A stretch of DNA of 64,000 nucleotides from Longimicrobiales bacterium. Lineage in GTDB: Bacteria; Gemmatimonadota; Gemmatimonadetes; Longimicrobiales; Gaopeijiaceae. The stretch covers positions 832,001-896,000 of the forward strand of contig OZ250165.1 of NCBI GenBank assembly GCA_965238005.1. The letters are read 5' to 3'. Every line of letters begins with the position of its first letter. Within the stretch, counting starts at the first letter, position 1. A program made the position numbers and the translations under genes. Of this stretch, positions 1-64,000 are shown piece after piece. The notes under the pieces are model-generated. The model did no database searches, was not told the DNA's origin, and saw nothing but the letters and a program-made list of their open reading frames with translations.

Positions 1-2
1 CG

Positions 3-2399
3 GGCGAGACCAGGCAGACGCTGACTGAACGCGCCGCGAAGACCTTCGCCGAACTCGCGCAGTCGCTCCGAGACCAGGGCCACGCGCCGGAGGAGGTGGC
101 GCACTTCGTGAACCGCCTCGTGTTCTGCATGTTCGCCGAGGACGTGGGGCTGCTCCCCGACGACATGTTCACCCGCATGCTCGAGCACGCGCGTCGGCAG
201 CCCGAGGAGTTTGCGGCACTGGCGCAGAAACTGTTCGGCGCGATGTCCACCGGCGGCCGGGTGGGCTTCGAGGACGTGGAATGGTTCAACGGTGGCTTGT
301 TTGAGGACGATGCAGCCCTCCCCATGGACAAGAGCCAGATCGAGACGACCCTGAAGGCGTCCACGCTGGACTGGTCGAGCATCGATCCCTCAATACTGGG
401 GACCCTGTTCGAGCGCGGCCTCGACCCGGACAAGCGCACGCAGCTCGGAGCGCACTACACCGACCGGGACAAGATCATGCGGATCATCGATCCAGTGATC
501 GTGCGCCCGTGGCTGGCCGAGTGGAAGACCGCGAAAGCCCGGATCGCCAGGAGCCTCGAGCGCGCGAACGCAGCGAAATCGAAGGGGGCGGCGACGCGGC
601 ACCGCAGACAGGCCAAGAACTCGCTCGGTTCGTTCCTCGAACGGCTACGGAACTTCACCGTGCTCGACCCCGCCTGCGGCTCGGGCAACTTCCTCTACCT
701 CGCACTCCACGCCCTCCACGATCTGGAGCACCGGGTGCAGCTGGAAGCCGAGGCGATAGGGCTCCAGCGCGCCTTTCCAGCGGTTGGCCCCGCCAACGTG
801 AAGGGGATCGAGATCAACGCTTACGCTGCCGAACTCGCCCGTGTATCGGTATGGATCGGCGAAATCCAGTGGATGCGGCGCAACGGGTTTCCGGGCTCGC
901 GCGAGCCCGTCCTCGACCCGCTGGAAACGATCGAGTGTCGTGACGCGATTCTGATGTCCGAGGGCGGTGAGCTGGAGTGGCCCGAGGCCGATGTCATCAT
1001 CGGCAACCCACCGTTCCTGGGCGGCAAGCTGCTCATCACCAACCTCGGCGAGGACTACGTCTCGAAGCTATTCCGGGTGTACGAGGGCCGGGTGCCCCGC
1101 GAGGCCGATCTGGTCTGCTACTGGTTCGTGAAGGCCGGAGAACACTTGGGCAGAGGCGCCTCGAAGCGAGTTGGCCTGGTAGCGACCAACTCCATCCGGG
1201 GTGGAGCGAACCGCCGGGCACTGGAAGGGGCGACCGGCAGCGGACACATCTTCGACGCCTGGAGCGACGAGCCGTGGGTGATCGATGGGGCGGCCGTGCG
1301 CGTCTCGCTGGTGTGTTTCTCGCTGAGGGACGACGAACTTACGCCGGAGCGTCGGCTCGATGGCGAGACGGTGGACGAGATCTACACCGATCTGACGGCG
1401 CGCCGCGGCGGGGCTGGCGTCGATTTGACGAAGGCGCGGCGCCTCGCCCGAAACGCGGGCGTGGCCTTCATGGGCGACACCAAGGGCGGTCCGTTCGACG
1501 TTCCGGGGGACCTCGCCCGGGAGTGGCTTCAGGAGCCCGCAAATCCCAACGGTCGGCCCAACTCAGACGTGCTCGCGCCGTGGATGAACGGTATGGCCGT
1601 CACCCGACGCCCCACCGACAAGTGGATCGTCGACTTCGGCTGGACCATGGTGGAGGAGGAAGCCGCCCTCTACGAGGCTCCCTTCCAGCACGCCCAGGAA
1701 CACGTCTACCCGATGCGACAGGGGAATCGGCGCGAGTCCTACCGCCTCAACTGGTGGCGCCACGTCGAACCGAGACAAGGGATGTGGAGGGCTCTCGACG
1801 GGCTATCTCGGTACATCGCCACGCCGACCGTCGCAAAGCATCGCCTGTTCGCGTGGCTCGAGGCCCGGATCTGCCCCGACCACCAGCTGATCGTCATCGC
1901 CCGCGAGGACGACACCACGTTCGGGATCCTGCACAGCCGCTTCCACGAGGTCTGGTCGCTCCACATGGGCACTTGGCTCGGCAAGGGCAACGATCCGCGC
2001 TACACCCCCACCACCACCTTCGAGACCTTCCCCTTTCCAGAGGGATTCTCGCCCGACGTGCCCGCCACCGACTACCTCACGGATCCACGCGCCCAAGCCA
2101 TCGCTTCGGCGGCGCGGCGGCTCGTCGAACTACGCGACCGCTGGCTCAACCCGCCTGAGTGGGTGGAATGGGTCGAGGAACCCGTTCCCGGCTATCCGCC
2201 ACGCCCGCTACCGCGTGACAAGAAGGCTGCGACAACGCTCAAGACACGGACCCTGACCAACCTCTACAACACCCGGCCACAATGGCTCCTCGATGCCCAC
2301 GCCCAGCTCGACGCCGCCGTGGCCGCCGCCTACGGTTGGCCCGCCGACATCACGGACGACGCGGCGCTGGACGAACTACTTGCCCGAAACGGTTGCTGA
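3..2399 (+). CDS. MmeI-like (type IIL/IIG) N6-adenine DNA methyltransferase / R-M enzyme, 5'-partial
   Basis: The frame is open from the window edge. Motif I LDPACGSGNFL, motif IV IIGNPPFLGG, LGAHYT, and an MmeI-type C-terminus (RYTPTTTFETFPFP ... AHAQLDAAVAAAYGW). Confidence 0.85.
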   Translation, partial: GETRQTLTERAAKTFAELAQSLRDQGHAPEEVAHFVNRLVFCMFAEDVGLLPDDMFTRMLEHARRQPEEFAALAQKLFGAMSTGGRVGFEDVEWFNGGLFEDDAALPMDKSQIETTLKASTLDWSSIDPSILGTLFERGLDPDKRTQLGAHYTDRDKIMRIIDPVIVRPWLAEWKTAKARIARSLERANAAKSKGAATRHRRQAKNSLGSFLERLRNFTVLDPACGSGNFLYLALHALHDLEHRVQLEAEAIGLQRAFPAVGPANVKGIEINAYAAELARVSVWIGEIQWMRRNGFPGSREPVLDPLETIECRDAILMSEGGELEWPEADVIIGNPPFLGGKLLITNLGEDYVSKLFRVYEGRVPREADLVCYWFVKAGEHLGRGASKRVGLVATNSIRGGANRRALEGATGSGHIFDAWSDEPWVIDGAAVRVSLVCFSLRDDELTPERRLDGETVDEIYTDLTARRGGAGVDLTKARRLARNAGVAFMGDTKGGPFDVPGDLAREWLQEPANPNGRPNSDVLAPWMNGMAVTRRPTDKWIVDFGWTMVEEEAALYEAPFQHAQEHVYPMRQGNRRESYRLNWWRHVEPRQGMWRALDGLSRYIATPTVAKHRLFAWLEARICPDHQLIVIAREDDTTFGILHSRFHEVWSLHMGTWLGKGNDPRYTPTTTFETFPFPEGFSPDVPATDYLTDPRAQAIASAARRLVELRDRWLNPPEWVEWVEEPVPGYPPRPLPRDKKAATTLKTRTLTNLYNTRPQWLLDAHAQLDAAVAAAYGWPADITDDAALDELLARNGC

Positions 2400-2455
2400 T
2401 CTCTCGAAGGAAGAATCGAGCACCCAGTGGCAATCAACGCCCGATTTCCCCGGCA

Positions 2456-5400
2456 CTAACAGAGCCAACGTCCCTGCGCCTCCCGTTCCTCGTCTCGGAT
2501 CGTCTCGCGCGTGATACAGCGCGCAACTTGGCCACGCATCTTCTCCGCCCACTGCCGCACTCCGGCCTTTGGGTGGGTGCGAAGCCGTTCGAGGGGCTTC
2601 CTGTAGCGGAAATAGTAGCTAGCTGAAGAACCGTACCAGCTGTAGGTATGGATGTTGCTTTCCAAGGCTTGGTGTACATCGTCGCGCTCGCCGAACTCGT
2701 CCAAGAGTCGGGACACCACGGGATGGAAGAAGCCGGTTTCCCCATCGTCGCCTTCCGGCGATAGAATCGGCAAGCACTGCGCCAGGAAGGTGGGAGCGCC
2801 ATCGGGGTTGGCATGGCACCATGCGAACAGCGTGTCTTCAGGAACGTCCAGGATCGGTGGCCTGATGTCGCGGCCGAAAGTGTACGGACGCCCGAGAACA
2901 TACCTCATGCGACTTGCGAACCGACGATTCCCCACGATGGCTCCTCCGATGAGCGGCCACACGATCTCCGGAAAACCGGCCAGCATTCTGGTGAGCACAG
3001 AAGTCGGCTTGGTGCTCCTCGGATTGAGCCAACCGTGGTGGTCTCCGTGAGCCAGGGTTCGAGCGAGGGCCAGAGCCGTCGCGCGAGCGTTGGAATCCTC
3101 GCGACCCTTGGCCAGCATCCTCAGTACAATCTTCTCGAAGTAGTAGTCCGTCACGGTCAGGTCGATTCCGGATCCCGCCAGGCTCGGTGGAGGCTTGGAT
3201 TCCGTCCCGCTCCAACGACCGGCGTTCCGGGCCATCTCTAGAACTTGGGGCCGAAAGTCGGCGAGCTTGGAGATGTCCGGTCCGGACTCCTCGGTCCTCT
3301 CGCCTTCATCGGGGAGAATCCGGCCCAAGATAGTGACCGCGAGCGCAAAGGACGGGGCGCTATGGTCGAGCATCGCGTCAAGCAGCAGCGCCACCGCAGC
3401 GGGGGGAACCTTGTCGAGCACCCGGGTAAAGGCCCAGTGGTGCAGGTCCCACGGCGACAGAGTGCCCCGATCCAGAGCGTCTATGGCGCAGGTGATGTCC
3501 CTCGGGGTGAGACCGGCGCGCCTGCAAATCCTGGGAAATGCCGGGGCAAGATCGGGTGATCCTACCGCTCTCGTCCTGAAAGCTTCGGCTTCATCGTGGA
3601 ATCGCGTTGGGAGACCGGCCACGAATCCGGAAAGCAAGTCATAGTTTCGGTCGGACGCGGGCACGCCCACGATGGCCTGAACAATCGGCTCTAGCCACTC
3701 AAGCGGTGACGGCGCAAACTTCGCGAGCGATTCTCCGAGTTCGTCCGCCATCCACTGCCTTCCGCTGCTGAGCTCGGGCAGGAGGTCCCTGAGGGTCGGT
3801 GACTCCCCTAGAAGCTCGTCGGCCAAGCCATGGACGATGGCGCGATAACGCTCAAACTGCGCCGATATAGACGATTCCGTTTCCACGAATCCCGGCATCG
3901 GAGACTCGGTGACGAAAACCTGGACACGTTCCCGAAGGCTGGTCGGCTCGAGTTTGTCGACCAGGGACCGAACGCGATCGGACGTCTCGTCGTCGATGAG
4001 CTCGGAGTCATGGTCGAGGACAGCCTTCAGCTGTCGCAGCGCCAGTGTCCAGGAACAGCCCGCGCCGACAACTCTATGGATGGCTTCCTCCACCGCTTCG
4101 AGGAATCCGTCGCACACCAGAGACGAGATTGCCCCGCCGAGATCGGAACGGGCCTTCGCCCCCACATCGTCGTCTCTCGCCGCGAGTCCGCCCAGGCGGT
4201 TCACGCATCCCGCGATGTACCTGGCCAGTTCCTGTTTCGAGTTCGGATACCAGGGATGCAATGCTCTCCGGGAGCCCTGAATCTCCGGGCCGACCGTCCA
4301 CGAGTACCCTCCCACGCTGCAGCCGGCGACGAGCGCTTCGACGACATGGCTCAACTGCGCCTGGTGACTCGTGTCCGCGGCCTCGTCGAGGAACAGCAGT
4401 CGAGCGTCGCCGTCGGCTTCGGTGCCCCCAAGGACCGGGGAAAAGAGTTCCACAAAGGGACGTGATGCTGCCGATACCCCCGACGCGTTCCCGGTGACCG
4501 CCAGTCGAAGCATCAGACGAGCCCCGACCATGAATGTGCTGGAGGGGAAGGCAATCGTGCTCAGCGCACGGACGATAGGACGGCGAACACCGTCTCCGAG
4601 TTGCCCCAGGTCGCCCAAGCGATCCAGGGAACGGCCGATGAGCTCCGCGACGGCATCCGCATTGATCTGGGCGAGGGCTGAGAGGACCTCCGCACGACCT
4701 GGAAGGACAATCCCATCGACTCGGTCGAAGTGCCCGCGCTCCCGGCAGACGTGATCTGCCACGCTGTTGGCTATCTCCGTAGCGTTCAGCTCAGCGAGGC
4801 ACCGAGCCGCTGAGACACTTAGGTCGGGGCCGATGTCGCCCGACAGCACCCGGTCCCACTTCCCCTTGTCCCACTCCCTCCACTGTCGTTCCGCGAGCCT
4901 AACGGCGATTGGGCGCGGTTGAATCGTCCCGAGTCCTCCTCTACGCTTGACTACGCCTCGTTGGACGAGTCGTTGGATTCCTGCGTACAGGTCATCGCGG
5001 GTCAGTTGGCGACCAAGGTCGGCAATTCTCGCGAGATGTTCTTCAGCTGAGGACTCCGTTCCGACCGTTTGAAACGCGCCGAGGTGTGCCTCTGCCGCAG
5101 GCTCTACTCTTACCGGCCCGAACGCGGCGAGCAGTTGGGCTGATTGGAGCAACAGCGCTTGGTCCGTTGGCCTCCGACCCAAGACGAATTCGTCAATGAG
5201 GTCGTCGTCGGCCGGATCGGTGAGGTGTCGCCGCCTCGTATCAGATTCCTTGGCGATTCGGATTGCAACTTCCGGAAATCCCCGCGAGAGGCGTGCAAGG
5301 CGGTGCCGGTCCACATCCTGTAGTGTCGCAGCGGCATGGTCGACGATGGGTTCGATGACAGTCGCCGGGGCTTCGTCGATCTTGATGGTGGTGGCATCGA

Positions 5401-6613
5401 TATGAGAGGGAATCTCATTATCGATGGTGACCAGCGAGAGGCGGCTCCCCGGGCGCGACACCACCCCGGCCAAGATGGCATGGCTTCGCGCGTCGCAGTC
5501 GTCCACAACCACGACCGCGCGTCCGCCGGAGACGGCCAGTTTCTCGACGATGGGATGAATCGCTTCCGCACCCACTTCAGACTGTACTGCGTACATTACG
5601 TAGTCCCGAAGCGAGCGGCCGACAATCTCGTCTTCGCCGACCCTCTTCAGAGCTTCGAGACAGAGCCGGGACTTGCCGATGCCCGACAATCCGACCACCC
5701 GGAGAACCGTGCTGGGCTCGGTCATCCTGTTTCGCAGAGTGCGGCGCAGGTCGGCCAGTCGGGGATCTTCTACCCATGGCACAGAGTGCTCACTACGGCC
5801 GTTCCAATGGTTCCACGAAGTAAAGCCGCCTGGCGTCCCGAGCCTCACCTCTTCCCTGACCCAGAGGGCAACCGATTGGTGGGTATTCACCCACGCGGCG
5901 ATTTGAGTGGCTTCCCAAAAGCCGATCAGGTGATCCGGGACCGACAATCCGGCCTTCGTCAGAGCGTCACAGATGCCACGCTGCCGCGCCTCTACCTGCC
6001 GTTGGTTATAGGGCTGCGCACAGAGCATGATGTAGTTTCCGCCCCGCTCGAGGACCGAACGGACCATCGTCTTCACTTCGGGTTCGTTCGTCAGCACATC
6101 CTCGCCCGCCCGAGCGGGCGATATCTTGCCGGCCTTCAACTGAAACTGGCATAGCCGGGACGGCAGGAATGGAGTGCGCTCGGGACCGCCCCTCCATGAG
6201 ATGCGCCCGTCTTCCCCTCCATCGGGGACATGGATGTTGCTGGGGACGCGGATACCGTCTTGGGGGAGGCCGTACTCTCGGGCCTCAGCAGAGAGGAGTT
6301 GTCGCAGAAGACTGGGAAACGCAGGAGGCCCAAGCGACGCGATGTCGTCGGATTCCACCTGGAACGGGGCGGGCACCCGAGAACTCGCTGGATGAAGCTC
6401 GCCTCCTCGAAGAACCCGAAGCGCGTCGGGATATACTTCCAGTAAACGCAGCAGGTTGATCGCGGCGGCTCTCGGCTTCAGGCTCCCGGCCTCGTACTTG
6501 GTGAAGGCCCGTGGACCGCCTCCCAAGAGCCTGCCAGCTTCCTCCTGCGTTAGAGCGAGGCCTTCGCGGATCGCTCGTATCCGGTCGGGCGACATTTCCG
6601 GGGTCCGTTCCAT
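2456..6613 (-). CDS. MqsA-like XRE HTH fused to a PD-(D/E)xK-like nuclease and a STAND-type P-loop NTPase with a long helical C-terminus
   Basis: N-terminal IRAIREGLALTQEEAGRLLGGGPRAFTKYEAG; PDGGEDG...FQLKAG; Walker A GLSGIGKS; Walker B VVVVDDC; 1385 aa intact. Confidence 0.7.
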   Translation of the reverse strand: MERTPEMSPDRIRAIREGLALTQEEAGRLLGGGPRAFTKYEAGSLKPRAAAINLLRLLEVYPDALRVLRGGELHPASSRVPAPFQVESDDIASLGPPAFPSLLRQLLSAEAREYGLPQDGIRVPSNIHVPDGGEDGRISWRGGPERTPFLPSRLCQFQLKAGKISPARAGEDVLTNEPEVKTMVRSVLERGGNYIMLCAQPYNQRQVEARQRGICDALTKAGLSVPDHLIGFWEATQIAAWVNTHQSVALWVREEVRLGTPGGFTSWNHWNGRSEHSVPWVEDPRLADLRRTLRNRMTEPSTVLRVVGLSGIGKSRLCLEALKRVGEDEIVGRSLRDYVMYAVQSEVGAEAIHPIVEKLAVSGGRAVVVVDDCDARSHAILAGVVSRPGSRLSLVTIDNEIPSHIDATTIKIDEAPATVIEPIVDHAAATLQDVDRHRLARLSRGFPEVAIRIAKESDTRRRHLTDPADDDLIDEFVLGRRPTDQALLLQSAQLLAAFGPVRVEPAAEAHLGAFQTVGTESSAEEHLARIADLGRQLTRDDLYAGIQRLVQRGVVKRRGGLGTIQPRPIAVRLAERQWREWDKGKWDRVLSGDIGPDLSVSAARCLAELNATEIANSVADHVCRERGHFDRVDGIVLPGRAEVLSALAQINADAVAELIGRSLDRLGDLGQLGDGVRRPIVRALSTIAFPSSTFMVGARLMLRLAVTGNASGVSAASRPFVELFSPVLGGTEADGDARLLFLDEAADTSHQAQLSHVVEALVAGCSVGGYSWTVGPEIQGSRRALHPWYPNSKQELARYIAGCVNRLGGLAARDDDVGAKARSDLGGAISSLVCDGFLEAVEEAIHRVVGAGCSWTLALRQLKAVLDHDSELIDDETSDRVRSLVDKLEPTSLRERVQVFVTESPMPGFVETESSISAQFERYRAIVHGLADELLGESPTLRDLLPELSSGRQWMADELGESLAKFAPSPLEWLEPIVQAIVGVPASDRNYDLLSGFVAGLPTRFHDEAEAFRTRAVGSPDLAPAFPRICRRAGLTPRDITCAIDALDRGTLSPWDLHHWAFTRVLDKVPPAAVALLLDAMLDHSAPSFALAVTILGRILPDEGERTEESGPDISKLADFRPQVLEMARNAGRWSGTESKPPPSLAGSGIDLTVTDYYFEKIVLRMLAKGREDSNARATALALARTLAHGDHHGWLNPRSTKPTSVLTRMLAGFPEIVWPLIGGAIVGNRRFASRMRYVLGRPYTFGRDIRPPILDVPEDTLFAWCHANPDGAPTFLAQCLPILSPEGDDGETGFFHPVVSRLLDEFGERDDVHQALESNIHTYSWYGSSASYYFRYRKPLERLRTHPKAGVRQWAEKMRGQVARCITRETIRDEEREAQGRWLC

Positions 6614-7314
6614 GAATGAGTCTCCATCATATTGATCAGTACGTTACTACATATACCATAATGGTCGGATGAATGGAAATGCAGCCGCTGCGGAAAGAGG
6701 AGTCTTCAGGGGTGAGCTCGCGCGAGTCTGACGGCCCCGCGTCGATCCGCTACCGGACGCAGCTACCAGGCCGTGCGCCCGTCCGTGGCGCGCTACCGAT
6801 GACACCGTCGGCGCAAGCATGGACCGGAATGTTGATCCGACATGATCGTCATTCGGCGCTCGCCCGCCGTCCGGATGTAGCGGCCCGTTCTTCCATGCTC
6901 GTAGAGGTCCCTCGCGGAGAGGAGGAAGACGGTGACGCAGAAGCGGTTGTCCATGCGGAGCGTTCGAGAAAGGCTGCTCCCGGAGGCCCCCACAGGCCTG
7001 CGGACGGCCCATAGCTGGCTGTGCCAACAGGGGAACGACCGAGTGCTCTAAGGGTATAGGAGCATTCAGGCCGACCTCAAGCGCATCGTCGCACTGACGA
7101 AGAAGGAACGCCAAACGGTGCGCCTCTCCGGGGCGCACTTCCGATGACCGGCCTGCCTGTCATGCCACGACTGGAGTGTGAAAACGACCCGGGGGGTCGA
7201 TTCACACTTTTGCCCTCCGGCGATTCACACTGGACCCACCGCATATCCGTCGAGGCGGCAGCGTCTTACGCTTCCGCGAGCAGGTCGGTCAGCGCCGCAC
7301 GGGCGGCACCGACC

Positions 7315-7620
7315 GGACCGGGAGCGACCCCCCGATCTGACGATCCGGTACGGGCGCGGGGCCGTGCGCGTTTTCACGCGCCCGCCTCCGCCCCCTGGGG
7401 TCGCTCCCGGTCCAATGATCCCTTCGCGGGAAGGCCATCGAGCGCCGGTGGCGGCGGTGCCGGTGCGGCGATCAGCCATCAGCGCACCGGCAGGGGGGCT
7501 CGGGGGGCGGTGCCCCCCGCCCGCCCGCTGCCCCGGCAGCGGCACGGGACGCTGGGGGATCGAAGGGGGTGCGGAGCGCCCCCTCGCCAGAGCGCAATGT
7601 TTAACATTGCGTAGGCTGGC
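7315..7620. other. Structured non-coding region (putative oriT/single-strand origin) of integrative element 1
   Basis: 17-bp inverted repeat (7315-7331 / 7397-7413), GC hairpins and the palindrome CGCAATGTTtAACATTGCG; homologous in reverse orientation to about 40975-41120. Confidence 0.45.
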
Positions 7621-7651
7621 TCTTGACCCCTAACGGTCATGAGCCAGCGCC

Positions 7652-8896
7652 TCAGCGGACCGGTCCGGCCTCCGCGTCTCGACGCTCGCTGGCTAGGTAG
7701 GCAGCCCAGTCGTTCATCAGTCGGCGTCGGCGCTCGAACAGGTCCGAGCGCCGGTACGCTGCCTCGATCTGGTTGCGGACCTGGTGCGCCAGCGCCGCCT
7801 CGGCCACCTCGCGAGGGTGGTCCGTCTCTTCGGCCGCCCAGTCGCGAAAGCTCGACCGAAAGCCGTGCGGCACGGCCGCGATCTTCAACTCCCCGAGCAG
7901 TTCCGACAGCGCCGTGCTCGCGAATGGCTTCCCGCGCACGCCCGGAAACACGAGCGGGCTGCCGCGACCGAGCATCCGCGCTTCCTCGAGGATCTCCAAC
8001 GCACGCCCGCACAGCGGCACCCGGTGCTCGCGGTTCCCCTTCGTGCGCAGCGCCGGGATGGTCCACACGCCTGTGTCCCGGTTGATCTCCGTCCAGACCG
8101 CCCCCCGGACCTCGCCGGAGCGTACGGCCGTCAGCACCAGCAACTCGAAGGCCAGCTTGACCACTGGCCGCGCGTTCGACGCCCGCACCGTCTCGATCGC
8201 GGACGCCACCTCACCGTGCGGCAACGCCCGCATGTGCCGGACAAGCCCCCCCTGCGCTCCGAGCACCGGACCGATCCGGTCGCACGGGTTGTCGGGCCTG
8301 AGATCCATCGCCACGGCCCATTCCATGACCGCGCGGATGCGCTGGCGCAGCTTCCGGGCGGTGGGCGGCATGTCGTGCCAGATCGGTGCGAGAATCCCGA
8401 TCACGTCGGCGCTCGTCACTTTCGCAATCGGCATCTCCCCGATGCGGGGGATGGCATAGCGCTCCAGGCTCTTCAGCCAGAGCTGCGCATGCTGAGGGGA
8501 GCGCCAGCCCGGCCGCAGCTGGTTCCAGACCTGCCCCGCCGCCTCCGCGAAGGTGGGCATCGACTCGGCCCGCCGCTTCTCGGCCAGGAGGTCGCCACCG
8601 TCGCGGGCCAGCTTCCGGTTCGCGAACGCCTTCTCGCGCGCTTCCTTCAGCGAGACCAGGGGGAATCCTCCGAGCCCAAGCTCGGTTCGGCGACCGCGGA
8701 TCGTGAGGCGCTGCACCCAGCCCCGGCTCCCCGTGGGCCGGACATCGAGATAGAGGCCCTGGCCGTCACAATATCGGCCGGCCTGGCTCACGTTGCGGAC
8801 GAAGGCGGGTGTCAGGGCGTTGTCGGGATGCCGGCCGCGCGGCTTGCGTTGCGGAGGTCGTGTGGCGAGTGTCATACCCGCCAATATATCCGCCAC
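7652..8896 (-). CDS. P4-family tyrosine integrase (arm-binding domain)
   Basis: GRYCDGQGLYL...ELGLGGFPLVSLKEAR arm domain; catalytic TAVRSGE, PHGFRSSFRDWA, ALAH, AAYRRSDL. Confidence 0.92.
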   Translation of the reverse strand: MADILAGMTLATRPPQRKPRGRHPDNALTPAFVRNVSQAGRYCDGQGLYLDVRPTGSRGWVQRLTIRGRRTELGLGGFPLVSLKEAREKAFANRKLARDGGDLLAEKRRAESMPTFAEAAGQVWNQLRPGWRSPQHAQLWLKSLERYAIPRIGEMPIAKVTSADVIGILAPIWHDMPPTARKLRQRIRAVMEWAVAMDLRPDNPCDRIGPVLGAQGGLVRHMRALPHGEVASAIETVRASNARPVVKLAFELLVLTAVRSGEVRGAVWTEINRDTGVWTIPALRTKGNREHRVPLCGRALEILEEARMLGRGSPLVFPGVRGKPFASTALSELLGELKIAAVPHGFRSSFRDWAAEETDHPREVAEAALAHQVRNQIEAAYRRSDLFERRRRLMNDWAAYLASERRDAEAGPVR

Positions 8897-9061
8897 AGAC
8901 TGGCGGATGCAAGGGGATGGAGCGGCTCAGTACGGGACAAGAAACATCCTCATGTCTCATGATAAGTCAATATAAACAAGTCAGTTATGTACAATACGGG
9001 ACTTGGCTGGACGAAATGGTAATATCCTACTATGCAGCCCTCCGGGAAGGGTGTCGGACCG

Positions 9062-11101
9062 ATGAGGCCCTGGACGCTGGTCATCATCGGGGTGGCCCTG
9101 ACGGCGGCCACGGTCCGCGCGTTCCTGGCGCCGTTTCCGGGCATCGGCGGGAACCCCGTGCTGGACCTGATCGCCTACCACGATCCGGGCCTGCACACGG
9201 CGATCCACGTCTGGTACTACGCGGCGCCAGCCGTCGCGTTGCTGCTCGCCGGCAGCGTCTGCCTCTCGGTCTCGAGGGTCTGGCTCGAGCCGCGTACCCG
9301 GCGCGGCGCGCGCGGGAAGCTGCCCGCATGGCCCACCTCGCCCGGCGACGAGGCGCCCTCGCTCGTGATCGGCGAACTGCATCATCCGACCGTGCCGCGC
9401 GAGAGCGAGCGGCCGTCGTGGCTCGTCGTCCCGGAGAAGGGGCTCTACACCGGCGTCCTCATCGTCGGGGCCGTCGGCACCGGCAAGACCACCGCCTGCA
9501 TGTATCCGTTCGCCCAGCAGCTTCTCTCCTGGCGGGCGGACGATCCCGGCCGCCGTGCGGGCGCGCTCGTGCTTGAGGTCAAGGGCGACTTCTGTCATCA
9601 GGTCCGCCGCATCCTCGAGGACGCCGGGCGCGGGGACGACTACCTCGAAATCGGGCTCGACGGCTCCTGGCAGTGGAACCCGCTCGACGATCCGCTGCTC
9701 GATTCCTACTCGCTGGCCTACGGCGTCGCCTCCCTCATCAACCAGCTCTTCGGCAAGAGTCGAGAACCGTTCTGGCAGCAGGCGTACACCAACCTCGTGC
9801 GGTGGATCGTCGAACTGCACCGGCTCCTGCCGGGGGGCTGGGTCACGCTCCGGGACATCTACCGCTGCACCGTGGACGCGGAGTTGTTCGCTCACAAGAT
9901 CGGCGAGGCCCGCGAGATGGCCGACCGTATCTCTCCGGTGGACGCCGTCATCTCCAGCGACGACATGATCGCCCATGCGGAGGCGCTCAAGAAGTGGGAC
10001 TGGGCGCCGGTGCCCGGCACTGAACAGGTGCGCTGCCGGATGGACGCGGAGCTTCGGGCGCAGCTCGCGAAGCGCGAAGTCGCATGCGAGGTGGAAGCGG
10101 CCGCGGGAGGCGCGGGCGGCGAGTTCAGAGAGCAGGTCGAGGCCATCGAGCGGTGGTACCTGCACGACTGGACGGTGCTCGACGCTAAGCTCCGCACCTC
10201 GATCGTCGAGGGCATCAGCGTCTTCCTCTCGCTCTTCGACCAGCCCGAGGTCGCGGGCGTGTTCTGTCCGCCGCCGCCGGCCGGGGAGCAACCGCCGGAT
10301 GAAGCTACGCCGGACGAGAGCGACGACACCGAAGGCGCCGGCCATCCCATGCCGGGGCTCCGCCGACGGCTGCCGCCGCTCTCCGAACTGATCGAAGACG
10401 GACGGGTCCTCGCGCTCGACATGCCCGCCGGAGCGAACCCCGCGCTCGCCCGCGCCATCGGCGTGCTTCTCAAGAACGCCTGGATGCAGGCGCTGCTCCG
10501 GCGCCCCGCCGAACTGGCCCGGCGCCCCGACCGCTACATGCGACCCGCCGTCTTCATCTGCGACGAATACCAGGCGTTCGCCACCGTCGGGCAGGACGAC
10601 CCTTCGGGCGACGAGAAGGCGTTCGCGCTCACGCGCCAGTGCCGCTGCATCCCGATCGTCGCCACGCAGTCGATCTCCTCGCTCCGCTCCGTGCTGCCCT
10701 CGGGCGAGGCTTGGCGCACGCTCGTCCAGACGCTCCGCACGCGGATCTTCCTGTCGCTCTCCGACGAGGCGTCGGCGCGGGTCGCGTCCGAGATGTGCGG
10801 CTCCGTCATGAAGACGCAGGCCTCCTACACGTTCACCGAGAACACCGGCAGGCCCGAGTTCTCGCTCCTCTCCGGACGCGCCGGAGGCGGACGCGGCACG
10901 ATCGGCGCCAGCAAGTCGTTCCGCCAACAGAGGGAGCCGGTGTTCACGCCGCGCGAGTTCTCGCTGCTCGCGAACTACCAGGCGATCTGCCTGCCCTACG
11001 ACGGCGTCAAGTCGCTCCCCGCACGGCGCGTCTACCTCAAGCCGCACTACCTGCCGCGGGAGACGGGCTACTGGCGGCTCCGCGAGGAGGGACGGATATG
11101 A
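9062..11101 (+). CDS. virD4: Type IV coupling protein (VirD4/TraD-like), copy 1, intact
   Basis: Two N-terminal TM segments, Walker A GAVGTGKT, Walker B FICDEYQ, IVATQS motif. Confidence 0.8.
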   Translation: MRPWTLVIIGVALTAATVRAFLAPFPGIGGNPVLDLIAYHDPGLHTAIHVWYYAAPAVALLLAGSVCLSVSRVWLEPRTRRGARGKLPAWPTSPGDEAPSLVIGELHHPTVPRESERPSWLVVPEKGLYTGVLIVGAVGTGKTTACMYPFAQQLLSWRADDPGRRAGALVLEVKGDFCHQVRRILEDAGRGDDYLEIGLDGSWQWNPLDDPLLDSYSLAYGVASLINQLFGKSREPFWQQAYTNLVRWIVELHRLLPGGWVTLRDIYRCTVDAELFAHKIGEAREMADRISPVDAVISSDDMIAHAEALKKWDWAPVPGTEQVRCRMDAELRAQLAKREVACEVEAAAGGAGGEFREQVEAIERWYLHDWTVLDAKLRTSIVEGISVFLSLFDQPEVAGVFCPPPPAGEQPPDEATPDESDDTEGAGHPMPGLRRRLPPLSELIEDGRVLALDMPAGANPALARAIGVLLKNAWMQALLRRPAELARRPDRYMRPAVFICDEYQAFATVGQDDPSGDEKAFALTRQCRCIPIVATQSISSLRSVLPSGEAWRTLVQTLRTRIFLSLSDEASARVASEMCGSVMKTQASYTFTENTGRPEFSLLSGRAGGGRGTIGASKSFRQQREPVFTPREFSLLANYQAICLPYDGVKSLPARRVYLKPHYLPRETGYWRLREEGRI

Positions 11102-12108
11102 AGCGCGCGAGCGGTGTCGGGCACCTCACCCCGTTCCTTCCGGGCCTGGAGGTGCTGCTCGAGGACCCGGAGGTCTCCGAGATCATGATCAACGGACCCG
11201 GCAACGTCTGGGTCGAGCGAGCCGGGAGACTGGAGCCCCACGACGCTCCCGCACTCACCGCCGCCTGGCTCCACCGCGCCGCAATCCACATCGCCCGGCC
11301 GCTCGGGCTCGATCCCGCCGCGCGGCCGATCCTCGACGCCCGGCTCGGCGACGGATCGCGGGTCGCCATCTGCACCCCGCCCGCGGCTCCCGAGGTCGCC
11401 ATCACCATCCGCCGGTTCGGGGGGCGCGCGTTCTCGCCCGAGGACTTGGTGACCATGGGCTCGCTGCCGGAGGCGGTCCTCCGGTCCGCCCGCACCACGC
11501 TTGCGTCCCGAAGGAACATCCTCGTCTCCGGGGGCACGGGGTCGGGCAAGACCACGCTCTTGAACGCGCTGATCGAACTGCTGCCCGAGGACGAGCGGAT
11601 CGTCGCGATCGAGGACACGCTCGAGCTCAGGATCGACCGCGCGAACTGCGTCCGGTTCGAGGCCGGGACGGTCGGCACCGAGACGCCGGTCTCGATCCGG
11701 GACCTGGTGCGCCACGCGCTCCGCCACCGGCCCGACCACATCGTCGTCGGCGAGGTCAGGGGCGCCGAGGCCGCCGACCTGCTCCAGGCGCTCAACACCG
11801 GGCACGGCGGATCGCTGACCACCGTGCACGCGAACAACGCCCGCTCCGCGCTCTCGCGGCTGGCGAGCTGCGCCATGCAGGCCGAGGGCGCGCTCCCCTG
11901 GGACGTCACCTGCCGGGGCGTCGTGGACGGTATCTCGCTCGTGCTCCACATCACCCGGCAACGGGGCCGGCGGTTCGTCGAGGAGGCCATCCAGGTCCAG
12001 GGCTACGACGCGGCCACCGGCCGCTGGGTCACCGAACCGATATCGAGCGGGGCGGCGAAGCCCCGGAAGAAGGAACAGACCCACACACCGAAGGAGGTGA
12101 ACGCATGA
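11098..12108 (+). CDS. virB11: VirB11/CpaF-family secretion ATPase, copy 1
   Basis: ATGA overlap with virD4; VSEIMING, GGTGSGKTT, IEDTLEL, RHRPDHIVVGEVRG, NTGHGGSLTTVHAN. Confidence 0.88.
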   Translation: MKRASGVGHLTPFLPGLEVLLEDPEVSEIMINGPGNVWVERAGRLEPHDAPALTAAWLHRAAIHIARPLGLDPAARPILDARLGDGSRVAICTPPAAPEVAITIRRFGGRAFSPEDLVTMGSLPEAVLRSARTTLASRRNILVSGGTGSGKTTLLNALIELLPEDERIVAIEDTLELRIDRANCVRFEAGTVGTETPVSIRDLVRHALRHRPDHIVVGEVRGAEAADLLQALNTGHGGSLTTVHANNARSALSRLASCAMQAEGALPWDVTCRGVVDGISLVLHITRQRGRRFVEEAIQVQGYDAATGRWVTEPISSGAAKPRKKEQTHTPKEVNA

Positions 12109-12302
12109 CGGGCAACGACACGACCATCCGCGTCGAGACGTTCGAAGACTTCGACCGCGAGCTCGCGCGCGACGGCGGCGAGACGCTCGAGGTCCCGGCC
12201 TACCTCGCCGAGCAGTACGGCCTCTTCCCCGAGGAGGTCGGGAGCGAGGACGACATCTTGGGCGCCGGCGCCGATCCGCACGGGGAGGAGGACGACCGAT
12301 GA
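12105..12302 (+). CDS. Small acidic hypothetical protein (paralogue at 45906-46109)
   Basis: Translationally coupled to both neighbours and conserved in both module copies. Confidence 0.6.
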   Translation: MTGNDTTIRVETFEDFDRELARDGGETLEVPAYLAEQYGLFPEEVGSEDDILGAGADPHGEEDDR

Positions 12303-13327
12303 AGCACGACGAGTATCACCGCGAGTTCGCCGACCGGGTCATCGAGCAGATCCGGCAGGGCACCGCCCCCTGGCAGAAGCCGTGGGCGCCGGGCGAGCGG
12401 GTGCTCCCCGCGAACGTGGACACCGACCGCTCCTATCGCGGCGGCAACAGCCTGCACCTGGCCGCCGTCCAGCAGGAGCGCGGCTACGGCGACGTGCGCT
12501 GGGGCACCTACCGCCAGATCCAGGCCCGGGGCGGACAGGTCAGGAAGGGCGAGACCGGCACCCGCATCCTCTCTTTTCAGGATCACAAGAGGACCCAAGT
12601 CACCGACGAGCGAGGCCGGCCCAGGAGGGACGCCGAGGGCAAGCGCGTCTACCGCTACGAGCGGCTCAAGGCGCCCTTCGTCCGCCAGTACACGGTGTTC
12701 AACGCCGAGCAGGCCGACGGGCTGCCCGCACGGTCCACCCCGACGCCCGAGCCGCTCTGGAAGACCCACCAGGAGGCCGAACGGGTGCTCGAAGACGGCG
12801 GGGTTCCGATACGCCACGTCGCGGGCGACCGCGCCTACTACCACATGAACCGCGACGAGGTCGTGCTCCCCGAACGGGGACAGTTCCCCTCCGCCAACCA
12901 CTACTACCAAACCGCGCTCCACGAGCTGGGCCACAGCACCGGCCACCCCGAGCGGATGAACCGCGAGACGCTCGTCGAAGGGATCAAGACCGGGTTCGGC
13001 TCGCCCGACTACGCGAAGGAGGAACTCCGGGCCGAAATCAGCGCCATGATGACGGGCGAGCGCGTGGGCGTCGGGCACGATCCGAGCCGGGGCGCCGCGT
13101 ACGTCGAGGGCTGGATCGCCGCGCTCGAGGAGGATCCCCGCGAGATCCGGCGCGCAGCGGCCGACGCGCAGAAGATCTCGGACTTCGTGCTTACTCGCCA
13201 CCGCGAGCGCCTGGCCGCACGGGATCCCGTGGCCGTGGCCGCGACCCGCGCGCCCGGACCCCAGCGGACCCCAGTACCCGTGCCGCCGCTCCCGACGCCC
13301 GAGCGCAGCTCCGGGCCGAGCCGCTGA
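12299..13327 (+). CDS. ardC: ArdC antirestriction protein (ssDNA-binding + zincin-like domain), copy 1
   Basis: APWQKPW, YRGGN, WGTYRQIQARGGQVRKGE, VFNAEQ, HELGHSTGH, YAKEELRAE. Confidence 0.88.
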   Translation: MKHDEYHREFADRVIEQIRQGTAPWQKPWAPGERVLPANVDTDRSYRGGNSLHLAAVQQERGYGDVRWGTYRQIQARGGQVRKGETGTRILSFQDHKRTQVTDERGRPRRDAEGKRVYRYERLKAPFVRQYTVFNAEQADGLPARSTPTPEPLWKTHQEAERVLEDGGVPIRHVAGDRAYYHMNRDEVVLPERGQFPSANHYYQTALHELGHSTGHPERMNRETLVEGIKTGFGSPDYAKEELRAEISAMMTGERVGVGHDPSRGAAYVEGWIAALEEDPREIRRAAADAQKISDFVLTRHRERLAARDPVAVAATRAPGPQRTPVPVPPLPTPERSSGPSR

Positions 13328-13334
13328 GCAACCG

Positions 13335-14234
13335 ATGAGAGGTAGGGAGATGTTCGACCGCACGGTCGAGGAGGACCCCCGTTCCGCCGCGCCACCCAGC
13401 CGCGAGAAGCAACGCATGCGGAACGGCCATCGTCGAGAATACGCCGCGGGCCGGGACGGCGGGTCCATCTCCTTCCCCGAACGGTGCGCCCGCGGACTTG
13501 CCGATATCGGCGTCTACGGCGCCGTCTCCTACCGCGACCTCGCCGAAGCCCGCTTCGGCGGCCATCCCCACACCACCAAGCGGGCCGTGAACGCCTGGGT
13601 ACGGGACGGGCTCGTCACCGAGACCCGGGCCACCGGACCCAAGGGCAATCCCTTCAAGGTCCTCTCCCTCACCCGCAATGGCGTGGCCAAGGCCCGGAAA
13701 CTCGCCGCCGAACGCGGGATGGATCCCGCACAGCAGATCCGGATCGCACGCACCAGGCCCGCCGAGGCCGCGCACGACACCGCCGTCTACCGCGCCTGCT
13801 GGAAGGAACGGCAGCGCCTCGTGGAACAGGGCGCCACCGTCAAGCGCGTCCGGCTCGACACCGAACTCAAGAGCGCCGTCGCGCGCGCGAGCGAGGCCGC
13901 CCGGCTCAAGAACGGCAAGCGGGCCGCCGATGCCGAACGGCACAGGATCGCCCAAGAGCTCGGCCTCCCCCTCGACGACGAGGGCCGCGTGCTCCACCCG
14001 GACGCGCAGATCGAGTACACGGACGCCGAAGGCCGGACCGGACGCGTCAACATCGAGGCCGTCTCCGGCAACTACCGCGAAGGGGCCGTCCGGGCCAAGG
14101 CCGCCGCCGGGTTCGCGCTCCACGCCAACGGGCCGGCCGCCGGGAAACTCCTCGGCAAGCTCGGCCTGGGCGGCGACGGCGGCTCCTGGCTGCGCGGACC
14201 CGCCGACCGCGACCCGGCCGCCGTCGAACTCTGA
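13335..14234 (+). CDS. wHTH + PD-(D/E)xK protein, Replic_Relax-like (candidate atypical relaxase), copy 1
   Basis: wHTH-like N-half, AHDTAVY, HPDAQIEY...NIEAVSGNY; conserved paralogue at 47153-48034. Confidence 0.45.
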   Translation: MRGREMFDRTVEEDPRSAAPPSREKQRMRNGHRREYAAGRDGGSISFPERCARGLADIGVYGAVSYRDLAEARFGGHPHTTKRAVNAWVRDGLVTETRATGPKGNPFKVLSLTRNGVAKARKLAAERGMDPAQQIRIARTRPAEAAHDTAVYRACWKERQRLVEQGATVKRVRLDTELKSAVARASEAARLKNGKRAADAERHRIAQELGLPLDDEGRVLHPDAQIEYTDAEGRTGRVNIEAVSGNYREGAVRAKAAAGFALHANGPAAGKLLGKLGLGGDGGSWLRGPADRDPAAVEL

Positions 14235-14256
14235 CGACCCGGAGGACTTTTAGCCC

Positions 14257-14571
14257 ATGCAACCCTGGAAGATCAGCGCGGGACTTACCGCCGCAATCGC
14301 CGGTTCGGCCATGATCCTCGGCGGGCCGCGCCTCGAATACCTGTCGCCGTTCTGGCCGGTCATCCTCGCCGATTACGGCGTCCTGCTCTCCCTCCACATG
14401 GCCCTCGCGCTCGCGACCGTCGCGGCCGCCATCTACGCCGTCGCGCGCGCCACCGGGCTCGCCGACCTCGGACGCCGCGTCGATCTCGCCGAACGGTCCG
14501 TCCGGCGCGGCGCGGGGGATACGGGCCTCACCGAAGCGCTCCGCAGGGACGCCGAAGGCGACTGGGACTGA
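14257..14571 (+). CDS. Small membrane protein, copy 1
   Basis: Two hydrophobic segments; paralogue at 48044-48358. Confidence 0.6.
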   Translation: MQPWKISAGLTAAIAGSAMILGGPRLEYLSPFWPVILADYGVLLSLHMALALATVAAAIYAVARATGLADLGRRVDLAERSVRRGAGDTGLTEALRRDAEGDWD

Positions 14572-14577
14572 ACGCGC

Positions 14578-14967
14578 ATGAGAGAGCGAACGTCCGTCGA
14601 GACACTGCCCGCCAACTGGCGCAGGCACGCCAAGGCGCTCCGGCGCTACGGGGGCGAGACTCCGGCCACCGCGCTCGAGAGCTGCGCCGCCGAACTCGAA
14701 GCCACGCTCGTCGAAAGGGACGAGACCACCTTCTCGCTCGTCGAGGCGGCCACGGAGAGCGGATACTCCGCCGACCATCTCGGCCGCCTGGTCCGCGACG
14801 GCCGGATCCCCAACGCCGGACGCCCCGGCGCGCCCAGGATCGCACGCACGCACCTGCCACGGAAGGCCCATGCGCCGGCCGAGCCGCGACTGGCGGAGAA
14901 GCCCCGCCGTCGCGACGTTTCAAACGCGCAGATCGTGCAGTCCATCATCGAAAAAGGAATCGAATGA
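14578..14967 (+). CDS. Excisionase-like HTH protein
   Basis: FSLVEAATESGYSADHLGRLVRDGRIP; coupled to the downstream integrase. Confidence 0.6.
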   Translation: MRERTSVETLPANWRRHAKALRRYGGETPATALESCAAELEATLVERDETTFSLVEAATESGYSADHLGRLVRDGRIPNAGRPGAPRIARTHLPRKAHAPAEPRLAEKPRRRDVSNAQIVQSIIEKGIE

Positions 14968-16127
14968 TGGCACGCACGAAACGAGTCCGGCGCGGCTACA
15001 GCGCCGGCGAATGGGGCCGGAACCGGGTGAGGGTGTTCCCCGATCCCAAGACCGGCTTGTACCAGATCGAGTGGCGAGAGAACGGGCGCAGGCTCACCAG
15101 GTCGCTGAAGCACCGCGACTGGAGGCAGGCGAGGAGGCAGGCGGACGAGTTCGCCGCCGGGTTCGCCGGACCGGAGCTGAACGGCAAGAAGAACGCCGAG
15201 CCCGAGCCGCTCACCCTGGGAACGCTTTTTGACATCTACGGTGAAGAGGTGACGCCCACCAAGGGCCTGAGTTCGCGGCAGCACGACCGGACCGCGGCGA
15301 AGATGTTCCTCGGGTTCCTGGGAAGGAGCCGCGACCCGGCGACCTTGTCGCAGCGCGACTGGGACCGATTCATCCGGGCGCGCAGGGCGGGAAGCGTAGG
15401 CCCCAGCGGGAGGCCCGTGTCGGATCGGATGATCGAATACGACCTGAGGTACCTGATCTCGGTCCTCAACTGGGCTTCGAGGTCGAGGGACGAGCAGGGC
15501 CGCCTGCTCCTCGAGTCGAACCCGCTCAGGGGCCTGAAGATGCCCATGGAGAAGAACCCCACCCGGGTCGTTCTTTCCGAACACGAGTACCAAGCGCTTC
15601 TGAAGGTGTCCCAAGAGGTGGATTGGCGGTTCCATCTCGCGCTCGTGCTCGCGCACGAGACCGGACACCGCATCGGAGCCATCCGCAAGCTCCGGTGGTC
15701 CGACATCGACTTGGCACGCGAAACCATCCGGTGGCGCAGCGAGCACGAGAAGACCGGATACGAGCACCGGACGCCGGTGACCGCTGAAGCAATCGCAGCC
15801 TTGGAGTCGGCGCGGGGGCGGAACCCCGTGACCGGCAGCGCTCCGGTGCTGCCCTCGTCGAGGGACCCCTCGGTGAGTGTGGGCTCCTGGATCACCCGCG
15901 GTTGGTGGAAGAGGGCCGAAGGGCTCGCAGGTCTGGAGCCGAAACGCGGCCGCGGCTGGCACTCGCTGAGGCGGAAGTTCGCCTCCGATCTCATGGACCA
16001 GCCCCTCAAGGTGCTCTGCGAGTTGGGCGGCTGGAAGACGGCCAAGACCGTCCTCCAGTGTTATCAGCGGGCGGACGAGGGACAACTCAGGCAGGCGCTC
16101 GCAAACCGCCGGAGAGTTCGGACCTGA
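14964..16127 (+). CDS. Tyrosine integrase of ICE copy 1
   Basis: ETGHRIGAI, HSLRRKFAS, LGGWKTAKTVLQCY; tandem GCGGGAATC repeats (16137-16145, 16151-16159) just downstream resemble arm sites. Confidence 0.85.
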   Translation: MMARTKRVRRGYSAGEWGRNRVRVFPDPKTGLYQIEWRENGRRLTRSLKHRDWRQARRQADEFAAGFAGPELNGKKNAEPEPLTLGTLFDIYGEEVTPTKGLSSRQHDRTAAKMFLGFLGRSRDPATLSQRDWDRFIRARRAGSVGPSGRPVSDRMIEYDLRYLISVLNWASRSRDEQGRLLLESNPLRGLKMPMEKNPTRVVLSEHEYQALLKVSQEVDWRFHLALVLAHETGHRIGAIRKLRWSDIDLARETIRWRSEHEKTGYEHRTPVTAEAIAALESARGRNPVTGSAPVLPSSRDPSVSVGSWITRGWWKRAEGLAGLEPKRGRGWHSLRRKFASDLMDQPLKVLCELGGWKTAKTVLQCYQRADEGQLRQALANRRRVRT

Positions 16128-16184
16128 GCCCAATTGGCGGGAATCAAACAGCGGGAATCCGACCGGTAAATCTCCTAAGTTCAA

Positions 16185-17824
16185 TGATCACAACAGATCC
16201 GAATCCGAAAGCGGATGCTGGATCAACAGAGGTCATCCGTTATATCGAGGATCATCACGACATCCTTCCTCTTCGACACACCATCGATACCCCTGTCACG
16301 GGGCTTCCACCGAGCCTCGTCGACGCCCTGCGCGTGTTCGTCTTGTCTAAGGCCATCCGGCTCGCTCGGGGCCACAGCGCCTTGCACTGCTCGATGCTTG
16401 TGAATGTATCGCGGTTCGTGAACGTCCAAGGCAAGATCGCCAACCGTTTGCATGAGCAGCTCCGCGACATCCAGAGTAGTGTACGGGTCAATGGCGCACT
16501 GTCGCAGACTAGGGCATTAAGTGATCCCGAGATGAACGCGCTGCATCGGCTCTGGCGTCGCGAGTTCAAGTCAACGGGTACAGGCTGGGACATTGTGCAG
16601 GGCCTGCTCCACAAGGCGGCGGCACAGATAAGAGTGGCACAGGTGAACAGTCAGTCGTCTGACAGCCTGTCGTACAAGGACCATCGGGACGTGGGGCTGA
16701 ATGTTGTGGCGGTGGGCGGCTATTCCCTCTCTCGAGGGCTCACACTCGAGGGGCTGACGACGAGCTATTTCCTCCGCAATTCGATCATGTACGACACCTT
16801 GATGCAGATGGGGAGATGGTTCGGGTACCGGCCAGGTTATGATGATCTCTGTCGGGTGTGGATGCCGGAGGAGGCAGAGGGCTGGTACGCCCATATCACC
16901 GAGTCGATCGAGCTGCTCCGAGATGAGCTCAGGAGCATGGAGGCCGTGAACGCGACTCCCCAGGAGTTTGGGCTGAAGGTCCGGAGTCACCCGGACACCC
17001 TCATCATCACGGCGCGCAATAAGATGGGATCGGGCGAACGTGTCGTCCAGCGAATCGGTCTGGGCAAGAAGTTTGTCGAGACGGCAATCCTTCGTCGGGA
17101 CCCCACCAGTTTGGGTCAGAACCTTGCTGCTGCCCGGCTTCTGGCAAAGCGGCTTGCTGTGGCCGGATGCCCCGTGCAAGAAGCCGAGCGGTGTGAAGGT
17201 GGCTGGCTCGTAAGGAAGGCGCCGGTCGACCCCGTATTCTCGTTTCTGCGGGAGTTCCAGAACCATGCAGGATCGATGCTGACCGATGGGAGTCCGATCC
17301 GACGATATATCAAGGAGCGTGAGAATGACGAGCTGTCGCATTGGGATATCTTGTTCACGAGCATTGCTTCAGACACGGACACATTGCGCGACGAATCGCT
17401 CGGTGTGTCTATCAACTGTCAGCGTCGGTCGGCCGGAAAGCGAAGTGACGAGCGGACCCTACTGATCACCGAGAAGCAACGGGTGGCATCACGTGGGGTT
17501 GAGAAGACTGGGCTGAGCCGGCCTGAAATTGAAAGAGTTGAACAACTCTACGAAGAGGAGAATCCGGGAAGGACGAACTACCCGGACCACATATACAGAG
17601 CAGCACGGACGTATCCTCTGCTGATCGTGCATCTGCTTCGCATTCTTCTCCCGGACAAGGGAGGTCCCGATGAGAGACATCCGGAACCGGTGGTCGCTTG
17701 GAGTATCAGTTTCCCGAAGACCGCCAGGGAGGAGGCCCGTGTGGAGTATGTGGTGACACCGACGTGGCTCCACGAGAACTACGCGACAGAGGTCGAGGAC
17801 GATGAGGGGACTGACGAGCAATGA
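16185..17824 (+). pseudogene. Z1-domain protein, 5'-truncated (N-terminal part missing)
   Basis: HCSMLVNVSRF, LSRGLTLEGLTTSYFLR, YDTLMQMGRWFGYRPGY; begins mid-protein right after the ICE integrase. Confidence 0.75.
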
Positions 17825-18822
17825 GTGAGGATCCGTGGAAGGATCTGGAGCCCCTCAGCAGCACAAGCGTTATCAGTGCTCGGCGTGTGGACGCGACGCT
17901 CCCGTGGAGCTTCTTCTGGGCGAGAGGGATCGACCGTCGCTGCATGCTGGTCCTTGAGCATGGGCTCGAAGCGAACCCGAAGAGCCGGTTTCCGACCCTA
18001 CGCGGAATCGAGATCTTCGAGTCCGAAGGTGAACGGGAGGAATCTCGAATGCTCGCCTTCAAGCTACTCGTCCCCGAACACCGAGACCTGTTCTATCGGT
18101 TGTGCCGGGACATTGTAGGGAGCACAAAGGCTGCTGCGACCGAACATCAGGCGGTCGAGGTCACGCTGGCGCGGACATGGCGATGGCACCACCTGTTGCG
18201 CGGTGGAGACGACGGCCGGCTGTCACTTGAGCAGCAAAAGGGACTCATCGGTGAACTCATGGTGCTCCGTGATTTACTGTTGCCGAGTCTCTCGGAGGCA
18301 GATGCCGTTTTGGCATGGCAAGGGCCGCTCGGCTCGCCGACGGACTTCGTCATAGGCAGGGTTTGTATCGAGGCGAAGGCGCGCCGGGGTGCGGCAAAGC
18401 CGTTCGTGGCGATCTCCACACCCGCGCAGTTGGACGGCAGTGGCCTAGACGCGCTCTTCCTGCACGTCGTGGAATTGGATCGGGCACCGCCGGATTCAGG
18501 GGAAGGTTTTTCGGTGACCGAGGTGGCGGGGCTCATTCGGGATCGGCTTGTACCCGGTCATCCAGCGATGGCGGACTTGTATGAGAATCTATTGGCCGCC
18601 GCGGGATTGCGTTGGGACGACGACTACTCGGACGTGCGATGGCTCGAAGGAGCAAGCCGTCTGTTTGTGGTCGAGGGAGAGTTCCCCCGGATCGTTCCCG
18701 CCGTGCTGCCTGCAGGGGTCACGAAGGTGGAGTACGCGATTTCGCTTGTGGAGTGCTCGGAGTACGAAACGGACCAGGCGGCCGTCATCCAAGCTCTTCG
18801 GGGGCCCCATCATGTCGACTGA
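17821..18822 (+). CDS. PD-(D/E)xK motif protein (DUF4420-like)
   Basis: QKGLIGEL...WQGP...DF...IEAK motif; coupled to Z1 and AIPR. Confidence 0.8.
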   Translation: MSEDPWKDLEPLSSTSVISARRVDATLPWSFFWARGIDRRCMLVLEHGLEANPKSRFPTLRGIEIFESEGEREESRMLAFKLLVPEHRDLFYRLCRDIVGSTKAAATEHQAVEVTLARTWRWHHLLRGGDDGRLSLEQQKGLIGELMVLRDLLLPSLSEADAVLAWQGPLGSPTDFVIGRVCIEAKARRGAAKPFVAISTPAQLDGSGLDALFLHVVELDRAPPDSGEGFSVTEVAGLIRDRLVPGHPAMADLYENLLAAAGLRWDDDYSDVRWLEGASRLFVVEGEFPRIVPAVLPAGVTKVEYAISLVECSEYETDQAAVIQALRGPHHVD

Positions 18823-20887
18823 TCTCGAGGCCTTCTACGAGGAATTTTTCCAGGAGGTACACAGTACCGCTGAGGCGGATCAACAACTCGCCGAGGATGC
18901 CTTCTTCGACCTCTTTTGTCGCGAGCTGGTCGAATCTGGGGAGCTAGATACTGCCGATCGGGCGCAGTACATCGGGGCAAGAGGGTTGCGCGTCGATGGG
19001 TACGGAGGTGACCCGATCGAGACGAATGGGCCCTTCACGTTGATCATTGCGGACTTCAAGCAGTCGAACGAGGTCTCGACGCTCACGGCCACCGAGATGA
19101 CGGCAATCTTCAAGCGACTTGAGAACTTCCTGACCAAATCTATGGATCCGGACTTCCGCAACAGCCTTGAGGAGACCGCCCCCGGGTTTGGCCTTGCAGA
19201 TCTCATCGGTCGGCGTGTAAAGGGCACTTCGAAGATCAGGCTGCTGCTCATCAGCAACCGCCTTCTGAGCTCCCGCGTCGATAGCCGTGAGGCTGGTGAA
19301 TTTCAGGGTATTCCCCTCACATATGGAGTCTGGGACATTGGGCGCCTCCATCGATACGTGACCTCCGGTCGCGGTCGTGAAGACCTTGAGATCGACCTCG
19401 TGGCGGACTTCGGTGGCCCGCTCCTTCTCTTACCTGCACACCTTGATGGAGCTGGATATGAGGCGTACCTAGCGGCTGTTCCAGGAAGTCAGCTCGCCTC
19501 GATCTACGACCGGTGGGGAGCGAGACTGCTTGAGCAGAACGTCCGGTGCTTCTTGCAGGCCCGAAGCAAGGTGAACAAGGGAATCCGGAATACGATTCAG
19601 AATGATCCCGAGATGTTCTTCGCGTATAACAACGGAATCACCGCCACAGCTGAGAGCATCCGTACAGAACAGACTGCTCGAGGTCTACTACTGACCCATG
19701 TCACGAACTTCCAAATCGTGAACGGGGGCCAGACGACTGCCTCGCTCCATGCTGGGAGGCGGAACAAGGAAGTCGACCTTTCCAAGGTCTTCGTCCAAAT
19801 GAAACTCTCGATCGTGGATCCTGAGCAGTCCGAGGTGGTCGTGCCGAAGATTTCCGAGTTTGCTAACAGTCAGAATCGGGTCAACGCGGCAGACTTCTTC
19901 GCCAACCACCCATTCCACGTCCGGATGGAGGAGTTCTCGAGAAGGATCTTCGCACCGGCACCGGACGGGACGTTCGTCCAATCGAAATGGTTCTATGAGC
20001 GTGCGCGAGGCCAGTATCTCGATGCGCGAGCGTATCTCACGCAGGCACAACGGAAGCGGTTCGATCTTGAGTATCCAAGGAACCAGACGTTCTCAAAGAC
20101 CGATTTGGCCAAGTTTATAAACGTGTGGCACGGACACCCCGATATAGTAAGCAAGGGTGCCCAGAAGAATTTCGCGAATTTCGCGATGAGAATCGGAAGG
20201 GAGTTCGCGACCGCGCCGGACGGGTTCAACGAGACGTACTACAAGCACTCCATAGCCAAGGCGATCGTGTTCCGGCATGTCGAGAAGCTCGTGACGCGGC
20301 AGGATTGGTATGAGGGCGGGTACCGAGCTAATGTTGTGGCCTACACCATCGCGAAGCTGGCGCACGACCTAGGTGCTCGAAGGCAGGCTGTGGACCTTGA
20401 CAGCATCTGGCGGAGACAGGCCGTATCCCCAACTCTGAACGAGACTCTGTGCATAATCGCGAAGGCCGTTCATGATGTGATCGTTGATCCTCCCGAAGGG
20501 ATGCGCAACGTCACAGAGTGGGCCAAAAAGCAGGGGTGCTGGCAGCGGGTCCAGGATCCTGCGCCGGATCTGCCCATAGGACTGGACGCAGACCTTGTCA
20601 CAATGGAGCAGCGCAAATCAGCCGAACAGGCGGCGGTCAAGGAGCAGAAGGTCCTGAATGAGGTTGAGGCACTTATGGCTGTGTTTGAGGCAGGGAGTGA
20701 CCTCTGGCAGAACGTGAAGGATTGGGGAGAGAGCCATCGACTCCTGTCCCTGAAGGAGGCCGGCATCCTCGAGTCGGCCTGCTCAATGCCTGACCAGCTT
20801 CCAAGTGAAAAACAGAGCCTTGTGATCCTCGAGACGCTCAGGAAGCTCCAAGCAGAGGGGTGTCCGCTCGGCGATGGAATAGCGTGA
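18812..20887 (+). CDS. AIPR family (abortive infection phage resistance) protein
   Basis: LLEQNVRCFL, FFAYNNGIT, QIVNGGQTTAS, ANSQNRV, WFYERARGQY; start ATG 18812 overlaps the upstream gene. Confidence 0.88.
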   Translation: MSTDLEAFYEEFFQEVHSTAEADQQLAEDAFFDLFCRELVESGELDTADRAQYIGARGLRVDGYGGDPIETNGPFTLIIADFKQSNEVSTLTATEMTAIFKRLENFLTKSMDPDFRNSLEETAPGFGLADLIGRRVKGTSKIRLLLISNRLLSSRVDSREAGEFQGIPLTYGVWDIGRLHRYVTSGRGREDLEIDLVADFGGPLLLLPAHLDGAGYEAYLAAVPGSQLASIYDRWGARLLEQNVRCFLQARSKVNKGIRNTIQNDPEMFFAYNNGITATAESIRTEQTARGLLLTHVTNFQIVNGGQTTASLHAGRRNKEVDLSKVFVQMKLSIVDPEQSEVVVPKISEFANSQNRVNAADFFANHPFHVRMEEFSRRIFAPAPDGTFVQSKWFYERARGQYLDARAYLTQAQRKRFDLEYPRNQTFSKTDLAKFINVWHGHPDIVSKGAQKNFANFAMRIGREFATAPDGFNETYYKHSIAKAIVFRHVEKLVTRQDWYEGGYRANVVAYTIAKLAHDLGARRQAVDLDSIWRRQAVSPTLNETLCIIAKAVHDVIVDPPEGMRNVTEWAKKQGCWQRVQDPAPDLPIGLDADLVTMEQRKSAEQAAVKEQKVLNEVEALMAVFEAGSDLWQNVKDWGESHRLLSLKEAGILESACSMPDQLPSEKQSLVILETLRKLQAEGCPLGDGIA

Positions 20888-21349
20888 GGCGGAGCGCGCC
20901 GGGCGGGTAACGGAAATGGTACGCCCCACATATTGGAGCTAAGCTGGATTCCCAGCCAGCCCCCTAGCGGCACAGACGGTTGGAGGTTCTAACTCGGCGG
21001 GTGCTGCGAGGCCCTAGCTGGGCTAGGGAGACGCAAACTCCTAATGTCCGGCCCTTAAATCAATGTTCAGTAATGCGTGGATCCATCAAACTGCACCTGT
21101 CCGGCCACTGACCCCACCCGATGGCCTCGGACTCAAGGACTCCAAGGCTGATCGCTCGAACTCGTCCGCAGACCTCTTCTATGGTCTAATGGATTCCCGT
21201 TCAGAAAGTGGGATTTAATGAGGGGATCAAAGCGAGTTGATCAGTAGTAAGTCATTAATTATCAATAACTTATAATTTATCTGACGTTGCCGACCCAGCG
21301 CCGGGCGAGGAAAGTGGCGAGTGACGAGGGGGCGCTCCGAGGTGATATC

Positions 21350-21433
21350 GTGCGTCCGCCGTCGAGCGGAGCTACGCACGGCCGGAGCTGTTCGAGAAGC
21401 GCCGCGGGCTGATGGATCGGTGGGCAGCGTAAC
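21350..21433 (+). pseudogene. Remnant of a P4-type integrase C-terminus
   Basis: Translates to AVERSYARPELFEKRRGLMDRWAA*, matching the tails of the intact integrases. Confidence 0.6.
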
Positions 21434-21559
21434 TGACCGGTGGCGGCGCAACGGCTGTACGCCTGCATGGATGAGTCGAGATTCACGGCGCGGATCGTCC
21501 GGGATCAGGAGAAAGTTCTAGAGAGCTTGTGACCAGCCCCAGCTGCGTAGTCAAGAGGT

Positions 21560-21657
21560 GACGATCCAGTCGGCCAGGAACTCAGCCTGCCCGTCGGTCA
21601 GTTGCCGGCGGCGCTGGAGCAGATCCGAGCGAGCGTAGGCCGCTTCCGCCGAATCCG
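21560..21657 (-). pseudogene. Second P4-type integrase C-terminal remnant
   Basis: Minus strand reads SAEAAYARSDLLQRRRQLTDGQAEFLA. Confidence 0.55.
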
Positions 21658-21709
21658 GGCCAGACTGCAGCGTAGACCCCAAAAGACCTGCTGATTTCCT
21701 CCATACGGC

Positions 21710-23650
21710 CTATGGGAGTTCGAAGAGGAAGGGACGAAGGAACTCGATCGTACGCCCGGCGGCCCCTGCCCCGATAAGGGTGTTCACGTCGTGGCCGACG
21801 CCAGGATAGAGGTGTTCCTCGAATTCCTCTTCCGTCTTTCCCGCCGCATGCATTACCTCGATCAACCGGTGGGCCTGGCTGACGGCCACGACGGTGTCCG
21901 CGGTCCCATGGTGCAGTTGGACCGGCGGGAGACGATCGATGAAATACACTCCGGAACGGCGTACCAACGCAAGCCGAGCCGCCGCGTCGGAGAGTTTCCG
22001 CAGCTGCCAGGGCAAGATGACAGTCTCGTTGAGGTATTCGAGACCGGGAAGATCCCGGAGCTCGCCGTCGAGCGCCTCCTCGAAGATCTCACGTGCATAC
22101 TCACCGAACAGGTCCGTCGGGCCGAAGAACTCGACGACGGCGTCGATCCTCGGATCGCGCGCGGCCGTCAGGAGGCCCACAGCGCCCCCCCGACTGAACC
22201 CCAAGGCGGCTACCCTCTCCTCGTCCAGCTCCGGCGCTTCGTCGATCACGACGGAGAGAAGTGACATGGTGTCGTCGATGTCCCAGTCCCAGGGGCTAGG
22301 TGGACCCTCGGACAAGAATACCTGGTCCGCGAATTCGAGGGGCTCCGACCGATAGGACGGTACCACGAAGGCGGCGCTGTGGCCCTGCAGTAACGAATTC
22401 GCGAGAAAAACGTCGTCGAGCTCCACGCCTTGGTCCCCGCCATGGGCATAGACGATCACGGGAAGGGAGCCGGGCTCCTCCGCACCGGCCGGAGTCACCA
22501 CCGCGCCGTAGTGCCGGTACCCCCCTACGGTGTGAGACAGGATCCGGACCTTGAGAAGTCCGCCTCCCAAGGGCGGCTGCAGGTTACGTTCGAATTCAAG
22601 GCGAACCCCACTCACCTCGGGCTCACGGGCCTCCCACTCCGCCTCCACCTGTGCGATCTCCATCGCCGTGGGCGGGGCCAACAGAACGTCGAGGTCCGCT
22701 CCGCCGCGGGGCGCTTCTACGGTGACCTCGAAGGTCTGGGTGGCGCTGAGGCCTCCGGGATCGGTCGCAGTCACCCTGACGGTCGCAGTCCCCGGAGCCG
22801 CGCCGGTCACCGTGACATCGCTGCCGGAAACACTCACCGTGGCGACATCCAAAGCGTCTGAGTCGGCCTCATAGCTCAAGGCGTCCCCATCGGGATCGGA
22901 AAAGGCCCCGGAAACATCCACCGCCACCTCCGTTCCCTCTACCACGCTCTGGTCCGGAACCGCGGCCGACACTGTCGGCGCCCGGTTGGCGCTGATGACG
23001 GTGACCTCGAAGGTCTGGGTGGCGCTGAGGCCTCCGGGATCGGTCGCAGTCACCCTGACGGTCGCACTCCCCGGAGCCGCGCCGGTCACCGTGACATCGC
23101 TGCCGGAAACACTCACCGTGGCGACATCCAAAGCGTCTGAGTCGGCCTCATAGCTCAAGGCGTCCCCATCGGGATCGGAAAAGGCCCCGGAAACATCCAC
23201 CGCCACCTCCGTTCCCTCTACCACGCTCTGGTCCGGGATCGCGGCCGACACCGCCGGCGCCCGGTTGGCGCTGATGACGGTGACCTCGAAGGTCCCGGTG
23301 GCACTCAGGCCTCCGGGGTCGGTTGCGGTCACCGTGATCGTCGCACTCCCCGGAGCCACGCCGGTCACCGTGACATCGCTTCCGGAGACGCTCGCCGTGG
23401 CAACATCCGAAGCGTCCGAGTCGGCCTCATAGCTCAAGGCGTCCCCATCGGGGTCGGAAAAGGCCCCGGAAACATCCACCGCCACCTCCGTTCCCTCTAC
23501 CACGCTCTGGTCCGGAATCGCGGCTGACGCTGTCGGTGCGCGGTTGGGGGGCGGTGCGGGTGGGCTCGTGGGCGTCTGAGTTCCACCATCACCGCACGCG
23601 ACGACGAACTGCAGCATGAGCACTGCAACAAACACGTTCAGACGCTGCAT
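21710..23650 (-). CDS. Lipoprotein with three Ig/cadherin-like repeats and a C-terminal alpha/beta hydrolase (S9 peptidase/esterase-like)
   Basis: Lipobox VVAC; three 93-aa repeats; YAHGG oxyanion motif, GFSRGG nucleophile, HGTAD, GVGH. Confidence 0.8.
   Translation of the reverse strand: MQRLNVFVAVLMLQFVVACGDGGTQTPTSPPAPPPNRAPTASAAIPDQSVVEGTEVAVDVSGAFSDPDGDALSYEADSDASDVATASVSGSDVTVTGVAPGSATITVTATDPGGLSATGTFEVTVISANRAPAVSAAIPDQSVVEGTEVAVDVSGAFSDPDGDALSYEADSDALDVATVSVSGSDVTVTGAAPGSATVRVTATDPGGLSATQTFEVTVISANRAPTVSAAVPDQSVVEGTEVAVDVSGAFSDPDGDALSYEADSDALDVATVSVSGSDVTVTGAAPGTATVRVTATDPGGLSATQTFEVTVEAPRGGADLDVLLAPPTAMEIAQVEAEWEAREPEVSGVRLEFERNLQPPLGGGLLKVRILSHTVGGYRHYGAVVTPAGAEEPGSLPVIVYAHGGDQGVELDDVFLANSLLQGHSAAFVVPSYRSEPLEFADQVFLSEGPPSPWDWDIDDTMSLLSVVIDEAPELDEERVAALGFSRGGAVGLLTAARDPRIDAVVEFFGPTDLFGEYAREIFEEALDGELRDLPGLEYLNETVILPWQLRKLSDAAARLALVRRSGVYFIDRLPPVQLHHGTADTVVAVSQAHRLIEVMHAAGKTEEEFEEHLYPGVGHDVNTLIGAGAAGRTIEFLRPFLFELP
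22716..23547. repeat. Three tandem 279-bp intragenic repeats
   Basis: CCACGCTCTGGTCCG recurs at 22942, 23221 and 23500. Confidence 0.9.
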
Positions 23651-23768
23651 GAGGCCTGCCCGGCTCAGTGGACTGCTGAGGGATTTCCGTTTGACATCCG
23701 AATCGCACTCGGAAACGATAGTTTGTCAAGGAAAAAATAACTTGATCCACCTACCGTGGAAGGCGACG

Positions 23769-23900
23769 GGCCTCAGCATCAAGAACGACGAGACGTGCCG
23801 GCTGGCGAGCGAACTGCCTCGGCGGATCGGCACCGCCACCCCTCGATCGAAGAACTCGACACGGATCGAATCAGCCTCGGCAGTGGAAAGCGCGTGATCG
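23769..23900 (+). pseudogene. Degraded VapB-like antitoxin remnant
   Basis: GLSIKNDETCRLASEL resembles the N-terminus of Rv0623-like antitoxins. Confidence 0.35.
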
Positions 23901-24150
23901 CGAGGACTGGACGGCTCGACCGCACGCACCGGATCACCGTGGCGGGGACGTGGAATGCCGACGAATGAGATCCACCGCCCGCATGTCCAAACCTTGCCCT
24001 TCGTCGCCGAGGAATCGGCACTCGCTCTGAGGACAGCGCTGCCGGACAACGGGACCGAAGACGAGTCCACGGGTCGCGCGTACGGTTCTCGCTCGCCAGT
24101 TTGAACGCGCGATGCCATACACGTGGTGCCTAACGAGGGGAGCCGGGACG

Positions 24151-24767
24151 ATGGAAGACTGGAGCTGTCCCCGACTGGATCGTCGGCAAGCGCTCCACCT
24201 GATCGGAGCGGGAGGGCTCGGTCTCCTTGCAGCCGGAAGAACTGCCGGAGGTCTCTTCGCGGCGCCGAGGCGTGCAGGGTCCGGAGCGCGGCAGGTCTCC
24301 TTCCAGGAGGGCGCGGTCATCCGCACGATCTTCACCGATCTGTCTCCGGATGCGCTCGCGCATGCACGACGCTATTCCATGAGCACCTCGACGGCGTCTA
24401 CTCGCGCGAGACGCGCCAGCTCCAGCTTCCGCCTCCGTCGTCGGCCAATATCGCTCCCGTGATTGCCGACATCGAAGAGGTGATGGACAGCGGCGTGATC
24501 TGCATCGTCGACGCGGGGCATCCCGATATGGGTGTGAACTACGACCACCTCAGGCAGATCTCCACAGAGACCGGCCTTCACGTCGTGGCGAGCGGCGGGT
24601 ATTACCTGCGGAACACCTATCCCGCCGAGATCTCGACGATGACCGAGGACCAGATCGCGGCACGACTCGTCGCCGAGGCCAACGCTGGTCGGTTTGGCGC
24701 GTACGGGGAGATCGGCAACATGGCCGGGCGCGCCGAATTCTTCCCCGACGAGATCAAGGTCTTCTGA
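24151..24767 (+). pseudogene. Phosphotriesterase-family protein with Tat signal, frameshifted and 3'-truncated
   Basis: LDRRQAL Tat motif in one frame, then TLFHEHL, IVDA, ASGGYY and GEIG in another; stops after about 200 codons. Confidence 0.7.
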
Positions 24768-25325
24768 CCTGCCCCCAAGAGCGGTACCACATCCTATGTT
24801 AGTCCCAGCACCTGTGGAGGGCCGTGAAGGACGGGCATCCTCAGGAACCAGGGCGACGGCTTAATCGCCTCAGGGGCCGGGGAAAGCCGCCGCAGGCGCT
24901 GTGGGGTCGGACGGTATTCTCGGGCGGTAACGCCGTCCGGTTGTAGGCGCGGCCGTTCGGATCCCTCACCGCGTCGGCCAACTGATGTCCACAATGGTGC
25001 GCGCCATCGCACGAAACGTACTCCACAAGGTGGCGTGGATATGTGACGACGGTAGGGATTCCCGCCAAACGATTCCGTTTTTCCGGCTATAGGGACACGA
25101 TGGAGTCAGGTCTTGTCAAACGGCAAGTGCGGCAGATCGTGCAGTCCTGATTGAACTTAGACGATTTCTTGCCGTAAAACACACAACTTGAATCCGATAC
25201 CGTCCAAGGAGTTCCGGGTAGGTGCATAACATCCAGTATTTACAACAGGTTACGTAGTTTATTTCTTGTCTCGTTCTCCAGCAGTGCCCTTTGTGATCCC
25301 GTTCCATCCCAGTTATGATTGGGGG

Positions 25326-26561
25326 ATGGATAATGTAATTCGATCTCCCGTCAAGCGCCGCCTAGGCAAGCCCAAGGGCCGCCATCCCCACAAGCGGCTC
25401 TCGAGCGCCTTCGTGCGCTCGGCACCGCCCGGCAGGCACTGCGATGGCAACGGTCTCTACCTTTACGTCCAGAAGACCGGAACCCGGAGTTGGATTCAGC
25501 GGCTCGTGATCCGGGGCCGCAAGCGCGAGCTCGGACTCGGCAACGCCCAACTGGTCTTGCTCGCCGAGGCGCGGGAGCAGGCGCTGGCCAACCGCAAGCT
25601 TGCCCGCGCGGGCGGCGATCCGCTGGCCGAGAAGCGGCGTTCGGCGGGCATTCCCACCTTCGCCGAGGCCGCTAAGCGCGTCATCGAGCAGAAGAGCGCC
25701 GGATGGCGCAACGCGGCGGTGCCGAGGAACTGGTATCGCAGCTTCGAGATTCACGTCTTCCCAAGGATCGGGAGGGTGCCGGTCTCCGAGATGACGAGCG
25801 CCGACGTGCTCGAGATCCTCACACCCATCTGGCACGCGAACCCGCCGACGGCCCGGATCGTTCGCCACCGCATCCGCGCCGTGCTGGAATGGGCCATCGC
25901 CATGGACTGGAGAACGGACAACCCGTGCGACCGGCTCCTGCCGGTGCTCGGCTCCCAGCAACATGTCGTCAGACACCGGAAGGCCCTGCCTCACCGCGAG
26001 GTGGGGGCGGCCACCGAGAAGGTCCGGGCGGCGAAGGCGGGCAAGGTGGACGCGCTGGCGTTCGAGTTCATGGTGCTCACGGCGGCGCGGGGCGTCGAGG
26101 TCCGCGGGGCGATATGGAGCGAGATCGACCGGGAGGAGCGCGTCTGGACGATCCCCGCGAGCCGGATGAAGAGCCTGCGCGCGCACCGTGTGCCGCTGTG
26201 CGGCCGCGCGCTGGAGATTCTCGACGCGGCGCGGAAGCTGGGCGGCGGCGGGAGTCCGATCGTGTTCGTCGGCAAGCGCGGCAGAGAGGTGGGCGGCGAG
26301 CAGATGGGCCGGCTGCTCAGGAAGCACGGGATCGCGGCGGTGCCGCATGGGTTCAGGTCGTCGTTCAGGGACTGGGCCGCCGAAGAGACGGACCACCCCC
26401 GCGAAGTCGTCGAGGCGGCCCTGGCCCATGTAGTCCGAAACCCGGTCGAGGCCGCCTACATGCGCTCCGACCTGTTCGAGCGCCGCCGTCGGCTCATGGA
26501 CGACTGGGCAGCCTACCTAGCCAGCGAGGGTCGGGAGCCGGAGGCCGGACGGAGCGGCTGA
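25326..26561 (+). CDS. P4-family tyrosine integrase (element carrying the Ntn protease and Bil-like operon)
   Basis: GRHCDGNGLYL, TAARGVE, PHGFRSSFRDWA, ALAH, AAYMRSDL. Confidence 0.92.
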   Translation: MDNVIRSPVKRRLGKPKGRHPHKRLSSAFVRSAPPGRHCDGNGLYLYVQKTGTRSWIQRLVIRGRKRELGLGNAQLVLLAEAREQALANRKLARAGGDPLAEKRRSAGIPTFAEAAKRVIEQKSAGWRNAAVPRNWYRSFEIHVFPRIGRVPVSEMTSADVLEILTPIWHANPPTARIVRHRIRAVLEWAIAMDWRTDNPCDRLLPVLGSQQHVVRHRKALPHREVGAATEKVRAAKAGKVDALAFEFMVLTAARGVEVRGAIWSEIDREERVWTIPASRMKSLRAHRVPLCGRALEILDAARKLGGGGSPIVFVGKRGREVGGEQMGRLLRKHGIAAVPHGFRSSFRDWAAEETDHPREVVEAALAHVVRNPVEAAYMRSDLFERRRRLMDDWAAYLASEGREPEAGRSG

Positions 26562-26678
26562 TCCCCTGCCGAGCTCTTCTCGGCGAGGCCACAGCATGGG
26601 CTGCCCTTGCCCGATTTGACCTGGTAGTAGATAGCTTCTGTTACGTTTAGATCATCATACAGTTCAATTCCAAGTGAG

Positions 26679-27302
26679 ATGCCTGATCAGATTGTATTGC
26701 CGTTGAGTTCGTGGCAGCTGGTGGCGATCGTCGTGGCAATAGCCTTCCTGGTGGTCTTCAAAGCTCCGATCACCCGGTTCATCGATCGTATCAAGAGCGT
26801 CAGCAAGGAAGGTCTCCACACCCATGATGGGGCGCAATTGGCAGCAAAGAAGCCTGAGGCTCTCGCCGAGTATCTCGAAGGCTACCAAAATCCGCTGCTC
26901 CTTGACGTGGAGTCTCGCATTGAGAAGCAGCTTCAAAACCGAGGACTCACCGATCCTACCGAGGTCCGTACGGCCCTGTTGAAGGGCCTCGCAACAAACG
27001 TCATTTTGCGCTCGTTCGAGACGAGTCAATATTCCATCTTCGCAAGTCAGGTATCGGCACTGACCTTCCTTAACGAACAGCCCAAGCCGACAGCCCGGGA
27101 TGCGCTCAAGGCTTTCTACGACAAGGCGGCGACTCACTTCCCAGCATCGTACGAAGACCGCACCTTTGATCAGTGGTTTGGGTTCCTCAGGGGGCAGGAA
27201 TTGGTTGCCGAGGAGGGCACCGACGTAACTATCTCCCGTGTTGGCATAGAGTTCCTGAAATGGCGCGTGGACCAGGGATACGCAGGTCCCTGGCATAGCT
27301 AA
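26679..27302 (+). CDS. Hypothetical membrane-anchored protein with possible C-terminal wHTH
   Basis: N-terminal TM segment; C-terminal FGFLRGQELV...ISRVGIEFLKW. Confidence 0.55.
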   Translation: MPDQIVLPLSSWQLVAIVVAIAFLVVFKAPITRFIDRIKSVSKEGLHTHDGAQLAAKKPEALAEYLEGYQNPLLLDVESRIEKQLQNRGLTDPTEVRTALLKGLATNVILRSFETSQYSIFASQVSALTFLNEQPKPTARDALKAFYDKAATHFPASYEDRTFDQWFGFLRGQELVAEEGTDVTISRVGIEFLKWRVDQGYAGPWHS

Positions 27303-27798
27303 CACTCGGTTCCAGGAGCTAGTGCGAGCCAAGGACTGCCTAAACGGCGCACGGTCTCGGCCCGTGGCGGGTCTGATGGCGTGCCTGCTTCGGCAGCGCG
27401 ACGCAACGCTGGACGGGAACCGATGGCGAAGAAGATTCTAACCGCTGATGCATGGGGCCGTCGACCGATCAGTGCCAAGGGCCGGTTGCACCGGAGTTTG
27501 TTGCATCACTTTCGAGAGAGAGAGAGTAGGCCCCACTCCGCGTGGGATCCCGCCGGTGCCTCCCCATCGCCAGTATGGATGTGCAGGGCGTGGTCTCACA
27601 GCAACTTTGCCGGCAGTGCGCCATTGCCTTACACTCCTTGTCGACGGGGATGCAAGGAGATTGCCTGATGATGTCAGGATCCCCAATGGTCGTCTATGCT
27701 AGCGTCGGTAGTGAACGAGGATCTTTAGTGATCTCTTGTGGCTCCTCATGTGAGACCACTGGTCCCTGCCGTGCTCATGCAATGCCAGGGTTGGGTTC

Positions 27799-28815
27799 AT
27801 GACGACTCTTGCGGCACTCGCATCCAAAGATGCACTCGTCATGGGGACGGACAGCCTTGGCACCGTTACCAGGCGGCTGGTGGATCCGCTCGACCTCTTG
27901 GAGTGCTTTGATCCAAAAGACGATTTCAAGCTCAAGGTCGATGACCAGGGCAAACCGTTACTCGACAGTTTCTCCACCCTTTTGGAACAAGCGCAGGCCG
28001 TTCCGTATAATCAGCTGAGTAATGTTTCGAAGTTGTTCGACCTTAGCCCTCTACCGATGGGGGTTATGTTCACTGGGACAACATCGATAGGCAACCGCAC
28101 TATCGGCAAGTTAATCTCCCAATTCAAAGAAGCGCATCCAGTCTTCGACGTAGATGCTGAGCCATCGAACTATGCAGTTCGATCGGTCGGTACTCGGCTA
28201 CTACAGTCCTTGAGACAATCCTATGCTAGTACGTACCCGCAACCACACGCACGTCCTGAACTAGAACTCATAATTGGCGGCTACGATAATCTAAGCTACT
28301 TGCCTGGCTTATATAGGATTGACGTTCGAGAGGATACAATCGTCGAGATATTCTCGAGTGACTCACCCTTCGGCATCGCATTTAGTGGGCAAAAGGACTG
28401 GATTCAACGAATCGTTTTTGGCACAGATGACAATAACCAAGTTGCTCTGGCTCAGAGGGCACATGATTTGCTTGTCGATTACCATCAACGCGTAAGTGAC
28501 GCTATTGCCAACGCTGGAATCACATTTGAAGTTCCACACCCAGACTCATGGGGTGATGAACTCAATCTTTTCAAAGACTGGAATCTCCAGGGCCTAGATG
28601 CAAACATTGCTGACTTCTCCGAACAGAACGCTATCGATTGTGTAGATTTCCTCATCGAGATCATGATCAGGGCACAAGCTGTTAGTTCGCAATTGCCAAC
28701 GGTCGGAGGTGACATAAACATCGCCGTAATACGTAAGGATGGATTTCGGTTTGTTTCGCGCCAAGAGTGGCGGCACGGCGATCACAGTATCAAGATTCCG
28801 GGGGTCCAGCAATGA
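27799..28815 (+). CDS. Proteasome-beta/HslV-like Ntn-hydrolase (Thr protease)
   Basis: MTT start (Thr1 nucleophile), VMGTDS, SKLF, MFTG, LIIGGYD, TVGGDINIAVIRKDG. Confidence 0.7.
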   Translation: MTTLAALASKDALVMGTDSLGTVTRRLVDPLDLLECFDPKDDFKLKVDDQGKPLLDSFSTLLEQAQAVPYNQLSNVSKLFDLSPLPMGVMFTGTTSIGNRTIGKLISQFKEAHPVFDVDAEPSNYAVRSVGTRLLQSLRQSYASTYPQPHARPELELIIGGYDNLSYLPGLYRIDVREDTIVEIFSSDSPFGIAFSGQKDWIQRIVFGTDDNNQVALAQRAHDLLVDYHQRVSDAIANAGITFEVPHPDSWGDELNLFKDWNLQGLDANIADFSEQNAIDCVDFLIEIMIRAQAVSSQLPTVGGDINIAVIRKDGFRFVSRQEWRHGDHSIKIPGVQQ

Positions 28816-28979
28816 ACGAAAGAAACCGCTTGTATTCAACGGTGAAGGAGGAGCGCGAAAGGGAGGATCTGAAAAAGAAACTGAGGCTAGCCCGCACTGC
28901 CATTGCTAAGGGTGGTGGCATGCCGAAGCGAACGTCGCAGGAGCAAGTGCGCTCTAAAGAGCGACAGAGTCATGACTGA
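28812..28979 (+). CDS. Small basic hypothetical protein coupled to the Ntn protease
   Basis: ATGA overlap; 55 aa. Confidence 0.35.
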   Translation: MNERNRLYSTVKEEREREDLKKKLRLARTAIAKGGGMPKRTSQEQVRSKERQSHD

Positions 28980-28990
28980 CTTGATAGGTG

Positions 28991-30406
28991 TCAGCGCAAG
29001 CCACGAACCCTTCTAGTCGTATCGCGGGCTTCAACGAACCCCGGGTTGGCCGCTGTACGTTCGAGTGTGTTGGTGGATATTTGGGGTTTGTGAGGACTCC
29101 GCAGCGTAACACCCAGGACCTCGATTCTAGGACCTCCAACAAGCGAACGCAGCACCTCCGAGAGCACGAATGTTGCAGCGACGCAGCCTACGAAGGCAGC
29201 CCCTACGGACCTTCCAGCCACTTCGATGATGCCGCACCTAATCTCGTCATCGGTTAGTTCGGTTGTCCTCCTGAGTCGCCGATAGAAGTCCTGATATGCA
29301 GGTTGGTCAACAAACGAACTTGTGTACGGCACGGCACGCTCAACCCAAGCATTCGCTGCTTCGATGCCTGACGGGAAGGAATGAATCAAGATGTCAAGGT
29401 AGTTCCTTGGGCCGCCGCCCAATCCCGCGTCGACGATCAGATCAAAACCAGCCCCCTCAAGGAGCCGTCTTGGAGCAGGGTCATCGACTCCAACGAGTGC
29501 AGCTCTCGGCTCGTTGACGCTCCGCCGCGTAGCAGAGTCGAAATGCCGTTCAGTTATGGTCGTATTGAACCCTAGCGCTTCCAGGCGGCCGCAGACGACG
29601 CGTGTCTTCTTGTGGCCAACCAGCGAATCATCGCTGAGCATCCCCGTGCTTCCGTTGGCCTTCACGATCCGGTCGAAATCGTGAAGAAGCAGATCAACAG
29701 CTGAGCGGTCCTCGTAGGGCAGGAAGCCCAGCGCCCACGCATATGCCTGTCCGAGGTGGCCGAGACCGATTAGCCAGAGCCGCTTAGGCAAATAGCGACA
29801 TCGTTCACCATAGGCGGACTCATCCCGCCAATCGCACCGCGGTTCCCAAAGCGAAAGCCCAGTTGAGCGCCGACCGGCGACAGCGTTGCCGCGCAGATTC
29901 TGAAATGCCTCCGATACTCCAAGGGATGCTGCAAGCATCCCCGCCAAGGGGAATTCGACTGACTCAGCCAGCCGATCCTTTGTTTCCTCGACGACGCCGC
30001 CCGACCATCCCTCCCAGGTTATGTGCAGAACGAAGCTCCCAACCGACTGTACCTTCACGTCCCCAACTACGAGAGTTGGGTGGTCACGGTCTAGGGATTC
30101 GACAATCTCTCCTCCATAGCTCTCAACGGCGGTGGCCATGTCCATCCCATCAGCCCAGGCCACTCCCATGCGCCCGTGCTCACGAAGACAAACTCGAACG
30201 CCGCCAAGGAAAGCACGAACGGCGGTATTGACCGCAGTCAGCAACATTGCCTGCCGGGTCTCGCTTTCGCTAACACCGACGCCGACGTCGATCTGGAGTA
30301 CATAACCGGCCATGATCTCCTGCGCTTCATCGACGGTGCGAGCGCGACCTTCATCCAATTCGAGCTTGGTAGTGCGGTGAAGCTCGTCGGAGCTGAGTGT
30401 GTCCAT
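28991..30406 (-). CDS. bilD: E1-like ubiquitin-activating enzyme (inactive + active adenylation domains; BilD-like)
   Basis: LIGLGHLG, DFDRIVKANGSTG, GVDD...R, DAGLG, candidate catalytic Cys in IRCG. Confidence 0.8.
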   Translation of the reverse strand: MDTLSSDELHRTTKLELDEGRARTVDEAQEIMAGYVLQIDVGVGVSESETRQAMLLTAVNTAVRAFLGGVRVCLREHGRMGVAWADGMDMATAVESYGGEIVESLDRDHPTLVVGDVKVQSVGSFVLHITWEGWSGGVVEETKDRLAESVEFPLAGMLAASLGVSEAFQNLRGNAVAGRRSTGLSLWEPRCDWRDESAYGERCRYLPKRLWLIGLGHLGQAYAWALGFLPYEDRSAVDLLLHDFDRIVKANGSTGMLSDDSLVGHKKTRVVCGRLEALGFNTTITERHFDSATRRSVNEPRAALVGVDDPAPRRLLEGAGFDLIVDAGLGGGPRNYLDILIHSFPSGIEAANAWVERAVPYTSSFVDQPAYQDFYRRLRRTTELTDDEIRCGIIEVAGRSVGAAFVGCVAATFVLSEVLRSLVGGPRIEVLGVTLRSPHKPQISTNTLERTAANPGFVEARDTTRRVRGLR

Positions 30407-30940
30407 TCACCTGCTCCTTATACGGAGGACGCGTTCTGCCCGTGAGCCAAACCATGATGCCCAGCCACGGTCCCCGCGATACTCGTGAACTCCGACCTCC
30501 CTTGCTTGGACTGGACGAGTACCGTAGTGCGGCACGATAAGCGCGAGATGCCCTTCTCTAGCGATCATAGGGTTCGCTCGATCTATGGAACTTTGGGCGA
30601 CCGAAGTGCTTGGGTGAGTATGGATGTCAGCTACGACCCGGAGGCTCTCCGCATCACACAGATCCCACAGTTTCGCGAAACCAGAGGCTCGAATGTGAAT
30701 GATGCCGACTAGGCATTCGGCATCAAGGTCGTCAAAGTAGGCAGACCTTACCACTATAGGTACTCGCTCTCCCGCATGGGCAAGCAAAAAGACGCCCGCT
30801 TCCCGTCTGCCACCAAGGCTTCTACGACCGAGCTCCTGGACCGTCTCTTGCCACAAGTCGAGGCCAATCTCAAGGCGGGGTCGGCTCGGCCAAAGCCCTC
30901 GGCACCAATGAAAGAGCGATCTAAATGCCCGTGTAATCAT
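30407..30940 (-). CDS. bilC: JAB/JAMM metallopeptidase (BilC-like)
   Basis: REAGVFLL...DIHTHP...QSSID JAMM motif. Confidence 0.82.
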   Translation of the reverse strand: MITRAFRSLFHWCRGLWPSRPRLEIGLDLWQETVQELGRRSLGGRREAGVFLLAHAGERVPIVVRSAYFDDLDAECLVGIIHIRASGFAKLWDLCDAESLRVVADIHTHPSTSVAQSSIDRANPMIAREGHLALIVPHYGTRPVQAREVGVHEYRGDRGWASWFGSRAERVLRIRSR

Positions 30941-31400
30941 CGTTGTTTAGCATCTGGTGCAGGATTTGGAGTAGCCATGCGAGGTCTTTTGAGGAGTCCC
31001 AAACTCGTCGCGGGTGCTGTGTTGTCCAGCTGGAGTGCCCATTCAGGGCCACACGATCAAAAGGTGCGTAGAGCGCCCGCCCACCTTTCCAGTCAGTGCG
31101 AAATACGTGGCCCACTCGTTTCCCCTTGGGCCTCAAAGCCGACTCAAGCACATCTCCGGTTGTCGGATTCCAAGGTGTTGCCGTTGGAGCCGATTCCGGG
31201 TAACCAGCTAGGTCAAATCGCAGCACGTACTCAGAAGGCGCGCTGTCTCTTGGGCCAGCTGTTACGGCAATCATCACGGCAGGCCAAGCGATGTCGCCCA
31301 CGATCTGCCATCTGCCTCGGTCCACACCCTCTTGGAACCGAGCGCTGGCCACATGTTGGCGAAGGACCCGCTCATCTGGGGACACAGAAACTGCAGCCAC
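30921..31400 (-). CDS. bilB: E2-like protein (BilB-like) containing no cysteine
   Basis: LRFDLAGYPESAP E2 signature; located between the Ubl and JAB genes. Confidence 0.68.
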   Translation of the reverse strand: MAAVSVSPDERVLRQHVASARFQEGVDRGRWQIVGDIAWPAVMIAVTAGPRDSAPSEYVLRFDLAGYPESAPTATPWNPTTGDVLESALRPKGKRVGHVFRTDWKGGRALYAPFDRVALNGHSSWTTQHPRRVWDSSKDLAWLLQILHQMLNNDDYTGI

Positions 31401-31403
31401 ACC

Positions 31404-31868
31404 CTAACCCGCGAATCGTTCCCTGGGAAGAAGGTCGAGGCAGACGGAGCAATCGTCATCCGCGTAAAAGCCGATGTGATCTGCTTGGTCAAGCTCGGTG
31501 TCCGTCCCGCAGATCGCGAACACGTGCTTGGCAGCTTCACTGTCAGTCAGCTTGAAGCCTTCCGGGCTTGCAGCCCACTTCAGGATCAAGTCAGCGCTAG
31601 TGGGCGGTGGAAATGATTCCTCTATGGAATCGCCGCCAAAGCGAACCTTGACGAGAACTCCCTTACAGGTAGACACGTGAAGGTGGCACCGTTCGACTAC
31701 ACCTATTTCCGCCAACGTCTTCTCAAGATCAAGCGGCTCCTTACCGTCCTCTAGCCAGACCAAGGCCTCCTCGCCGAGGCACTCTATGGCGAAGTCTCGG
31801 ACTGTCTTGTCAGGGTCGACCTTGATGAACCCTGTCTCAGTAGCTCGCTGGTGAAGAAAGATCTCCAT
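31404..31868 (-). CDS. bilA: Ubiquitin-like protein, probably two beta-grasp domains, C-terminal Gly (BilA-like)
   Basis: ATG 31868 with AAGGAG RBS; 154 aa ending ...LLPRERFAG*; first gene of the operon. Confidence 0.7.
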   Translation of the reverse strand: MEIFLHQRATETGFIKVDPDKTVRDFAIECLGEEALVWLEDGKEPLDLEKTLAEIGVVERCHLHVSTCKGVLVKVRFGGDSIEESFPPPTSADLILKWAASPEGFKLTDSEAAKHVFAICGTDTELDQADHIGFYADDDCSVCLDLLPRERFAG

Positions 31869-31977
31869 CGTACGTTCTCCTTGCACTCGCGGCGCGGTCG
31901 ACGAGCTTGCGCTGCAGCCCGCCGCGATGGTATTGTTTGCGAATCCGACGTGGGATTCGACAAGAGCAATATTGCAC

Positions 31978-32394
31978 ATGAGACGCATAATTGCAAGAGA
32001 GCAACTTCCCAAGACCGATCAAGTAGAACAAAGCAGAGCATCGAGAAAGCGACGCTTTGATGCAGAGGCATTTTACTCGGCCATTGATGCGGAGCGCAGG
32101 AGTCGACGACAGACTTGGAAGTTGGTTGCAGAGGAGGCCCGGGTCAGCGCCTCCACCCTCACCCGTATGGGGCAAGGTAGGCGGCCGGACGTAGACAGTA
32201 TGGCCGCCTTGATAGCGTGGTCTGGTTTGAGCGCAGACATGTTTGTGAAGGACGCCCAAGCAACGCCCGGGCCCAGCTCCTTATCCGTGATCTCAACCTC
32301 CTTGAAGAGCGACCCTTACTTGACCCCAGAGGCAGCCGAAGCCCTAGACGAGTTGATGCGGGCAACTTACGAGCGGATGCGGAAGAAGGACTAG
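31978..32394 (+). CDS. XRE-family HTH regulator divergent from the Bil-like operon (start uncertain)
   Basis: TWKLVAEEARVSASTLTRMGQGRRPDVD. Confidence 0.75.
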   Translation: MRRIIAREQLPKTDQVEQSRASRKRRFDAEAFYSAIDAERRSRRQTWKLVAEEARVSASTLTRMGQGRRPDVDSMAALIAWSGLSADMFVKDAQATPGPSSLSVISTSLKSDPYLTPEAAEALDELMRATYERMRKKD

Positions 32395-32438
32395 CTTGTC
32401 ATGCAGAGGGGAGTTAATATGGGAGCAAACCCCTCTGC

Positions 32439-32522
32439 TGGACTTGACCCGCTTTCGTGGACACCAAACCCTTGGTGGTAGAAGGAGTCCACGATGCCGA
32501 ACACCAGAAAACCCTACCGTAC
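32439..32522 (+). mobile_element. Truncated IS3-family left end (IR + start of orfA)
   Basis: TGGACTTGACCCGCTTTCGTGGACACC...GGAGTCCACGATGCC resembles the IS3 end at 60854. Confidence 0.6.
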
Positions 32523-32603
32523 TCTCTATGTCGGCCTCCTCCTGGTTCGTCCTGAACCGTTCACTGCTCACAACAGGATGCGGCATCGCAGTGCCGGGAG
32601 GAG

Positions 32604-35321
<2,718 letters not shown>

Positions 35322-35742
35322 CTACCGCCAGGCCCGTGAGGCCGCCGACCGCCAGCGCGTGCTCGACTACGCGATGATGGACGCCGCGGCCTCGCTCGCC
35401 TCGACCGTCGAGAGCGCGCAGAGCTCGTTCGACGACCTGACCGCGAATGGCAATCTGTCCAACACGGCGCTCCAGCAGGCGCAGGTCGCGGCAGCGCTGA
35501 CGCAGGGCCGGATCAACGCCGCCGTGGCGCAGGTGCTCGCCTATCAGGCGGTCGAGCAGGCGAACCGGATGCAGCAGGCCGAGATCGACCGGCTCGAGCG
35601 GCTCGCCGAGTGGAGGGACGCGCGCCTCCGTACGAACGCGATGGCCGATGCGATGCGGGCGGCCGCGTTCCAGAACCGCGACCGGCTCCGGGAGGGGCTC
35701 CTCTTCAAGATCCCGTCGTTCTACATGGGCGGCCAGGCATAG
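35322..35742 (+). pseudogene. 5'-truncated VirB5/TrbJ-like gene
   Basis: Helical Gln/Ala-rich C-terminal fragment directly upstream of virB6, cut by the IS3 end. Confidence 0.4.
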
Positions 35743-35760
35743 GCCCCGGGAGCCACTGTC

Positions 35761-36771
35761 ATGCAACTCCTGCCACCGCAGTCGATCGATCCGAACGTCC
35801 CGGCCCAGATCCCCGCGGATCAGCTCCAGGACTTCAAGGGGTTCCTGGACGTCGTGCTCGACACCGTGGTCGGTGGCGCGGCGCCCGACGTGCTCACGCT
35901 CGGCCACCAGCTGTGGGGCGGTCTCGCGGCGATCGTCGTCGCGTGGAGCGGGCTCAAGATCGCGTACAGCGGCACGCTAGAGCCGTGGGCGCTCGTGCGG
36001 GTCGTGCTCGGGATCGCGATCCCCCGGACGCTACTCCATTACTACAGCGTCCCGATCCCGGGCGTGGGCTTCACGTTTCCGGCCATGGTGGCGGCCGGAG
36101 GGATCTGGCTCCAGAACCTGTTCATCTCCGATGTCGTGTCGGTCGGCTACACGGAGATGACCGCGCTCGTCCAGGCGTTCGCCGCACGGCTCGGAGCGGC
36201 ATGGTCGGGCGGGAGCCTGATGACCCTCATGACCGAGGGCGTGAACGTCTTCTTCTCGTCCCTCGTCGCGCTGATGATGGGCGTGCCGCTCGTGCTCGGC
36301 CTGGTCGCGCTCTTCTGCCTGACCTACGCGCAGGTGATCTGGGCGCAGGTGGCGCTCGCGATCGTGATCCTGCTCGGCCCGGTCTTCATCCCCTGGCTGC
36401 TGTTCGAGCCGCTCGCGTTCCTGTTCTGGGGATGGTTCCGCACGCTCATGGTCTACACGCTCTACGGCGTCGTGGCCGGAGCCATCCTGAGGGTCTTCAT
36501 GGGCGTCGGCATGGGCTACGTCACGACCTACACCGGTGCTCTGATGGGCACCGGCTCCTCCGACCCGGCGGAGCTGGGGCTGTGGGTCGTCGTCCTCCTA
36601 CCGCTCGTCGTCTCCGGCCTGATGGCCGGCATGAAGGTGGGCGAGCTCGCCGCGATGCTCGTCTCAGGGTCCGGGTCCGTCGGGTCGGGCATGATGGCGC
36701 TCGTGGTCCGTGGAGGCGGACGCCTCAGCGCTGCCGCGAACCCCGCCCGCCCCCCAATCCCCGGAGGCTGA
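35761..36771 (+). CDS. virB6: VirB6/TrbL-like inner-membrane T4SS protein
   Basis: Polytopic; LAIVILLGPVFIPWLLFEPLAFLFWGW motif; Gly-rich tail. Confidence 0.75.
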   Translation: MQLLPPQSIDPNVPAQIPADQLQDFKGFLDVVLDTVVGGAAPDVLTLGHQLWGGLAAIVVAWSGLKIAYSGTLEPWALVRVVLGIAIPRTLLHYYSVPIPGVGFTFPAMVAAGGIWLQNLFISDVVSVGYTEMTALVQAFAARLGAAWSGGSLMTLMTEGVNVFFSSLVALMMGVPLVLGLVALFCLTYAQVIWAQVALAIVILLGPVFIPWLLFEPLAFLFWGWFRTLMVYTLYGVVAGAILRVFMGVGMGYVTTYTGALMGTGSSDPAELGLWVVVLLPLVVSGLMAGMKVGELAAMLVSGSGSVGSGMMALVVRGGGRLSAAANPARPPIPGG

Positions 36772-36782
36772 AGGAGACGTCC

Positions 36783-37451
36783 ATGAACCGAGAACACGAT
36801 GCCGGCCGCGAGTACGCGGAGATCTGGGGCGAGACCGTCGAGGCGAACCGGAAGCTCCGGACGCTGGCGATGATCCTCGCCACCACATGCCTCACGCTCG
36901 GCGTGCTCCTGCTCCGGGTCGCGACCGTCGAGCCGCCCCGCCCGATCGTGGTGCGGGTCGACGAGGTCGGCCGCGCCGAAGCGGTGGCCTACGAGGCCGC
37001 AACGGCGCAGGCGGATCCGCTCGATCCCACGACCAAGTACTTCCTGAACCGGTTCATCGCCGACTTCTATTCGCGGCGCCAGGCGACGATCGAGGAGCAC
37101 TGGACGCGGAGCCTCCGCTTCCTCTCGACCGAGCTGGCGAACGCGGCGTTCACGCGCGACGGCGCCGAGGTCGCCGCCATGGCGGCCGGCACCGCCGACA
37201 CCGAGATCCAGGTCGAGCAGGTCGTGCTCCGCATCCACCCCGCACCGGAGGCGCCGCACGGCGCGACCGCCGACTTCGACCTGGTCCGCCTCCGGCAGGG
37301 GCAGGAGACGCTGAGGGAGCGGTGGTCGATCACGGTCCGGTTCACGTTCCTCACCGTCATCCCCTCCGAGCTCGTCGTCTACAACCCGATGGGCATCCTC
37401 ATCACCTACCTCCAGGCCGACCGTGCCCTGGTCACGGAGCAGCCCAGGTGA
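36783..37451 (+). CDS. virB8: VirB8/TrbF-like protein
   Basis: Single TM, PIVVRVDEVG, C-terminal NPMGILIT. Confidence 0.75.
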   Translation: MNREHDAGREYAEIWGETVEANRKLRTLAMILATTCLTLGVLLLRVATVEPPRPIVVRVDEVGRAEAVAYEAATAQADPLDPTTKYFLNRFIADFYSRRQATIEEHWTRSLRFLSTELANAAFTRDGAEVAAMAAGTADTEIQVEQVVLRIHPAPEAPHGATADFDLVRLRQGQETLRERWSITVRFTFLTVIPSELVVYNPMGILITYLQADRALVTEQPR

Positions 37452-38383
37452 TCGCCCATCTGCGGGGACGGGAAGCGGCGCTCGAGCCGTTCGGGTGGAC
37501 GGGACGCCAGGCCGAGTGGATCGCGCTGGCATGTCTGCACAGCGGCGTGTTCACCCGCGCCCAGCTCTCCGCCTATCTACGGATCGATCGCTGGCAGGCT
37601 CTTCGGTTCGTCCGGGCCATGTCGGAGCGAAGGCTGGCAGCCGACGAGACACTGGAAGGCCGGAAAGTCTGCCGGATCTGTGGGCGCGGGATCTACCGCG
37701 CGCTCGGCGCCGAGGACATCCGCCACCGCCGGACCGCTTCCGATGAAGTGCTCCTGCGGCGCCTGCTCTCGCTCGACTACGTGCTCGAGCACACCGGCTT
37801 GTCGTGGCTGCCCACCGAGCTGGAGAAGGTCGGCGCGTTCGAGGCGCTCGGCATCGAACGCCGGCTCCTGCCCATCCGGGTCTACCGCGGAGCCGCTGGC
37901 AACACCCGGCGCTATTTCCCGCTTAAACTGCCGGTCGCGCTCGAAGCCGAGCGCGCCGTGTTCGTCTACGTCGATCCCGGACACGATACCACGACGGCGC
38001 TACGCTCGTGGGCCGTGGCACATCGCGGCCTCTGGGAAGCGCTGCGGGAGCGCGGCCGATCCATCGAGGTCGTGGCCGTCGTCCGCACCGTGAGGGAGCT
38101 CGAGCGGGCCCAGACGATCCTCGAGAACTGGACCAACACATCTACAGCATCCGGCCCCTCCGCCGCTCCGGAACCCGACAGTGCGGCCCGCCGCGAGATC
38201 GCCCGAATCGAGCAGGCCATCCGCGCCAAGGATGAGCGGGTGCTCAAAGAGTATGGCGACCTGCAGGCCTGCCTCAAGCGGATCGTCGAGCTGAAGGACC
38301 TCCACCGATCCTCGACTCCAGGAACGATGATCCACGGCTTCGCGACATGGCGCTTGAGACGGCTCTCTGGAGGCGGATTTTGA
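37448..38383 (+). CDS. Hypothetical protein (wHTH-like N-terminus) coupled to virB8
   Basis: GTGA overlap; 311-aa coding-like frame. Confidence 0.6.
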   Translation: MIAHLRGREAALEPFGWTGRQAEWIALACLHSGVFTRAQLSAYLRIDRWQALRFVRAMSERRLAADETLEGRKVCRICGRGIYRALGAEDIRHRRTASDEVLLRRLLSLDYVLEHTGLSWLPTELEKVGAFEALGIERRLLPIRVYRGAAGNTRRYFPLKLPVALEAERAVFVYVDPGHDTTTALRSWAVAHRGLWEALRERGRSIEVVAVVRTVRELERAQTILENWTNTSTASGPSAAPEPDSAARREIARIEQAIRAKDERVLKEYGDLQACLKRIVELKDLHRSSTPGTMIHGFATWRLRRLSGGGF

Positions 38384-38447
38384 ACGCGGATCGGCGAGCG
38401 TCGGTGCTGATCGGCGAGTGCACATCAGACAACGGGGTGCATGTGCA

Positions 38448-38653
38448 CCGAAACGCCATTTCCATGTGCGCGCCAGCGCTCCCTTATGTGGCTGGCTGTC
38501 TTGCAGTTGTGGCACGGCCGCCGGAGCTGCGACGCCGCTCCGGAGCTTTCGGCCGAAGAAGGGAGCGACCCCCCCTTTGGGGATGCCTCGATCGGCATCG
38601 GGGAGGGTTGGCATGTGCACACCCATGCCACCCTCCCACGCGGGGTCGCTCCC
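38448..38653. other. Conserved structured non-coding element upstream of virD4 (candidate oriT)
   Basis: 38448-38595 recurs at 56553-56700 with about 6 mismatches; 12-bp inverted repeat 38561-38572 / 38642-38653. Confidence 0.5.
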
Positions 38654-38687
38654 AGCCATGGATCCCTACGGGAAGGTTGTCACAGCG

Positions 38688-40205
38688 ATGCTGAGGCCGG
38701 CGACGCTCGTCCTCATGGGCCTCGCTTCGGCGGCCGCGATCGCCCACGCCTTCCGGGCGCCGTTCCCCGGACCCGGCGGCAACCCCGTGCTGGACTTGAT
38801 CGCCTACCACGATCCGGGCTTCCACACGGTGATCCGCGTCTGGTACTACGTGGCGCCCGCCGTCGCCGTGGTGCTCTTCGGCAGCCTCGGCCTCTCGGTC
38901 TGGAGAGTCTGGCTCCAGCCACGAGCGGGAGGAGGGCGCCGGGGCACGTTGCCACCCTGGCCCGCCTCGCCCGAGGACGAGACACCATCGCTGGTGATCG
39001 GCGAGCTCCACCATCCCGTCGTCCCGCGCGAGAGCGAGCGGCCGTCCTGGCTCGTCGTTCCCGAGACGGGGCTCTACACCGGCGTGCTCATCGTCGGGGC
39101 GGTCGGCTCCGGCAAGACCTCGGCCTGCATGTATCCGTTCGCCCAGCAGCTCCTCTCGTGGCAGGCCGACCGCCCCGCACGCCGGGCCAGCGCCTTGGTG
39201 CTCGAGGTCAAGGGCGACTTCTGCCACAGCGTGCGGGGGATCCTCGAGGAGGCCGGCCGCGTGGACGACTACCTGGAAATCGGGCTGGACGGGTCCTGGC
39301 AGTGGAACCCGCTCGACGATCCGCTGCTCGACACTTACTCGCTCGCCTACAGCGTCTCATCCCTGATCAACCAGCTCTTCGGCAAGAGCCGCGAGCCATT
39401 CTGGCAGCAAGCCTATACGAATCTCGTGCGCTGGATCGTCGAACTGCACCGGCTCCTGCCGGGGGGCTGGGTCACGCTGCAGGACGTCTACCGCTGCACG
39501 ATCGACGCGGAGCTGTTCGCGCAAAAGATCCGCGCGGCCCGGGACCTGGTGGCTGAGGCGTGCCCGGCGCGCGTCGTCATCTCCCACGACGACATGATCG
39601 GCCATCCGGAAGCGCTGAATGACTGGGTCTGGATATATACCTCCGGTGAGGACACGGTGACGTGCCGGCTCGACCCGGTCCTCCGGGATCGGCTCGCCGA
39701 GCTCGAGATCCCGTTCGAGACCGAGGAAGGCGAGAGCGGCGCAGGCAGCGAACTCAGGGAGCAGGTGGAGGCGATCGAGCGCTGGTACCTGAATGACTGG
39801 ATGGCGCTCGATGCCAAGCTCCGCACCTCGATCGTCGAGGGCATCTCCGTCTTCCTCTCGCTCTTCGACCAGCCGCAGGTCGCGAGCGTGTTCTGTCCGC
39901 CGCCGCCGGAATCGGATGAGTCCCCATCTATACATATAGGTACCGATGCGCCCGACGAGGATGCGGCGGCCGTCCGGCCCATGCCGGGCCTCCGCCGCCG
40001 GCTGCCGCCGCTCGCCGAGTTGATCGAGGGCGGCAAGGTCCTCGCGCTCAACATGCCCGCGGGCGCGAACCCGGCGCTCGGACGCGCGATCGGCGTGCTG
40101 CTCAAGAACGCCTGGATGCAGGCGCTGCTGCGGCGGCCCGCCGAGGCCGCCCGCCGGCCCGGCCGCTACCTCCGGCCCGCCGTGTTCATCTGCGACGAGT
40201 ACCAG
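38688..40205 (+). pseudogene. virD4: VirD4 copy 2, 5' part, interrupted at DEYQ
   Basis: Colinear with copy 1 up to FICDEYQ, then unrelated AT-rich sequence. Confidence 0.85.
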
Positions 40206-40575
40206 TCCGACAAGAAAAATATCATAACGCTATATGTAATAATTAGTTATGATGCCGTCGCTTGCCCGCGATCACCCCTGCAATCACCCTTTGCGCGGCG
40301 GGTAGCGGAATCCCATGGAGCAGCCCCGTTCGCCGTTCAGTCGTTCGGCCGTCCCGTGGGACCCGGCGTCGTCCCATAGCGACTCCCGGCAACTCAAGTT
40401 CGACAGCGGCCGCATCTCGGGGATGAGACACGCCTCTCAAAATGGCCGGCCCGCAGGGCGGCTGTCCAGTGAAGCAACCGGCAACCCGAAAGCCGCGACC
40501 ACATCGCGCGTCCCTGCAAGTTATCATGATGAGCGACGGGACCCTGGCCACACTTCGGGCGAGGAGAAGGGGATT

Positions 40576-40908
40576 ATGACCAAGGCAGACCTGGTCGAGC
40601 AGGTCGCCGATGCGGTTGGACCGCGAGTCACCAAGAGGGACTGCGGGCTGGTGGTCGACGCCTTCCTCGACGCTGTGAAGGACGCGCTTGCGCACGGGGA
40701 GGGCATCGAGCTCCGGGGCTTCGGCACCTTCAAGGTGCGGCACCGCAAGGGCCGCAAGGCCCGCAACCCCAGGACCGGCAAACCTGTGGAGGTCCCGCCC
40801 CGCGCGGTGCCCGTCTTCCAACCGTCGAGACACCTCCGCAGGCAGGTGGACCGAGGCCACAGCTCGTCCGTCACGGGGGAGCCCTTGGAGGCCGTTGGCA
40901 AGCCGTAG
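40576..40908 (+). CDS. HU/IHF-family DNA-binding protein
   Basis: MTKADLV...IELRGFGTF...ARNPRTG...PVFQPS. Confidence 0.88.
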   Translation: MTKADLVEQVADAVGPRVTKRDCGLVVDAFLDAVKDALAHGEGIELRGFGTFKVRHRKGRKARNPRTGKPVEVPPRAVPVFQPSRHLRRQVDRGHSSSVTGEPLEAVGKP

Positions 40909-41509
40909 CCTGCCCGCCACGACCGCGTCGCTGGCCGTGGGTGGAAGGGCTGGCTCACGCCCCTTAAGGTGCGTAAGCCAGCCCACGCAGTGTTTAACAC
41001 TGCGGCCTGGCAAGGGGGCGCTACGCCCCCCCTTAGACCCCCCGGCTTCCCGTCCCGCTGCCGGAGCGGCGGGCGGCGGGGTGCGACGCCCCCCGAACCC
41101 CGTCGCCGGTGCTGCGGCTGAGCGCTGCCCCGTCGTGGCCGACGATCCGGCCGACGTGATCCTCAACGGACCCGCAGCCGGGAACTTGGTCGTGACCGGC
41201 AAGGGCGTGAGGTTCCGCCCGTGGGGGAGTCCCGGCCGACGGGGTGGCGACCGCCGGGGCGACCGGCCCCGAGTCCCACCGAGCCCGGAACACCGCTCAC
41301 ACGGGGATTCCGGGCGTTCCGGGGCCGGTTGGGCGGAATCCGAGGCCGTAGGATCGCCTGTGACGCGCGAACTCGACACCCGGAGGGGTATCCCCCGGTT
41401 TCCCGACCGCCCTTCGCAGCCCCTTTGCTCGAATCACAGCAAAGAGGTTCTGCCCTGGGACGTTTCGGCTGCTCTTCAACGCACTGGTCGCGCGGCGTAG
41501 ATTGCTATC

Positions 41510-42325
41510 ATGATTAAGCTTACCGACATCTGGCCAGTCGAGAACCCGCACGATTACAAGGTGCATTTCGCGACTCGGAACAAAGATCGCACTGAGCCGC
41601 TTCTCGTCCTGGCACGCGACGCCGATGAATGGAAACGGTGGCAGGAATACCGCCCGAAAACGGACCAATTCAACCGGAAGTTCATCTTCTCGCTCGCGCG
41701 TGTCTACGACGAGGAGGACAGTTGGTTGTTTGGCGGGGTCTTCCGAGTCATTGAGCGCCTGCCCGAACGATACCAGGTTGAACTGACCGAACAAGGTGGA
41801 CCATTCGTTCGTCGCCTGAAGCTTCGCTCGCCCTATCGCGGCCGGGCGCGACGCGTGAACATGGAGGGGAGACTTGACGAGTTCGAGGTACAGGAAATCC
41901 TCCCCGAGCGCTATTCGGGCCTTCCATTCCCGGGCTTCGAGAGCATCGACCTAGCGTTCAGCGAGTTCGAGGTCCTCCACCGCAACAACCGCCCGGACTG
42001 GCAGGCGGCTTTGGAGAGCGTCAGTGGCGTTTACTTGATTACCGCGCGTACCCGAAGCGCGGTCCGTCAATACGTTGGCGCTGCCTACGGGGAACAGGGC
42101 ATCTGGTCGCGGTGGGTTGATTACCTGAAAACCGGTCACGGCGGAAACGCCGCGCTTCGAGAGCTTATTGGAAACGGGGGGTTACGTTACTGTCGCCGGC
42201 ACTTCCGGTTTGCTCTCCTCGAACACATGTCCCGGAATACGCTGGACGGGTCGATTCAGGACCGCGAGGCGCACTGGAAGAGAATCCTCGGAACCCGGGA
42301 CCGAGGAGGACTCAACCGGAACTAG
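41510..42325 (+). CDS. GIY-YIG nuclease family protein
   Basis: GVYLI...QYVG...RW...E...LN motif. Confidence 0.8.
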   Translation: MIKLTDIWPVENPHDYKVHFATRNKDRTEPLLVLARDADEWKRWQEYRPKTDQFNRKFIFSLARVYDEEDSWLFGGVFRVIERLPERYQVELTEQGGPFVRRLKLRSPYRGRARRVNMEGRLDEFEVQEILPERYSGLPFPGFESIDLAFSEFEVLHRNNRPDWQAALESVSGVYLITARTRSAVRQYVGAAYGEQGIWSRWVDYLKTGHGGNAALRELIGNGGLRYCRRHFRFALLEHMSRNTLDGSIQDREAHWKRILGTRDRGGLNRN

Positions 42326-43062
42326 CACTAGCGCTAGGCCAACCACATGAGGTCCCAGCATGCGGGTGCGCCTTCTCGAGACCCCAGCCTCCTGCGCCGC
42401 TGGACGCCGCGCCCGAACCCGCCGCCGGTGTGCTCGTGGCGGAGCGGCACCACCCCGGCCCGCTCCCGGCGCGATGCCGACGCACCATGCCACCGGTTGG
42501 AGGCATGGTGTCGGTCGCCCGGATCCCGAATTGCCGCGTCGAGGCGGGAGCCGGGCGACAGCCCGTGGACTTGCGCCGGAGCGCGGACCTGTCGGGGGTC
42601 GAAGGGGCGGAGCCCCTCGCCAGCCCTTGCCGGGGACCCGCGAAGCGTGGCCCCAAGGGGTATGCTGGCTTAGCCACATTAGAGTGGCTCAAGCCAGCCC
42701 TGCGGACGCCTCCGAAACGCGCTCCGAGCAGCCACCCGGAACAGCGGGCGAAGGGCCAACTCTTGCCCGCCAGATCGGCCGCCCGGTCGTTCATGAGCCG
42801 GTCGCTCCGAGGACCGAGAGCGGGGGCGGTAACGACGACGGCGGCGACTACGATGATCGGCGGGGAGCCCACCAGGCGCTCGTTCACGACGGCGGCGCTC
42901 TCTGCCGCGTGGCCGCGTTCCGCCCTACCGTAACCCCTCGGCGACCGGCGATCGTGCGTCAGAGGCGATCCTACGGCCCGCAGCTTTCCGGAAATGCCCG
43001 TGGAACGCCCCGGAAACGGCCTCTGAGCCCGTCGCGGAACCGGCGGCACAACAGGGGGGTGG

Positions 43063-44229
43063 TTAGGCTTCGGTGCTCGCTCTCCGCCCCGCCAGATACT
43101 CCGCCCACTGCTCCATCAGGACGCGGCGGCGCTCGAACAGGTCCGAGCGGGCGTAGGCGGCCTCCACCCTGTTGCGGACCGCGTGCGCCAGCGCCGCCTC
43201 CATAACCGCGTGCGGCGCGTCGGTGCGCTCCGCCGCCCAATCGCGGAAGCTCGAACGGAAGCCGTGCGGCACGGTCGCGATCCCGAGCGCCTTGAGAAGC
43301 CCGGCGAACTCGAAACTCGACAGCACCAGCCCCCGCGCCGACGGGAACACCCACTCCGAACGAGGCGCGTACGCCTTCGCCTCGGCCAAGATCTCCCTCG
43401 CTCGCGCCGACAGCGGCACCCGGTGCTCGCGCCGGCTCTTCATCCGCTCCGCCGGAATCGTCCACTCCCCGGCCTCCATGTCGATCTCCTCCCACCGCGT
43501 CCCACGCACCTCGCCCGACCGGCAGGCCGTCAGCACGAGGAACTCGATGCCCAGCTTCACCGCGACCCTCGCCTCGGCCCGCCGCACGGCCTCGACCGCC
43601 GCGGCCACCTCCCCGTAGGGCAGCGCCTTGTAGTGCTTCTGGATGCGAGGGGGTTTCGGCAACGCCGCCCCGATCGCATCGCCCGCCGGGTTGTCCACGC
43701 GGTAGCCCTGCGCGATCGCCCACCTCATCACCGTCGAAATCCGCTGACGGACCCGCTTGGCCGTCTGGTGCTTCTCGTTCCAGATCGGAAGCAACACGCC
43801 CATCACATCGGCCGATGAAATCCGGTCCACCCGCTTCCGCCCGACCCCCGGAAACGCGTACATGTGTAGCGTTGACATCCACTGGCCCGCGTGCCTGTCG
43901 GTCCAGGTCGGACGGTGCATCGCGAACACCTTGGCGGCCGCCTGCTCGAACGTCGGCACCGAGCGACGGGGTGTTGCCCTGGGGTCCCCGCCCGCTCTGG
44001 CCACCTTGCGGTTGGCCAGCGCGGCGTCGCGGGCCTCGGCCAGCGTCACGAGGCGGACGGGACCGAGCCCCAATTCTCTGCGCTTGCCGTGGACGAACAG
44101 GCGCTGGATCCACTGCTTGTAGCCGGACGGCTTGACCCGGAGCACGAGGCCGTGCTCGTCCCAGTAGAGGCCCGGCTGCCGGACGCTCCGCACGAAGGCG
44201 GCTGTGAGTTTCTTGCCGTGTCTGCCCAT
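43063..44229 (-). CDS. P4-family tyrosine integrase
   Basis: RELGLGPVRLVTLAEAR, TACRSGE, PHGFRSSFRDWA, ALAH, AAYARSDL. Confidence 0.92.
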   Translation of the reverse strand: MGRHGKKLTAAFVRSVRQPGLYWDEHGLVLRVKPSGYKQWIQRLFVHGKRRELGLGPVRLVTLAEARDAALANRKVARAGGDPRATPRRSVPTFEQAAAKVFAMHRPTWTDRHAGQWMSTLHMYAFPGVGRKRVDRISSADVMGVLLPIWNEKHQTAKRVRQRISTVMRWAIAQGYRVDNPAGDAIGAALPKPPRIQKHYKALPYGEVAAAVEAVRRAEARVAVKLGIEFLVLTACRSGEVRGTRWEEIDMEAGEWTIPAERMKSRREHRVPLSARAREILAEAKAYAPRSEWVFPSARGLVLSSFEFAGLLKALGIATVPHGFRSSFRDWAAERTDAPHAVMEAALAHAVRNRVEAAYARSDLFERRRVLMEQWAEYLAGRRASTEA

Positions 44230-44384
44230 CTGGTCACCCTTTCGCGATCACCCCTCTGATCACCCTTTCGGTGCTGGAACACACCGAACGCTCTGACACG
44301 GCAGTATAATATAAGTAGTTTTATAACAACAACTTCACTTGCTCTACGGGATTGCCTTAAACCTATCTGGACGGTGTGCAGAAG

Positions 44385-44921
44385 GAGTACCAGGCGTTCG
44401 CCACCGTGGGCCAGGACGACCCCGCTGGCGACGAGAAGGCCTTCGCGCTGACGCGGCAGTGCCGCTGCATCCCGATCGTCGCCACGCAGTCGATCTCCTC
44501 GCTCCGCTCCGTTCTGTCCGGCACGGACGCCTGGCGCACACTGGTCCAGACGCTCCGCACCCGGATCTTCCTGTCCTTGAGCGACGAGTCCTCGGCCAGG
44601 ATCGCGTCGGAGATGTGCGGCAGCGTCATGAAGACGCAGCCCTCCTACACGTTCACCGAGACCACGGGCCGGCCGGAGTTCTCGCTCCTGTCGGGACGCG
44701 CCGGAGGCGGACGGGGCACGATCGGCGCGAGCAAGTCGTTCCGGCAGGCGCGGGAGCCGGTCTTCACGCCCCGGGACTTCAGCCTCCTCGCCAACTATCA
44801 GGCGATCTGCCTGCCCTACGATGGCACGAAGTCCCTGCCGGCCCGGCGCGTCTACCTGAAGCCCCACTACCTGCCGAGGGGCACGGGTTACTGGCGGTTC
44901 CGCGAGGAGGGCCGGCTGTGA
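44385..44921 (+). pseudogene. virD4: VirD4 copy 2, 3' part
   Basis: Resumes at EYQAFATVGQDD and closely matches the copy 1 C-terminus. Confidence 0.85.
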
Positions 44922-45901
44922 AGCGCGCGAGCGGGATCGCGCACCTGCGACCGTTCCTGCCGGGCCTCGAGGCCGTGCTCGAGGATCCGGAGGTCTCCGA
45001 GCTCATGATCAACGGGCCGGGGAACGTCTGGGTCGAACGCGGCGGCGAGCTCGAGCCCATCGAGGCGCCGGCTCTCACCGCCGCCGCGCTCTACCGGGCG
45101 GCGATCCACATTGCGCGGCCGCTCGGGCTCGATCCCGCCGCCCGGCCCGTCCTCGACGCCCGGCTCGACGACGGCTCGAGGGTCGCCATATGCACGCCGC
45201 CCGCGAGCCCCCACGTGGCGATGACGATCCGCCGGTTCGGGGGCCGTGCGTTCTCCGCCGAGGACCTCGTCGGCCAGGGGGCTCTCCCCGAGACGGTGTT
45301 CCGGGCCGCCCGCGACGCCCTCCATTCCCGGCGCAACATCCTGGTCTCGGGAGGCACCGGCTCGGGCAAGACCACACTGCTGAACGCCCTGATCGAGCTG
45401 CTCCCCGAGGAGGAGCGGATCGTCGCCATCGAGGACACGCTCGAGCTCAGGATCGACCGGACCAACTGCCTGCGCTTCGAGGCCGGAGCCGCCGGCCTCG
45501 ACTCACCCGTGTCGATCCGCGACCTGGTCCGCCATGCGCTCCGCCACCGGCCCGACCACATCGTCGTCGGCGAGGTCAGGGGCGGCGAGGCCGCCGATCT
45601 GCTGCAGGCGCTGAACACCGGCCACGGCGGATCGCTCACCACCGTGCACGCGAACAACGCCCGCTCCGCGCTGTCGCGACTGGCGAGCTGCGCCATGCAG
45701 GCCGGAGGCGCCCTCCCCTGGGAGGTCACCTGCCGAGGCGTGGTCGACGGCATCCATCTGGTCGTCCACATGACCCGTCGAGGGGGCCGACGCTTCGTCG
45801 AGGAAGCGCTCCGTGTGAAGGGCTACGAGGCGGCCGCCAACCGCTGGCTCACCGAGACGATATGGAGGAAGGACGATGAAGAACAAACAGAAAAGGAGTG
45901 A
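44918..45901 (+). CDS. virB11: VirB11/CpaF-family ATPase, copy 2
   Basis: Same motifs as copy 1; GTG start overlaps the virD4 stop. Confidence 0.88.
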   Translation: MKRASGIAHLRPFLPGLEAVLEDPEVSELMINGPGNVWVERGGELEPIEAPALTAAALYRAAIHIARPLGLDPAARPVLDARLDDGSRVAICTPPASPHVAMTIRRFGGRAFSAEDLVGQGALPETVFRAARDALHSRRNILVSGGTGSGKTTLLNALIELLPEEERIVAIEDTLELRIDRTNCLRFEAGAAGLDSPVSIRDLVRHALRHRPDHIVVGEVRGGEAADLLQALNTGHGGSLTTVHANNARSALSRLASCAMQAGGALPWEVTCRGVVDGIHLVVHMTRRGGRRFVEEALRVKGYEAAANRWLTETIWRKDDEEQTEKE

Positions 45902-45905
45902 GGAC

Positions 45906-46109
45906 ATGGAAAGCGACGAGAAGATCGTCCGCGTCGAGACGCTCGACGACTTCGACCGCGAGCTCGCGCGCGACGGGGGCGAGGCCCTCGAGGTGCCAGC
46001 ATCGCTGGCCGAGCAGTACGGCCTCTTCCCCGAGGACGTGGGCACCGAAGACGAGATCCGGGACGCCTCGGAGGATCCGCACGGCCGGGAGGAGGAGGAG
46101 GACCGATGA
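45906..46109 (+). CDS. Small acidic hypothetical protein, copy 2
   Basis: Paralogue of 12105-12302. Confidence 0.6.
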   Translation: MESDEKIVRVETLDDFDRELARDGGEALEVPASLAEQYGLFPEDVGTEDEIRDASEDPHGREEEEDR

Positions 46110-47134
46110 AACACGACGAATACCACCGCCAGTTCGCCGATGCGATCATCGAGCAGATCCGCCAGGGCACGGCACCGTGGCAGAAGCCCTGGGGGCCGGG
46201 CGAGCGTGTGCTCCCCGCTAACGTCGATACCGGACGCTCCTACGCGGGAGGCAACAGCCTGCACCTTGCCGCCGTCCAGCAGGAGCGCGGCTACGGCGAC
46301 GTGCGCTGGGGAACCTACCGCCAGATCCAGGCCCGGGGCGGACAGGTGCGGAAGGGCGAGCAGGGCACCCGCATCCTCTCATTCCAGGACCACCGGAGGA
46401 TCGCCGTCACCGACGAGCGCGGCCGGCCCGTCAGGGACAACGAAGGCAAGCGCGTCTACCGCCACGAGCGGATGCGCGCGCCCGTCGTCCGGCAGTACAC
46501 CGTCTTCAACGCAGAGCAGGCGGACGGGCTCCCGGCCCGGCCCGCGCCCGCTGCCGAGCCGCTCTGGAAGGCCCACCAGGAGGCCGAACGCGTCCTCGCG
46601 GACAGCGGCGTCCCCGTCCGTCACGTGGCGGGGGACCGGGCGTACTACAACCTGAACCGCGACGAGATCGTGCTGCCCGAGCGGGCACAGTTCCCCTCTG
46701 CCAATCACTACTACCAGACCGCGCTCCACGAGCTGGGGCACAGCACGGGCCACCCGGAGCGGATGAACCGCGCCACCCTCGTCGAGGGGATGAGCGAAGG
46801 GTTCGGCTCGCCGGCCTACGCGAAGGAGGAGCTCCGCGCCGAGATCAGCGCCATGATGACGGGCGAGCGGGTCGGCGTGGGCCACGACCCGAGCCGGGGC
46901 GCCGCCTACGTCGAGGGCTGGGTCGCCGCCCTCAAGGAGGACCCCCGCGAGATCCGCCGCGCCGCGGCCGACGCACAGAAGATCTCCGACTTCGTGCTCG
47001 CCCGAAGCCGTGAGCGCGAGCCCGAGCGCGAGCCGGCGCCCGTGGCGGCCACCCGCGCGCCCGCCCGGGAGCCCGCCGTCCGGCCGGAGCTTCCGCTGCC
47101 GCTACCGAACCGGAGCTTCGGCCCGCGCCGCTGA
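46106..47134 (+). CDS. ardC: ArdC antirestriction protein, copy 2
   Basis: Paralogue of 12299-13327 with the HELGH motif. Confidence 0.88.
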   Translation: MKHDEYHRQFADAIIEQIRQGTAPWQKPWGPGERVLPANVDTGRSYAGGNSLHLAAVQQERGYGDVRWGTYRQIQARGGQVRKGEQGTRILSFQDHRRIAVTDERGRPVRDNEGKRVYRHERMRAPVVRQYTVFNAEQADGLPARPAPAAEPLWKAHQEAERVLADSGVPVRHVAGDRAYYNLNRDEIVLPERAQFPSANHYYQTALHELGHSTGHPERMNRATLVEGMSEGFGSPAYAKEELRAEISAMMTGERVGVGHDPSRGAAYVEGWVAALKEDPREIRRAAADAQKISDFVLARSREREPEREPAPVAATRAPAREPAVRPELPLPLPNRSFGPRR

Positions 47135-47152
47135 CGCCCAAGGAGGGACAAC

Positions 47153-48034
47153 ATGATGGACCGAACGATCGAATCGGACCCGCGCCCCGCCGCGCCACAA
47201 AGCCGCACTCACTACCGCATGCGGGACGGCCATCGCCGAGAATACGACGCGCGCGAGGGCGCCGGGTCCATCTCCTTCCGCGAACGGTGCCGTGGGGCGC
47301 TCGCCGACATCGGCATCTACGGCGCCGTCTCCGTCCGCGATCTCGCCGAGGCTCACTTCGGCGGCCATCCCTACACCACCCGGCGGGCCGTGAACGCCTG
47401 GACCCGCGAAGGGCTCGCCCAAGAAACCCGAGCCACTGGACCCAACGGCAACCCGTTCAAGGTTCTGACGCTCACACGGAGCGGCGTCGCCGCCACACGT
47501 GAGCTGGCCTCCGCGCGAGGGCTGGATCCCGGCCAGGAGATCGGTATCGCTCGCCTCCAACGCTCCCAGCTCGCACACGACACCGCGATCTACAGGGCCT
47601 GCGGGCTCGAACGCCAACGCCTGCTCGAGCGGGGCGCCCGGGTCCGGCGTGTCCGCTTGGACGGCGAGCTCAAGAGCACCGTCGCGCGCAAGAGCGAGGC
47701 CGCAAGGGCGAGAGACGGCCGGCGGGCCGCAGACGCCGAACGGCACCGCGCCGCCCAAGAACTGGACCTGCCTATCGACGCCCGGGGACGCGTGCTCTAC
47801 CCCGATGCACAGATCGAATACACCGACTCCGACGGGCGGAGCGGCCGCGTCAACATCGAGGTCGCCTCCGGCAACTACCGCCAGGGAGCGGTCCGGGCCA
47901 AGGCCGCCGCCGGGTTCCGGATGCACGCCAACGGACCGGCCGGGAGACGGGTCCTCCGAATCCTCGGGCCGGGCAGCGATCGTAGCTCCCTGCGTGGCCC
48001 GGCGGAGCACGACCCCGCGGCGCTCGAGCTCTAA
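47153..48034 (+). CDS. Replic_Relax-like wHTH/PD-(D/E)xK protein, copy 2
   Basis: LAHDTAIY, YPDAQIEY...NIEVASGNY. Confidence 0.45.
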   Translation: MMDRTIESDPRPAAPQSRTHYRMRDGHRREYDAREGAGSISFRERCRGALADIGIYGAVSVRDLAEAHFGGHPYTTRRAVNAWTREGLAQETRATGPNGNPFKVLTLTRSGVAATRELASARGLDPGQEIGIARLQRSQLAHDTAIYRACGLERQRLLERGARVRRVRLDGELKSTVARKSEAARARDGRRAADAERHRAAQELDLPIDARGRVLYPDAQIEYTDSDGRSGRVNIEVASGNYRQGAVRAKAAAGFRMHANGPAGRRVLRILGPGSDRSSLRGPAEHDPAALEL

Positions 48035-48043
48035 GGACCTCGC

Positions 48044-48358
48044 GTGCAACCCTGGAAGATCAGCGTAGGGCTCAGCGCTGCCCTTGCCGGCTCGGTCGTC
48101 CTCCTAGCCGGATCCCGCCTCGAGTACCTCGCGCCGTTCTGGCCGCTGATCCTCGCCGACTATGGCGCCGTCGTGGTCATGCACCTGGGGTTGGCGCTAG
48201 CGGCGGTCCTGGCTTCCCTCTACGCCGTCGCGCGCGCCGCCGGGCTCTCCGACCTGGGGCGCCGCGTCGATCTCGTCGAACGCTCCGTTCGGCGCGGCGA
48301 AGGCGATCCCGCACTCGCCGACGCGCTCCGCAGGGATGCGGAGGGCGAGTGGGACTGA
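48044..48358 (+). CDS. Small membrane protein, copy 2
   Basis: Paralogue of 14257-14571. Confidence 0.6.
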   Translation: MQPWKISVGLSAALAGSVVLLAGSRLEYLAPFWPLILADYGAVVVMHLGLALAAVLASLYAVARAAGLSDLGRRVDLVERSVRRGEGDPALADALRRDAEGEWD

Positions 48359-48925
48359 GCCCAGACCCTTGCCGGGGCTGGACGCGTCCCCGGAAGACGC
48401 ACTCCCGATGTGGAGCTGGTGAGCCTCGAACTACGACTGGTGAAATGGATCGTCGGTGCCGCGCTGGCCGGCGCCGCCCTCGTCATCGCGGCCGTATGGC
48501 TCTTCGGCGGCCAGCCTTACATCCCCGTTTTTGGGGCTTAGGAGCCGTCCCAAGAAGGCTTAGCAGCTTCTGGGCGCCTAGAAGCCGTTTACCCCCCCGG
48601 ATCCGTCTCCAGGTCCTCGACGTCGGCCTGCTCCGCGCCGCCCTCGCCCTCCTGGAAGCCGAACTCGGCCGCGATGGACCAGCTGCAAGCGACCGGCAGC
48701 CCCAAGTCGCCGGTCGCGTCCAGCGTCGCGCCGAGGTCGGCCGATCGCCAAATCAAGACCACAGGCTCGCCGCCGAGCATCGTGATCGTCACGTCTCCTC
48801 CTCCTGGGCCATTCGGCAGGGTTGACCTCATCCGGGAATCGTGACCGTAGGGACCCGTAACCACGGGACACAGCGGCCGATATAGCCGGTGGAGGCCCGT
48901 CCGGTCTGGCCCGCCCGGGATCCAC

Positions 48926-49095
48926 CTACGCCTCGTGGGGGTCGGGCATGCGGTAGCCGACGCCGTGCTCGTTGAAGATGTAGGCGGGAGTGGAGGCGGT
49001 GTCGCCGAGCTTGCGGCGGAGCCTCCTGACCGCGGTTCGCACGCGGTCGGCGTCGCCGGACTCGCGCCTGCCCCACACCTGACGGAGCAGGCCTC
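48926..49095 (-). pseudogene. OmpR/KdpE-type winged-helix C-terminal fragment
   Basis: Minus strand reads QVWGRRESGDADRVRTAVRRLRRKLGD...YIFNEHGVGYRM. Confidence 0.55.
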
Positions 49096-49226
49096 GGCGA
49101 ACCCGTTCCTCCGCCGGACTGCCGGGGACTGGGGGATAGCGCCGTCCGGGCCGCCTGTCACGACCATGACATGCGAGTTTTTCGCATTGTCACGGTATTG
49201 GTCACTAAAACCGCGTAGATTAGAGT

Positions 49227-49260
49227 CAAGCTCCCGATAGTTGTAACTATCGGGAGCAAC
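49227..49260. other. lox-like recombination site A (13-8-13)
   Basis: CAAGCTCCCGATA-GTTGTAAC-TATCGGGAGCAAC. Confidence 0.8.
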
Positions 49261-49308
49261 GCCGCATGGAAAGTGTGACGAAGCGGCTGCACGTCAACCC
49301 TTCGGCGC

Positions 49309-50301
49309 TCACTTGCGCTTCTGCAGCCGTGCGAGCTGCGCGGCGCCGTTCCGCTGCGCGAGAAGCCGCTCGCCGTAGCGCTGCACCATCGAGGCGCTCT
49401 TCCAGCGTCCGGCCTGCATGATTGCGGGGATCCCGATCCCCGAGGCGATCATGTCCTGGGCCGCGCCCACGCGCGGGCTGTGCCCGGAGATCCGCCGCAC
49501 CATGTCGGAAGGCAGGCCCGCGCGCTCGGCCATCGCGCGGTAGATGCGGGGCACCTGGCTTGCGTCGAGCGCCTCGCCCAAGGCGCCGTCCTTCGTGACC
49601 GAACGGAACAGCCTGCCCGAGGCGATGCCGCTCCGGTCGAGCCACGCCCGCACCAGCTTCACGGTGTCGCGGTGGAGGTAGAGCGTCGCGCCGCCGCCGC
49701 CGGAATCGGTCTTGCCGCACCGCACGAGGAGCGAGGCCGATCCTCCCCTATCCACGGTCATGTCAACGACTTGCAGCGCGACCAGCTCGGATCGCCGGAG
49801 CATCGCGTCGTAGGCGACGGCGAGGAGGGCGCGGTTCCGCAGGTCGATTGGCCGGTCGCCCGCGGCCGCGATCAGGCGCCGCCGGAGCCTCCAGGTCAGC
49901 CCCTGTACCTGCCTCTGCCGAGACCCATTCCTTCGGCGCATGCGCTGGAGCGCCCGCTGCACGGCGGCGTGCTCGAGCGGGCTTTGCTCCCCGGCCGCCC
50001 TGTGCGCCACGGTGAGGCTGAAGACGTAGCGGCGCACGGTGGCCGGGGCCCGGCCACCGGCCATCGCATCGACGTACGCCGCCACCGTCTCCGCTCGCGC
50101 GGGCAGCGGCGAGAGGTCCCGCTCGGCGCACCACGACGCGAACGCGTCCAGATCCGCCCTGAGCGCCCGGACGGTATGGCCGCTGAGGGCACCCCGGGCG
50201 TCATCGAGGCAGGCATCGAGGCGTTCTCCGGTTTGTGACAATGTGATGGCACGGTCTGAAGGACCTGACACGCGTCCCGGACCCGTAATCCGCATAAACA
50301 C
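49309..50301 (-). CDS. Cre-like tyrosine recombinase
   Basis: SAM-like N-domain, DAMLRRSEL, GKTD, SGHSPRVGAAQDM, IMQAGRW, MVQRY (Cre-type R-K-H-R-W-Y). Confidence 0.88.
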   Translation of the reverse strand: MFMRITGPGRVSGPSDRAITLSQTGERLDACLDDARGALSGHTVRALRADLDAFASWCAERDLSPLPARAETVAAYVDAMAGGRAPATVRRYVFSLTVAHRAAGEQSPLEHAAVQRALQRMRRRNGSRQRQVQGLTWRLRRRLIAAAGDRPIDLRNRALLAVAYDAMLRRSELVALQVVDMTVDRGGSASLLVRCGKTDSGGGGATLYLHRDTVKLVRAWLDRSGIASGRLFRSVTKDGALGEALDASQVPRIYRAMAERAGLPSDMVRRISGHSPRVGAAQDMIASGIGIPAIMQAGRWKSASMVQRYGERLLAQRNGAAQLARLQKRK

Positions 50302-50330
50302 CTCCGCAACAACAACATACGTGAATTCAG

Positions 50331-50364
50331 CAAGCTCCCGATAGTTACAACTATCGGGAGCTTG
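50331..50364. other. lox-like recombination site B (13-8-13), inverted relative to A
   Basis: CAAGCTCCCGATA-GTTACAAC-TATCGGGAGCTTG with perfect arms; spacer is the reverse complement of the site A spacer. Confidence 0.85.
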
Positions 50365-50389
50365 AAAACCCTGTCGCGAAAGGTTTGGG

Positions 50390-53300
50390 ATGTCGGAGGA
50401 AACGTGCTGGTCTGGTCAGCCGCGGGCAGAAGGTGGCGGAATCACTGGTCTCCGGCGCCAAATCGCGCGCCAGCCGGGACTTCTTGTGGGCGCCGGGCTG
50501 GTGTTTGCGCGTACCGCGTCCGCGACATGGCGGGGATTGCTCGTCGCGTCGCTCCTCGCCCCCGCTGCGGTGGCTTCCGCCCGCCCCGCCTCCGCACAAG
50601 CCGAGATCGAACTCCTGAGTGCGACGCTCACGCCGGCACAACAGCCGCCGCTGACGCTCACCGACGGTAGGATCCAGACCTTCATCGGCTGCCAGCAAGC
50701 TGTGTCCGAGCGCCGATGCAGCACCCACATGACGGACCACGACTTCACCGAAGAGGCCGTCAACTACATTGTCAAGACCTTAGTGTATGTACGCGAGGAA
50801 AGCGCTGAAAATGTCGCCCCAGCTATCTCGATAGTTTTCAATCCGGGGTTGTCGACCCGTCTCCAGACGATGACGCTGCAGGTCGGGGATTCTGCCTTGG
50901 CTTTCCCGGCGGCACGTGGATCCTACGATGGCAACAGCTTCTCTGATCGGACCTGGGATATTGGGTTCGAATGGACCGAAGGAACCCCCGTATCGATCCG
51001 GCTGACGCGTCCGAACGTCGCCCCCACGGCGGTCGACGGTGGAGTCGGGACGTACCTGAACGAGGCGTACACGTTCGAGGCGTCGGATTTCGGGTTTTCG
51101 GACGTGGACGAGGAGCACGGCCAGAGCCTTCAGAACGTGAGGATCGTGGCGCTCCCCGCCTCGGGGACGGTGATGCTCGGAGGCACGGCGGTGACGGCCG
51201 GCGAGTCGGTGGCGAAGGGGGACCTCGACGCCGGACGGCTCACGTACACCCAGCCCGGCACCGACCCGGAGGATGCGAGCTTCACCTTCAAGGTGAGCGA
51301 CGGCACGGCGGAGAGCGATGGGCCGTACACGATGGACATCGAGGTGCGTTCCCCGGCGCCGGGGCCGCCGGAGAACCTGACCGCCGCCGCAGGCGACGGC
51401 GCGGCTACCCTTGGCTGGGAGGCACCGGCGAACAGCGGCGCCTCGGCGATCGTCCGCTACGAAGTCCGCCATGCGGCGGCCAACTCGGTGCCGATGAACA
51501 CGGCCTGGCAGTCCGTCGGGCTGACTTTGAGCCACTCGATCACCGGGCTGACGAACGGGCAGGTCTACACGTTTGAGGTGCGCGCGGTGAACGGCTCCAA
51601 CCCGGCCGAAGGCCCTGCGGCGGAGGTGCGGGCCACGCCAGCACCAGTCGTCTCCATCACCCCCGGTTTCCTGTCCGTTGCCGAAGATGCCGGCGAGGCC
51701 GTGCTGACGGTTTCGCTGCACCGGCCCGCCGAGTCCGCGCTGTCGGTTTCCTGGCATACGCAGGATGAACGCGCGGACGCGCCGAACGACTACACGGCCC
51801 GGCAGGATGCGGTGACTTTCGCCGCCGGTGAAGACCGGAAGACCGTTTCCGTGCCCATCGTGGACGACGCGGTGCGGGAGGACCCGGTCCATGACGTACA
51901 CGAGACGTTCTTCGTCATCCTCGAGGCAGGCCAGGGCTACAGCCGGAGCGACAGCTCGTACGCCCTCGTGGAGATCGTCGACAACGACGGAGACGCCGCG
52001 CCGGACGTGACGCCGCCGCGGCTCCTCCAAAGGACGGTGAACGGCACCACGCTGGTGCTTACCTACGACGAGACGCTCGACGACGCGTCGGTCCCGGCCC
52101 CGGGCGACTTCGTCGTTGCGGCGGCTGGGAACACAATCAACGTGACCCAAGTGAGCGTCGACGGATCGAGAGTGACGCTGACGCTGGCCGTCCCCGTCCA
52201 GCCCAGCCAGGCGGTGTCGATCGACTACACGCCGGGGGCGACCCCGATCCAGGACGCGTCGGGCAACGACGCGGGTCCGATCTCGGGCATGGACGTACGG
52301 CCGCCGCAGCTCACCCGGGCGACGGTGAACGCAAGCAGGCTGGTCCTGACCTACGACGAGACGCTTGACGGCGCGTCGATCCCGGCCCCGGGCGACTTCG
52401 TCGTGACGGCGGCGGGGAGCACGGTCGGAGTGAACGGTGTGAGCGTGGGCGGCTCGGCGGTGACGCTGACGCTGGCCACCGCCGTCCAGGCGAACCAGGC
52501 GGTGACGCTCGACTACACGCCGGGCGCGAGCCCGACCCAGGACGTGGCGGGCAACGACGCGGCGGCGCTCTCCGGGCAGGCCGTGACCAACAACACTCCG
52601 GGAAGCGGTGAAGGCAGCGGCGGTGGTACTGGTGATCCCTCGGTGCCGGGCGCACCTGCGTCCCTGACGGCGACGGCGGGGGACGAAGAGGTGGCGCTCG
52701 TCTGGAGCGCGCCCGCGGACGATGGCGGCGCACCCGTCACCGGCTACGAGTACCGCTACACGGTGGGAGACGCGGTGCCCGGGGATACGCCGTGGCAGTC
52801 CGCCGGGCTCAACCTCGAGTGGACGGTGACCGGCCTGACCAATGGCCAGCAGTATGCCTTCGAGGTGCGGGCGCTGAGCCGCGTGGGCGAGGGTGCAGCA
52901 CGGGGAGCCCTGGCCACGCCGGTTGGGCGGCTGGGCGTGCCCGCATCCCTGACGGCGACGGCGGGCGACGAAGAGGTGGAGCTGGCCTGGAGCGCGCCCG
53001 CGGACGATGGCGGCGCGCCCGTCACCGGCTACGAGTACCGCTACGCGGCGGGAGCTGCGGTGCCCGAGGATACGCCGTGGCAGTCCGCCGGGCTCAACTT
53101 CGAGTGGACGGTGACCGGCCTGACCAATGGCCAACGATACGCCTTCGAGGTGCGGGCGCGGAACCGCGTGGGCGAAGGCGAGGCGCGGGGAGCCCTGGCC
53201 ACGCCGGTGGGGCGGCCGGGCGTGCTAGCATCCCTGACGGCGACGGCGGGCGATGGAGAGGTGGCGCTCGTCTGGAGTGCGCCCGCGGACGATGGCGGCG

Positions 53301-55705
53301 CACCCGTCACCGGCTACGAGTATCGCTACGCGGCGGGAGACGCGGTGCCCGGGGAGACGGCCTGGCAGGAGCCGGACGGCGACCGGGCGGCGACGGTCAC
53401 GGAGCTGGAGAACGAGACGCGCTACGCCTTCGAGGTGCGGGCGCGAAACCGCGTGGGCGAAGGCGAAGCGGCGAAGACGACGGCCCTGCCGCTTCGGCTG
53501 CGGGCGGAGTTGTTCAGCGCGTCGTCGGCGGCGGAAGGCGAGGCGCTCGTGATCGGGGTGCGCCGGAGCGGGGGGCTCGCGGTTCCGGCCCACGCCTACA
53601 TCGGCGTGACGGACAGCGCGCTGCCCGGCGTGACCGCGACGGACGAGGGGCGCGACGACGGGCTCGGCCGCCACCGGCTGGAGTTCGCAGCTGGCGCGGC
53701 CGAGGCGACGGTCGCGGTCACTATCGCCTTCGACGGCGAGCTCCGACAGGACCGTGCCTTGACCGCGACGCTCGATTCCGCGGAAACGGAGGTCGACGGC
53801 GTAACGCGGGCCCATGAACTCGTCACCCCGACGCTGGTTGTTCCGGTGACGGAGGGGGACGCCGGGGTGTCGGTGGCCGATGCCCGAGTGCAGGGAGGGA
53901 GCGTGGTGCTGGCGTTCACGGTGAGCATGGACCGCACGCGGGACGCGGCTGTGCGGGTGGACTACGCCACGGAAGACGGTTCGGCCAGGGCCGGCGAGGA
54001 CTACACTCCGGTCACGGGGACACTGACGATCGCCCCCGGCGGGCGCGAGGGCACGGTGGAGGTGCCGGTGCTTCCGGCCCTGCACGTGACGGGCGAACGG
54101 ACGCTGACCCTGAAGCTGTCGAATGCCACCAACGCGGTGATCGACGACGCGTCGGCGACGGGCACGATCGTTCGCGAATCGGAGCTGCCCAAGGCTTGGC
54201 TGGCGCGGTTCGGGCGGACGGCCTCGGACCACGCGGCCCAGGCGATCGCGACGCGGCTCGAGGCCGGCCGGCGGGAGACACAGGTGACGGTGGCCGGCCG
54301 GCGTGTGGACGGGCTGTCGGTGGGCGGCCTGGTGTTGGGGGCGCTACCGTCGGGCGGATGGAGGCCGGCTTCGGCTGTTGAGGACATGGCGACCAGGCTG
54401 GCGGCGCCCGCTCTGGCGGCTTCAGGCGCATCGGGCGCGGGTCCGGGTGTACCGGGTGTGTCACCCGGCGCCTGGGGCGGGGCTCCGGGCACGTTGGACC
54501 GGGAGTCCTCCGTAGATGCCGGGCAGGCGTTGCGCCGGGCCGTGCTTCCCGACTTCGGGTCCCGCCTGCCGGGGGCGGAGGAAGCGCTCCTGGGCAGCTC
54601 ATTCTACGTCGAAGGCGGAGCACAAGCCGCCGAGGGCGGCGGCACGTGGGCCGCATGGGGCGACGTGGCTGCGACCCGTTTCGAGGGCGATGCGAACGGG
54701 CTTGCGCTCGACGGCGACGTGGTGACGGGCACGCTAGGCCTGGACCGGCAGTGGCGGGCACTCCTGGTCGGGATCGCGCTCTCGAGGAGCAGCGGGGAGG
54801 GCGCCTACGGTCCGGGCGCGGGGACGATCGCGAGCACGCTGACGAGCGTCCACCCGTACGCGCAAGTACGGCTCGCGGACCGCGCGCAGCTGTGGGGCGC
54901 GGCGGGCTGGGGCCGGGGCGGGCTCGAGATCACGCCGGAGAGGGGGACCGCGCTCGAGGCGGATCTCACGAACAGGATGGGGGCACTCGGCGGGCGGGCA
55001 GTGCTCGCGGGCGCCGGTGCGCTCGAGATCGCGCTCCGCTCCGACCTGCTCTGGACGGAGACGTCCTCCGACGAGACCACTGGGCTGGCGGAGGCCGTGG
55101 GCACGGCGAGCCGCGGGCGGCTGATGCTCGAGGGCGCGGGCCGGATCCGGGGGCTCGGTGGCGTCGTGCGGCCCAGGATCGAAGGCGGCGTCCGCTACGA
55201 CGGCGGGGACGCGGAGACCGGACGAGGGTTCGAGGTGGGCGGCGGGCTCGGCTGGGCCCGGGGATCGCTCATGCTCGAGGCGAGCGGGAGAGTGCTCGTC
55301 GCCCACGCCGACGAGTCCTACGAGGAGTGGGGCTACAGCGGCTCGCTCGTCTACGCGCCGGGCGCCGACGGCCTCGGTCTCCAGATGCGGGTCGGATCCA
55401 CAGCGGGGGCGGCGGCGATGGGCGTCCGTAGCCTGTGGGCTGCAGAGAACGCGAGCGGCCTGGTGCGCCCGGGCCACGGCGGGATGCCCCTCGCGCAACG
55501 GTTCGACGCCGAGGTCGGCTACGGGCTCGGGGGCGGAGCACTGTGGTACCCGTACTTCGTCGCCGACGACTCCGGGCTGACGAGGTTCGGCCTCGAGCTC
55601 ACCTCGGCAGACGTGCTCGGCGTCGGCCTCGAGTTCGGGCGAAGGGAGGGTGTGGACCTTGGGCCGGAGGACACCATGCTCCTCCGGGGGGAGCTCAGGT
55701 TCTAG
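50390..55705 (+). CDS. Large autotransporter-like adhesin (cadherin-like, 4 FN3, Calx-beta and 2 SwmB-like repeats, C-terminal beta-barrel)
   Basis: Signal-like segment ending ASAQA; FN3 repeats with 285-bp period (52661, 52946, 53231); LVLTYDETLD repeats; ends in ...GELRF. Confidence 0.8.
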   Translation: MSEETCWSGQPRAEGGGITGLRRQIARQPGLLVGAGLVFARTASATWRGLLVASLLAPAAVASARPASAQAEIELLSATLTPAQQPPLTLTDGRIQTFIGCQQAVSERRCSTHMTDHDFTEEAVNYIVKTLVYVREESAENVAPAISIVFNPGLSTRLQTMTLQVGDSALAFPAARGSYDGNSFSDRTWDIGFEWTEGTPVSIRLTRPNVAPTAVDGGVGTYLNEAYTFEASDFGFSDVDEEHGQSLQNVRIVALPASGTVMLGGTAVTAGESVAKGDLDAGRLTYTQPGTDPEDASFTFKVSDGTAESDGPYTMDIEVRSPAPGPPENLTAAAGDGAATLGWEAPANSGASAIVRYEVRHAAANSVPMNTAWQSVGLTLSHSITGLTNGQVYTFEVRAVNGSNPAEGPAAEVRATPAPVVSITPGFLSVAEDAGEAVLTVSLHRPAESALSVSWHTQDERADAPNDYTARQDAVTFAAGEDRKTVSVPIVDDAVREDPVHDVHETFFVILEAGQGYSRSDSSYALVEIVDNDGDAAPDVTPPRLLQRTVNGTTLVLTYDETLDDASVPAPGDFVVAAAGNTINVTQVSVDGSRVTLTLAVPVQPSQAVSIDYTPGATPIQDASGNDAGPISGMDVRPPQLTRATVNASRLVLTYDETLDGASIPAPGDFVVTAAGSTVGVNGVSVGGSAVTLTLATAVQANQAVTLDYTPGASPTQDVAGNDAAALSGQAVTNNTPGSGEGSGGGTGDPSVPGAPASLTATAGDEEVALVWSAPADDGGAPVTGYEYRYTVGDAVPGDTPWQSAGLNLEWTVTGLTNGQQYAFEVRALSRVGEGAARGALATPVGRLGVPASLTATAGDEEVELAWSAPADDGGAPVTGYEYRYAAGAAVPEDTPWQSAGLNFEWTVTGLTNGQRYAFEVRARNRVGEGEARGALATPVGRPGVLASLTATAGDGEVALVWSAPADDGGAPVTGYEYRYAAGDAVPGETAWQEPDGDRAATVTELENETRYAFEVRARNRVGEGEAAKTTALPLRLRAELFSASSAAEGEALVIGVRRSGGLAVPAHAYIGVTDSALPGVTATDEGRDDGLGRHRLEFAAGAAEATVAVTIAFDGELRQDRALTATLDSAETEVDGVTRAHELVTPTLVVPVTEGDAGVSVADARVQGGSVVLAFTVSMDRTRDAAVRVDYATEDGSARAGEDYTPVTGTLTIAPGGREGTVEVPVLPALHVTGERTLTLKLSNATNAVIDDASATGTIVRESELPKAWLARFGRTASDHAAQAIATRLEAGRRETQVTVAGRRVDGLSVGGLVLGALPSGGWRPASAVEDMATRLAAPALAASGASGAGPGVPGVSPGAWGGAPGTLDRESSVDAGQALRRAVLPDFGSRLPGAEEALLGSSFYVEGGAQAAEGGGTWAAWGDVAATRFEGDANGLALDGDVVTGTLGLDRQWRALLVGIALSRSSGEGAYGPGAGTIASTLTSVHPYAQVRLADRAQLWGAAGWGRGGLEITPERGTALEADLTNRMGALGGRAVLAGAGALEIALRSDLLWTETSSDETTGLAEAVGTASRGRLMLEGAGRIRGLGGVVRPRIEGGVRYDGGDAETGRGFEVGGGLGWARGSLMLEASGRVLVAHADESYEEWGYSGSLVYAPGADGLGLQMRVGSTAGAAAMGVRSLWAAENASGLVRPGHGGMPLAQRFDAEVGYGLGGGALWYPYFVADDSGLTRFGLELTSADVLGVGLEFGRREGVDLGPEDTMLLRGELRF

Positions 55706-56238
55706 CGGCTGGGGCTCGGGGAGGTGGATACGCTGCGGGCCCGGGCGGCCGCGCCCGCGGCCTGCCGAAGTCCGGCTGGCGACATTCTCCGCTCGTGCGG
55801 TCAGACACTCTCGGTTCCTCCGTGGCGTCCGCTCCGGTCCCGGTCCCCCCGAGTTGGACGCCCCTGCCCGCATCGATGCGATGCACGGCGCTCTAGCCCC
55901 GGGCCGCGCTTGGTCGGGCAGTTCGCGACTCGCCTAGCAAACACACTCGCAGATCGCGTATCGACCGTTGCCGCCGCGGAGACGTTGGCCGGGCACGTCC
56001 GATCGCGACCGGCTGCGTCCCTCGACCGCACGGGCATGAGAACATCCACGCTCGGTCGGCAAGCGGTGGGCGATCCGATCCCGGTGCGTCAGCTACGCCG
56101 TGGCCGCTCTCCAAGGCTGGCGATGGCCTGCCAGGTCCCCGTGTTCATCGAAGCCTGCCGCCGGGCCCAAGTGGCCCCTGTTCCCTCCCGGGGCAACGCG
56201 CCCCGCAATTCTTCACCGAACAGAACGGAGGCAGACCG

Positions 56239-56466
56239 ATGACGAGAGCAATGGAACAGGGCATGGACGCGCCCGCGCGCGTCCTGAGGTTACCTCGAGT
56301 GCAGGCCCGCACGGGGCTGGCGCGGAGCACGATCTACGTGCGGGTGGCCGACGGGAGCTTTCCCCAACCGATCCGGCTAGGCGCGCGCGCCGTCGGCTGG
56401 ATCGAGTCCGAAGTGGATGCGTGGATCCGAGAACAGATCGCCGCGAGCCGCAGCAGTGCCGAGTGA
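56239..56466 (+). CDS. alpA: AlpA-family regulator/excisionase
   Basis: LRLPRVQARTGLARSTIY...FPQPIRLGARAVGWIESEVDAWI. Confidence 0.9.
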   Translation: MTRAMEQGMDAPARVLRLPRVQARTGLARSTIYVRVADGSFPQPIRLGARAVGWIESEVDAWIREQIAASRSSAE

Positions 56467-56552
56467 TCTGAGACGGAAATCATCTGACAGTTCGCCATGA
56501 GAGAGGACAGGGGCCATCGACAAACTGCCCTCCCGCAAGGTTCGCTCCTTCG

Positions 56553-56700
56553 CCGAAACGCCATTTTCATGTGCGCGCCAGCGCTCCCTTATGTGGCTGC
56601 CTGTCTTGCAGTTGCGGCACGGCCGCCGGAGCGGCGACGCCGCTCCTGAGCTTTCGGCCGTAGAAGGGAGCGACCCCCCCTTTGGGGATGCCTCGATCGG
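56553..56700. repeat. 148-bp copy of the non-coding element at 38448-38595
   Basis: Direct alignment shows about 6 mismatches. Confidence 0.9.
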
Positions 56701-56722
56701 GGAAGCGGCTGGCGCTGGGCGT

Positions 56723-57010
56723 CTACGTCTTTTTCGCTGGCTCGACGATGATTCGCCCGCGCCCGCGTTTGACCACATAGCCGCCAGAACGAATCGCAAG
56801 CTTGCCTTGCTCAACAAGGGACCAAAGACTTTCGGCGATCAACTCGGCGTTCCGGTCGCTCGCCCTTGCGGTTGCCGGCCGGGAGAGCCACTCGGCGAAC
56901 GCCCGCTCGCCGATATCTTCGCCGACGGACTTGCGAAGTGCGTTCAGCTTGCGGAGGTGGCCCTTCGTTAGAGCACTCTCATCAATGTCCCTCGAGGATG
57001 TCTGCGGCAT
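56723..57010 (-). CDS. Small hypothetical protein
   Basis: 95 aa with a GGGAGAG RBS. Confidence 0.5.
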   Translation of the reverse strand: MPQTSSRDIDESALTKGHLRKLNALRKSVGEDIGERAFAEWLSRPATARASDRNAELIAESLWSLVEQGKLAIRSGGYVVKRGRGRIIVEPAKKT

Positions 57011-57127
57011 AGCTCTCCCTTCCGTGATACTTATGTGCTGAGACCGTGGTGTGATTATAGCAGATTAGGGCCTTCGTCAACCTCCTCCCGCCGATGAGGT
57101 CTCCACGGCGGCTCTCCTTGAGGGGAG

Positions 57128-57345
57128 CTATTGATCTTCGATCCCTGTAAGCAGGTCCGCTTGGATGCGGCGACTCTTCCTGACCACCTGGCAGACCTGA
57201 CGAGCGGCCGCGGGGGTCTCGGCATAGTAGTTTGCGTGGGCGAGGTGATCGCGCAGATCACGGATCTCATTGAAGCCGCGCTTTACTGTGGTGGACGACA
57301 CCGAGCGCAAGTGCTTGATCTTCGGCTCCAGCGGGTGGGTACGTA
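57128..57345 (-). pseudogene. Possible HEPN-like C-terminal fragment
   Basis: EIRDLRDHLAHAN (Rx4H); no start region visible. Confidence 0.3.
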
Positions 57346-57396
57346 GTCGTCAAAGATGGCAATCGGGTGGCCGACGTGTCCGCCAAGGTCCGCTAG

Positions 57397-58997
57397 GAGT
57401 CTGCGCCGCAGAACCCTGCGGCGGCTATCTTTGGTGGTAGCGAAGGCATTGGGAAGGCTTGCGGATCACCGAGGGGGGTGAATGGGAACGACATTTCGAC
57501 CGTACGATCCGGAGCAGATGTTGTTGCTGCCTCCGGATCTTCGGGAGTGGGTGTCGGAGGGTCATTTGGCGCACCATGTGAGCGACCTGGTGGACGCGGT
57601 GGAGCTGAGCGCGTTCTACGGGCGGTACCGGGGGGACGGGCGGCGCAACTCGCCGTACGACCCTCGGATGATGGTCAAGGTGCTGATCTACGCGTATGCG
57701 ACGGGCACCTTCTCGTCGCGGAAGATGGCGAGGAAGCTGGAGGAGGATGTCGCGTTTCGGATGCTGGCGGCGGAGAACTTCCCGAAGCACCGGACGCTGT
57801 GCGAGTTCCGCAAGCGCCATCTCGGGGATTTCCGGGCGGTGTTTGTGGAGGTGGTGATGCTCGCGCGGGCCTTGGGGCTGGCGGGGCTTGGCAGGGTGTC
57901 GGTGGACGGGACGAAGGTTCGGGCGAACGCGAACAAGCGCAAGGCGATGAGCTACGGCCGGATGGTGACCGGGGAGCCTCGGCTGGAGGCGGAGATCCGG
58001 GGGCTGTTGGAGAGGGCCGAGGCGGTGGACGAAGCGGAAGACGAGCGCTACGGCGAGGAAGCATGCGGAGACGAGGTGCCGGAGGAGCTCAAGCGGCGCG
58101 AGGACCGGCTGGCGGCGATCCGGGAGGCGAAGGCGCGCCTGGAAGCCGAGCAGAGAGCGGCGGACGACGCACGGGGCCGCAAGCCGGGGCAGACGCGCAA
58201 CCCGAAGGGCGGCAGGCCCTACAAGCGGGAGTACGGAGAGCCGGACGAGGCGGCGCAGAGCAACTTCACGGACCCTGAGAGCCGGATCATGAAGACGAGT
58301 TCGGAGGGGTTCCAGCAGTGCTACAACGCACAGACGGTCGTGGAGGGGGAGAACCAGCTGGTGGTCGGGGCCGAGGTGACGGACAACGCGAGCGACCAGG
58401 GCCAGCTGGTGCCCATGGTCGACGCGGTGGCGCAAGCGTACGGCGAGACGCCGGCGCAGGTGCTGGCGGACACGGGCTATTGCAACGAGCGGGATCTCGA
58501 GGAACTGGAAGAGCGAGACATCGACGGGTATGTGGCGCTGGCCCGGGAGGGCAAGGCCGCCCCCACGGTTGACAAGGAGGAATATCCGGCGAAAGTCCGC
58601 ATGGCGGAGAAGCTGGCGAGCGAAGATGGCCGCAGACGCTACGCACGGCGAAAGTCGCAGGCCGAGGCGCCCATCGGCTGGATCAAGGAAGTGATGGGCT
58701 TTCGACGATTCAGCTTCCGGGGCCTCGAGAAGGTCCGGGCCGAGTGGACCCTCGTGTGCCTGGCACTCAATGTGAAGCGGCTGCACACCCTTCAGGCGGC
58801 ATGACTGCACGAGGGTTCACCCGCATCTGCCGGCGCGAGGGCTCTCGTAGCTCTCTTGCCCCCCCAACGCATCCATTCCGCTCTCCCGATCCGTCGCAGA
58901 CACAAGTCCTCAACCTCCCAATCACCCGGATCCGCCTCGCCGCGGACGGCTCGATGACCATTCGGCTCAGTCAGCTGTGCTTCTGCGGCGCAGACTC
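57397..58997 (+). mobile_element. IS1182-family element (transposase 57482-58804)
   Basis: IRs GAGTCTGCGCCGCAGAA / TTCTGCGGCGCAGACTC; CTAG on both sides; VDGTKVRANA, TDPESRIM, YNAQ, ADTGY motifs. Confidence 0.9.
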
Positions 58998-59135
58998 CTA
59001 GGGTCGTTTGGAATCCAGTTCCTAAAATGGGTATGAAAAGGGGACAACCAAAGAGATAGCATATATATATCGTGGTACTACAGTAACTTATCAGATTCAT
59101 CATGATTCTTGCCGTGATTCACGCCACCGGCATTT

Positions 59136-59177
59136 CGCTTATCAGGCGTGCGCTCTAACCACCTGAGCTACAGGCCC
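59136..59177 (-). tRNA. 5' half only of tRNA-Ile(GAU), probable att remnant
   Basis: GGGCCTGTAGCTCAGGTGGTTAGAGCGCACGCCTGATAAGCG, then no T-arm or acceptor 3' strand. Confidence 0.75.
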
Positions 59178-59509
59178 CAAGAACCGAAAAAGCTAGCAAT
59201 TCCGGTGCCTTTCCTCAACCGCTTCATTCCTCTCGAATCCCTCTTGGTGTCAATTCCGGTGTCAACAAACTGTTGAAGCCTCACTTCTGAACTATCCATG
59301 CATCCCGGATGTCGTCTGCCGAACATCATCGTAGATGTCTCGGAGCGTGGTCCACCGTGTGCCGGCCATGCCCTCCTGGATCTTTGGAGGGAGATTCCTA
59401 AACCACGGGTCCCGCACACCGCTACGCTTTTCCGAGTGAAAACCGACACTGGCGGATCGTGTTGTTTCGCCGTCGCGTCTCCCGTTGAAGCTCGAGAGCG
59501 GCCACAAAT

Positions 59510-60854
59510 TGGAGCTGTCCCGTTTCAGTGGACGGGTGAACACTGAGGTTTATAGTCTGTCCCCCTCGCTGGGGAGAGGAAAGCTTCCCCCGCGCAGCGG
59601 GGGAGTAAAGGGCAACTTGGCCACGCAGGTTTCTCATGCTGCCGCTCCGTGGCGACGCTCGAAGTTGATGGGCGACAGCTGACCCAGTGCCGAGTGTCGC
59701 CTCCGGGGGTTGTAGAAGCCCTCGATGAAGTCGAACACGGCCATCTTCGCCTCGGCCTGGGTCCGGAAGCGCTGCCGGTCGAGTAGCTCGCACTCGAGCG
59801 TCGCGAAGAAGCTCTCGCACATCGCGTTGTCGTAGGCGTCGCCCACGGAGCCCATCGAGGGCCGCACACCGACATCGTTGCAGCGTAGGCCGAAGGCGAT
59901 CGAGGTGTACTGGGTTCCCTGATCACTGTGATGGATGACGCATTCGGGCCGGCGCTGCCAGGTCGCCATGTTCAGCGCGTCCAGGACGAGCTCGGTGCGC
60001 AGGTGCGTAGCCATCGACCACCCGACCACCCGCCTGCTCCAGACGTCGAGCACAACCGCGAGGTACAAGAACCCCGCCCAGGTCGGGATGTAGGTGATGT
60101 CGGCCACCCACAACTGGTCTGGCCCGTCTGCGCTGAAGTCCCGCTCGATGAGATCCGGCGCGGGACGGGCGTCCTCGTTGCGCCTGGTCGTCTTCGGGCC
60201 GCGCCGCCTCCGGCTAGCTCCCACAATCTCGGCCTGCTTCATGAGCCGGCCCACCCGCTTCTCACCGACCCGCTCGCCAGCTTCCTTGAGGTCCGCGTAG
60301 ATGCGGGGCCGGCCATAGACCCTTCGGTTCTCGCGCCAGACCGTCTCGATCCGCTCTGTGAGCTCCTCATCTCGCTTCGCCCGAGCCGAAGGCTCGCGAT
60401 CCAACCAGGCGTAGTAGCCGCTGGGGGAGAGATCCAGCACACGGCACATCGCCCGCACAGGGAAGTCGGCCTGATTCGTCTTCATGAACTCGAACCCCGT
60501 TCCGGGATCGAGTTGCTCTCCCGAGCAAACCAGGCGGCGGCTTTTTTTAGAATCTCCTGCTCCATGCGCAGACGCTTGTTGTCACGCCGAAGCTGCCTGA
60601 GTTCCCCACGCTCCTCCGTCGTCAGCCCGTCACTGCGACGGCCTTCATCCAAGTCAGCTTGTTTGACCCAGTTCCGTATCGCCCCGTTTGAGGGCTCGAA
60701 CTCCCGGGCCAGCTCCTCCACGGAGCGGCCCGACCTGACCAACTCGACCATCTGCCGCCGAAACTCCGGCGGGTACGGCGCATGTGTTCTTGGCATCGTG
60801 GACTCCTCCTGTCTCCCTCACTACTGAGGTGTCCACCAAAGCGGGTCAACTCCA
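59510..60854 (-). mobile_element. IS3-family element, intact (orfA 60482-60796, orfB 59634-60485)
   Basis: TG...CA IRs, AAT duplication, A7 run near the orfA/B junction, WVADITY / HSDQGTQY / DNAMCESFF. Confidence 0.92.
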
Positions 60855-61033
60855 AATTGCCGGCTCAGCGAGTGGCGGATCAGGAGCCTCTGAACGTCGT
60901 CTGGCATCGCAGGACGACGCTGATCGTCGCCGACGAGCAGGTCTCGGCCCTCGATGCTCGACGATCGGTATTAGGGCCCGTACGTATACTCACGATCTAA
61001 AGATACGTAACCTCTACAGGGGTCGGCTCTCGA

Positions 61034-61480
61034 TCAGGTGGGTAACGGGTTCTTGGACAGGAGCGGCTTGCCGTCGACCGTGAAGTCGGCCGCGAAGTTG
61101 AAGACAGAGTTGAGCCGGCGAAACTCCGCGTCGAGGCCGCCGTACCGCACCGGCTTCGGCTGTCGGTATCCGCGCCTCCACCTCCCCTCGGCGTCCGGTC
61201 GGAGCCCCGGCGCCACCACCTCGAGCGAGCGACGCTTCCTGCAGCAGGCTTTCACGCGCACCGCATCCACGTCGGCGACGTCCAGGTCCGGAGCCCACGA
61301 CCCCAAATCCCGCGAAGCCACATCAGCTTGATCCGCCGAATCTCGTCCGATCATCCCGAGTGGGGCGAGGACCGGATCGACCTGGAGCTCAAGGCGAAAC
61401 TGGGGGTGGAGCACGCTCCCAGCACCATCCGCCGGTACATGGTCACCCGGAAGGGAGACGGTGCACCCGTCTCCACCACC
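61034..61480. pseudogene. Fragments of a tyrosine integrase (minus strand) and a DDE transposase (plus strand)
   Basis: DAEFRRLNSVFNFA...KPLLSKNPL resembles the 14964 integrase; LIRRISSDHPEWGEDRI...STIRRY is transposase-like. Confidence 0.45.
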
Positions 61481-61560
61481 TGGATTCTTGCTCTCTGGCG
61501 CCGCCTCCCAATCGAGTTTATCGTTTCTGCCCTCGAATCACCCGCTGAAGGAGAGCCTCC

Positions 61561-61824
61561 ATGGCAACGATCTTCCTACGCCACTCGGTCGCCGACTACG
61601 ACGCCTGGCGCCCCTTGTACGACGACGACGTGGCCCGCCGCGATACCGCCGGGCTGACGGAGGTCGGCGTCTTCCGGGACGCATCCGACCCCAACTCGGT
61701 GCTCCTCGTCTGGGACACAGACGACGTCAGCGGGTTCGAAGCAATGCTCGCCGACGAAGGGCTCAAGGCGGTGATGGACGAGGCCGGCGTAACGGGTCCC
61801 CCGGAGGTGTGGATCGCAGGTTAG
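61561..61824 (+). CDS. Small ferredoxin-fold (cyclase/ABM-like) protein
   Basis: RHSVADYDAWRPLYD...VFRDASDPNSV...AGVTGPPE; good RBS. Confidence 0.6.
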   Translation: MATIFLRHSVADYDAWRPLYDDDVARRDTAGLTEVGVFRDASDPNSVLLVWDTDDVSGFEAMLADEGLKAVMDEAGVTGPPEVWIAG

Positions 61825-62084
61825 CAGCCGGCAGTGGGGCGGCGTCTCCATCTGGACTTCTTTCAGGCCAAGTTAGGGGCGGCACGCGAAGGCCGAGAGT
61901 CGTATGGATGAGCTACTGGAAGAGGCACCCGACTTTCCCGTCGTTGACATTGTGGCCTTCAGAGCGATCCGTGGCCGGGCTTCGAATGACACACGCAGCG
62001 GTGTGGGGTTGGGTCTGCGATCCCAATGGCTTGTGGCCAGCAAGCCGGTTATCATTTTTGTATACCATCGACGAGAGGGTTGTC

Positions 62085-62750
62085 ATGCTATCTAGTGTTC
62101 TTCGCTCCAGCGTCGTCGTTTTGGCTTGCTTACTCCTCCACGAATCAGAGGCCTCAGCGCAAACCCGGGACGAAGCTCAAGGGCCGTTACTCTACCCGCG
62201 GATGCTGTTCGACCAGCGAGCCACCATGCGGGACGGAATCGAGCTTTCCGCCGAGGTCTATTTGCCCAAAGAGCCCGGACAGTATCCAGCCCTCCTCATC
62301 CGAACTCCATACCTCAACAATGGGGAGTCTTCCCTGGAGTTTGGACGATACTTCGCCCGCGCAGGCTACGCGGTGGTCATCCAGGATGTGCGTGGCCGCG
62401 GTGAGTCGGACGGTGAGTTCGATGTTTATTTTCAGGAAGACGAGGATGGCTACGACACGGTGGAATGGGGGGCGCTAAACAACAGCCCTGGTGTAACGGG
62501 AAGGTCGGACTGATGGGTGGCTCGTATCTGGGCTTCGTTCAGTGGGCGGCGGCCAAGCTCAGGCCGCCCCACCTGGTCGCCCTCGCGAGTACGGCTGCAG
62601 TGGGCAGGACGTTCCGCGAATACCACTACAACTACGGAGCAGTCAACCTGTATCCCCTGCGCTGGTACTTTGGTGTCTCAGGAAGGACCAGCCAGAATTC
62701 CGATATTGTGGATTGGGCCACGGTCTACAACCACCTCCCAACTCCACGAT
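62085..62750 (+). pseudogene. CocE/NonD-family serine hydrolase, frameshifted and IS-interrupted
   Basis: MRDGIEL, LIRTPY, QDVRGRGESDG, then GGSYLG in another frame; cut by the IS3 at 62751. Confidence 0.8.
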
Positions 62751-64000
62751 TGGAGCTGTCCCGTTTCAGTGGACGGGTGAACACTGAGGTTTATAGTCTG
62801 TCCCCCTCGCTGGGGAGAGGAAAGCTTCCCCCGCGCAGCGGGGGAGTAAAGGGCAACTTGGCCACGCAGGTTTCTCATGCTGCCGCTCCGTGGCGACGCT
62901 CGAAGTTGATGGGCGACAGCTGACCCAGTGCCGAGTGTCGCCTCCGGGGGTTGTAGAAGCCCTCGATGAAGTCGAACACGGCCATCTTCGCCTCGGCCTG
63001 GGTCCGGAAGCGCTGCCGGTCGAGTAGCTCGCACTCGAGCGTCGCGAAGAAGCTCTCGCACATCGCGTTGTCGTAGGCGTCGCCCACGGAGCCCATCGAG
63101 GGCCGCACACCGACATCGTTGCAGCGTAGGCCGAAGGCGATCGAGGTGTACTGGGTTCCCTGATCACTGTGATGGATGACGCATTCGGGCCGGCGCTGCC
63201 AGGTCGCCATGTTCAGCGCGTCCAGGACGAGCTCGGTGCGCAGGTGCGTAGCCATCGACCACCCGACCACCCGCCTGCTCCAGACGTCGAGCACAACCGC
63301 GAGGTACAAGAACCCCGCCCAGGTCGGGATGTAGGTGATGTCGGCCACCCACAACTGGTCTGGCCCGTCTGCGCTGAAGTCCCGCTCGATGAGATCCGGC
63401 GCGGGACGGGCGTCCTCGTTGCGCCTGGTCGTCTTCGGGCCGCGCCGCCTCCGGCTAGCTCCCACAATCTCGGCCTGCTTCATGAGCCGGCCCACCCGCT
63501 TCTCACCGACCCGCTCGCCAGCTTCCTTGAGGTCCGCGTAGATGCGGGGCCGGCCATAGACCCTTCGGTTCTCGCGCCAGACCGTCTCGATCCGCTCTGT
63601 GAGCTCCTCATCTCGCTTCGCCCGAGCCGAAGGCTCGCGATCCAACCAGGCGTAGTAGCCGCTGGGGGAGAGATCCAGCACACGGCACATCGCCCGCACA
63701 GGGAAGTCGGCCTGATTCGTCTTCATGAACTCGAACCCCGTTCCGGGATCGAGTTGCTCTCCCGAGCAAACCAGGCGGCGGCTTTTTTTAGAATCTCCTG
63801 CTCCATGCGCAGACGCTTGTTGTCACGCCGAAGCTGCCTGAGTTCCCCACGCTCCTCCGTCGTCAGCCCGTCACTGCGACGGCCTTCATCCAAGTCAGCT
63901 TGTTTGACCCAGTTCCGTATCGCCCCGTTTGAGGGCTCGAACTCCCGGGCCAGCTCCTCCACGGAGCGGCCCGACCTGACCAACTCGACCATCTGCCGCC
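62751..64000 (-). mobile_element. Second copy of the same IS3 element (runs off the window)
   Basis: Apparently identical to the copy starting at 59510. Confidence 0.92.

Follow-up and report, generated by a model that had tools for sequence, protein, structure and literature searches.

What interrupts the second copy of a VirD4-type coupling-protein (T4CP) gene in this Longimicrobiales bacterium, and does the interrupting DNA control transfer of the ICE in which it lies? The window, i.e. the whole stretch of 64,000 nucleotides that was analysed, contains an intact T4CP paralogue of 689 aa (copy 1, 9032-11101) and two separated parts of copy 2. The N-part, in a frame opening at 38658, ends with ...RPAVFICDEYQ at 40205, after which 58 foreign codons precede a stop at 40377-40379; it matches residues 1-514 of copy 1 with 75% identity. 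The frame of the C-part begins at 44385 with EYQAFATVGQDD..., encodes 178 aa before its stop codon at 44919-44921 and is 92% identical to residues 512-689. Since the N-part reaches residue 514 and the C-part starts at 512, the halves overlap by exactly E-Y-Q and nothing is missing. Both ends of the 4,188-bp element between them (40197-44393) carry GAGTACCAG (40197-40205 and 44385-44393), and the frame of copy 2 is restored by precise excision in silico. The splitting of the gene by an integrative element at F-I-C-D-E-Y-Q, which an earlier note on this DNA had described together with the frame-restoring excision, is thus confirmed as a real observation, exact against the intact paralogue.

The T4CP contains a Walker A motif (GAVG[ST]GKT; GAVGSGKT in the N-part of copy 2) and a Walker B motif (AVFICDE), and at the level of motifs the split falls at Walker B. 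This assignment is based on the motif and on the start of the Pfam matches at residue 506, and no solved structure matching the T4CP by sequence was found. TraG-D_C and TrwB_AAD_bind domains were identified by Pfam in the C-part, and the source annotations of homologues read 'type IV secretory system conjugative DNA transfer family protein' or 'TraM recognition domain-containing protein'. The features of the locus are given in Table 1.

Table 1. Features of the split gene and of the element inside it (positions in the window), followed by the complete elements found at the same site.
Feature	Position	Strand	Details
N-terminal part, T4CP/VirD4-like gene copy 2	38658..40205	+	aligns to residues 1-514 of paralogue 9032-11101
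attL core GAGTACCAG	40197..40205	+	7-bp overlap GTACCAG = 40199-40205
HU-side attachment arm	40206..40300	+	AT-rich 40206-40255; arm-type repeats 40271-40279, 40283-40291
HU/IHF-family DNA-binding protein, 110 aa	40576..40908	+	Bac_DNA_binding PF00216, E 5.5e-31
Structured module, copy A	40940..41140	+	hairpins, covarying stem around TGT-TNAA-ACA loop
uzuA-like gene, 271 aa; Uzume single-gene defence homologue, GIY-YIG-like	41510..42325	+	PADLOC PDLC03973
Structured module, copy B, inverted relative to copy A	42545..42725	-	
P4-type (heterobivalent) tyrosine integrase, 388 aa, full length	43063..44229	-	three Pfam domains and end-to-end paralogue alignment
Integrase-side attachment arm	44230..44384	+	arm-type repeats 44233, 44247, 44259; AT-rich; CTGGACGG; ...AGAAG adjoining core
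attR core GAGTACCAG	44385..44393	+	overlap = 44387-44393
C-terminal part, T4CP copy 2 (EYQAFATVG..., 178 aa + stop)	44385..44921	+	frame, Pfam and paralogue alignment
Complete element W (the window's own)			4188 bp
Complete element B			7887 bp
Complete element L174			3700 bp
Complete element L010			8434 bp
Complete element L170			5954 bp
Complete element L171			5166 bp
Complete element L173			5657 bp

The point of crossover could be narrowed by comparison of the seven complete elements, in which the attP core was deduced as AAGGA-N7-TCCGA. Elements in forward orientation gave AAGGA-GTACCAG-TCCGA and inverted ones AAGGA-CTGGTAC-TCCGA, the reverse complement being confined to the 7-bp overlap, and attL and attR share the identical overlap between inverted core sites. 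The 9-bp duplication noted earlier is indeed present at both ends, but it is best read as the 7-bp overlap GTACCAG plus two bases shared by attP and attB by chance. In the target gene this overlap comprises the third position of the Glu codon together with the Tyr and Gln codons of D-E-Y-Q, and the wobble positions that it covers are exactly those of E, Y and Q. At unoccupied T4CP sites, all eight codon combinations of E-Y-Q were found, and GAA is present in all three full-length T4CPs in the bacterium's own genome.

The gene content agreed with the description in the earlier note of a P4-type integrase accompanied by its own HU protein and a GIY-YIG-like gene in the absence of a relaxase, according to Pfam, PADLOC/Atlas and tblastn searches. 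The integrase carries Arm-DNA-bind_3 (PF13356, 1.3e-14), Phage_int_M (PF22022, 6.6e-28) and Phage_integrase (PF00589, 2.3e-18) domains. Its alignment to a paralogue showed the segments ..CRSGEVRG.., ..PHGFRSSFRDW.. and ..EAAYARSD.., in which the motifs RSGE, HGFRSSFRDW and AAYARSD contain the catalytic Arg, His-x-x-Arg and Tyr, respectively. The terminal repeats previously seen near 40267 and 44243 could be defined as the motif RTCACCCYT, for which five of the six matches in the window are located at the element ends (40271, 40283, 44233, 44247 and 44259, all on the + strand), two on the HU side and three on the integrase side; 1.39 matches were expected, and one of 100 shuffles reached six. 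The HU-side arm is conserved in the elements B, L174, L170, L171 and L173. For the ORF at 41510-42325, no Pfam match was obtained even at E 10, whereas PADLOC matched residues 23-271 to positions 23-278 of the 278 in the UzuA profile (E 3.6e-46). The leading Atlas assignment was GIY-YIG (0.97), and a GVY..YVG motif could be read in the sequence. A link between Uzume and GIY-YIG is described in bioRxiv 10.1101/2024.10.26.620412. The gene may thus be GIY-YIG-like, and its place was revised to that of cargo, as an UzuA/Uzume homologue, with sister elements carrying GmrSD, McrBC or type I RM instead. A tblastn search with a MobP relaxase of the same genome found no relaxase in the element, and no Xis/AlpA-like excisionase was recognised among element ORFs of at least 55 aa.

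The same T4CP site is used by ten insertions in seven genomes, with a split of six to four between the two orientations, which bears out the proposal that the Walker-B codons are targeted site-specifically. Seven of these are complete, each with the 9-bp repeat and with T4CP halves ending ..F[IV]CDEYQ and beginning EYQ[AS]FATVG, and three are one-ended (C, L172 and L169). The survey of insertion sites of integrase homologues suggested in the earlier note gave a result with two sides. Integrases at least 80% identical occur at 35 distinct places, ten of them at the T4CP site, and among the 11 places with a GTACCAG or GTATCAG overlap all except one are in a T4CP gene. However, the close copy D (same 9-mer, left end truncated) has a non-T4CP flank and thus an unrelated site, and the sister clades, which have other overlaps, sit at other, unrelated sites. 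The integrase tree tracks the overlap class, with two forward T4CP clades (support 100/98 and 100/100) and one inverted clade (80/96), and the T4CP clades join a clade with GAACCAG and TTCCCAG overlaps at 91/94. Sister elements of every target class encode HU homologues, and the cargo of relatives consists of GmrSD, McrBC, type I RM (HsdM) or a TonB receptor. The element family is found mainly in sponge-type Gemmatimonadota. One copy, L010, is situated in a Bryobacterales MAG (Acidobacteriota) and shows 99.4% identity to the element in the window across 2269 bp, against 78% for the flanking T4CP DNA and about 50% for that T4CP at the protein level. In L010, the core and the HU-side arm repeats are kept apart by three IS elements, and this copy is therefore probably immobile.

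Based on these results, the interrupting DNA is very probably a 4,188-bp site-specific defence islet with an 'HU + P4-type integrase' architecture that uses VirD4-type genes as a landing pad. As judged from its anatomy, its attP would consist of arm-type integrase sites on either side of the core AAGGA-GTACCAG-TCCGA, and the integrase would exchange strands across GTACCAG on DNA probably bent by the element's own HU. Insertion splits the T4CP ATPase gene, and precise excision would rejoin it. UzuA is the anti-phage cargo, and the other defence genes in relatives suggest that the element acts as a small defence islet. The landing pad is a conserved ICE gene that is dispensable for the host and portable across phyla. 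The structured module of approximately 170 bp is present in two inverted copies. It matched no Rfam family, and in copy A the pairs 77:94, 79:92 and 80:91 are kept through two-sided compensatory changes in 6-7 of 12 sequences. It lies about 200-250 bp upstream of three of the five relaxase genes in the same genome, and just downstream of many integrase genes as well. From this position, the module copies may represent an oriT for mobilisation in trans.

According to the earlier note, the element is a hyperparasite that makes ICE transfer conditional on its own excision. Spelled out, this would mean that induced conjugation triggers an excision restoring the T4CP, on which both ICE transfer and the mobilisation of the element would depend. 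Several observations are compatible with such regulation. An essential ATPase motif is lost through the insertion, in a frame that precise excision would restore, insertions at the site have recurred in either orientation, the 99.4% identity across phyla points to recent movement, and the element has the relaxase-associated module but no relaxase itself; the same hypothesis was proposed for Firmicute IMEs in traG, in the part of PMC5357655 cited here. The host ICE segment, in contrast, is a truncated remnant. Its backbone homology begins at 35322, adjoining IS30/IS3 genes, and the T4CP is surrounded by genes for TrbL/VirB6, VirB8, a VirB11-like T2SSE and also ArdC. VirB9 and VirB10, which are encoded directly upstream in four other copies, had no match anywhere in the window, and no relaxase was found near the segment, so that no functioning transfer is left here for the insertion to control. 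Proposed searches for the circle and the restored virD4 gave no clear excision product in the contigs of four metagenome runs and no attP junction in 261 genomes of the family, where the single match was an unrelated variant; neither contigs nor assemblies can show rare circles. The only 40196->44385 joint (two contigs of run X6, with a shorter side of 33 letters) is indistinguishable from an intact paralogue. The lack of a recognised excisionase, the three full-length T4CP paralogues that could complement in trans and the many one-ended or IS-ridden copies also argue against regulation, and as both orientations are used, the element need not be coupled in a fixed way to transcription of the T4CP operon. 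The conditional-transfer claim is thus unsupported at this locus, and we consider it unlikely. Little credence is also given to a broader proposal, in which the islets would be obligate satellites of one ICE family that cross phyla through the relaxase-associated module, re-insert at the Walker-B GTACCAG of whichever coupling-protein gene has it and reversibly gate conjugation in intact ICEs, accompanied by an arms race at silent sites. Because the overlap covers the E-Y-Q wobble positions, synonymous change could give ICE alleles a way to escape. Elements could follow by a changed or flipped overlap (GTACCAG, its reverse complement and the junction GTATCAG).

Insertion could also have been selected because it sterilises the ICE, with the remnants becoming stable pads for defence islands in a process of inter-element warfare or host domestication. 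A sterilised ICE would mean the removal of a competitor's transfer or of the cost of conjugation. T4CP genes of this genome are cut at no fewer than four positions by at least three integrase lineages, most T4CP copies in it are fragments, and the cargo consists of defence genes. Moreover, L023 and L033 (at the box II motif) and L011 (at the C-terminus) are relatives inserted in integrase genes that belong to other elements. Occupancy is low, however: 61 among the 150 unoccupied T4CP sites listed have the exact 9-mer, and so many empty perfect sites run contrary to strong general selection for knock-out, while conserved ICE genes may also be plain neutral 'safe harbours'. We regard this selective explanation as improbable. 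Practically no weight can be given to chance or artefact, i.e. a degenerate prophage or island inserted at random, with a 9-bp repeat created by transposition or by an assembly error. The 9-mer alone is not rare, with 70 occurrences of GAGTACCAG in the genome, but the same junctions recur across seven genomes, with T4CP genes that are divergent, the anatomy with arms and core is that of a tyrosine-integrase element, the split is exact against the paralogue and the genome is a single 4.84-Mb contig.

The defence islet interpretation extends nesting in conjugation genes, documented for Firmicute IMEs with serine recombinases, to tyrosine-integrase defence islets of Gemmatimonadota and Acidobacteriota. 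It also provides a clean natural series in which the integrase family and core arms stay the same, while a changed overlap is accompanied by a new target and a reverse-complemented overlap by the opposite orientation at an unchanged target. Such elements are a possible source of compact, HU-self-sufficient integrases with programmable overlaps, and if they do gate or sterilise ICEs, this would be relevant to gene flow in sponge microbiomes.

In heterobivalent tyrosine integrases of the lambda/HK022/P4 type, a change of the overlap sequence alters target choice. As in these systems, the integrase of the element has three domains, each arm carries arm-type repeats, a 7-bp overlap is framed by inverted core sites, a bending protein is available as accessory factor, and sister integrases that differ in their overlap occupy different sites. 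In contrast to them, the target lies within a motif of a protein gene that belongs to another mobile element and not in a tRNA/tmRNA gene or intergenic region, the element encodes the bending protein itself, and a natural pair of lineages has reverse-complemented overlaps. The in-frame interruption, short direct repeat and restorable ORF resemble skin/sigK and the phage in comK, an analogy drawn in the cited part of PMC5357655, although the interrupted operon is truncated here and regulated excision is unsupported. MGIs of SXT/R391 ICEs also lack a relaxase, having only an oriT resembling that of the helper (PMC5704250), which can be compared with the candidate oriT module found upstream of relaxase genes elsewhere; they integrate in chromosomal genes, the present element in a helper-type coupling-protein gene. 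Closest are the Firmicute IMEs in traG (VirD4), maff2 and snf2 of Tn5252-superfamily ICEs, such as IME_Sco1050_traG_site1/2 and Tn6104 (PMC5357655, PMC5704250, in the parts cited), together with the 'matryoshka' IMEs within Faecalibacterium ICEs (PMC12084326). The virD4-targeting streptococcal elements mentioned in the earlier note therefore exist, but they use serine recombinases, and the excision-on-conjugation idea had already been put forward by the authors for the traG IMEs (PMC5357655). As far as these sources go, both groups comprise small, site-specific elements that disrupt an ICE coupling-protein gene in a manner reversible in principle, with several targets in conserved ICE genes and close integrases at different targets. 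The Firmicute IMEs mostly contain relaxase or replication modules, whereas the element described here combines a P4-type tyrosine integrase, arm sites and its own HU with defence cargo and no relaxase, is hosted by Gemmatimonadota and Acidobacteriota, and enters the Walker-B codons in both orientations.

Alignment to the intact paralogue confirmed that copy 2 of the gene for the VirD4-type coupling protein (T4CP) is split exactly at D-E-Y-Q with a 9-bp duplication, as the earlier note had claimed. The 9-mer GAGTACCAG is present at both ends of the inserted element, W (40197-40205 and 44385-44393). The N-terminal frame starts at 38658 (M81 of an ORF at 38418-40379), closes its T4CP portion with ...YLRPAVFICDEYQ at 40205 and runs for 58 more, unrelated codons. 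The C-terminal frame begins at 44385 with EYQAFATVGQDDPAGDEK... and encodes 178 residues up to the stop codon at 44919-44921. The intact paralogue in the window (9032-11101, 689 aa, TrwB_AAD_bind and TraG-D_C domains) showed 75% identity to the N-part over its residues 1-514 and 92% to the C-part over residues 512-689, so that the halves share exactly E-Y-Q, with no other loss or gain. The split lies within A-V-F-I-C-D-E-Y-Q, which fits the hhhhDE pattern of a Walker B motif; a Walker A sequence, GAVG[ST]GKT, is found about 360 residues upstream, and the Pfam matches to TraG-D_C and TrwB_AAD_bind start at residue 506. The Walker B assignment is made at the motif level, since a PDB sequence search with T4CP (689 aa, and also its last 219 aa at an E-value of 10) gave no match.

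Features of element W, of the ICE segment around it and of its copies in the same genome (window positions, or C1 for genome positions)
Feature	Position	Remarks
Element W	40206-44384	4,188 bp including one core
HU-side arm (left end)		AT-rich stretch and arm-type repeats at 40271 and 40283
HU-family gene	40576-40908	
Structured module, copy A	40940-41140	about 170-200 bp
ORF271 (uzuA-like)	41510-42325	271 aa
Structured module, copy B	42545-42725	inverted relative to copy A
P4-type tyrosine integrase	43063-44229	minus strand, full-length
Integrase-side arm (right end)		arm-type repeats at 44233, 44247 and 44259, AT-rich stretch, core
IS30-like gene	33586-35040	inside IS3 fragment 32642-33686; occupies the place of VirB9/VirB10
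TrbL/VirB6	35743-36768	
VirB8 domain	about 36807-37425	
VirB11-like ATPase	44939-45901	ORF 44339-45901, in a frame other than that of the T4CP C-part; T2SSE, E 1.2e-44
ArdC	46106-47134	
Copy B	C1:702154-710049	7,887 bp; inserted into a different T4CP copy, junctions as in W
Copy C		integrase end joined to T4CP C-part, flank identical to that of B; other end absent
Copy D	C1: about 2109806-2113400	integrase-end core GAGTACCAG, then non-T4CP flank (Gly/Tyr-rich coding sequence); left end truncated

W is a real, well-defined element. Five of the six matches to RTCACCCYT in the window are its arm-type repeats, all on the plus strand (1.39 matches expected per whole window), and the repeats proposed for the element ends could thereby be identified, two on the HU side and three on the integrase side. 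The predicted gene content was retained for the P4-type integrase, the HU protein and the missing relaxase, as no relaxase gene was found inside W, and in part for the GIY-YIG nuclease. ORF271 matched the PADLOC UzuA profile almost end to end (E 3.6e-46), gave no Pfam match even at an E-value of 10, and was placed by a language-model look-up in 'GIY-YIG nuclease family' clusters with very high confidence, a result used as a lead only. In a preprint (bioRxiv 10.1101/2024.10.26.620412), Uzume is one of the single-gene defence systems that have a GIY-YIG-like domain. Of the ORFs of W of at least 55 aa with a GC3 of at least 0.70, none was recognised as excisionase-like. The stretch at 42720-43126 is seemingly missing from relatives. 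A larger sister element (L172), also carrying GmrSD and HsdM, encodes a 248-aa protein with a NikA-like relaxosome-accessory domain and a GIY-YIG domain (L172:6704-7447), to which ORF271 showed no similarity.

The two copies of the structured hairpin module are mutually inverted and lie on either side of uzuA. Copies related to the module were located at about 35 sites of the genome, including positions approximately 200-250 bp upstream of three of the five relaxase genes, in the same orientation, and directly downstream of many integrase genes (e.g. 7470-7650, adjacent to the integrase stop codon at 7652). The consensus of a 12-sequence alignment contained 35 pairs; in the central hairpin, two-sided changes in 6-7 sequences have kept each of the pairs 77:94, 79:92 and 80:91, which are broken at most once. 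An Rfam scan of 38000-46000 returned two sub-threshold chance matches and no family for the module. A putative oriT-like role is a reasonable reading of these data, and the module may alternatively act as a terminator or an RNA. A whole clade of sister elements has its insertion site at the module's 3' end (...GAGCGCCGCTCCGCCA|); in L013, L014, L016, L017 and L018 the module is at about 9640-9850.

The ICE segment hosting W shows homology to the other ICE backbone copies of the genome from 35322 to near 48358. In another backbone copy, VirB9 (CagX) and VirB10 (TrbI) are situated directly upstream of the position matching the 35322 boundary, and their homologues are found upstream of four backbone copies; none was detected in the window. 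MobP relaxase genes, among them one of the same ICE family at 2802951-2804537, are located elsewhere in the genome, none at this locus. Based on the replacement of VirB9/VirB10 by IS genes and the missing local relaxase, this ICE segment is a remnant. No match to the VirB4 family PF03135 was found in the genome, and three full-length T4CP paralogues are encoded elsewhere in it.

Related elements were surveyed by protein and DNA searches. The host genome, a single contig of 4.84 Mb in which the window spans C1:832001-896000, contains four copies (W, B, C and D) with integrases 88-100% identical in protein; of the 70 occurrences of GAGTACCAG in it, six mark ends of elements and one lies at an unoccupied T4CP site. 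Scanning one genome per species with the integrase gave 80 loci, of which the 14 with at least 70% identity were examined. A DNA search across 401 genomes from the order of the window, with two candidates per genome scored, gave matches in 69 genomes, every one in the family of the window, and 26 matches at least 80% identical and either reaching an arm or long were fetched. The integrase scan of metagenome contigs yielded no close relative (best identity 55%, and one partial match at 77%). After duplicate loci were merged (L009=L169, L015=L170, L011=L182, L017=L181, L018=L191), the matches listed and examined comprised 35 places whose integrase shares at least 80% identity with that of W.

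Insertion sites of the 35 places
Site	Places	Elements
T4CP Walker-B site	10	forward W, B, C, L172, L174, L010; inverted L169, L170, L171, L173
9-mer as in W, different gene	1	D
Overlap GAACCAG	3	L175-L177; two of them within a chromosomal gene (ENQTLMILEEP...)
Overlap TTCCCAG or TTCCCTG, varied flanks	5	L012, L179, L180, L182 (integrase C-terminus), L184
3' end of structured module	9	L013, L014, L016, L181, L183, L185, L187, L191, L194
Core as in module class, different flanks	3	L186, L189, L190
Rearranged or at contig end	4	L178, L188, L192, L193

The proposed targeting of the T4CP Walker-B codons thus holds for part of the group, copy D and the relatives with other overlaps being inserted elsewhere. 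Seven Walker-B elements are complete, each between 9-bp repeats with the flanks ...F[IV]CDEYQ and EYQ[AS]FATVG...; for the L169 element the second end was not found. The element L010 is carried by a chromosome-level MAG of Bryobacterales (Acidobacteriota), whose T4CP is about 50% identical in protein to that of the window, with flanking DNA 78% identical. By contrast, the element shares 99.4% identity with W over 2,269 bp; it differs from W in having one IS110 and two IS1595 copies that separate its core from its HU-side arm repeats. Given such similarity next to a divergent T4CP, the element has moved recently, independently of the host ICE, and onto the same codons. A further locus, L018/L191 (G383:C41), is publicly labelled Gammaproteobacteria; it was placed in the family of the window and excluded as a cross-phylum case.

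The forward and inverted elements allowed the core to be delimited. By joining element-side sequences, attP was deduced as ...AGAAGGA-GTACCAG-TCCGACAAG... for the forward and ...GTAAGGA-CTGGTAC-TCCGAACAG... for the inverted elements: the short inverted GGA/TCC arms are unmoved, and the reverse complement is confined to the seven central bases. For tyrosine recombinases, the asymmetry of the strand-exchange overlap alone sets orientation, and this difference is therefore expected if those seven bases are the overlap. The apparent 9-bp duplication is a 7-bp overlap plus two bases common by chance to core arm and target, namely a left-hand GA in the forward elements and a right-hand TC in the inverted elements. 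In the T4CP gene the overlap G-TAC-CAG extends from the Glu wobble base to the Gln wobble base and spans all three wobble positions of E-Y-Q. An integrase tree of 33 rows, with the five duplicate loci entered once, was constructed without L178, L188, L179, L192, L193 and L194 (genes or arms rearranged, broken or partial) and without the partial matches L049 and L064. Its clades track the overlap class: W with L010 (support 100/98), B/C/D/L172/L174 (100/100), the inverted elements (80/96) and GAACCAG with TTCCCAG (100/98). These four form one group (91/94) without a resolved inner order, and the module-targeting clades fall outside it.

At the corresponding site, the three full-length T4CPs of the genome carry GAATACCAG, i.e. 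GAA for Glu, and one T4CP fragment carries GAGTACCAA; unoccupied T4CP sites of this genome are at 842559, 695735, 4833493 and 2735406. A degenerate pattern of the unoccupied site was matched in 64 of the 401 genomes of the order, all from the family of the window, with all eight synonymous E-Y-Q combinations present among the matches listed. From these counts, occupied T4CP sites are a small minority and perfect sites are often empty. The idea that the T4CPs of the genome are immune by carrying a non-target allele was not upheld; the exact 9-mer is kept at 61 of 150 unoccupied sites among the matches listed (hand count, with 24 further matches outside the list), and escape by allele is thus not demonstrated.

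Several other insertions were observed around these genes. Window 1-9031 belongs to an island of about 10 kb that is ended by a second P4-type integrase (7652-8896, minus strand, 55% identical). The island includes an MmeI-family RM gene (96-2399) and encodes a 1385-aa protein whose HTH is MqsA-like (2456-6613). At its junction it directly adjoins the start codon of T4CP copy 1 (..CCTACT|ATGCAG), and the upstream ICE backbone resumes just ahead of the window (C1:827678-831010). Junctions of other integrase lineages (C1:740429-739275, 2750404-2749220, 716481, 773875 and 4824796) are located inside T4CP, around residues 195 (..KGDFCH) and 264 (..WIVELHR), and inside the HTH of an IS3-type transposase (SERRACRVLG). 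L023 and L033 (about 9800-9990; integrases 71-72% identical) interrupt another P4-type integrase gene within its box II motif (..RSSFSYWAAEETDHP), and in L011/L182 the insertion point follows ..RRRLMAD, at the C-terminal end of another integrase gene. A third P4-type integrase (25266-26561, 53% identical) adjoins a phosphotriesterase-family fragment (24123-24767), which may be another split target. The tyrosine-recombinase gene of ICE copy 1 (14964-16127) is followed by a cluster encoding a Z1-domain protein, DUF4420 (PD-(D/E)XK-like) and AIPR of the abortive-infection type (15902-20887).

The best supported reading is that W is a site-specific defence islet whose attB is provided by the Walker-B codons in the coupling-protein gene of an ICE. 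On this reading, target choice is set by the 7-bp overlap, the HU protein is probably a self-supplied bending factor, and the element is perhaps mobilised in trans. According to the earlier note, excision of W would restore T4CP and ICE transfer would be conditional on it. Such a switch could still operate in intact ICEs, but at this locus the proposal fails, as the host segment is a remnant and no excision signal was obtained from either of two sources. In contigs of four metagenome runs (24 runs found, all as contigs), searched at 90% likeness, one run contained a 40196->44385 joint, and the sequence at loose ends (40205 and 44385) resembled intact T4CP; intact T4CP paralogues give the identical picture, so that these joints show nothing either way on excision. 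The attP junction pattern AAGGASTRSYASTCYGA gave one match in 261 genomes of the family, which was unrelated. T4CP insertion may alternatively have a sterilising or competition role, in line with the T4CPs of this genome being hit at four or more positions (the start codon, near residues 195 and 264, and 512-514) by at least three integrase lineages.

In the open-access literature searched, no tyrosine-integrase element was found in a T4CP Walker-B site, nor were such elements found in Gemmatimonadota or Acidobacteriota. Nested IMEs are described for Faecalibacterium ICEs in PMC12084326. In PMC5357655 and PMC5704250, Tn5252-superfamily ICEs carry serine-recombinase IMEs inside traG (VirD4), maff2 and snf2, and restoration of the gene by excision upon induction of conjugation is already proposed there. 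The traG IMEs, as described there, use serine recombinases, whereas W uses a P4-type tyrosine integrase.

Follow-up and report, generated by a model that had tools for sequence, protein, structure and literature searches.

Related Systems

Inversion switches in DNA are well documented, as are Cre-type recombinases, and the locus described here probably combines the two. In P1, the lox site of Cre is used for cyclisation and dimer resolution. In Salmonella the recombinase gene, hin, is part of the invertible H segment, which is ~1 kb long and has a short inverted site (hix) at either end; one of these sites abuts the 5′ end of the recombinase gene, and the far end of the segment faces a surface-protein operon that is expressed according to orientation. 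Hin belongs to the serine invertases and depends on Fis and an enhancer. On the yeast 2-micron plasmid, the tyrosine recombinase FLP inverts a segment that carries its own gene between inverted sites; these FRT sites lie within 599-bp plasmid repeats, and the inversion serves copy-number amplification. The fimS (FimB/FimE) and ipuS (IpuA/IpuB, E. coli) elements are arranged differently from the locus described here, with Fim-type recombinase genes that stand outside a short (~300 bp) promoter element. The ipuS element is reported to drive both a LuxR-type regulator and the autotransporter UpaE (PMC6083910). In a screen of Cre-type pairs of enzyme and site, each target is a lone palindrome no more than 1 kb from its gene, and the passages of that study on its Cre-type pairs do not mention inverted pairs around a recombinase gene (PMC10250229). 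The terms Gemmatimonad, Longimicrob, Roseomonas, sponge, and Acetobacteraceae are absent from one text supplement of the same study.

A Recombinase Gene Bracketed by Inverted Sites

The window, by which we mean the whole 64,000-nucleotide stretch of DNA that was analysed, holds a gene for a Cre-type tyrosine recombinase between two inverted copies of what is probably its own 34-bp site, and this unit is probably a self-contained DNA flip cassette. The features of the locus are as follows.

48929-49090, minus strand: regulator remnant, ~54 terminal codons that cover part of a winged-helix domain
49100-49226 (left limit approximate), minus strand: outer flank of site A, the former regulator upstream region
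49227-49260, no strand assigned: site A, lox-like 13-8-13, 3′ of the recombinase gene, outer arm toward the former regulator side
49261-49308, minus strand: 3′ inner region from stop codon to site A, with GC-rich sequence resembling a hairpin and, conserved in a 44-locus alignment, a GTCACA box
49309-50301, minus strand: Cre-type tyrosine recombinase gene, 330 aa counted from GTG 50301, ORF intact
50302-50330, minus strand: conserved leader from site B to the start codon, with a CG-TATGTT-GTTG motif and then the ribosome-binding site
50331-50364, no strand assigned: site B, lox-like 13-8-13, a perfect 16-2-16 palindrome, 5′ of the recombinase gene
50390-55705, plus strand: gene of a giant secreted protein with repeats (1771 aa), divergent from that of the recombinase

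As in the Cre/loxP system of P1, a two-domain tyrosine recombinase is accompanied by a 34-bp 13-8-13 site beside its gene. In contrast to P1, where one lox lies ~430 bp upstream of cre, an inverted pair brackets the gene here, and the spacer is nearly palindromic, being asymmetric only in its central 2 bp. The architecture of the segment recalls that of Hin with a different kind of enzyme, a Cre-type tyrosine recombinase, and an outward promoter in the segment is only hypothetical. Inversion by a tyrosine recombinase near its target would be shared with fimS and ipuS, as would, in the case of ipuS, the pairing of a regulator with an autotransporter-like adhesin; the inverted unit here, however, is the Cre-type recombinase gene itself, with lox-like palindromes as its sites. 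Unlike FLP/FRT, the cassette is chromosomal and multi-copy and sits between surface-protein and regulator genes. It has the makeup of an inverton in that the segment is bounded by inverted repeats and the dedicated recombinase lies inside. A full-text literature search returned no Cre-type enzyme inside its own invertible segment, present many times per genome, beside giant adhesin-like and co-evolving sensor-regulator genes, and the cassette is probably a DNA flip switch of a kind not found in print.

The Enzyme

Both domains expected of a two-domain recombinase are present, namely a C-terminal tyrosine-recombinase catalytic domain (Pfam Phage_integrase PF00589, 2.2e-18) and an N-terminal SAM-like/core-binding domain (PF02899, 1e-4). 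The Pfam hits are to tyrosine-recombinase domains only, which rules out a serine invertase of the Hin/Gin type. The likely start is ATG 50295, 5 nt after a GGAGG at 50305-50301. A search of the PDB matched query residues 34-319 to P1 Cre with an E value of 1.3e-31, and the protein is 31.4% identical to P1 Cre over 83% of its length; the same search set Cre at 1e-31 against 6.6e-07 for XerD. The catalytic residues of Cre are given as R173, K201, H289, R292, W315, and Y324 in the relevant passages of PMC10250229, and they correspond to R169, K197, H274, R277, W300, and Y309 of the new enzyme, as counted by hand in the HMMER alignment. The description of the protein tail as close to P1 Cre down to its Trp, made in the sequence-only reading, is thus borne out. 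The NCBIfam Xer models reach just 41-47 bits against cut-offs of 220-335, and no NCBIfam family exceeded its cut-off. By these sequence comparisons, the enzyme is closer to Cre than to the Xer or integrase families. The gene is also under purifying selection, as judged from dN/dS values of 0.29-0.41 against five intact relatives.

The Sites

The same reading had reported two 34-bp sites at 49227 and 50331, and both are there letter for letter. It had also described the sites as inverted with reverse-complementary spacers, and this stands: the spacer of site B is the reverse complement of the site A spacer, and the whole 34-mers differ at 3 positions when inverted and at 5 when direct (by eye). 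The two sites form a perfect inverted repeat of 32 nt (49226-49257 and 50334-50365). Each is also a near-complete palindrome, 16-2-16 in site B and 13-2-13 in site A, so that spacer asymmetry comes only from the central GT/AC dinucleotide. Searching for the core pattern with a free centre gave 2 occurrences in the window where 0.00 were expected (100 shuffles); across the genome, sites A and B are the only matches in 4,839,169 bases, and the control gave 0 hits. The sites lie 29 nt and 48 nt from the ends of the recombinase gene, and by homology site A corresponds to the DN sites of 45 related loci and site B to the UP sites. The statement that the arms do not resemble loxP needs to be softened. 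The lox annotated in AF234172.1 is matched at 14 of 26 positions in the arms and at 2 of 8 in the spacer. With 6 mismatches per arm and a different spacer, orthogonality of the pair to Cre is plausible from sequence.

Conservation of the Cassette and Its Neighbors

The cassette belongs to a family that is multi-copy, found mostly in Longimicrobiales MAGs, and spread over several phyla. The close set comprised 54 loci (L008-L058 plus three copies from the window's own genome). A regex match was found on both sides of the gene in 47 of these, and 45 were accepted as real pairs, across which the distances from site to start and from site to stop are fixed. The spacers of all 45 pairs fit better inverted than direct; partner spacers are perfect reverse complements in 29 pairs and have at most one mismatch in 43. 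There are 17 spacer types among the paired loci, and a fit as good as the observed one arose in 0 of 5000 trials with shuffled partners. An earlier suggestion to check whether homologues keep paired flanking sites is therefore answered in the affirmative, with pairs in 45/54 close loci and co-varying spacers in 45/45. A scan of metagenomes gave 77 loci, two of them close (71% and 78% identity), with an inverted pair at L089; the window locus was not among the 77. Genomes of Longimicrobiales and Palauibacterales are mostly marine according to the passages available from PMC11596202. The record names Candidatus Palauibacter and Poriferihabitaceae suggest that the hosts may be associated with sponges.

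The ancestral layout is a giant, highly variable adhesin-like gene, a site, cre, a second site, and a regulator. Adhesion or eukaryotic-like repeats are present in 32 of the 39 upstream divergent ORFs tested, and the regulator is downstream and co-directional at 43 of 82 loci and upstream and reversed at 3. An intact regulator has 781 aa in the order GAF-PAS-HisKA-HATPase-REC-Trans_reg_C. What is left in the window was identified by tblastn with the regulator of L012, of which residues 728-781 were the only match, whereas the ortholog L077 retains most of the gene; with its regulator deleted, the module in the window is partly decayed. The former upstream region of this regulator, on the outer flank of site A, has repeated GTGAC boxes and a TATCC box that are conserved in a 44-locus alignment.

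On the other side of the cassette, the giant protein contains fn3, Calx-beta, and SWM repeats. Language-model features liken its C-terminal ~500 aa to an autotransporter beta-domain (score 0.96), and Pfam and NCBIfam found no autotransporter domain in this part of the protein; we treat a possible autotransporter-like C-terminus as a lead only. The conserved ATG of the giant gene lies 25 nt outside site B in a start context common to L025 and L021, and at this distance the transcript must start in the site or cross it.

Evidence for Inversion

The segment is found flipped relative to orthologous or paralogous loci in four cases (L011, L021, L066, and the own-genome copy at a contig start), and the breakpoints of all four flipped forms fall inside the sites. 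Between L021 and L025, the stretch 2936-4079 is collinear and both flanks have changed places, each aligning in reverse complement (96.6% and 88.7% identity). This swapped-flank pattern also appears when L020 is compared with L021, when L066 is compared with L008 and L025, and when L011 and the own-genome copy at C1:1-2494 are compared with C1:813652-816297. A paralogue of the cassette is present in the same genome in both configurations. Moreover, C1:973-1008 holds a hybrid site that combines, exactly, the outer arm from the regulator side of the 815-kb copy with the inner arm from its gene side. From these alignments we conclude that inversion happens in the family, and it probably does so by the action of this enzyme.

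The proposed mechanism would follow that of Cre at lox. Four recombinase monomers would bind the four arms and synapse both sites, and strand exchange would take place in the 8-bp spacers. Because the spacers are inverted, the product would be an inversion of the 1.1-kb segment with the gene, its leader, and its 3′ end. The leader, whose 80% consensus over 44 aligned loci is.G TAT.TC.TTG....G..G..A.TTATGC, lies inside the invertible segment and so would move along with the gene.

The claim that the enzyme flips its own 1.1-kb gene fares well among relatives, given the four flipped forms and the hybrid site, and less well for the window copy, which was assembled in one orientation only. The ortholog L077 is collinear with the window and has lost the 5′ two thirds of its recombinase gene along with the upstream site. 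These losses, taken with the loss of the regulator in the window, suggest that the window locus may be decaying. Among assembled loci, orientation judged by regulator position is standard in 43 and inverted in 3, a bias indicating either that flipping is rare or that one state dominates. Public reads were examined as Logan unitigs in 4 of the 7 runs with the stretch (X2, X3, X4, and X6). In all four, the unitigs break off within the sites (49255/49228 and 50363/50336 are examples); a 31-mer graph cannot span the perfect 32-nt inverted repeat.

How inversion would affect the neighbors depends on what leaves the segment. No sigma-70 consensus promoter was found in 48800-50800. At 24 of 44 loci, an outward -10-like TACAAT or TACAGT of the site is preceded at 16-19 nt by a -35-like hexamer starting with TTG on the 3′ side, as against 0 of 44 on the 5′ side; in another sub-clade, TTCACA or GTCACA occurs on the 5′ side. 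The window has neither pattern, its hexamers agreeing at 2-3 of 6 positions and its -10-like hexamer being TACAAC. A split promoter, with the -10 in the spacer and the -35 inside the 3′ end, is hypothetical, and the conserved GC hairpin that follows the stop codon could prevent read-through. In the proposed mechanism, orientation would set which neighbor receives the transcription or promoter elements that leave the segment, and the outcome would be phase variation of the giant surface protein, the regulator, or both. We infer that the enzyme acts on these sites, that the window copy still flips, and that flipping has an effect on expression. For the window copy being active the balance tilts moderately in favor, and for expression switching of the neighbors as the role of the cassette we see the arguments as evenly poised.

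Alternative Explanations

Of the other explanations considered, the one that fares best is inter-locus recombination, in which surface-protein genes are swapped between regulatory contexts or large chromosomal inversions arise in the manner of a genome-wide shufflon, with the flip of the recombinase's own gene as a side reaction. This explanation is compatible with a flip cassette, and we judge it unlikely. With many copies per genome and identical sites, the enzyme could recombine sites of different modules; 7 loci lie on a single 2.7-Mb contig, and sites and spacers are identical at several loci. Two of 406 locus pairs are discordant (L024-L050, with recombinases 80% and regulators 98% identical, and L031-L033, with 95% and 83%), and the 5′ part of the giant gene has been replaced in L077. 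Assembly breaks also fall at or near modules (one is the start of the own-genome contig, and L013, L019, and L058 sit where contigs end), but plain repeats are expected to break contigs as well. What speaks for a local flip is that partner spacers co-vary within loci and that each of the four resolvable rearrangements amounts to a plain flip of the 1.1-kb segment that partner sites enclose.

That the cassette is a small IS-like mobile element, whose ends are 34-bp inverted repeats and whose transposase is a tyrosine recombinase, inserting beside surface-protein genes, seems improbable. An element of this sort would fit the multiple copies within genomes, the presence in several phyla, the 32-nt terminal inverted repeats, and the conjugative-element genes near the cassette in the window (integrase, VirB11-like ATPase, ArdC, and TrbL). 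The context, however, is nearly always the same, and recombinase and regulator co-diverge (Mantel r 0.84, 0/2000 permutations). By eye, the alignments have no direct target-site duplication at the ends, and the close loci include neither an empty site nor a cassette in an unrelated context. A distant scan gave 59 loci, and the 55 at 29-51% identity (6 of them with short flanks) had no inverted pair of at least 14 nt within 500 nt on each side.

These distant homologues raise a further reading, which we regard as quite improbable, that the enzyme serves an integrated conjugative element or a plasmid in multimer resolution or maintenance, as Cre serves P1, and that the second inverted site is an incidental duplicate with no switching role. 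They have at most one upstream lox-like site (a single upstream 13-8-13 palindrome in 10 of them), L074 is on a Roseomonas plasmid, and the window copy adjoins conjugative-element genes. An incidental duplicate would decay, though, and the pair is instead conserved in 45/54 close loci at fixed distances with co-varying spacers; inverted forms exist besides. Finally, it is highly improbable that the palindromes are operators of the winged-helix regulator or RNA hairpins or terminators insulating the gene, even if each is a near-perfect hairpin-forming palindrome and site B would fall in the 5′ UTR of the giant gene, since the inversion breakpoints map within the sites, one site is a hybrid, the 13-8-13 geometry and 14/26 arm positions are those of P1 lox, no T-run follows either palindrome, and a scan of 48800-50800 found 0 terminators.

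Significance

We return, then, to the self-contained flip cassette as the preferred reading. As a family, these modules supply natural pairs of enzyme and site, in at least 17 spacer types and with several versions of the arms, which makes them candidate orthogonal tools for genome engineering. In its widest form, the proposal is of a new class of bacterial contingency switch, in which a Cre-type gene, by flipping itself, would turn transcription, or one mobile half of a promoter, away from a hybrid kinase-regulator that senses signals and toward a giant eukaryotic-like adhesin. With many such modules in a genome, their spacers shared or diverged, surface variation in these marine, probably sponge-associated symbionts would be combinatorial and possibly tuned by signals. 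Conjugative elements would carry the modules between phyla, and dozens of natural, mutually orthogonal Cre/lox-type pairs would come as a by-product. We offer this wider picture tentatively and hold it, as a whole, to be doubtful. If switching itself is true, it would explain the variation of large eukaryotic-like surface proteins in uncultured marine symbionts.

Paired Sites and Recombinase

The sequence-only reading had proposed that a Cre-like enzyme inverts its own gene through flanking inverted 34-bp sites. The paired inverted sites are real as described. Both are 13-8-13 palindromes with 8-bp spacers that are exact reverse complements, and a single open reading frame lies between them.

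Elements of the cassette and its neighbors in the window
48929-49090: remnant of the regulator gene
49227-49260: site A, 34 bp, 3′ of the recombinase gene
49309-50301, minus strand: recombinase open reading frame
50331-50364: site B, 34 bp, 5′ of the recombinase gene
50390-55705: giant gene, 1771 aa, with fn3, Calx-beta, and SWM repeats

A repeat finder returned a perfect 32-nt inverted repeat (49226-49257 versus 50334-50365) and palindromes that extend into the spacer, reaching 16-2-16 in site B, so that the direction of a site is set by its central GT/AC dinucleotide only. The site core pattern matches twice in the window, where 100 shuffles gave an expectation of 0.00, and the rest of the 4,839,169-base genome contains none. 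The arms had been thought unlike loxP but resemble lox in part: against P1 lox, with its halves as annotated in AF234172.1, identity covers 14 of 26 positions in the arms and 2 of 8 in the spacer.

The assignment of the enzyme as Cre-like has held up well. Pfam detects a tyrosine-recombinase catalytic domain (2.2e-18) and a SAM-like N domain. The top 17 matches among solved structures are all Cre or its engineered derivative Tre (E 1.3e-31 to 2.5e-30, residues 34-319) with XerD next at 6.6e-07, and the structure-hit alignment places Cre R173, K201, H289, R292, W315, and Y324 opposite R169, K197, H274, R277, W300, and Y309. The protein also shares 31.4% identity with P1 Cre over 83% of its length and scores far under the cut-offs of the NCBIfam Xer models. 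By all of these measures it belongs to the Cre-type group. The start codon is probably the ATG at 50295, 5 nt past a GGAGG, a spacing kept in aligned relatives. The gene is intact, and dN/dS values of 0.29-0.41 against five intact relatives indicate purifying selection; comparisons with two frameshifted copies (L024 from another genome and OWN815, the paralogue at ~815 kb on the same contig) are not meaningful and were set aside.

Conservation of the Inverted Pair

Scanning a single genome for each species recovered 79 recombinase loci. Roughly 50 share 70-96% identity and come almost entirely from Longimicrobiales MAGs, often several per genome (contig CBDCKJ010000003.1 carries seven). Further loci occur in MAGs of Vicinamibacterales, Latescibacterota, Rariloculaceae, Poriferihabitaceae, and Pseudomonadales, and homologues at 29-51% identity in Acetobacteraceae, Roseomonas (one plasmid-borne), Magnetococcales, and others. 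The close set was defined as 54 loci, namely L008-L058 together with three from the genome that contains the window. Site-core matches flank the gene on both sides in 47 of these and 45 were accepted as real pairs, so the arrangement is kept by most of the close loci, with spacers that co-vary. A gap of ~31 nt separates the end of the upstream site from the start codon, and the downstream site starts 47-79 nt past the stop. In most loci that lack one site, truncation, a contig end, or an IS insertion accounts for the loss (L011, L020, L053, L058, and a copy at the start of the window's contig); L051 and L052 are exceptions.

Seventeen spacer types are represented among the 45 pairs, and in every pair the spacers fit an inverted arrangement better than a direct one (perfect reverse complements in 29, at most one mismatch in 43). 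Shuffling partners among loci reached the observed fit in 0 of 5000 trials, also when restricted to the 39 distinct pairs. None of 55 distant homologues scanned (29-51% identity) has an inverted pair, and 10 have a single upstream lox-like palindrome. The inverted pair is therefore a derived trait that one clade has maintained. The rival reading of a plain resolution system leaves unexplained why such a pair is kept and co-varies.

Naturally Inverted Loci

In a whole-locus comparison, two homologous loci, L021 and L025, align collinearly across the span between their sites (2936-4079, 92%), yet the upstream flank of L021 is the reverse complement of the downstream flank of L025 (96.6%; converse pair, 88.7%), and the switch points fall inside the sites. 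An equivalent flipped relation holds for L020 versus L021 and for L066 versus L008 and L025. On the contig that holds the window (C1), a paralogue with its own inverted pair lies at C1:815240-816212, ~16 kb ahead of the window. The contig-start copy is 99.3% identical to it, and at its 5′ site it continues into the regulator-side flank of the 815-kb copy in reverse complement (98.6% over 1540 nt). An exact hybrid lies at C1:973-1008, where the site of the contig-start copy joins an outer arm from the regulator side to an inner arm from the gene's 5′ side. In another MAG, L011 is the full inverted form of this paralogous locus, with an IS in the 5′ end of the gene. Judged by their sequences, the flipped loci and the hybrid site are the products expected from site-specific inversion. 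Reading the palindromes as operators or hairpins does not explain the breakpoints and hybrid sites. For self-inversion, then, the family provides flipped relatives with breakpoints in the sites, but the window copy is known in one orientation and its ortholog L077 is collinear with it.

The sister-cassette copies, C1:1-2494 and C1:813652-816297, lie outside the window, include part of the regulator gene, and are 98.6-99.3% identical in opposite configurations. The former is truncated where the single contig begins, and the recombinase gene of the 815-kb copy appears frameshifted; the pair could reflect either a genuine duplication or a mixed population that left its trace in the assembly.

Regulator and Rival Explanations

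In 43 of 82 loci, a gene for a 781-aa protein with GAF, PAS, HisKA, HATPase_c, receiver, and Trans_reg_C domains begins ~180 nt past the downstream site, co-directional with the recombinase gene. It is upstream and reversed in three loci (L011, L021, and the contig-start copy), which corresponds to the flipped state, and this strong bias among assemblies, 43 to 3, is as expected if one orientation dominates populations. None of 24 distant homologues has the gene. In the window, only codons matching residues 728-781 are left, and the conserved regulator upstream region with its GTGAC boxes persists beside site A. L077 keeps most of the regulator, but its recombinase gene lacks the 5′ two thirds and its upstream site is gone.

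The whole module of recombinase, sites, and regulator also occurs in chromosomes assigned to other phyla (L032 and L036, Vicinamibacterales; L042 and L043, Latescibacterota; L028, L054, and L055). The regulator is 84-85% identical in L032, L042, and L043 and missing from L036 and others. The occurrence in other phyla points to recent horizontal transfer.

Recombination between modules at different loci is possible and compatible with cassette inversion. Sites are shared among modules, contigs break at them, and 2 of 406 recombinase/regulator pairs are discordant; all resolvable rearrangements, however, are intra-cassette inversions. The discordant pairs, with gaps above 12 points, are L024/L050 (recombinase 80%, regulator 98%) and L031/L033 (95% and 83%), which hints that one part was exchanged between modules. 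Several long-read assemblies (L013, L019, L058, and L012) terminate inside a module of this family or no more than a few kb from it. An IS-like mobile element is unlikely given the constant context and the lack of target duplications. Across 29 loci, moreover, recombinase and regulator co-diverge (Spearman 0.88, Mantel r 0.84, 0 of 2000 permutations), which argues against the 1.1-kb cassette hopping by itself.

The region around the cassette is IS-rich, and conjugative-element genes adjoin the module, with many paralogous copies of the T4SS region in the genome.

Other features of the window
33586-35040: IS transposase
35761-36771: TrbL/VirB6, conjugative-element gene
43063-44229: arm-type integrase, conjugative-element gene
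44339-45901: VirB11-like ATPase, conjugative-element gene
46106-47134: ArdC, conjugative-element gene
57482-58804: IS transposase
59634-60485 and 62875-63726: two open reading frames with identical Pfam profiles (rve transposases), 3.2 kb apart

Giant Putative Surface-Protein Neighbor

Among upstream divergent open reading frames of at least 400 aa, 39 of 40 were tested (L013 was omitted as a duplicate of L012) and 32 carry adhesion or eukaryotic-like repeats (fn3, Calx-beta, LRR, cadherin, SWM, CARDB). The flanks on this side are mostly unrelated in sequence between loci. By language-model features alone, the last ~500 aa of the window's giant protein look like an autotransporter beta-domain with a very high score; Pfam and NCBIfam give no autotransporter match there. 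Within the gene, 52000-53500 is a tandem duplication of fn3-containing units (285-nt offset, ~81-87% identity; matches at 884003-885470 in genome coordinates). In L077 (OZ252251.1), the 5′ part of the gene is swapped for a different LRR-containing N-terminal region.

Proposed Mechanism and Outlook

If the enzyme works as Cre does, four monomers bound to the four arms would swap strands within the spacers, whose inverted arrangement would lead to inversion. The leader between upstream site and start codon is strongly conserved in alignments and lies inside the segment, so the recombinase gene probably retains its own expression signals in both states. A GC hairpin past its stop codon is also conserved. 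In the window, only 25 nt separate site B from the conserved ATG of the giant gene, and L025 and L021 share this start context, so the giant gene's transcript must start in, or pass through, the site. Both sites contain an outward -10-like hexamer, which reads TACAAC in the window and is TACAAT or TACAGT in the majority of loci. A hexamer starting with TTG lies 16-19 nt upstream of it in 24 of 44 loci, on the 3′ inner side only, as in a promoter whose -35 half would travel with the segment. The predicted moving promoter is not general across the family: a different sub-clade carries TTCACA/GTCACA on the 5′ side, and the window shows neither pattern and no promoter by consensus scan.

Full-text searches of the literature turned up neither a Cre-type gene lying between inverted lox-like sites nor an inversion switch in sponge or Gemmatimonadota symbionts. 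Hin of Salmonella and FLP of the yeast 2-micron plasmid are comparable in that each recombinase gene lies inside the segment that its enzyme inverts. A published study (PMC10250229) looked for single palindromes near Cre-type genes, up to 1 kb away, and Gemmatimonadota do not appear in its text supplement. The nearest functional analogue, described in PMC6083910, is ipuS, a promoter switch of the Fim type that drives both a regulator and an autotransporter.

Inversion is supported for the family and plausible for the window copy, a partly decayed locus. Orientation would couple the segment to one or the other neighbor, with an effect on expression that may go in either direction. Upstream of the regulator, the outer flank of the downstream site (49100-49226 in the window, and related loci) has a conserved array of GTGAC boxes as well as a TATCC box, and a GTCACA box lies inside the invertible segment. 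The OmpR-type regulator may bind at these boxes, and such binding would point to autoregulation or to control over the cassette.
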